Assembly (NCBI GenBank): GCA_965644315.1
Contig: CBFFRQ010000135.1
Span: forward strand, 1 to 23,565
Direction of reading: 5' to 3'
Length of the DNA stretch: 23,565 nt
From: Caecitellus pseudoparvulus
Taxonomy: Eukaryota; Protista; Bigyra: Bicosoecida
The notes beneath the pieces were generated by a model, which ran no database searches, was not told the origin of the DNA, and saw only the letters and a list, made by a program, of their open reading frames with translations. Positions 1-23,565 of this stretch are shown here, piece after piece. The number at the start of each line of letters is the position of its first letter. Position 1 is the stretch's first letter. The position numbers and the translations under genes are program-made.

Positions 1-1261
1 AACCCTAACCCTAACCCTAACCCTAACCCTAACCCTAACCCTAACCCTAACCCTAACCCTAACCCTAACCCTAACCCTAACCCTAACCCTAACCCTAACC
101 CTAACCCTAACCCTAACCCTAACCCTAACCCTAACCCTAACCCTAACCCTAACCCTAACCCTAACCCTAACCCTAACCCTAACCCTAACCCTAACCCTAA
201 CCCTAACCCTAACCCTAACCCTAACCCTAACCCTAACCCTAACCCTAACCCTAACCCTAACCCTAACCCTAACCCTAACCCTAACCCTAACCCTAACCCT
301 AACCCTAACCCTAACCCTAACCCTAACCCTAACCCTAACCCTAACCCTAACCCTAACCCTAACCCTAACCCTAACCCTAACCCTAACCCTAACCCTAACC
401 CTAACCCTAACCCTAACCCTAACCCTAACCCTAACCCTAACCCTAACCCTAACCCTAACCCTAACCCTAACCCTAACCCTAACCCTAACCCTAACCCTAA
501 CCCTAACCCTAACCCTAACCCTAACCCTAACCCTAACCCTAACCCTAACCCTAACCCTAACCCTAACCCTAACCCTAACCCTAACCCTAACCCTAACCCT
601 AACCCTAACCCTAACCCTAACCCTAACCCTAACCCTAACCCTAACCCTAACCCTAACCCTAACCCTAACCCTAACCCTAACCCTAACCCTAACCCTAACC
701 CTAACCCTAACCCTAACCCTAACCCTAACCCTAACCCTAACCCTAACCCTAACCCTAACCCTAACCCTAACCCTAACCCTAACCCTAACCCTAACCCTAA
801 CCCTAACCCTAACCCTAACCCTAACCCTAACCCTAACCCTAACCCTAACCCTAACCCTAACCCTAACCCTAACCCTAACCCTAACCCTAACCCTAACCCT
901 AACCCTAACCCTAACCCTAACCCTAACCCTAACCCTAACCCTAACCCTAACCCTAACCCTAACCCTAACCCTAACCCTAACCCTAACCCTAACCCTAACC
1001 CTAACCCTAACCCTAACCCTAACCCTAACCCTAACCCTAACCCTAACCCTAACCCTAACCCTAACCCTAACCCTAACCCTAACCCTAACCCTAACCCTAA
1101 CCCTAACCCTAACCCTAACCCTAACCCTAACCCTAACCCTAACCCTAACCCTAACCCTAACCCTAACCCTAACCCTAACCCTAACCCTAACCCTAACCCT
1201 AACCCTAACCCTAACCCCTAACCCTAACCCTAACCCTAACCCTAACCCTAACCCCTAACCC
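1..1261. repeat. Terminal telomere, (CCCTAA)n on + strand / (TTAGGG)n on - strand, about 210 units
   Basis: Hexamer array from base 1. Two CCCCTAA variants at ~1215-1221 and ~1252-1258, near the proximal edge. C-rich strand on + fits a left chromosome end. Confidence 0.98.
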
Positions 1262-1272
1262 AAAACTTTCCA

Positions 1273-1460
1273 AATGTCAAGCTAATCACAAGTTGTGAAG
1301 TGCTAACATTGCCTAATCCAGGCGCTCGTGCACCCAAGTGTGGTGTTGCACAGTGCTTGCTGGTTGGGTGGTGCGCACCGGGGCGGGGTAGTGCGAATTC
1401 CGCACACCATCGCACCGTGGCTCCCAGTTTGCGCCCTCGGTCGGGGCATGCACCTGGGAT
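1273..1460 (+). promoter_or_regulatory. Conserved 5' leader of element A (candidate internal promoter or structured RNA)
   Basis: 55 bp identical to element B (1301-1355 = 4244-4298). Shared hairpin GTGCG-AATTC-CGCAC (1391-1405) and shared TGCACCTG(T)GGAT-like motif (1449-1460). Confidence 0.6.
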
Positions 1461-1489
1461 CGACATCAAAAGCATCATTGACAAGCATC

Positions 1490-3574
1490 ATGAACGCCCA
1501 AGTGGATCAAGTCCTGGGGGTCCTCTTCGTGGAGGGGTGCCTGAAGCGCAAGCAAGTGCTCGGCCCCAGAACAGGTGTCTTCACTGACATGCCACGTCGG
1601 GGTGCCGCACGCACCTTCGAGCTTGGAGGACCCCTGCCCAAGACTGATCATGATAGTTCATCTTCGGCACGGGACATGTGGCTCGAGGTCTATGGGGAAG
1701 CCGCCGAACGGCTGATCCCAGGGCTGAGTGCGGAATTCGGCAACGCCAATGCGGCCCTGCGCCAGGGACCCACCGGATCGCCAACCATCCTCGTCACGCT
1801 CGGAAGTGAGGGTGATTCACCAACAGTGGCACGTCAACTTCGCATTCTTGCTGCTCAAGAGGACGACTTCGCCATTCGAGTCGGCCAAGGTGGGTTCGTC
1901 GCCGTGGCCTACACCAACACCAAGCAGTTCGCATCGGCGAAGGCGAAAGTGAAGGTGAAGGCCCACCCCACCGCCATCCAAGTGGCCCACCAAGTGACCA
2001 AGGAAGCAACCGAAATCGCCTGCCAGTCAGGTGATGTTGCCAAGGTCATGTGCCTCGTTAGGTCCCACTTCGACCATGGCCCCGTGCCAGCCCAAGCCGT
2101 CCGTCCCAGTGTCAGACAATCCGTCCCCTCCGAGGGTGATGCACCTGTCGACACCAAGACACCATCGACCTGGACTGACACTCAGCTCGACAAGGCACCG
2201 AAGAAGAAGAAGACCCGTCGAGGCAAGCGAGGAAAGGGCAAGTCAGCCGGACGATCCCTCACCTTCGAGGACGTCTTCATCAAGAACGTCCGGCCACCTG
2301 CACCTCGACCAACCTCACCACCTGCCACCCAAGGCTCACCCAAAGATACCGTCACCACCCCTGTGGTGCATGCCATGTTGCCTTCATCAAGGGTGCAGCG
2401 GGGCGTCGACCGCAAGTGGCCGTCCCCCACCCCGTCGGGCGAGGCAAGCCCCGAGGTGCACCGGTATCGGCCGTCTGCAGCAGCAGCATGGGAGGTGATC
2501 ACAAGGGTGGTGCCTCTTCATGACAGTGTGCGGACACCCGAGCACCTGGCCGAGTACCCCATCAAGCCTGGCCCTCTGGCCGACCTGCTGTCATCGACCC
2601 ACGTGTACTCTAACGTGGGGGGGCGGGCCTGTGTCCAGGCCTGTCTCGAGACGGCAGCAGGGGAGAGGGTCTTCGAGGCTGGGGACCTCCTCCTACTCCA
2701 GCATGCAGCCACCATCAACGCTGCCCAGCTTGCCTTCAAGCACATGGTCAGGCAGCTGGAGGGGGTGGTCAGTGACTCGTCCAGCTCGGACATCATGGAC
2801 GTCGGCCAGAAGCCACCCTCCCCCTTCCGCTCAGACGGGCAACGGGTGGCCGTCTTCCGCAACATGCTGCACCAGCACTCGCCGGATGACACCTTCCTGG
2901 CCCCAGGTACACCACCAGTCCTGCTTCCCGGCCTGCACCTGCTCATCGACCGCATCAACCAAGGGTACCGTGCCCCAGCCGGGCATGATGACCTTGGCCA
3001 GGCCGGCGTCGACCCCAGCCAGGTTGATGAAGAGGGTGACCAAGAGGGGCACCTCGACGGAGTGCTGTATGCCTTCGCACTTCGAGAGGTGTGGACCGAC
3101 AACACGGCCCATCTGCAGCTCATCCTCGTCGACCATGATCGAGGCAAGCTGGTGCTGTGGAACCCCGACATCCCTGACCTCCATGACGAGCTGCCCCTGC
3201 ACAAGTGCATGACCCGGCTGGCAGCCGAAGGCATCAACGTCTTGTACCGGATCTGGACCACACCCGAGGCGGGCAGTCCAGCACCCTTCCGGGACAGGCT
3301 TCGAGGGGCACTCCAGTCTCTCCGAGATGACTTCCCCCCCCTGCCTCACAAGGCCACCGACGGCACCGTGCACCCCCAGACCCTCATCGCTGGCAAGGGC
3401 ACAAGGGTGGCCATGCCTCATGGGCGGATGACCCGACAGCAGGCCGCCACCCTGGAGGCTGAGGTCAAGGACCCCCTCAAGCGGCTGGTGCCTGAAGACG
3501 GCGAGGGTCGCCTGCCCAAGGTCAAGGATGTGCCCCACATCTCGATCGGGCAGATGGGTGGACGCCTGATGTAA
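1490..3574 (+). CDS. Element A protein (694 aa): unknown N-terminal domain, basic/Pro-rich linker, Josephin-like cysteine protease domain
   Basis: ATG at 1490 (MNAQVDQVLGVLFV) aligns with ATG 4429 of element B (MEAKTSQVLGALFV). Shared blocks include GPRTGxFTDMPRRGAARTFELGG, CVQACLETAAG, PPVLLPGLH, DHDRGxLVLWNPD and ELPxHKCM. The ORF-track start at 1328 is a GTG inside the leader. Confidence 0.88.
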   Translation: MNAQVDQVLGVLFVEGCLKRKQVLGPRTGVFTDMPRRGAARTFELGGPLPKTDHDSSSSARDMWLEVYGEAAERLIPGLSAEFGNANAALRQGPTGSPTILVTLGSEGDSPTVARQLRILAAQEDDFAIRVGQGGFVAVAYTNTKQFASAKAKVKVKAHPTAIQVAHQVTKEATEIACQSGDVAKVMCLVRSHFDHGPVPAQAVRPSVRQSVPSEGDAPVDTKTPSTWTDTQLDKAPKKKKTRRGKRGKGKSAGRSLTFEDVFIKNVRPPAPRPTSPPATQGSPKDTVTTPVVHAMLPSSRVQRGVDRKWPSPTPSGEASPEVHRYRPSAAAAWEVITRVVPLHDSVRTPEHLAEYPIKPGPLADLLSSTHVYSNVGGRACVQACLETAAGERVFEAGDLLLLQHAATINAAQLAFKHMVRQLEGVVSDSSSSDIMDVGQKPPSPFRSDGQRVAVFRNMLHQHSPDDTFLAPGTPPVLLPGLHLLIDRINQGYRAPAGHDDLGQAGVDPSQVDEEGDQEGHLDGVLYAFALREVWTDNTAHLQLILVDHDRGKLVLWNPDIPDLHDELPLHKCMTRLAAEGINVLYRIWTTPEAGSPAPFRDRLRGALQSLRDDFPPLPHKATDGTVHPQTLIAGKGTRVAMPHGRMTRQQAATLEAEVKDPLKRLVPEDGEGRLPKVKDVPHISIGQMGGRLM

Positions 3575-4014
3575 GTCACCTGTGGGGGCATACTCCCTGT
3601 GCCACACATGACTGAAGCTTTGTGTCGCGACCGACGCACATAGCTGACATCGGACATTGGAAAGTCCAACCCAACCTCACCATCACCAACCCAACATCGA
3701 TACCAACACATCAGGACTCGGCTCAGTGGAAGGGGAAGGCACTTGCAGCAAGATCTGTGAGGCCGCCCCCAAACCTGAGCCGAAGGGACAGCCGGGCTGG
3801 GTCGTGTGCTTGCATCTCAGCAACACCCAGTCCGTGTCGAGTCCATATCCTCCAGCCCACACCGCCACCCAAGCCAAGCAAGTCGGGTCTCCACCCCTGG
3901 ACATCGGACCGAGACGGACGAGACTGGACTGGACGGACAAGACAAGAGTGGACCGAGACCTGGACCTACACCTCAAGACCATCCCACCGGGGCGGGCGCT
4001 GAAGCGCCAAGACA

Positions 4015-4189
4015 GACGGCGACTTATACAACGGACACGAGTCTGTGCTAGTCGCAAAGCCGTGCAAGCGGTGCCGTCGTGGTGTCTGTGTCACTGCATT
4101 CTGTTGTGGCGCAGGTGGCACCACATGTCCAAGCCCAAGCTGTACCATGATGTAGCCTGCATGGAGGCAATCTGCAATGCATTGAGTAG
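4015..4189 (+). other. Conserved structured 3' terminus of element A
   Basis: Stems GACGGC/GCCGTC, ACGGAC-acga-GTCTGT, GCCGT-GCAA-GCGGT and GTGGTGTC/GGCACCAC. Motifs ATACAACGGAC, GCCCAAGCTGTA and TGCAATGCATT are shared with element B. Confidence 0.7.
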
Positions 4190-4217
4190 CTAACCCTAAC
4201 CCTAACCCTAACCCTAA
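4190..4217. repeat. Short interstitial telomeric tract C(TAACCC)4TAA separating elements A and B
   Basis: Read directly from the sequence; same orientation as the terminal telomere. Confidence 0.97.
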
Positions 4218-4403
4218 TGTCAACCTAATCATAGGTTGTGCATTGCTAACATTGCCTAATCCAGGCGCTCGTGCACCCAAGTGTGGTGTTGCACAGTGTT
4301 TGGGTTGGCAGTGCAGCGCGCGGGTGGCAGCTGTGCGAATTCCGCACGCCATCACACCAGCGCAAGCAGTGTGCACTCCCCGCGGGAGTCTGCACCTGTG
4401 GAT
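4216..4403 (+). promoter_or_regulatory. Conserved 5' leader of element B
   Basis: Homologous to 1273-1460. Hairpins CAACCTA-atca-TAGGTTG (4221-4238) and GTGCG-AATTC-CGCAC (4333-4347). Confidence 0.6.
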
Positions 4404-4428
4404 ACCTGCATCACGTTCCATCATCACC

Positions 4429-7400
4429 ATGGAAGCCAAGACAAGTCAAGTACTGGGTGCGCTCTTCGTGGATAAGTGCATTGCTGCGCGAGCAATGCGT
4501 GGACCAAGAACGGGCGGATTTACTGACATGCCGCGCCGAGGCGCTGCACGAACGTTTGAGCTTGGCGGAGTGCCCATCGACGAAGACCCTTCAACATCTT
4601 CATCAACAATCCGAGATTCCTGGCTTCAAGTCTTTGGTGAGGCGGCGGAGGCCCAGTTCCCTGGCATCTGTGCGGAAGTTGGGCGTGGTGCAGCGGCGTT
4701 GCGCCGCCCACAAGGAACCCCAGCTGCCCTGCTAGTCTCGCTTGGCGGAGGAAGTGCCAGCGCAGAGCTGGCACGGAGCATACGCGAAGCAGCAGCACGT
4801 GAGGACGACTTCACTGTGCGCCTTGGACGAGGTGGCTTCATGGCTGTGGTGTTTCCAGACACACGCCAGTTCGCCAACGCCAAGGCCAAGGTGCAGGTGA
4901 CTGCCTCGGCCCCAGTGCTCAAGGCGGCCCACCTCCTGATGCCCCAAGCCACGAAGATTGCTGTTGAGACAGGTGACGTAAGCTCAGTCGTGAAGCTCGT
5001 CAAGTCCCATCTTCATGGCCACTCGCCGCCTGCTCGTCAAGACCGCCACTTCGTCCGACATTCCGTCCCCGTCAAGGGCGACGCCGCTGTCGACAAAGTG
5101 AACCGGCCTGCTCCACCCAAGCCTGCCCACACTGCTCATCATGTGCCAGGCAAGCGCAAGAAGGTACGCCGAGGACAGCGCTCGAAGTCTTCGAAGCCAT
5201 CCAATGTCGTGCCAGGACGAACGTTCGCTGACCTCTTCAAGACTCCCCCGTCCGAGCCCTCAGCAAGCCGACGCCCCTTCCGTACAGTGATGCCTGCCCC
5301 CACCACTTCACCGCGACCCACGACGGAGGTTGTCCTTCCATCCTCTCGGGTGCGCACTGGGGCTAGCACGCGATGGGACCAACCGCCAACTGCTGAGCAA
5401 GACTCAAAGCAACAACACCATGCCCAGTCAGCAGCCCAACCCGCTCAGGCACCCAGCACTGAAACGGCCAGGACTTTGTTTGTTGGTGCAGACAAGCCAA
5501 GTGTCAAGTCTGAACCGCAGGCATGCGACACGTTGGACATGCCAGACTCATCACCACCCTCCCCAGGAATCGTTGAAGTCGTTCGGATGGAAGACTGCAG
5601 CAGGCTCCCAGCGGATCTCCCAAGACACAGAATCCCAACTGGGTCCCCGCTGGAACGCCTCCTTGCATCAAGCACAGTAGCTGGCAACCTTTCCGAGCGC
5701 CACTGTGTGCAAGCATGTCTGGAAACTGCAGCGGGTGCTCAGGTGCTGGAGCCCGAGGATCTTCTCCTCCTCCAACACGCAGCCACAGTGGAAGCAGCGC
5801 AACGCGCATTCAAAACCCTGCGCAAGCGAGAGGCTGCAGCCCTGTCTGACTCGTCCAGCTCGGATGTCCAGTGCCTGGCGCCGACTAGAGGCGTGGCCTC
5901 TTCGGATCCCGAGGACCAGCTAGCAGCATTGGCCCGACTGCTGTACCGGTTCACTCCGGATGACTCGCTGCTGCAGCCCACGTCTCCCCCAGTGCTTCTG
6001 CCAGGTCTCCACATGCTGCTGAACCGTATCAATGTTGGGCATGAAGACCTGCATGGCGGGAACAAGCACCATGGCGGTGTGAGTCCACAAGCGGTTGTGG
6101 ACGAGGACGAGCAAGAGCGGTACTTCCATGGCGTCCACTTCGCCTTTGCTCTCCACCGGCCCCAACAAGTCCACGCTGCCCACCTGACTCTCATACTGGC
6201 TGACCATGACCGTGGAGTCCTTGTCCTATGGAACCCAGACACACCTGATGCATGCACTGAGCTGCCCATGCACAAGTGTATGCAGAGACTCTACGATGAC
6301 GCAGTGGACATGGTGTACAGAGTGTCGGCAACCCCCCACACCGGGAACCCAGTCCCTCTTTGTGACAGGATCCGAGACATATTCCACAGTCTGCGCCAGT
6401 CCTTCCCTCCCCTTCCCTTTGTGGACCACGAGGGGGCTGTCCACCTCAAGACGTTCATCGCGGGGAAGTCTACCAGGGTCACCATTCAAGCAGGCCGGCT
6501 CACTCGAGCACAGGCCTCTGCAGCAAGTGAGGCAAAGGAGCGCGACCCTCTGTTCCAACTCATTCCATCAGACGAGGATGCCATGCCCCCGAGGTGGGAG
6601 CAGAGTCCGTACACACCAGTGGGAAAGTCCAGCAGCATCCCAGTGTCGCTCGTGTCATGGAATGTTGCTGGGTCGTGTGGCCGCAACCTGCACAAGGTTC
6701 TCATCTGCGCCCAGTCTGTGTGCCTCCGTTCATCCAGACTGGTCCTCTGCCTCACGGAACCTGGTGGCCACGGCACACTTGACTCGGAAGTCATGGGGCT
6801 CCAATGTTTCAGGCCCTCCCCCCCAGATCGTCCACCCGGTCGCAGTGAAGTTGCGCTTCTGGTCGACCGTCGTCTACGCGCCACGCAGATAGTCAACCTT
6901 GGACTCGATGGGCGCTGTGTGGTCGCCTGCTCCATCCCCATGAAGCCAAGGCCCCTTGCTGTTATCGCGGCCTACGTGCCCAACTGGCACACGGCCCAGC
7001 GGAAGAAGCCACTTGCAGACCCAGACACTAAGCTGCCCCACCGCCAAGAGGTCTGGGAGCAGCTGGCCAACGCTGTAAAAAGTCTGCGAACCACGCATAT
7101 GATCTCCCTCATGGGGGACCTCAACTGCCATCCTGGTGATGGCGGACTTCCTGCTTGGGACGCAACATGCTGGCAGAACCGGACCGATGTCGCTGACCCC
7201 ATCCCAGATGTCAAGGAGCTCGCAATCGTGTGCGAGCATGGTAACCTCGAGCCAGCCGGGCTCGCCGGGTGCTCCACCCATGCCACGAACGGCAGAGCCC
7301 TGGACCACATCCTTGTCTGCCCACTGCTCAAGGCCCAGGTCAAGGTGCCACACACAGTGACGACAACCTTCTCCAGTGCAGGCAAGCAGAATCCGGAGAA

Positions 7401-8199
7401 GTCGATCCTGAGTGACCACTACCTCCTGTCAGCAACAGTCCAAGTTGTGATCCCTCCACGGCCAAAGGGTGCCCGGCATGCCCACTCTTCCTTCTCTGTG
7501 CCGCCATGGTGGGCATCATCTACACGTGAAGGGCGCAGGGCACAGACCTTGCACAGGCGGCTGCTTGACTCATCCATCACTGGTGCCGCATCCCCCCCAC
7601 CCGGCCAAGCTGCAGACACCCTGCTGTCAGGCCTGGATGATTTGGTTGCCGACGCTGCCCGACAAGCCCATGCCAAGTGCAAAGTTGTGGCACCCCCGCT
7701 GCTTCAGGCCCTTGCCGACATTCGCACCCTCAGCTCTGTCAAGAAGCGGATGACAGTGAGGACAGGGCGGATCAAGAAGCAACTCCGCAAGCTTCATCGA
7801 CGCCGGCACCTTCTTCAGCATAGCCAGTCACCCCATGCCCCAGCTGACCTACGTTGTGCGGATGAACGAAAGCACATGCTCATGGAGGACCTTGCTGCCA
7901 CCCATGTTGAAAGGAAGAAGGCGATGCGCAAGTGTACTCGGCTGGTTGCCAAGAAACACAAGGCCGCCATGTTCCAAGTCCAGCAGCGCATCCGGGACCT
8001 TGCCCGGCTTGACCCCTTCACTGCTCACCTGCATGTGCGGAAGCTGTCCGGCAGAAGGAGGAAGGGCACTTCGTCGTCCATCCAGTCAGTCATGGACGAC
8101 AGCGGCACCCTCATCACAGACCCATCACAAGTGCGGGCTGTGGTCAGGGACCAGATGGCCCAGATCATCAGCCCCCTCCACGGCAAGTCGTGTCCCTGA
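4429..8199 (+). CDS. Element B 5' ORF (1256 aa): unknown N-terminal domain, Josephin-like protease, APE-type endonuclease, helical linker
   Basis: APE/EEP motifs in canonical order: SWNVAG, LCLTEP, VALLV, AAYVPN, GDLN, LDHILV, SDH. The C-terminus IQSVMDDSGTLITDPSQVRAVV resembles the LINE pre-RT linker motif. ATG is in context ACCATGG. Confidence 0.92.
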   Translation: MEAKTSQVLGALFVDKCIAARAMRGPRTGGFTDMPRRGAARTFELGGVPIDEDPSTSSSTIRDSWLQVFGEAAEAQFPGICAEVGRGAAALRRPQGTPAALLVSLGGGSASAELARSIREAAAREDDFTVRLGRGGFMAVVFPDTRQFANAKAKVQVTASAPVLKAAHLLMPQATKIAVETGDVSSVVKLVKSHLHGHSPPARQDRHFVRHSVPVKGDAAVDKVNRPAPPKPAHTAHHVPGKRKKVRRGQRSKSSKPSNVVPGRTFADLFKTPPSEPSASRRPFRTVMPAPTTSPRPTTEVVLPSSRVRTGASTRWDQPPTAEQDSKQQHHAQSAAQPAQAPSTETARTLFVGADKPSVKSEPQACDTLDMPDSSPPSPGIVEVVRMEDCSRLPADLPRHRIPTGSPLERLLASSTVAGNLSERHCVQACLETAAGAQVLEPEDLLLLQHAATVEAAQRAFKTLRKREAAALSDSSSSDVQCLAPTRGVASSDPEDQLAALARLLYRFTPDDSLLQPTSPPVLLPGLHMLLNRINVGHEDLHGGNKHHGGVSPQAVVDEDEQERYFHGVHFAFALHRPQQVHAAHLTLILADHDRGVLVLWNPDTPDACTELPMHKCMQRLYDDAVDMVYRVSATPHTGNPVPLCDRIRDIFHSLRQSFPPLPFVDHEGAVHLKTFIAGKSTRVTIQAGRLTRAQASAASEAKERDPLFQLIPSDEDAMPPRWEQSPYTPVGKSSSIPVSLVSWNVAGSCGRNLHKVLICAQSVCLRSSRLVLCLTEPGGHGTLDSEVMGLQCFRPSPPDRPPGRSEVALLVDRRLRATQIVNLGLDGRCVVACSIPMKPRPLAVIAAYVPNWHTAQRKKPLADPDTKLPHRQEVWEQLANAVKSLRTTHMISLMGDLNCHPGDGGLPAWDATCWQNRTDVADPIPDVKELAIVCEHGNLEPAGLAGCSTHATNGRALDHILVCPLLKAQVKVPHTVTTTFSSAGKQNPEKSILSDHYLLSATVQVVIPPRPKGARHAHSSFSVPPWWASSTREGRRAQTLHRRLLDSSITGAASPPPGQAADTLLSGLDDLVADAARQAHAKCKVVAPPLLQALADIRTLSSVKKRMTVRTGRIKKQLRKLHRRRHLLQHSQSPHAPADLRCADERKHMLMEDLAATHVERKKAMRKCTRLVAKKHKAAMFQVQQRIRDLARLDPFTAHLHVRKLSGRRRKGTSSSIQSVMDDSGTLITDPSQVRAVVRDQMAQIISPLHGKSCP
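6643..7440 (+). other. APE-like (EEP family) endonuclease domain
   Basis: N (6661, WN), E (LTE), Y (AYVP), D and N (GDLN, 7117), D (LDH), D and H (SDH, 7414-7419) are all present. Confidence 0.92.
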
Positions 8200-11135
8200 A
8201 GTTCGGACTGGGCCGGCTGCTCCCATCGGCCCCGACCCACATGTCGACTGAAGCCGCCTGGACCCCGAGCGTGGACCATATCCTGAAGAAGATCCAGTCC
8301 CTGAGCCTCCACCGCAACCCTGGCACAGGGCACTACCAGGCTGAGCATGTCAAGTATGCCAGCGAGGACTTCCGGAAGAGGTACGCTGCCGCTCTTCAAC
8401 AGGCCATCAGCACCGGTTCATGTCCAAGTCAGTACCACAGTGGGGTGGGGACACTCATCCCCAAGACCGCCAGCCAGGCCGGGAGGGTGCAGACATACAG
8501 GCTCATTGTCTGCCGTCCCCCCCAAGCCAAGCTCTTCTTCTCGGTCGTGGCCTCATGTGTCGAAGACTGGGTGCAGCACTGGATCTCACATGAGCAGGCA
8601 GGCTTCACCCATGCCCGCAACACCCACGAGCAGATCCTGGCCTTGCAGGAGGTGTCCACTGCCCACCTGCGCGCCAAGCCCACTGCCAGTGTCCTTGTCC
8701 TTTTCGTGGACTTCAAGAGTGCCTTTGACACTGTCAGCCACGAAGCGATACTCGAGATCCTCGAGTCAGCAAGCCTCCCACAGCCCCTGCTCAGCTGCGT
8801 GAAGGACTACATGCAGCGCGCCACAGTGGCCATTCACACTGGCCATGGTCTTTGCGACCCCCTCCCAGTCACCAACGGGGTCCCCCAGGGTGGCGCACTG
8901 TCGCCTCTGTTGTTCAAGGTGGCTATTGATGTGCTCTCTCAACGCCTGAGAGAGCTGCCAAGTCAGGGAGTGTCAGGGGCAGGAGTGCCGACACCCCGCG
9001 GCCACGTCACGCATACGCTCTATGCGGACGATCTTGCTTGCCTCGCCACCACCCCTGCTGCCCTCCATCGGATGTTCCTTGAAGTCAAGGCCCTGGGCAG
9101 CCGGGTGGGCTTGGCCATCAACCCGCGCAAGTCCGGGGTCATGGTCCTCACCGGGGCGCAACAGGTCAATGGGGTGTCAGCCACGGAGCGGCGGAAGCTC
9201 ATCTGGCGGTCCCGCTGGCTGAGGTCAGGGCAGTCCATGAAGGTCAAGGGGACACCCATCCAACGCACGAGCACCTACTCGTACTTGGGTGTCCCCCTGT
9301 CTGAAACTGTCAGCCGAACCCGACTGCTTGCCACGAGGCAGGCCACTCTGTCCTGCACTCGGGCTGGGTTCGGCTGCGGTGCCCTCCTCAGTAGTGCGTG
9401 GCTGAGTCCGATCCTGAAGCAGCGGATCGGCACTGCCTCCATCAACAGTGCCGCCGACTACATCTTGGCGTCCCAGGTCAGCAACTCGGTGCTACCTTTG
9501 CGGGACGTCGATCGTGGACTTGCCATCGCCTTCAGCAAGGCCCAGCTGGGGATGCAAAGCTCGCTAGCACGTATGCACAACTATGCAAAGCTTGCTGTGT
9601 GCGGCGTCTTGCCAACACACATCCGGGCGACGAAACTCCGCAGCATTATCTTCATGAAGCTGCTGAAGAATGTCCAAGTGCCCACCCCCATGGCCAAGGC
9701 GCTGTCCATCAGCCTGCGCCAAGCCCTGGACCTGCTGCCCTCCCCCCTGGACATGGCCAGCATCTTCCTGGCCAATGTCCGCCTCGACAGGCCAGGCGCT
9801 GGAGGCATCCCAGATCCATGGGCCTTACACGGTCTACTCGACCTCTGGCTCCTTGGATGCCTCCCTGACCGCGCACGCCTGGAGGCTGTGTGCCTGGAGC
9901 CGCCGCCTGACTCTGCCCCAGACACACACGGGGTCGACATCACCGCTGGGATGGACCCCGCCCCCCCCAAGATCCAGCTGCTTGGACTCGCGGCAGCGGA
10001 GTCCTCAGATCTGTCGGCTGCCCCCCAGTTCCCGGACACCACCCCCTGGGCCACTCGGCAACGCGTCGTCGCCTCCTTCCTTCATGTGGCCCAGACGGTC
10101 AAGTGCGGTGCAGTTGGCTACACTCCCACGGGGGAGATGAAGGCCACCAGGCGTCCGAAGGAGTACCACATCGGTGTGGGTGCTCGCTTCTTCGCCTGGC
10201 TGCACCCGATCCCTTCCTCTGTGAACCCAGTCTTCTGGGTCCACGAAGGCGATCAGGAGAGACGTGTGAAGGTGCACCTGTGGCAGACGCTTCAAGTGTT
10301 CAACGGGGATGACACCCCGACACTGTTCAGCGCCTGCCCCCTGTGCCACAGCGTCTCCTGGTGCAGCCTGCAGGAGCACGTCCTTCTTGACTGCCCCCAC
10401 CACGCCCTGGTCCCTGCGAGAAGGTCCGCCCTGTCAGAGGTGCGGAACCTCCTGTCCAGATCCAATGATGCAGTGAGGGGGTCGCCAACTGCCAGTACCT
10501 CGAAGTACCCCCCACTGCTGGATGCTGTTGTCCACGCCGACGAAGGCCGCTTGTTGGGCCGCCCGTGTCGCCTGCTGCTGCTGCGACTGCTGCTGTGCGG
10601 CCAGTGGCCCCATCGGTGGGGCCAGCCTCCGGCACAACAGCCCTGGAGTCCCGAGGCAGCCGCGGTCCTGAGTAACCCCCATGTCACTCTCCGCGGCTCC
10701 TCGGGTCCACTCCGCCCCCCCAAGTACTGGCGCGAGGCCCTGGTAGCTGCCACGGGCCTCGCGGTATCTGCGTGGGACGCGGTGGTGACGTGCATGCTCA
10801 GCCTTACCTCTCGTGCCGACCGTCACATCCAGAGGCACGCCCGGTACCTCTGGTGGGCGGCGCATGGACGAACGTGTCCTCTCCCAGGTTACTCGGCTCC
10901 TGATCCGAGTACTGTGAGGAAGCATGTGCGGGACGTGAAGACGCGGCGCTTCGAGCGCACTTACTTCCCTGTCAAGTCCCCTCGTCGGCCGCCTCGCTCC
11001 TTCACGAGGCAGGCCACCTTGCTCGACTTCGGGCTGGCACGGCCGGAAGTCCACGAGGAACCTCCGGCACCGTCGATTTCATCCTCGGCGTCGTCCTCTG
11101 GGTCGTCCTTGAAGTGTCCATCTGACTCTGAGTAG
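8190..11135 (+). CDS. Element B 3' ORF: non-LTR reverse transcriptase with C-terminal CCHC zinc finger (first ATG 8241; may be translated as a fusion with the upstream ORF)
   Basis: RT motifs LIPK, YRLI, EQAGF, FVDFKSAFDTVSH, GVPQGGALSPLLF, LYADD (TAT at 9021), GLAINPRKS and YSYLGV. CPLC...HVLLDCP at ~10335-10397. Confidence 0.95.
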   Translation: MSLKFGLGRLLPSAPTHMSTEAAWTPSVDHILKKIQSLSLHRNPGTGHYQAEHVKYASEDFRKRYAAALQQAISTGSCPSQYHSGVGTLIPKTASQAGRVQTYRLIVCRPPQAKLFFSVVASCVEDWVQHWISHEQAGFTHARNTHEQILALQEVSTAHLRAKPTASVLVLFVDFKSAFDTVSHEAILEILESASLPQPLLSCVKDYMQRATVAIHTGHGLCDPLPVTNGVPQGGALSPLLFKVAIDVLSQRLRELPSQGVSGAGVPTPRGHVTHTLYADDLACLATTPAALHRMFLEVKALGSRVGLAINPRKSGVMVLTGAQQVNGVSATERRKLIWRSRWLRSGQSMKVKGTPIQRTSTYSYLGVPLSETVSRTRLLATRQATLSCTRAGFGCGALLSSAWLSPILKQRIGTASINSAADYILASQVSNSVLPLRDVDRGLAIAFSKAQLGMQSSLARMHNYAKLAVCGVLPTHIRATKLRSIIFMKLLKNVQVPTPMAKALSISLRQALDLLPSPLDMASIFLANVRLDRPGAGGIPDPWALHGLLDLWLLGCLPDRARLEAVCLEPPPDSAPDTHGVDITAGMDPAPPKIQLLGLAAAESSDLSAAPQFPDTTPWATRQRVVASFLHVAQTVKCGAVGYTPTGEMKATRRPKEYHIGVGARFFAWLHPIPSSVNPVFWVHEGDQERRVKVHLWQTLQVFNGDDTPTLFSACPLCHSVSWCSLQEHVLLDCPHHALVPARRSALSEVRNLLSRSNDAVRGSPTASTSKYPPLLDAVVHADEGRLLGRPCRLLLLRLLLCGQWPHRWGQPPAQQPWSPEAAAVLSNPHVTLRGSSGPLRPPKYWREALVAATGLAVSAWDAVVTCMLSLTSRADRHIQRHARYLWWAAHGRTCPLPGYSAPDPSTVRKHVRDVKTRRFERTYFPVKSPRRPPRSFTRQATLLDFGLARPEVHEEPPAPSISSSASSSGSSLKCPSDSE

Positions 11136-11491
11136 CGGGCGATGTGTGTAGAGCGCGGCGCGAGGCGGTGCAAGCTTACGGCGTGGCGTGGTGACAACCA
11201 CGGTCGTGGCTGAGCGAAGTGCGAGAGCAGGGTGATGTGATGTCCTTGATGAATGACGGAACCTGCGGAAAGTTGGAAGATGATGAAGTGAATATGTCCA
11301 GTATACTTACATGATGGCTCGGGGTCCACGTGCAGCCCGAGATAGATTCCTGTGACGGGGCGCGCGGAATTTGGCAGGGTGAACACGCGGGCGCGCGGGG
11401 CAACGTCGCAGGCGGGGCGCACAGGTCCTCAGGGCCTTGAGTGATGAGTCAGCTGGATTATCTGTGAAGAAAAGGAGGTGTTCTTGGTGTT

Positions 11492-12451
11492 CTTGGTGCG
11501 CGGGTGGCGTTGTTCCGGCGGTGCGCGCTGCTACCACCGGCGTGGTGCAGTGCAACACCGTCGTGAAACGCCACCCGAAGGCGGCCACTGCGGCTCAGGA
11601 CAGCGCGCAGTGGCCCCAGGCACACGTGCAGTGCCTGGCAAGGGCCAGGAGAAGCGGGGGGTTTCTGAATTATGAAGCGAAGTGTGGACTGGAACGAAGC
11701 AAGAGTGGGCCCGGCCCCCTCTGGCTCAGCCGACTGAGCCGAGAGGGCGCGGGCGGGGCAGTTCGACACGTATGGGCGGGCGCGGGCGCGCCCTAGCAAG
11801 CGGCGGCTCATACAACGGACGTATGTCCGTGATGGCTGCAGACCCACGAGAGTGGGAGCCGCTGTAGCGCTCCTGGTGTGCCTTGTGCACAGCAGCGAAC
11901 GCTACATGTGATGCCCAAGCTGTATCGCGTGCAAGCGTGAAGGCGACATGCAATGCATTGAATGAACTAACCTTGGTGCGCGGGTGGCGTTGTTCCGGCG
12001 GTGCGCGCTGCTACCACCGGCGTGGTGCAGTGCAACACCGTCGTGAAACGCCACCCGAAGGCGGCCACTGCGGCTCAGTTCAGCGCGCAGTGGCCCCAGG
12101 CACACGTGCAGTGCCTGGCAAGGGCCAGGAGAAGCGGGGGGTTTCTGAGTTATGAAGCGAAGTGTGGACTGGGACGAAGCAGGAGTGGACCCGGCCCCCT
12201 CTGGCTCAGCCGACTGAGCCGAGAGGGCGCGGGCGGGGCAGTTCGACACGTATGGGCGGGCGCGGGCGCGCCCTAGCAAGCGGCGGCTCATACAACGGAC
12301 GTATGTCCGTGATGGCTGCAGACCCACGAGAGTGGGAGCCGCTGTAGCGCTCCTGGTGTGCCTTGTGCACAGCAGCGAGCGCTACATGTGATGCCCAAGC
12401 TGTATCGCGTGCAAGCGTGAAGGCGACATGCAATGCATTAAATGAGCTAAC
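11492..12451 (+). repeat. Two tandem 480 bp copies of the element B 3' end
   Basis: 11492-11971 versus 11972-12451. I count 9 substitutions and no indels. Each copy ends in CTAAC. Confidence 0.95.
11972..12446 (+). mobile_element. Element C: 5'-truncated 3' fragment of a B-type element
   Basis: Near-identical to the last 475 bp of B. Preceded by CTAAC(C) and followed by a telomeric tract in the same register as A and B. Confidence 0.72.
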
Positions 12452-12574
12452 CCTAACCCTAACCCTAACCCTAACCCTAACCCTAACCCTAACCCTAACC
12501 CTAACCCTAACCCTAACCCTAACCCTAACCCTAACCCTAACCCTAACCCTAACCCTAACCCTAACCTAACCTAG
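12447..12574. repeat. Interstitial telomeric tract, about 20 CCCTAA units, degenerating to CCTAA, CCTAG at the gene junction
   Basis: Perfect repeats 12447-12564, then CCTAA (12565-12569) and CCTAG (12570-12574). Confidence 0.97.
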
Positions 12575-15500
12575 CCAAGTCTGCGCCAGAGACGGAGTTG
12601 ATGAGCGAGCCGAACACGGCAAAGAATAGCAGTGCGTTCATGAGAATGGACACTTGGTCGTAGCAGAGGGCCATGCGGAGGGTCCACGAGCACAACAGGC
12701 GGAAGCCTGTGCCCAGCAACCCACATACCGAGCGCTGCCATCGCCCACATCTCCCCAGACAAGTCAAAGCCTCCGCTGGTCGATCTGCTTGGAGAGCTCT
12801 AGACAATGACGGAAGGCTGTCCACGCCTTCCCTTGCCAGCAGGAATGGGACTTCTTGCTTGGTGTGCTTATATCGCCACCCACACGACCTGCACGTGGCC
12901 CAGTGGTGTCTGTGCGCCAGAACGACATCAACTTTAACTCTTCGGTCAACTGCACAGTATCTGATGATGCGTGTTGGACAAGAAGTGTCGCAATTTTCCA
13001 TCACCTTTTGTACCTCTCGCCTGAAATGTCTATGAGAAGCCTTGGCTTCCATTGCCCTGAAGGTGCTTCGCTGCTGCAGCAGCTTCCTGCTGCTCTTGGA
13101 GCTCTTGCTACCAACTCTGTCTCGTCCAATTTTCATGGACTTCACACGTTCCATGCGTCTTGAGCTGCTTGACGGAGCAACTGAAACAAGTTCTTGTGTG
13201 CTGAGGCCCAATGCACGTGAACTCCTTGGCCCAAAAAGGCCCATTGCCATGTTCGGAGGCTGTACGGCAGCGAGAGAGGGGCTTGCCATTGTTGCGCTGC
13301 TCCTAGATCTAGCACTCTCTGGTGACCCTGATACCATTTCATCCAGATCGCCTGATGCAGAAGGCTCGGGCACAAGTGTCTTGGAGTGCGTGCCTGCCTT
13401 CTCTGAGTTGAAGGCCGTCGATGCCTTTCCACCACCACCAGGAACACCTGCTTGCACAAGAGATGGTTCGCTGCAACTCGAGAGTGAACTGTCCGACTCC
13501 ACAGAGAACCTCGCACTTGCAAAGAAGCCACCTACATCAGACTCGATGCTGCTGCTTGACTCGCAGCTGCTCTCCGGTGCAAGATGCTTCAGTGAGCTCA
13601 TGACGCTCCTACTTGACAGTCCTGCCCTTGTCAATCTTGCTGCTTTGAATGTGCGGCGCGATTCAGATGTATATCGCTCGGTGCTGCCCTTCTGCCGCAG
13701 AGTTGAGCGCATGCGCGGCCCTTCAGCACCGCCGTGGAAAGCTAGGACTGGAGCCGTCGATCCCCAACCACGCATGGTGGATGCTTGACCTACGGCAGGC
13801 TGTCCCCAGGACTGTGTTTGAGTTGCGTTTGAGCATTTGGTGTGCACCATACAGGAAGCTCGACGGACACGCCTTCTTGCTCGTCGCCTGGACGGGGGCC
13901 CCAGCATCTCAGGCCCATGTGCTGACTTCGACTGGGTTAACTGCGGTTTTGCCCTCGCAAAAGCATGCAGAGGGTTAGATGTGGCTGGTTTTCCATCTGT
14001 GATGCGTTCTTCGGTTCTGACGATTGATGAAAGTGCCATAGCAGGGCCCTTTTCCTGAACTGAGGCGGCCTCGCCACCCCCCCGCACATCGCCCTCTTGC
14101 CCTGCATCCCCCAACGCAGGTTGAGACGAACGCAGTGAGCCCGCCGTGATTGGTGCGGCGCCTTGGCCATCAGTAGTGCTCAACGTCTCCGTCAGCGACT
14201 CAGACATCAAAGGATGACCTTCCATGCAGGATTGCTGCCCAGATTTCGATTGGAGATCCTGGGTGCAGTGCGCTGAGACGGAGTGCCTTGCACCATCACC
14301 GACACTCAAGCCTTGAGCACTTGTGCCACACTCCCCTCTGTGTCTGGCAAGGGGGTTGACTCGGAACAGGGGATTCACATCGGAGGGTGGTTGCGTAGAG
14401 TCTGCAACCTCGGCTGCTTTATCGCTCCCTCCAAGCCCCAAGGCTCTTCCAACAAAGGAAAACGCAAAGGCTGGCTGCTTAGATGACCCTCCCACTGCTT
14501 TGGTTTGAGAAGTTTCACCAAGCACCGCCGCCTCTTGCCCCGTGTTCTTGCGTCGGTGCAGCACGGAAGTGCTGCAAGCCTCAGCCTGGTGCGTCACAGG
14601 CAGGGAAGCAGCGCGTTTTGAATCAGAGCCTGGAGCATGCTGCTCACGAGACAACACAGCAGTTTTCGCTCCACTTTGCCTTGTGTGGCTCGCTTCACTT
14701 TGGGAACTGCGGTCCGCCATTGGGCCAGCCCGTCGCCCTCGGGATGCCAGACTGCTTGGGAAGGCTTTCGGCTTGGTAATGCTCATTCGCCGGAGAAACG
14801 AATTGGAGGATTCAACTCGATGTTGAGCACCAGGTGTGTGAAAGGGATTTGGAAGGTGTGCTTGAGGTGGCAGTTCACGGGGCAAGTCACTCGGCTGGGG
14901 TTGAACTTTGGGTTGGGTTCGGGCGCTGCGAGGTAGTACTGCCGAAGGTTGCTTCACCTCGCGTGAAATGGTCTTGTCTTGAGAGTCTTCAACGGCTGTC
15001 TCCTGCTTGTTGGGGACTTCTGCTGTTTGATGCCTCAACGTTCGCCATCGGATTGCGCTCCTACTTCGAGGGCGATGTGACACCCCCGTCTCTCCTTCTG
15101 ACGAGCTGCAATCGTCAAACACTCCTTGGGCCTCCCCAGCAAGCGGGTACTTGTGGTTATCACGAAGTTTTCGCACGTCCTCTTCTATTCGCTCTGCGAG
15201 TTTCCTCTTTGCCTCTGCCCCGAAGCGGCCGGACTTCACAGCTCGAACCCAGTTCAGTGACACTTTAACCTCGCTATGGGGCCGCATCAAGGCCAGCAGG
15301 AATGCATAGAAGGACACAGCAAGACAAAGTAGCAGCGCCGAAAAGGTTGGTTGGTCCCTGAACACAGTCGCCAGCGCTGCGACCGCCATGCGCTGTGCAA
15401 ATTCTAGAATAGCCCAGAAATACATGGAACGTGTGTATGGCTTGTACAGCTTGCCGATCAGGGCGTGAATGAACGCAGCACGCTGGTGATCCTTGATGAG

Positions 15501-18500
15501 GGACTGAATGGCTGCAAGTGAGTTTCCCTGGCTGTTGCCTTTCTTGTCAGTCTTGCCCAGCTGCTTGTCAGTCGGTTCTTCAATGGTGTGTGGCTTTCCG
15601 CTGCTGATCTTGTCAATGTTAAGTTTCACTGCTTTCCGGTTCCAGACTAGGGCGCCGAAAAACACGAACGGAACGCCCATTCCAAACAAAAAGAGTGATG
15701 AGTATGCAAGCGCTGTGAGCCGCTCGTACTCCTCCCCAAAGCAGTCTACGCTCACGTCTGCACTCAGCACACGCTTGCCGCCAAGTGGAATGCAAGAAAA
15801 CACTTCAAAAGCAGATGAAACAATTCCGACGTACATATATGAGACTATGGTAACAGAGTAGTCCACAAACCTTTGAAAGGTTTTGGTGCCCGTGGTCGTT
15901 GAGCCACACATTCGCGAACAGTGCAGCCAATGCAGCCACGTTCCCAAAGCAGCAAGCCCAATCAAAAAAAGCGGGGTCAGCTGGTACATCTTCCAGGAAT
16001 CAGAGAAGGTCGCTCGGTAGCCTGACTGCAAGAGGGCACAATGCAAGTTGACGCTGGAAATGTCCAGCTGGAGCGTGCTGCCTAACCACCCAGCAGCAAG
16101 TGCAGCGGACCCCCACGGCATGCTCAGCTTGACTGCTTGACTTAGCAGCTGAAGGGAATACACTGCCATGCCAACCCCAAAGAGGGAGGGGGCGCGAAGA
16201 AAGAAAAAAAAAGCAACAATGACTGCAGGAATAATCACAAGGAACAAAGCAGCAATGACCAAGGGGTGCCATACTGAAGCGTCACAACGCGAACAAGCTC
16301 TCGTTGCCAGTGACTGCCGCCTGCTATTCTCGTCACAAAGCTGACAGGCAACACCAGTGTAGCCTTCAGCGCACGTGTTGTTGCCGAGACATGCTTCTGC
16401 TGGCACACAAGGCGTCAGCAGGAATCGGGAGGCAGAGGTAAAGTTTGCACTGGAGGCGTTGAACCTCGGGCTCGCCAGGCGCCGGGAAAAGGCAGACGAC
16501 AGCTCACCCACGATTGAGCTGGCCGAATCTTCAGCGCCAGCGAGGAAGGATTCCAGTGGGGTGCTGTCCAAGTGAGCCCAGTTGTCTGAAAGGGCGGTGG
16601 TGAGGTCATGCTGCCAGAACCCTGGCCGCGACACGGGCGGCGACGTGCCTCCGCCACACTCTGTCGGAGCTTCCGCCCCTGCTGGGCAGTCATCTGTGGC
16701 GCACCTTGGGCAGGGCAGGCAAACGTCAGTGTCTTCGAGCATGGCAAAGTAGCCAGTGTCACAGATGGCGCGAATGCCGGACTGCTGCGCTGTCAAGGTT
16801 GTCGTTTGGCCTGCGACAGCGACCTGGACGCCCTTGCGGCCGATTACCATGCCGTCGAGCTGGCACTGCAGCTCAGAGTCGCTGCTCCAGACGGTGCGGG
16901 CACCGACCCTGGGCTGGCAGAGTACTCCTCCGATGGAAACTGTTTCGTCTTTAGGGGAAGGCTCAAACAGGCCAAAGTTCCAGCCGTGCAGCACCACAAC
17001 TCCACCACGGGCGTCCACAAAGAGGTCCTCCACTCGCTGTGACGACCCCAGCACAACTTGATTCAGCTGGGTGCCGAGTACTTCAATTCCTGGGCTGTTC
17101 GAACGCACGAACTGCACCGTCGGGCCTTCCAACGTTGTGAAGTTGCTGTCTTGATCGTTGTGTTGCTGCTGCCCCAAGGCGTGTAGCCGAGATGGCTGGC
17201 CGCCAGAGGCGACGAACTGCAGCAGAGCGATCACAGGCGGGTCATACGAAAAAACGACACTGTTGGACTTGTCCCCGAGAATCGATACGTGCAGGGTCAG
17301 GTTGGCGCCGGATCCAGGTGGCGTGCGCACCAGCAGCTCGTCGTGTGTGTGGCGCACAATGTCCTCCAAGGCGATGAGCGCGTTTCCCAGGTACACCTGG
17401 GGAGAAACTAGTGAGGGGATTCCGAATGACGATCCAACAACGCGTACAAGGTCTCCCCCCACTGTCCGAGAGTGTGTAGGCCATGCCACTTCATAAGGCC
17501 GGCGTGCCCCAGCGTACTCGAGCTGGAAAATGGAGGGCGCTGCATACTCGTACGTTCTGCTCGCAATGACGCTGGAGAATTGGCCGAAACCCTCGGCTTG
17601 ATCCATTGTGAGGCGATCGTGCACGTAGACTGTAACAGCAACGTCTTTCAGGCCATGTGGAGGCAGGCACTCGATCAGCGTGTCGTTCCATGACAAAATT
17701 GCACACTGCTGCCCCCCTACAAGAACGGCATTCTCGTAGGATTCGCTTGGGCTGATACACAAGGTGGCATTCAGAGGGCAAGCTCGGACTGCTGCCACAC
17801 CACGGAACTCGCGGCTGGTGGACCACGCGGACTTGCCACGCAGCAGTCCCGGGCCCAAGTTGTCTCCGTGGATCCGCACCCTGTGACTCGCATTCGTGAC
17901 GACACTGCGATCGTAGTCCCAAGCACCTGAGCTTGTCGACTGGAAGCCCTCCACGTCGGTAATTGTGGGCTGCATGTATGTAAGGAGGGAAGCAGGGTAC
18001 ACAAGATCAGGAGCGCCTGGCAGGTACGGCCGGAGCTCAAAGCGGCCCTGGCCTGGAAGTGTCGCAAACGTAATGCTCGTGTCGGTCCAGTTCACTATCT
18101 GCCCATCTGGCATGTCGTTCCAGATGAGACCTCCTGATGCATCCCTCTCGCCTGTGCGCACTTGCAGTCGGCCTTGGACGATGCCAAACAAGCGCCCCTG
18201 CAAAGTGACAAGGCTGCCGCCCTGGGTCGAAATGCTATCCTTGCCGAGCACTTGCGAGACTTCAGGAACACGAAGGAGCTCTTGGTAGTGGAATGGTGCA
18301 CTTGCCAGTTGGTTCGCCACAGACACCCACAGCGTGCTCGGGATGGAGATGGACTCCTCAGTGTACCCACGCAAGGTGCACTCGATGCGGGTGTCTCCAA
18401 ACGACACAGCGGGATCCACACAAGGACTTACGGGCCCGCTCCCTGCGTCGGCCTGCAGCCAGACAATTGTCGCATTTTCGCCAGACACTTCGCAGCGGCA

Positions 18501-21500
18501 CGAGCTGGACCCTTGCGATGCCCCGCTCAAGCAGCACGCACCAAAGTTGCTGCCAGTCACTTGAATCGTCATCTCGGCCGTTGTTCCACTCCCAGCCAGA
18601 ACAAGGACGGTGCTGATGGTTGGAGGCTGGTAGTCAAACGTCGCAACGCCCGTCTCCTGGCCCCCAACCTCGAGGAACAGAGGTATGCCCTGTCCATTGC
18701 CTGGGGGGGCGACAAACGTCTGCTCAGCGTGCGCCCCCGTCATCGAGATGGGTTCAGGAAAGTCGGCAGCACTTCCAATGAAGAGGCTAGACTGGGCACC
18801 TTCAGGGCCAAAGTTTTCGCCCAACACTGCGACCGTGACGCCTCCGTAGGTCGAAATTGGGCCCCCGATGCCCCCGCCTGCTGGTCGGATGCCATGGATG
18901 ATGGGAGGTGCGTATGATACGCTATCTCGAGATGGGGAAGAAATGTCGCCCCCAATTCGCGTCACAACGTGAAGAGCGGCCCCCACGCCTTCTGCAAGGC
19001 TGCAGAGCAAGGCCCCAGCCTGAGGGGCTGGACGGCAGCCGGGCGACTCCAGCTCGCTGCCTTCAATCGGCTCGCCCACGTCGTCCAGTCGCCCATACCG
19101 CACCCAACCAAAGGAACCTTCTTCGGCAGTCAACCCGCTTCCGAATACAAGCAGGCTCACGCCAGAGGCGTTGGTGGGGGCTGCATCCACAGGTGCCATG
19201 GTGCTGTCCAGCACGAGGGAGACATTGAACAAAGAGGGCCGCAAGTACGCAGAGGTTGGGATGGAGCTCCATTGGCCGCCCACACGCACGCGCCACAGTA
19301 GGTCACCCCCTGATCCCACTGAGGTCAGGCACCTGATCTCGAAGTGGGGTACTGAAATGCTGCAGTTTTGTGCTTCCAGGGCGTCTCCGTACACGACATC
19401 CCCTACACTCAGGGGCAGCGTCCCGAAATTCACACCACTGATGATGACTTCTTGGCCGCCTTGGCTGCTGGCCGCAAGCACGCCTTCCCCGCCCAAACTG
19501 AACACAGAAGGCGGAGCGTAGTTGAAACTGGGCAAGTCTGAGTGGGCTTCCACACCGTTGATGAACACGCTCCAGTTGAAGCCAGTCCCGTGCCCGGGAA
19601 CTGATACACACTGGATCTCAACAAACGCCTCAGACACTCTACAGTCGATGGCGGTGTGGTTCTCCACGCCGTTCGAGTACGTCACAGTCACGTTGGCTGG
19701 TGCGCCAGGCAAGAATGGAGGCAGTGGTGGGAGGTTTCGTCCACGGAACATGACAACCTCCCTTCCTGCTGTGCTGAGGCCAGCCAGTGGAATAGAAACC
19801 GAGTCAATCACTCTCGCGTCGATGATGTCCACAACCGATATGTCAACGGTGTGGCGGACAGTGTGCGGGCCAAAGCCAGCCTTGTCAACGTATGCATCTC
19901 CTATCGTGTCCAAGAGCACTGCGGTGTCCGTGACAGCGACGGTCAACTGGAAAGACGTCGCCGGGAGCAGCAACTCTGCATCCAGGCAGTCCCTGCGCAG
20001 CGTCAAGTTGGCGGACCGCGCATACTCCCCGGCACTGCAGCCTGCGACCGGCAGCGCGCTGCTGGGTGCGGGCTCACAAATGGGAACTGCCTCGAAAAAC
20101 TCGGCAAAGGGGGGTTCGACTTGAAAGGTGAGGTGCTGGTACATGTCCAGGTCCGTCGCGCGGAGAACCCCCAGCACGTGGCCTGCAGGAGCTCGCTCAG
20201 CGACAGAGAAGGAGGCAGGCTCGATCAGGGCTGGGGCCTCATTCACGTCCTGCACCACAACCCACAGGTGCACGACCGTGAACAGCTCCGGAAAGTCCAA
20301 GTTAATCAACAAAAGTACACATTCGTACACACCGGGGGGCGTGTGGCCGTGAAGGGGCTGCACGAGAACCGAAGGAGCTGGTCCGCTGCCTACAGCAGGA
20401 TTCAGCGGGCTGGCCTCGGATAGGTTGAAAGTGGTGGATAGCGGGAGGTCTCCTGGTCTCACGTTCCAGGCCCGCGGGTCGGTCCCGTTCACATCCCTCA
20501 GGGAAATGGCCACCAAGCTGCCCTCCGCTTGCGTCACATGAACGCTTGACGCCAGAATTGGCTCCCCTGCCGGGTGGTTGGACGTCATTTGCAAAATGTG
20601 CCGTGTAGCTTGTGCTTGGGGCGCCTCTGGGCTCCAGAGCACCGTCACAGTTCCCGTTGCTGTGCTGGTAAGGTTGCTGGGGTCGGTTACACGGACCGTG
20701 AAGGTGACGACTGACGCACTCTCAAAGTCCAACAGCGGCCCCAAGATCTTGTCTGGTCTGACCAGCGTCACAATTCCATGCACTGGATCAATGTGCAGTC
20801 GGTCGAAATACTCCGGGTGCACCATAGAGGCCTGGGAAATGGCATATGTGCACTGCCCCTCGCAGTCCGGCCCAGTGCCACTCTCAGGGTCAAACGTGTT
20901 GAAGTCCAGCAGCACAGTGCCATCTGAAGCATTTTCTGGAACTCGCATAGACTCAGCATGAATGATTGGCGGCTCAGGCCCGTCCAAAGTGTGTACCTGG
21001 ACGCTGGTGGCGGCCCGCAGGCCTGTCACATCCTGCACTTCGATGCCAAGCGTCACGTTGGGGATGGTCTCAAAGTCCAGCACGCCAGTGACGAAGATGA
21101 AACCGGAGTCAGGGTACACGCTGAACACCCCTGTGGCCTCCACGGGGTCAACAGAGACCAGGGAGTAGCTGCAGTGGTGGTGCCCAGTCAGCCCACAGTC
21201 GCCCCCCAGCACGACGTTGGGGTCCTCGGCATCAACATCAAGCAGCACCAGCCCTGGGAATTCTACCTCTGTTCCCTCCAACACAGAAACTGAGTATTCT
21301 GGGGAGGTAAAAGTTGGCGGAAACGGCGCAGTATCAACCCACAACTGCAATGTGCTCTGCCCTGTCAAGGAGCCTGGCCCCGGCTCCTGCACTTCGGCAG
21401 TTACGGTCACATTGAAGTTGCCAGGCGCGCTCTGTGTGAAGTCGCGTGCCACACAGATCGTAGCTGGAGGTGGAAGGAATGTAGCGTTCTGTGTGCAGGA

Positions 21501-23565
21501 ACTTGTAAACTGCGGCTGCAAGTCGAGCGTGGTGATGGGCGCACTGCCGCTTGTAAACAGCAGCCCTGTCGCAGGATTCATCGAGAACCAATCGCACATT
21601 CCGTGGCGTGTGGCGGTGCCTGTCTCAGTGCAGTTCGAGATAGAGAACGTGCAGGCCCCTGCGCAATCCACGCCCGGCGTCTCAGGATCGCGGCCAGTGA
21701 AGTCAGCAACGGAAGCAGGCACAGCCTCATCGACCCGCAATGGGCCCGATACGGGCTCCAAGAAGGGTGGCTCGTTGACGTTCGTCACAGAAATGTTTAC
21801 AGTTGTCTGCACCACTTGCACGGCAGGGTTCGTGTGTCGCGCTGCCACCTGCACGAGTACCTCCGAGAACACCTCGTAATCCAACGGTTGCCCGGCCAAG
21901 ATGGTTAAGTTCCCGCCCGTACTAAAGCCAATGGAGGTGTTGGCAGCAGGGGGGGAAACTGAGACCAGCTCAAGTGCGCATGACGCTCCAGGTGCGCCAC
22001 ATGCGCCCCCATACAAGCTGTCTGCATCTGCGGAAGGGATGGTTCCCACGACCCCCACAGCATTCTCTGGAAATGGGAAGACAACCTCAAGATCAGCAGG
22101 CAGCATGGCAGGCTCGTCCACGTTGCGAAGTTGCACGTCAAGGTTGACCACCTGGCTCAGCCCAATCGTGGAGGCCACACGGACCCGCACAGTTCCCAGG
22201 CGGCTCTGGCTGCCCCCGACAAAGGGCGCCGCTTCAAAGTCCAGCAAAGTGCTGTTCGCCACGAGGACAGCGCCAGTGATGTTGACCTCCATGGACCCCG
22301 CCACGTGTGTGTGGGAGAAGTTGCCAACAGGCAGCAGGGTCGCGTTGCAGCGGCCACAACAAGGAAGAAGTGCCCCCCCCCCGCTGCTGAAGGATGCCAC
22401 TTGCTCCACGAACGTGCCAACAGGCGCCAGCTCGTTGACTTCAGCGAACATGGATGCTTCTGGAAGCTCGGCAGGGACCACCTGAATGTCAACGGCCAGT
22501 GTGTCGCAGACGTCAGACACGTTGCAACGAAGCACAACGAAGGCTTTGACAACCGGCGTGCCAACGGCGTCCCATGGCGAAGCACACTCAGGCCCTGCTA
22601 CAGTGCTCAGGAGCCCTGTCTCTGGCTCCAGCTGCAGCCAGCTGGCAAAGGCAGCCGGTTGGACATCGGCTATCTCGACAGTACAGTCGTCCCAGAACTC
22701 TTGCGCCGTGCCTGGGGTGCCGAACTCGTCAAGAAAGTAGCCTTGCACCACTCCAACCTGCACACTGTCCGCTTCTCCAGCACGTACATGTGAGGCGTTG
22801 ACAAGGGTCAGGCTCACGTTGGGGCTGGCGACTTCAACGGAAATGGTCGCGTTCAACGGACTGGGGTCTGGCCCACACATGTCGCAGGTGGCACCGAGCA
22901 ACACATGCACTTCTGGGTGCTCGGCCTCTACCCAAGGGCTGTCGCATTGCCCTGACGTTGCCCCGGCAGTGGCCACAGTGGACAGCACTCCTGAGCTGGC
23001 GTTGACCTGCACACGAGTCTGGAAGCTCGGCGGCTCCGTGGACAGCACAGAGAAGGTGCACGACGAGTTGGAGTTCGCGATGGATGCAGACACGTTGCCG
23101 AAAGAGATCGCTCTGCGGGTGCCATCTGGAATGATCAATGCGCCTGTGCTCAGTGTCGTTGGGGTCGGCGGAGCATCCACTGAGACGGAAGTTGACGTTG
23201 TGGTTTCGTTGAAGGGGCAGGAGGGGCACACCACCGAAACGCTCGCCAGCACAGGGAGGGTGCCCCATAACCAGGGGCTGCCACAGCCCCCCTCGCAGCA
23301 GCCAGGGCTGGAGGCGACAGTTGACAAGACGCCGGAGCTTGCGTTGACGGTCAGAAACGCTGCCGTGCTCGGCGGCTGCACATCCTCCAAAGAGTAGCTG
23401 CACGGGCCTGCCCCTACTCCAGGAGATAAAGACCCCAGAATAACTGCGTCTGTTGATGCATGCGGCACGGAAAAGCCCCCGTGTAAGGCGTGTGCTGCCG
23501 TGGGGCAGCTACCCTCAACACTTAGCGGAATCGTCAACAGCGCAAAAAGCACCAGCACAGCGCCC
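12561..23565 (-). CDS. Very large cell-surface protein: signal peptide, cadherin-like repeats, IPT/TIG repeats, Cys-rich module, multi-pass TM domain with long disordered insertion. 5'-partial and probably 3'-truncated.
   Basis: Single frame of >3,660 codons that is open to the window edge (the track start at 23558 is a GTG). Cadherin-type motifs LDFE/LDYE, DAD/DPE, NVNEPP, DVNEAP. IPT-type motifs GGxxVxIxGxNFG and YxPPxI. Cys module CDTGYF..CLPCP and CAEGYTGVACQLC. Hydrophobic helices at ~16270-15280. Stop TAG lies inside the telomeric tract. Confidence 0.9.
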   Translation of the reverse strand, partial: GAVLVLFALLTIPLSVEGSCPTAAHALHGGFSVPHASTDAVILGSLSPGVGAGPCSYSLEDVQPPSTAAFLTVNASSGVLSTVASSPGCCEGGCGSPWLWGTLPVLASVSVVCPSCPFNETTTSTSVSVDAPPTPTTLSTGALIIPDGTRRAISFGNVSASIANSNSSCTFSVLSTEPPSFQTRVQVNASSGVLSTVATAGATSGQCDSPWVEAEHPEVHVLLGATCDMCGPDPSPLNATISVEVASPNVSLTLVNASHVRAGEADSVQVGVVQGYFLDEFGTPGTAQEFWDDCTVEIADVQPAAFASWLQLEPETGLLSTVAGPECASPWDAVGTPVVKAFVVLRCNVSDVCDTLAVDIQVVPAELPEASMFAEVNELAPVGTFVEQVASFSSGGGALLPCCGRCNATLLPVGNFSHTHVAGSMEVNITGAVLVANSTLLDFEAAPFVGGSQSRLGTVRVRVASTIGLSQVVNLDVQLRNVDEPAMLPADLEVVFPFPENAVGVVGTIPSADADSLYGGACGAPGASCALELVSVSPPAANTSIGFSTGGNLTILAGQPLDYEVFSEVLVQVAARHTNPAVQVVQTTVNISVTNVNEPPFLEPVSGPLRVDEAVPASVADFTGRDPETPGVDCAGACTFSISNCTETGTATRHGMCDWFSMNPATGLLFTSGSAPITTLDLQPQFTSSCTQNATFLPPPATICVARDFTQSAPGNFNVTVTAEVQEPGPGSLTGQSTLQLWVDTAPFPPTFTSPEYSVSVLEGTEVEFPGLVLLDVDAEDPNVVLGGDCGLTGHHHCSYSLVSVDPVEATGVFSVYPDSGFIFVTGVLDFETIPNVTLGIEVQDVTGLRAATSVQVHTLDGPEPPIIHAESMRVPENASDGTVLLDFNTFDPESGTGPDCEGQCTYAISQASMVHPEYFDRLHIDPVHGIVTLVRPDKILGPLLDFESASVVTFTVRVTDPSNLTSTATGTVTVLWSPEAPQAQATRHILQMTSNHPAGEPILASSVHVTQAEGSLVAISLRDVNGTDPRAWNVRPGDLPLSTTFNLSEASPLNPAVGSGPAPSVLVQPLHGHTPPGVYECVLLLINLDFPELFTVVHLWVVVQDVNEAPALIEPASFSVAERAPAGHVLGVLRATDLDMYQHLTFQVEPPFAEFFEAVPICEPAPSSALPVAGCSAGEYARSANLTLRRDCLDAELLLPATSFQLTVAVTDTAVLLDTIGDAYVDKAGFGPHTVRHTVDISVVDIIDARVIDSVSIPLAGLSTAGREVVMFRGRNLPPLPPFLPGAPANVTVTYSNGVENHTAIDCRVSEAFVEIQCVSVPGHGTGFNWSVFINGVEAHSDLPSFNYAPPSVFSLGGEGVLAASSQGGQEVIISGVNFGTLPLSVGDVVYGDALEAQNCSISVPHFEIRCLTSVGSGGDLLWRVRVGGQWSSIPTSAYLRPSLFNVSLVLDSTMAPVDAAPTNASGVSLLVFGSGLTAEEGSFGWVRYGRLDDVGEPIEGSELESPGCRPAPQAGALLCSLAEGVGAALHVVTRIGGDISSPSRDSVSYAPPIIHGIRPAGGGIGGPISTYGGVTVAVLGENFGPEGAQSSLFIGSAADFPEPISMTGAHAEQTFVAPPGNGQGIPLFLEVGGQETGVATFDYQPPTISTVLVLAGSGTTAEMTIQVTGSNFGACCLSGASQGSSSCRCEVSGENATIVWLQADAGSGPVSPCVDPAVSFGDTRIECTLRGYTEESISIPSTLWVSVANQLASAPFHYQELLRVPEVSQVLGKDSISTQGGSLVTLQGRLFGIVQGRLQVRTGERDASGGLIWNDMPDGQIVNWTDTSITFATLPGQGRFELRPYLPGAPDLVYPASLLTYMQPTITDVEGFQSTSSGAWDYDRSVVTNASHRVRIHGDNLGPGLLRGKSAWSTSREFRGVAAVRACPLNATLCISPSESYENAVLVGGQQCAILSWNDTLIECLPPHGLKDVAVTVYVHDRLTMDQAEGFGQFSSVIASRTYEYAAPSIFQLEYAGARRPYEVAWPTHSRTVGGDLVRVVGSSFGIPSLVSPQVYLGNALIALEDIVRHTHDELLVRTPPGSGANLTLHVSILGDKSNSVVFSYDPPVIALLQFVASGGQPSRLHALGQQQHNDQDSNFTTLEGPTVQFVRSNSPGIEVLGTQLNQVVLGSSQRVEDLFVDARGGVVVLHGWNFGLFEPSPKDETVSIGGVLCQPRVGARTVWSSDSELQCQLDGMVIGRKGVQVAVAGQTTTLTAQQSGIRAICDTGYFAMLEDTDVCLPCPRCATDDCPAGAEAPTECGGGTSPPVSRPGFWQHDLTTALSDNWAHLDSTPLESFLAGAEDSASSIVGELSSAFSRRLASPRFNASSANFTSASRFLLTPCVPAEACLGNNTCAEGYTGVACQLCDENSRRQSLATRACSRCDASVWHPLVIAALFLVIIPAVIVAFFFFLRAPSLFGVGMAVYSLQLLSQAVKLSMPWGSAALAAGWLGSTLQLDISSVNLHCALLQSGYRATFSDSWKMYQLTPLFLIGLAALGTWLHWLHCSRMCGSTTTGTKTFQRFVDYSVTIVSYMYVGIVSSAFEVFSCIPLGGKRVLSADVSVDCFGEEYERLTALAYSSLFLFGMGVPFVFFGALVWNRKAVKLNIDKISSGKPHTIEEPTDKQLGKTDKKGNSQGNSLAAIQSLIKDHQRAAFIHALIGKLYKPYTRSMYFWAILEFAQRMAVAALATVFRDQPTFSALLLCLAVSFYAFLLALMRPHSEVKVSLNWVRAVKSGRFGAEAKRKLAERIEEDVRKLRDNHKYPLAGEAQGVFDDCSSSEGETGVSHRPRSRSAIRWRTLRHQTAEVPNKQETAVEDSQDKTISREVKQPSAVLPRSARTQPKVQPQPSDLPRELPPQAHLPNPFHTPGAQHRVESSNSFLRRMSITKPKAFPSSLASRGRRAGPMADRSSQSEASHTRQSGAKTAVLSREQHAPGSDSKRAASLPVTHQAEACSTSVLHRRKNTGQEAAVLGETSQTKAVGGSSKQPAFAFSFVGRALGLGGSDKAAEVADSTQPPSDVNPLFRVNPLARHRGECGTSAQGLSVGDGARHSVSAHCTQDLQSKSGQQSCMEGHPLMSESLTETLSTTDGQGAAPITAGSLRSSQPALGDAGQEGDVRGGGEAASVQEKGPAMALSSIVRTEERITDGKPATSNPLHAFARAKPQLTQSKSAHGPEMLGPPSRRRARRRVRRASCMVHTKCSNATQTQSWGQPAVGQASTMRGWGSTAPVLAFHGGAEGPRMRSTLRQKGSTERYTSESRRTFKAARLTRAGLSSRSVMSSLKHLAPESSCESSSSIESDVGGFFASARFSVESDSSLSSCSEPSLVQAGVPGGGGKASTAFNSEKAGTHSKTLVPEPSASGDLDEMVSGSPESARSRSSATMASPSLAAVQPPNMAMGLFGPRSSRALGLSTQELVSVAPSSSSRRMERVKSMKIGRDRVGSKSSKSSRKLLQQRSTFRAMEAKASHRHFRREVQKVMENCDTSCPTRIIRYCAVDRRVKVDVVLAHRHHWATCRSCGWRYKHTKQEVPFLLAREGVDSLPSLSRALQADRPAEALTCLGRCGRWQRSVCGLLGTGFRLLCSWTLRMALCYDQVSILMNALLFFAVFGSLINSVSGADLARLG

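Follow-up and report, generated by a model that had tools for sequence, protein, structure and literature searches.

A telomere-specific LINE with a HeT-A-like, RT-less coding partner nested in TTAGGG telomeres of a telomerase-bearing protist

The chromosome ends described here carry a telomere-specific LINE together with a HeT-A-like RT-less partner. We consider it likely that the elements involved, A, B and C, are lineage-restricted, telomere-specific non-LTR retrotransposons; A would be copied in trans by a B-like RT, with target-primed reverse transcription followed by telomerase extension.

Organization of a terminal element array

The window, meaning the whole stretch of DNA analysed, is an entire 23.5-kb contig representing one chromosome end, in which canonical TTAGGG repeats alternate with element units:

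1..1261, no strand: terminal telomere array, (CCCTAA)~210 (209.8 copies, period 6, 99% matches)
1262..4189, + strand: unit A, the full-length RT-less partner, 2,928 nt (>45 full-length copies genome-wide, ~100% identity)
4190..4217, no strand: interstitial telomere repeats between A and B, CTAACC x4.7
4218..11966, + strand: unit B, an APE-RT LINE
11967..11972, no strand: single CTAACC joining the B 3' end to the truncated 5' end of C
11973..12446, + strand: unit C, a 5'-truncated B-type element, 98% identical to the last 474 nt of B
12447..12571, no strand: innermost telomere tract, (CTAACC)21, bordering unique DNA
12561..23558, - strand: giant cadherin/TIG-domain ORF, 3,665 aa

The outermost array presents the C-rich strand, read inward from the contig or chromosome tip. 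Units A, B and C all lie on the plus strand with their 5' ends tipward, and their 3' ends are alike: GCAATGCATT is followed by 6-7 nt and by CTAACC, and an A-run is absent. The original prediction of three head-to-tail units of the same polarity, with tipward 5' ends, telomeric 3' ends and no poly(A), holds at all of its coordinates. A terminal-repeat check found neither LTRs nor TIRs or other inverted repeats in the elements. Because the stop codon of the giant cadherin/TIG ORF lies inside the telomere repeat, this ORF is most likely a gene cut by a chromosome break that was subsequently healed.

Copies lie at chromosome ends throughout the genome

Genome-wide, 71 A-type 3' ends were found on 48 contigs. 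All copies with a checkable contig position lie within ~15 kb of a contig end with the 5' end outward, and one further match lies 29 kb from a contig end. Full-length A copies on the plus strand are found up to 15.1 kb from contig starts, and those on the minus strand (n=5) 1-8.5 kb from contig ends, the contig end for the minus-strand copy on C34 being taken from the locus limit. The DNA distal to A at four of the five minus-strand ends consists of telomere repeats to the tip, except for a diverged LINE on C42. B-type copies share the terminal location and polarity of A. These tabulated positions support restriction of the system to chromosome ends, nested in canonical TTAGGG repeats, and bear out the earlier proposal of a two-component system residing there.

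The copies also form graded truncation series. 5'-truncated A copies start at element positions 247, 1029, 1186, 2427, 2722, 2760, 2827 and 2904, and 5'-truncated B copies at positions from 2344 to 7480, the 3' end being kept in both, and 3' stubs of 10-25 nt were found within telomere repeats. The A and B units of the window are 100% identical to other copies, and the innermost unit C is ~2% off B's own tail.

A fixed telomeric junction and a shared 3' RNA structure

The 3' junction is nearly invariant: 70 of the 71 A-type ends run directly into CTAAC(C), with CTAACC following in 62 and CTAAC fused to the TTTCC of the next A in eight. Across the fetched loci, approximately 50 3'-end motifs of five types read GCAATGCATT, N6-7 and CTAACC in all but one case, the exception (L012) keeping CTA alone at the junction. 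Neighbours and repeat counts vary at nearly every junction in these loci, and several 3' ends carry one telomere unit followed by unrelated DNA.

Upstream of the junction lies a structured RNA domain:

3976..4195, + strand: A structured 3' RNA domain plus the first CTAACC (58 pairs, 96.5% paired)

A 3' structure of ~210 nt is common to A and four LINE lineages (B, B94, B2 and D-type), and 17 of the 58 pairs show compensatory change; shuffles give 7.4 +/- 1.7 and slid controls 0-3.

Unit B is an APE-type LINE

The coding and 3' features of unit B are as follows:

4426..6627, + strand: N-terminal orphan region, 734 aa, shared with A (dN/dS 0.19 and 0.16)
6655..7419, + strand: APE-type endonuclease domain, PF03372 (dN/dS 0.08)
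8172..8176, + strand: C5 homopolymer that shifts APE and RT into different frames (C6 in the C34 copy)
8457..9296, + strand: reverse transcriptase domain, PF00078, E 8.6e-32 (dN/dS 0.14)
10335..10394, + strand: C-terminal CCHC, CPLC-x10-H-x4-C (C-x2-C-x10-H-x4-C, residue 716 of the second frame)
11136..11966, + strand: 3' UTR, its last ~210 nt being the conserved structure

B combines APE, RT and a C-terminal CCHC, and lacks poly(A) and Gag knuckles. With its RT, an upstream APE, no terminal repeats and a 5'-truncation series, the family is an APE-type non-LTR retrotransposon (LINE). The original prediction had assigned protease, APE, RT and CCHC to B; the last three were found, the CCHC as a motif, and no test confirmed the protease. 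Purifying selection acts on all three protein parts, with dN/dS of 0.16-0.19 in the N-terminal region, 0.08 in APE and 0.14 in RT.

The APE is very divergent, and its profile match is weak: PF03372 is matched over positions 2-225 of 225 at 28.6 bits, against a cut-off of 24.5. Wherever family rows cover them, the motifs WN, TE, YVPN, GDLN, LDH and SDH do not vary. A PDB search with a profile of this APE (E<=10) gave marginal EEP matches only and found no LINE endonuclease. In the PDB, the RT comes closest to human L1 ORF2p and to R2 proteins (E ~1e-17), and the nearest proteins overall, unnamed or green-algal, are 24-30% identical. In the Atlas, the RT hits generic RVT_1 clusters, and a cluster bearing the name Tx1 at rank 14 is a lead only. 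Pfam detected no restriction-like endonuclease; the RT frame gives RVT_1 only, with APE upstream.

In the window copy of B, APE and RT fall in different frames because the C5 run at 8172-8176 is one base short. The C34 copy is otherwise identical to it, and its C6 run reads through from APE to RT, another homopolymer change being present near the C-terminus. Of four full-length B-type copies, the 94% variant on C105 alone is fully intact, with a single 2,236-aa ORF; B2 copies have open frames of 1,575-1,591 aa that run off the locus edge. The family 5' end is also missing its first ~12 nt (AACTTTCCAA) in the window copy, and this unusual 5' end is common to three B copies.

Unit A retains the N-terminal protein, the leader and the 3' structure

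Unit A begins with AAAACTTTCCAAATGTCAAG, ends with GCAATGCATTGAGTAG and contains a single ORF:

1481..3574, + strand: A ORF, 697 aa from ATG plus stop, homologous to the B N-terminus

The A ORF aligns with the first ~735 residues of B (~795 in stop-to-stop numbering) at 42% identity (E 1e-173). The alignment stops before APE, which agrees with the prediction that A codes only for the region upstream of that domain, and no APE, RT or zinc knuckle is present in the A ORF. At A's base composition, 748 stop-free codons would arise by chance with a probability of ~1.5e-9. Over the protein region, A and B differ by a dN of 0.47 with dS saturated, and their first 90 nt are 92% identical. A is an old non-autonomous derivative. 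Besides the N-terminal protein it has kept the 5' leader and the structured 3' RNA, and no other element is as abundant or as distal.

The N-terminal region is an orphan

Purifying selection acts on the N-terminal region, which has no assignable family. An hmmscan of the A and B N-terminus returned no Pfam family at E<=0.01 and, up to E<=10, chance-level, unrelated matches with no Josephin among them. A PDB profile search gave nothing relevant, an Atlas search gave nothing, and comparison with 1.84 billion representatives found no relatives beyond one 48-aa fragment. A motif check found no zinc knuckle in the A ORF or the B N-terminus, and AlphaFold2 models were unusable (mean pLDDT 35.9 and 39.1). 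A probable role of the protein is an ORF1/Gag-like one, in RNA binding or end targeting.

The original prediction had placed a Josephin-like protease in B, a papain-fold cysteine protease that would process the polyprotein or remove ubiquitin-like modifiers. We now regard this as unlikely. The residues that do not vary among A, B, B94 and B2 do include C46-x-Q48-x-C50-L, H206, D213-H214-D215, W222-N223-x-D225 and H236-x-C238 (alignment A4 numbering), and the low-confidence model orders helices and then a four-strand sheet. However, that model has a pLDDT of 36, and invariant Cys and His residues count for little in an alignment of only three effective lineages. In a six-frame whole-genome search at E<=10, moreover, PF02099 recovered two cellular genes (107 and 48 bits) but not one of the 70-plus element copies, and the Pfam, PDB and representative searches above likewise argue against the assignment.

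Proposed mechanism and alternative explanations

The autonomous form encodes one ORF of ~2,236 aa, comprising the orphan N-terminus, APE, RT and CCHC, and the RT of B-like elements presumably recognises the 3' structure of A and copies A in trans. New copies would arise by target-primed reverse transcription, with the G-rich strand supplying a 3' end that reads ...GGTTAG. The primer may be an APE nick or a natural or eroded chromosome end; sequence alone fits both. The last RNA nucleotides would pair with, or encode, one telomere unit (CUAACC), which would account for a 3' junction that is fixed and lacks poly(A). The new end would then be extended by telomerase.

The host genome, searched for TERT as the original prediction proposed, has a Telomerase_RBD match (79 bits, in a 1,389-aa frame). 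Outside the elements, every end examined is capped by 1.1-7 kb of telomerase repeats. The host is a GC-rich marine protist.

A different explanation is that the arrays are subtelomeric repeats spread mainly by end-to-end recombination (BIR, gene conversion or ALT-like), the elements themselves being old and immobile. The ~100% identity of ~70 A copies, the letter-for-letter equality of eight A-A junctions and the shared odd 5' end, minus ~12 nt, of three B copies would all be expected from such a process. In our assessment, this explanation is nevertheless very improbable as a full account: junctions almost always differ in their neighbours and numbers of repeats, 5' truncations are graded down to 10-25-nt stubs while 3' ends stay constant, ORFs are intact with dN/dS of 0.08-0.19, and the distal A and B are 100% identical to other copies whereas the innermost C is ~2% diverged. 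Part of the near-100% identity among A copies could stem from recombination or gene conversion between ends and not from recent transposition, and a single event, later copied, could underlie the eight identical A-A junctions. Retrotransposition is probably supplemented, and not replaced, by recombination.

There is likewise little likelihood that the system is partly domesticated, with the A-made N-terminal protein acting as a telomere-binding or capping factor and the additions backing up telomerase in a Drosophila-like mutualism: A did keep this ORF alone (697 codons stop-free at a dN of 0.47 from B), is the most abundant and distal element and, in the window, belongs to an array that sits on a broken gene and so grew on a healed end, but the telomerase-repeat caps and the Telomerase_RBD match leave no visible need for a backup, and an ORF1-like protein is equally expected in a selfish non-autonomous element needing cis-preference.

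Comparison with known telomeric elements

In line with the original prediction, and as far as tested, the telomere-specific LINE and its partner are not of the MoTeR/FoTeR type, from which APE separates them, and they lack the hallmarks of TRAS/SART and HeT-A. No stramenopile telomeric retroelement of comparable kind appears in the PMC10088271 list or was found in literature searches, and we found no paper on this group of organisms that describes a parallel to Drosophila telomeres in a telomerase-bearing protist.

Zepp (Chlorella), GilM/GilT (Giardia), Tx1-1_ACar (anole) and Athena (rotifer) accumulate at or in telomeric repeats of telomerase hosts (PMC10088271). Athena (PMC8557442) also carries telomere-repeat sequence at its ends and is thought to prime on the G-overhang. 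Telomere-repeat sequence at element ends is a feature shared with the present system. Athena is a Penelope-like RT, without endonuclease or, within its group, with GIY-YIG. B, in contrast, has a LINE-type RT, with L1 ORF2p and R2 as best PDB matches, and a conserved APE, and a Penelope-like identity was rejected on these grounds. To our knowledge, no RT-less coding partner has been described for Zepp, GilM/GilT, Tx1-1_ACar or Athena.

MoTeR1/MoTeR2 of Magnaporthe, the Fusarium FoTeRs and Cryptococcus Cnl1 insert in TTAGGG-type telomeres of telomerase-positive hosts, MoTeR1 and MoTeR2 forming an autonomous/non-autonomous pair with common ends (PMC10088271; PMC12857005). They use a restriction-like (REL) endonuclease and group with CRE/SLACS (PMC12857005). 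The pairing, the shared ends and the TTAGGG-type telomeres are all matched here. The A ORF, however, is homologous to the B N-terminus, unlike that of MoTeR2, which is unrelated to MoTeR1's. A MoTeR/FoTeR-type identity was rejected because B carries an N-terminal APE-type domain instead of a restriction-like endonuclease, none being found by Pfam.

The R1-clade TRAS/SART elements of Bombyx and Tribolium are APE LINEs with a C-terminal CCHC and one fixed telomere-repeat site in a telomerase-bearing host. Recognition depends on a structured 3' UTR, and the point where reverse transcription begins is fixed by telomere-like nucleotides that end the RNA. They have two ORFs, Gag-like knuckles in ORF1 and poly(A), and we know of no coding non-autonomous partner described for them. 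The present elements share the APE, the C-terminal CCHC, the fixed telomere-repeat site (70 of 71 A ends) and a structured 3' end, but their intact copies have a single 2,236-aa ORF, without knuckles or poly(A). This TRAS/SART work is cited in PMC10088271 (ref. 37).

Drosophila HeT-A, TART and TAHRE are Jockey-clade telomeric LINEs in terminal head-to-tail arrays with 3' ends centromere-ward (PMC5537684). The arrays described here are likewise polarised, terminal and head-to-tail, with 5'-truncated copies inside. The Drosophila elements have a CCHC-knuckle Gag and a poly(A) 3' end, and their host is without telomerase. In contrast, the present elements end in one telomere unit and not in poly(A), Gag zinc knuckles are absent, the protein of A corresponds to the N-terminus of one polyprotein ORF and not to a separate Gag, and the host has a Telomerase_RBD match and long TTAGGG tracts. 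As with HeT-A, an RT-less coding partner outnumbers the RT elements and shares their termini, which is a likeness of working and not of family membership.

A polarised three-unit array at a chromosome end

The assembly comprises 30.6 Mb in 215 contigs, and the window is one complete contig of 23,565 bp. Repeat and element mapping across the contig bore out the three-unit array that the original prediction had described, with its coordinates. The features are as follows:

From the contig start, 1,261 bp: CCCTAA repeats (209.8 units, 99% matches)
1262-4189, plus strand: unit A, an RT-less partner element
4190-4217: 4.7 CTAACC units between A and B
4218-11966, plus strand: unit B, an APE-RT LINE
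11967-11972: one CTAACC unit between B and C
11973-12446, plus strand: unit C, a 5'-truncated B tail with 98% identity to the last 474 nt of B
12447-12571: 21 CTAACC units, followed by unique DNA
12561-23558, minus strand: a giant intron-less ORF of 3,665 aa with TIG and cadherin domains

CCCTAA reading at the contig start is the orientation of a chromosome's left end; A, B, and C are all on the plus strand, and their 5' ends therefore face the tip. The tails of A, B, and C consist of GCAATGCATT plus 6-7 nt and pass directly into CTAACC, with no A-run at any of the three 3' ends; neither LTRs nor inverted repeats were found in the units. Shared polarity, tipward 5' ends, telomeric endings, and absence of poly(A) were thus seen in all three, as had been predicted.

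Coding content of the autonomous element and its partner

Unit B encodes an APE-type endonuclease (PF03372, 28.6 bits against a cut-off of 24.5), a reverse transcriptase (PF00078, E 8.6e-32), and a C-x2-C-x10-H-x4-C motif close to the C-terminus, confirming the predicted APE, RT, and CCHC content. The APE and RT frames differ in the window copy. Homopolymer lengths are its sole differences from the copy on contig C34: C5 in the window versus C6 in C34 at 8172-8176, and C6 versus C8 after 10507 (10508-10513). C6 at the first site gives the C34 copy one long frame, and C8 at the second disrupts its C-terminal tail. The window tail matches that of the intact copy on contig C105 (the 94% variant, 94% identity), in which one ORF spans 2,236 aa from its ATG. 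We read the native form of B as one ORF containing the N-terminal region, APE, RT, and CCHC, because the frame is restored in C34 and intact in C105.

Three full-length B copies are approximately 100% identical (the window, L002 on C34, and L003 on C148); nearly all their differences are C-homopolymer lengths, each change shifting the frame at another site. These frameshifts are probably long-read consensus errors, with real mutations the possible alternative, so ORF integrity in the assembly is unreliable at face value.

The sole long ORF of A (697 aa, ATG at 1481) aligns with the first ~795 residues of B in stop-to-stop numbering (42% identity, E 1e-173) and terminates immediately upstream of the APE-equivalent position. 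This protein alignment agrees with the prediction that A encodes only the pre-APE region; the predicted lack of Gag-type zinc knuckles also held for A and for the N-terminal part of B. DNA similarity between A and B is confined to the first ~350 nt (75% identity, rising to 92% in the first 90 nt) and the last ~200 nt.

Purifying selection was evident throughout B. For the N-terminal region, dN/dS was 0.19 between B and the 94% variant and 0.16 between B and the related B2 lineage; against the 94% variant it was 0.08 for APE and 0.14 for RT plus tail. Between A and B, dN was 0.47 and dS saturated, and A was equidistant from B and B2. On these distances A is an old ORF-keeping lineage and not a recent deletion product. 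The description of A as a diverged, ORF-retaining satellite was accordingly upheld by the dN of 0.47 and the open 697-aa ORF; a run of 748 stop-free codons has a probability of ~1.5e-9 at this base composition. The near-identity of present A copies points to either a recent burst or homogenisation among chromosome ends, or to a combination of the two.

The N-terminal region is an orphan

The N-terminal region shared by A and B had been proposed to contain a Josephin-like protease in B. This found no support, and the assignment of Josephin or any other protease was rejected. Pfam gave no family at E<=0.01 for A and the B N-terminus, and chance-level unrelated matches at E<=10; ESM Atlas returned no usable neighbour; a six-member family profile against 1.84 billion representatives recovered one 48-aa fragment and nothing else; and a PDB profile search gave chance matches. 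The Josephin HMM at E<=10 matched two cellular genes in the whole genome and no element among the 70-plus copies. AlphaFold2 models of both N-terminal halves, from alignments of 5-6 rows, were of low confidence (pLDDT 36 and 39). The region may hold an enzymatic domain, because invariant Cys and His residues are present in the family alignment; for now it is an orphan. As an orphan protein under selection, it is a candidate new end-targeting factor.

Copies are confined to chromosome ends

Searching the assembly with A recovered upwards of 45 full-length copies, ~100% identical to it, and a 5'-truncated series; an exact-pattern count gave 71 A-type 3' ends on 48 contigs. No full-length plus-strand copy is farther than 15.1 kb from a contig start; one more plus-strand 3'-end match is at 29.4 kb on C30. 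Five full-length minus-strand copies lie 1-8.5 kb from the far contig end (distances from four contigs and the limit of the C34 locus; seven other minus-strand pattern matches left out). DNA distal to A was read at four minus-strand ends: three consist solely of 1.1-7 kb of telomere repeats to the tip, and at the fourth (C42) a diverged LINE separates A from the terminal tract. B-type copies, four full-length and about fifteen 5'-truncated, obey the same rule. Location, polarity, and flanks across the assembly are thus those the original prediction anticipated, with copies terminal and telomere-flanked and not mostly internal; as far as this assembly shows, A and B elements are telomere-specific.

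Other RT lineages occur at ends, with amino acid identities to B of 82% (B2), 67% (B3), 48% (one frameshifted lineage), and 30-34% (two distant ones). The last three, which are in the same orientation at other chromosome ends, are:

L016:5962-7068: further LINE RT lineage, 34% identity to B
L025:2326-3381: further LINE RT lineage, 30% identity to B
L032:2207-3734: further LINE RT lineage, frameshifted, 48% identity to B

Those at L016 and L025 are proximal to the local B-type or B2 copies. A diverse LINE set inhabits the telomeric niche. The genome also has a Telomerase_RBD match (79 bits, within an open frame of 1,389 aa), answering the proposed check for telomerase. Terminal telomere tracts vary in assembled length, from ~7 kb on C145 (L034) to 1.1-1.6 kb elsewhere (L031, L033, and window 1-1261).

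A shared 3' RNA structure and a fixed telomeric junction

A consensus fold of 58 pairs was obtained for the 3'-terminal ~210 nt of A, of B and its 94% variant, of two B2 variants, and of a pair of short D-type elements, with 96.5% of cells paired. Compensatory change occurred in 17 pairs, compared with 7.4 +/- 1.7 in 500 shuffles, none of which reached 17; slid-partner controls gave 0-3. An Rfam search of window 1-12700 returned no family. In this structured region A differs from the LINEs by ~40% and retains the helices. We infer that A uses the reverse transcriptase of the LINEs in trans, because the helices are kept despite this divergence, the best evidence in our analysis for such use.

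The D-type fragments (L008:5026-5245, L010:4351-4570, and L007 ~5640-5742; tails GAACAG, GAACTGT, or GACTGT) carry the shared 3' structure and CTAACC junction and fall outside all coding families seen; they represent either an additional non-autonomous family or what is left of an extinct one. Between B and B2, the termini (B 1-675 and the last ~450 nt) are ~88-93% identical and the coding core 72-76%, which points to strong constraint or to exchange of termini between families.

Junctions were tallied from genome-wide pattern counts and 34 loci. In all but one of ~50 3'-end motifs, representing five 3'-end types, the tail is followed in constant register by at least one CTAACC; the exception, an inner motif on L012, has CTA alone before unrelated DNA. 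In more than 10 cases, one or two CTAACC units alone part the tail from unrelated sequence, which is unique DNA or an eroded 5' end belonging to the following element. Of the 71 A-type ends in the genome, 62 continue with CTAACC; eight show a fused GAGTAG-CTAAC-TTTCC at which the next A starts, and one continues otherwise. Full-length 5' ends read (A)AACTTTCCAAATGTCAA, with several slightly varying joins to the distal repeats.

On the G-rich strand, element cDNA begins immediately past ...GGTTAG-3'. This start and the fixed CTAACC junctions fit target-primed reverse transcription, in which the final nucleotides of the RNA would pair with or encode one telomere unit. Element-length sense transcripts would begin with AACTTTCC, their 3' ends would read ...GAGUAG-CUAACC(n) and lack poly(A), and the full-length cDNA end ...GGAAAGTT-3' could pair with the telomerase template or with CUAAC of the next element RNA. 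Sequence alone fits both a nick made by the APE and the chromosome end as the primer. Invariant APE motifs and the low dN/dS of this domain argue that the endonuclease is in use; the many one-unit junctions adjoining eroded ends argue that end-priming occurs as well.

Stubs of 10-25 nt from the A 3' end lie between telomere repeats at the C145 end (L034 ~7040-7100, tip-first orientation), and similar ones at C187:2785-2809 and C190:3105-3129; they could be products of abortive reverse transcription, or of erosion that telomerase then healed. The three 100% identical B copies (window 4218, L002, and L003) begin at ATGTCAACC and are without the AACTTTCCAA leader that other full-length copies have, and what lies downstream of them varies, a pattern suggestive of a leaderless master copy or start site, or of exchange among chromosome ends.

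A probable broken gene beneath the array

Unique DNA starts at 12572, within the giant ORF, whose homologues are stramenopile proteins (Pythium, Cafeteria). Telomere-repeat letters supply its stop codon (12561-12563) as well as the codons of its final three residues. Paralogues on C79, C149, and C100 align as far as the telomere junction, and two of the three paralogue frames appear ~75-95 residues longer by arithmetic from frame lengths. The gene looks as if it was cut by a chromosome break and healed by telomere addition.

An assembly artefact was rejected: 48 contigs share the architecture, the unique gene flank is confined to the window, Logan contigs from the source runs and a second label reach the junction, and an independent JGI contig has a family member. 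The source-run Logan contigs reach 12585 and go 38-86 letters into the masked repeat zone; those under another organism label (~1% divergent) do likewise, and no alternative continuation is listed among Logan contigs. Because contigs from both labels continue into the repeat, the gene-telomere junction is no assembly accident, and it may be common to several strains. The simplest reading of the array would be a terminal deletion healed by telomerase, after which C, B, and A were added in that order, with telomere repeats added between them and on top.

Relatives and comparison with known systems

Word-indexed searches placed the nearest proteins to the RT at 24-30% identity. Apart from the B2-family contig L050, a scan of JGI metagenomes found only RT relatives at 25-38%, with no telomere repeats near them. 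Against PDB, the RT matches L1 ORF2p and R2 about equally, and the APE-domain profile reached no LINE endonuclease sequence. L050 (JGI Ga0494878_008003, 2,769 bp) covers the end of the N-terminal region, APE, and the RT start at 97-98% nucleotide identity to B2, and therefore derives from the same or a very close source organism. It is independent evidence that a B2-family element exists outside the present assembly.

Telomere-specialised retrotransposons occur in flies, silkworm, beetles, Giardia, Chlorella, a lizard, rotifers, and a few fungi, and are the main argument for an evolutionary and mechanistic link between telomerase and retroelements. A 2023 survey of telomeric retroelements covers insects, Giardia, Chlorella, Pyricularia, an anole, and rotifers, and no stramenopile (PMC10088271). 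Our literature search on telomere retrotransposons in stramenopiles and thraustochytrids, incomplete in coverage, found no description, and a genome paper may still mention them. In fungi, elements of the MoTeR/FoTeR/Cnl1 group have restriction-like endonucleases and fall in a cluster with CRE/SLACS (PMC12857005); B carries an APE, so membership in that group was rejected.

Taken jointly, these observations allow a tentative and rather doubtful proposal: a stramenopile may have independently evolved a Drosophila-like two-component system of end-building alongside telomerase. The orphan N-terminal protein, mass-produced from A, would steer element RNPs to chromosome ends, and the terminal telomere unit of the RNA would allow the RT to prime directly on ends, whether eroded or carrying the natural TTAG-3' overhang. 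If true, broken chromosomes such as that in the window could be healed and lengthened by retrotransposition as well as telomerase. The system is tractable, having ~70 copies that are nearly identical, autonomous relatives that are intact, and a genome as small as 30.6 Mb, and could serve to ask how retroelements find ends and whether they are parasites, commensals, or telomerase helpers.

A stramenopile case would unite features hitherto separate, in a cell whose genome has a telomerase RBD match and whose TTAGGG caps are kilobases long: like TRAS/SART, it has an APE-type LINE with a fixed junction within the telomere repeat; like HeT-A, polarised terminal arrays and an abundant RT-less coding partner; and like Athena or MoTeR, a telomere unit at the 3' end in place of poly(A).

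Follow-up and report, generated by a model that had tools for sequence, protein, structure and literature searches.

A predicted multi-helix RNA structure at the 3′ ends of telomere-embedded LINE units in Caecitellus pseudoparvulus

A head-to-tail array of element units at a chromosome end

The window, by which we mean the whole stretch of DNA analysed (23,565 nt), is a chromosome end that carries, in this order, the terminal telomere, unit A, telomeric repeats, units B and C, a second set of repeats, and a host reading frame. The terminal telomere, (CCCTAA)n, occupies positions 1–1261 with about 210 copies, and all features of the array are given on the + strand. The units are arranged head to tail, and the 5′ ends of all three face outwards. 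Unit A (1262–4189), which has ORF1 only and is likely a non-autonomous element, is separated from unit B by an interstitial telomeric tract of 4.7 repeats (4190–4217). Unit B (4218–11972) is a LINE in which ORF1 and an APE endonuclease make up one fused frame and the reverse transcriptase (RT) has a frame of its own. Unit C (11973–12446) is a 5′-truncated 3′ piece of the B family, followed by the proximal telomeric tract (12447–12571, about 21 repeats). The truncated C is joined to B through a single CTAACC (11967–11973) with no repeat tract after the B tail; this junction may reflect one telomerase-added repeat or a template jump.

Beyond the proximal tract, the minus strand carries a host frame of 3,665 codons, for which the organism-labelled match among 13 is a Cafeteria cadherin-domain protein (23% identity). 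This cadherin/IPT frame terminates within the telomeric tract (12561–12580), which suggests either a gene cut by a healed break or a gene that directly abuts the telomere. No tRNA was found. Element sequence is also present in marine sequencing runs; none of the 23 runs listed is an RNA data set, a fact that has no bearing on expression. In one of these, X3, the summed contig depth on A (3560–4190) is about 50 times that on the B-specific 5′ part, a figure that measures neither copy number nor expression and does not distinguish high copy from high expression.

The ORF1 of unit A encodes 694 amino acids from its first ATG (1490–3574). It is 43% identical to the N-terminal part of the B ORF1 and ends where the B endonuclease starts, so that unit A encodes neither endonuclease nor RT. 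It matches no Pfam family, and no homologue was found outside; among 1.84 billion representatives the sole match was a near-self fragment of 48 residues. The AlphaFold model of ORF1, built on a two-sequence alignment, has a pLDDT of 35 and is unusable. The C-terminal part of ORF1 (2900–3574 in A, 6000–6630 in B) displays a weak Atlas likeness (at most 0.76) to papain-like cysteine proteases (C58, C39), which we treat as a lead only.

In unit B, the fused ORF1 and APE-type endonuclease (PF03372, E = 1.3e-6) span 4429–8199, and the RT frame (PF00078, E = 8.6e-32), with a YADD motif and a C-terminal CCHC, spans 8190–11135 in the −1 frame relative to the ORF1–endonuclease. Both the endonuclease and the RT have their catalytic motifs. 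The fusion of ORF1 to an endonuclease is unusual for a LINE. The ORF1–endonuclease frame stops at 8197, and the RT goes on in the −1 frame, which has no stop from 8013 onwards; the change of frame in this region (8010–8199) may be due to programmed frameshifting, to an indel or to an error of the assembly. Since its RT is out of frame with ORF1–endonuclease, this copy of B may be inactive. In a tree of the 118 of 120 matches long enough to align, built without labelled clade references, the B RT is sister to one metagenomic protein, P0001 (support 0.99; deeper node 0.37). Searches of viral contigs with the RT and ORF1 loci returned no relative.

The 5′ ends of A and B (windows 1270–1390 and 4213–4330) match at 92% of positions across 90 bases; both form long G·U-rich hairpins, accompanied by a conserved GTGCG-AATTC-CGCAC hairpin. 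They have no match in Rfam, and a twister-like reading of these ends was dropped, as they fold as long hairpins. Contigs of 7264, 4262 and 2608 bases from runs X5 and X9 have only this 5′ motif in common with A and B, so more element families exist.

Architecture and comparative support of the 3′ tail

Each unit ends in a structured tail (3991–4183 in A, 11775–11959 in B and 12255–12439 in C). The fold starts upstream of the interval given for it in the initial annotation, and in A it runs from about 3991 to 4183, or roughly 190 nt. In unit A, it begins with hairpin P0 (3995–4008), followed by the outer stem P1 (4015–4020/4073–4078), which encloses a 4-bp P2 (4021–4024/4050–4053), the inner hairpin P3 (4031–4046) and P4 (4059–4072), a GNRA hairpin with a GCAA loop. 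Next come P5a (4079–4086/4117–4124) and its extension P5b (4087–4113), in which 11 of 12 positions are paired in A. The distal part consists of an invariant 12-mer, GCCCAAGCTGTA (4133–4144), the variable hairpin P6 (4145–4164), AGGC (4165–4168) and an invariant 11-mer, TGCAATGCATT (4173–4183). A variable 6-nt spacer (4184–4189) leads from the 11-mer to the telomeric repeat; in B the spacer is 7 nt long and is followed by one CTAACC (11967–11972). In each of the three units, 6–7 bases thus separate the tail from CTAACC, and none of the tails is followed by poly(A) or an A-run.

The outer stem, the inner hairpin, the GNRA hairpin and the next stem of the initial annotation all lie where it had put them, and so do the 12-mer, the variable hairpin, AGGC and the 11-mer near the telomeric repeat, while P0, P2 and the P5 extension had been missed. 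Its statement that the structure ends all three units is correct as to presence and overstated as to independence: B and C are 98% identical, with 9 differences in 481 bases, and therefore represent one family, so the window holds two independent versions of the tail. No fourth copy was found in the window. Upstream of the tail, the 3′ UTR of B (11492–11770) contains more GC-rich hairpins, absent from A, and in other runs several variant sequences occur immediately before 11972. Apart from the tail, A and B have no 3′ UTR sequence in common (best match 11 nt, E = 0.11).

The claim that sequence changes while pairing is kept is borne out by the comparison of A with C. All 39 pairs of the seven helices are canonical in both, with 23 unchanged, 6 changed on one side, 10 changed on both sides and none broken. 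When the same 26 substitutions were placed at random under three transition-bias settings, all pairs were kept in 0 of 200,000 placements in each setting, and 11 to 15 pairs were broken on average. Unit B breaks one P5 pair (C·A at 11899). Seven G·U pairs and the GNRA loops lie on the + strand, and the opposite-strand fold of A loses P2–P5, which indicates that it is the sense RNA that folds. From these comparisons, the 3′ tail of A, B and C is predicted to form a conserved RNA fold.

The helices were originally drawn from A and C themselves, which makes variants from outside the window the fairer test. A-type variants come from contigs of runs X3, X5, X9 and X17 (40 of 63 variant rows over the whole stretch). 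Among the rows listed there are eight A-type substitutions in 4015–4183 (X5, X9, X17), and four of them keep or improve a pair: U-A becomes U·G at 4050, a mismatch becomes U-A at 4105, U·G becomes U-A at 4111, and G-C becomes G·U at 4129, in a possible closing stem. Three more (4026, 4039, 4101) fall at unpaired positions, and the last, at 4015, disrupts the terminal (first) pair of P1; of the two X9 contigs, one carries it.

A third version of the tail, compared here against that of B, occurs in X9 and X6, which belong to two studies. It has no listed change across 11703–11865 and thereafter a different P5 and P6. Its P5 extension, read by hand, consists of 12 consecutive pairs capped by a UUCG loop, with four two-sided changes relative to A. 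Its P5a would be fully paired as well, if the four unlisted bases of the 3′ strand correspond to the four unlisted differences in X6. Its P6, listed by the tool as a loose end and likewise read by hand, is a different 7-bp hairpin followed by AGGC, 4 nt and TGCA. The third version (X9, X6 and, at low depth, X3) is B-like until the P1/P5 boundary at 11865 and A-like from there on, as if modules had been exchanged between families at a helix boundary.

Folding energetics differ between the two parts of the tail. The P0–P5 domain is more stable than its shuffles (z of −3.0 in A and −5.1 in C), whereas the region 4133–4189 is no better than shuffles (z of +1.4 and 0.0); the interval of the initial annotation, folded whole, gives −0.84 for A and −4.2 for C. 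With A folded alone, pair probabilities in P0–P5 are 0.79–1.0 apart from one pair at 0.24. With C folded alone, P1 has a pair probability of about 0.3, and that of P6 is about 0 in both. The consensus fold lies about 5 kcal/mol above the minimum in A and in C. The case for P6 is therefore comparative only. That P6 nonetheless pairs in three sequences suggests that tertiary interactions or contacts with a protein keep its invariant flanks in place.

The junctions are more conserved than the helices: 48 of 57 junction bases are identical, as against 52 of 78 paired positions. The invariant junction elements are AUACA, GCARA, GCCCAAGCUGUA, AGGC and UGCAAUGCAUU. Possible long-range pairs between junctions (UACA/UGUA, UGUA/UGCA, GCC/GGC and GCA/UGC) are present in A and C and show no covariation; as they do not vary, they cannot be ranked. 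Base pairing between the 3′ tail and the 5′ ends was rejected, as its values (−12.9 to −16.9) stay within the background, for which 32 windows gave minima of −17.1 and −19.1.

The spacer after the 11-mer is 6–7 variable bases long in the window and 3 in one X9 tail, in each case followed by telomeric repeat, and the same order of spacer and repeat is found in X3, X5, X6 and X9, with more spacer variants in X3, X5 and X9. Between B and C, 2 of 7 spacer bases have changed as against 7 of 474 elsewhere (Fisher p = 0.006, a test that rests on two changes). Truncated copies are anchored at the 3′ end; they include C, a 58-nt piece that starts at 11915 after CCCTAA (X9), and an A-type piece that starts at 4150 (X9). 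One X9 sequence, a loose end before 11915, adjoins CCCTAA without the 11-mer, and another X9 tail has the 11-mer and lacks AGGC plus 4 nt, so the full tail may not be needed by every telomeric insert.

Known structured RNAs and related telomeric elements

Three scans of Rfam 15 at E up to 10, covering hammerhead, HDV, twister, pistol, hairpin, SRP, the R2 element and other families, gave weak unrelated matches far below thresholds (best 21.7 bits). The Rfam scan proposed in the initial annotation thus brought no family near its gathering score, and its remark that this is not a known ribozyme holds also for hatchet and twister-sister, the published conserved bases of which are not reproduced. 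The hatchet ribozyme is described as having conserved C20–A22, U28–G31, G63–G66 and A73–A75 around an asymmetric P2–P3 loop (PMC6561176; the comparison also drew on PMC4604424). The tail resembles the P3–L3–P4 arm of hatchet in having YAUAC beside a hairpin and GCAR after a stem. U28–G31 and A73–A75 have no counterpart, as the tail either lacks the equivalent positions or has them paired in its covarying outer stem, and membership was rejected. In twister-sister, the account cited places A8, G59 and U61 in L1 and a hairpin G29-UGCAAGU-C37 with G35 in SL4 (PMC5660989). GCUCAU, GCARA and UGCAA of the tail occur in the order expected of a permuted twister-sister; this candidate too was rejected, since the place of G59 is taken by A in unit A, that of A8 by G in B and C, and that of G35 by U throughout.

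No homologue of the tail was found beyond near-identical organisms among viral contigs, metagenome contigs and prokaryote genomes. A pattern scan of viral contigs gave 0 matches; all 16 of 16 loci matched in metagenome contigs were attributed to chance, having neither the upstream fold nor a telomeric context, and so was the one match (1 of 1) in prokaryote genomes. The tail is a real RNA structure that has apparently gone undescribed so far.

Its closest known counterparts, likewise structured sense RNAs at the extreme 3′ end of non-LTR elements, occur in stringent LINEs and their partner SINEs (ZfL2-1/2, UnaL2) and in the R2 3′ UTR. The ORF2 protein of stringent LINEs is described as binding its cognate 3′ stem-loop (PMC4176376), and the R2 protein as binding a multi-helix 3′ UTR, with helices H0–H5 in R2Bm (PMC11194090). 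What marks such tails was found here as well: a conserved structure on the sense strand, at the 3′ end of an APE/RT element and common to a non-autonomous partner. As in stringent LINE/SINE pairs, the RT-less partner has kept the tail without any other likeness in the 3′ UTR. Unlike the stringent LINE and R2 tails, the present one has no sequence or Rfam match, exceeds a single stem-loop and is directly followed by telomeric repeats; and unlike a SINE, the partner encodes ORF1.

In layout, the array resembles MoTeR1/MoTeR2 of Magnaporthe oryzae, for which head-to-tail arrays in (TTAGGG)n with 5′ ends towards the chromosome end, repeat spacers of half to more than 20 repeats, an RT-less partner and truncated copies are described (10.1101/845669). 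In that account, the RT-less partner has its 5′ and 3′ ends in common with MoTeR1. MoTeR1 has a restriction-like endonuclease in place of the APE domain seen here, and MoTeR2 has an unrelated filler with a common 77-bp end, whereas the partner in the window codes for ORF1 and has a diverged, covarying tail of 190 nt.

TRAS1 and SART1 of Bombyx mori, telomeric LINEs of the R1 clade, are, like unit B, LINEs in telomeric repeats with an APE endonuclease. Their endonuclease is described as nicking the telomeric repeat and their 3′ UTR as being recognised in trans; the SART1 proteins mobilise their own 3′ UTR in trans into telomeric repeats, and a repeat-like RNA has been proposed to anneal to the target (PMC7265360). 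SART1 needs poly(A) for accurate initiation, in contrast to the poly(A)-less tails here. Another parallel is with the Drosophila telomeric array, in which HeT-A, a Gag/ORF1-only element, is described as relying on the RT of TART/TAHRE (PMC5537684). In Drosophila, such arrays stand in for telomerase repeats and terminate in oligo(A), whereas here long canonical repeats cap the end; no related protein was found for ORF1. An exact-word search of the open literature returned no description of a marine protist array in which an APE endonuclease is combined with a MoTeR-like layout and a HeT-A-like, ORF1-only partner.

Function of the tail

The tail is probably a cis signal by which the RT recognises and positions its template, used in trans by unit A. 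A transcript would run through the tail into CUAACC repeats, and a B-type RT would bind the tail, in which the helices would form a scaffold free to drift in sequence and the invariant junction bases would be the likely contacts. The CUAACC end of the RNA would then pair with a TTAGGG 3′-OH, which could be supplied by an APE nick or by an existing chromosome end, in place of poly(A). Copying would begin at inexact positions immediately 3′ of the 11-mer and would in many cases stop early; imprecise starts would yield the variable spacers, and early stops the 5′-truncated copies. Unit A would retain the tail for being copied in trans. RT recognition had been proposed in the initial annotation, and it is partly supported by truncations that keep the 3′ end, by the missing poly(A) and by the RT-less unit A, in which precisely this part of the 3′ UTR has been retained and the remainder has diverged. 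With 3′ UTRs that are unrelated elsewhere, the tail of A appears to be under selection, which counts for this reading. Against it count the size of the structure, as about 190 nt, seven helices and many invariant bases exceed the single stem-loop of stringent LINEs, and the fact that P6 and the distal tail are not thermodynamically favoured alone. The B/C duplication, moreover, could have arisen by recombination or break-induced replication in place of reverse transcription, processes that have been described for MoTeR arrays (10.1101/845669).

A terminator, an exonuclease block or a poly(A) substitute would be conserved just as well: in this alternative, the tail serves to form or protect the 3′ end of the RNA, and RT recognition is located elsewhere. 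We regard this as unlikely to be the whole explanation. A compact multi-helix fold at the extreme end would suit such a role, as would the lack of an A-run behind the tails of A, B and C, and the long intact ORF1s of A and B need a stable, translated RNA. However, the hypervariable spacer beside the repeats is more in keeping with priming at inexact positions than with a fixed end, the sequence shows no U-rich loops such as a triple helix would have, and genomic copies without poly(A) do not prove transcripts without poly(A). A role in 3′-end formation, stability or translation is compatible with RT binding, and the tail may do both.

The head-to-tail array raises another alternative, as its transcripts need cutting: a self-cleaving ribozyme of a new class could cut read-through RNA at or just after its own 3′ end. 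The unit RNAs would then end in their own CUAACC primer, and the LINE and its ORF1-only partner would share a telomerase-template-like end. The multi-way junction, the invariant unpaired junction bases (48 of 57), the GNRA loops, possible invariant long-range pairs such as UACA/UGUA and the partial likeness to the hatchet P3–L3–P4 arm and to the twister-sister motif order are features that such an RNA might have. On the other side, no Rfam ribozyme is matched at E up to 10, key bases of hatchet and twister-sister are missing, and the candidate long-range pairs lack covariation. Full-length copies retain the whole fold, which is hard to square with an internal cut; as whole tails are copied, a ribozyme would have to place its cut no further upstream than its own 3′ end. 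Self-cleavage, which we consider quite improbable, would if true define a new ribozyme class.

Still less probable is a role in dimerisation, in which the 11-mer palindrome AAUGCAUU, presented by the helices, would pair two element RNAs for co-packaging of A and B or for template jumps of the RT. The 11-mer is the most conserved part of the tail, is kept in a further X9 tail and forms an A × C duplex of −9.4 kcal/mol; the third version, in which B-like sequence gives way to A-like sequence at the P1/P5 boundary, and the single repeat at the B–C junction would both fit. Yet an 8-nt palindrome is expected by chance in about 2 of 100 11-mers (by arithmetic), it shows no covariation, and P0–P5 would be left unexplained. 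Conservation at the DNA level, with an incidental fold kept as a promoter of the downstream unit, as a protein site or as a by-product of gene conversion, would agree with the near-identity of B and C and with the promoters described in the HeT-A and TAHRE 3′ UTRs (PMC5537684), but is largely refuted by the two-sided changes, the G·U pairs, the strand asymmetry and the pairing of the third version, all of which indicate RNA, and is the least credible of these explanations.

Natural variants of this large poly(A)-less tail separate the scaffold from the invariant bases, so that binding and priming are open to direct tests. Those who build tools for site-specific insertion could also take an interest in an RT signal that is independent of poly(A) and targeted to TTAGGG.
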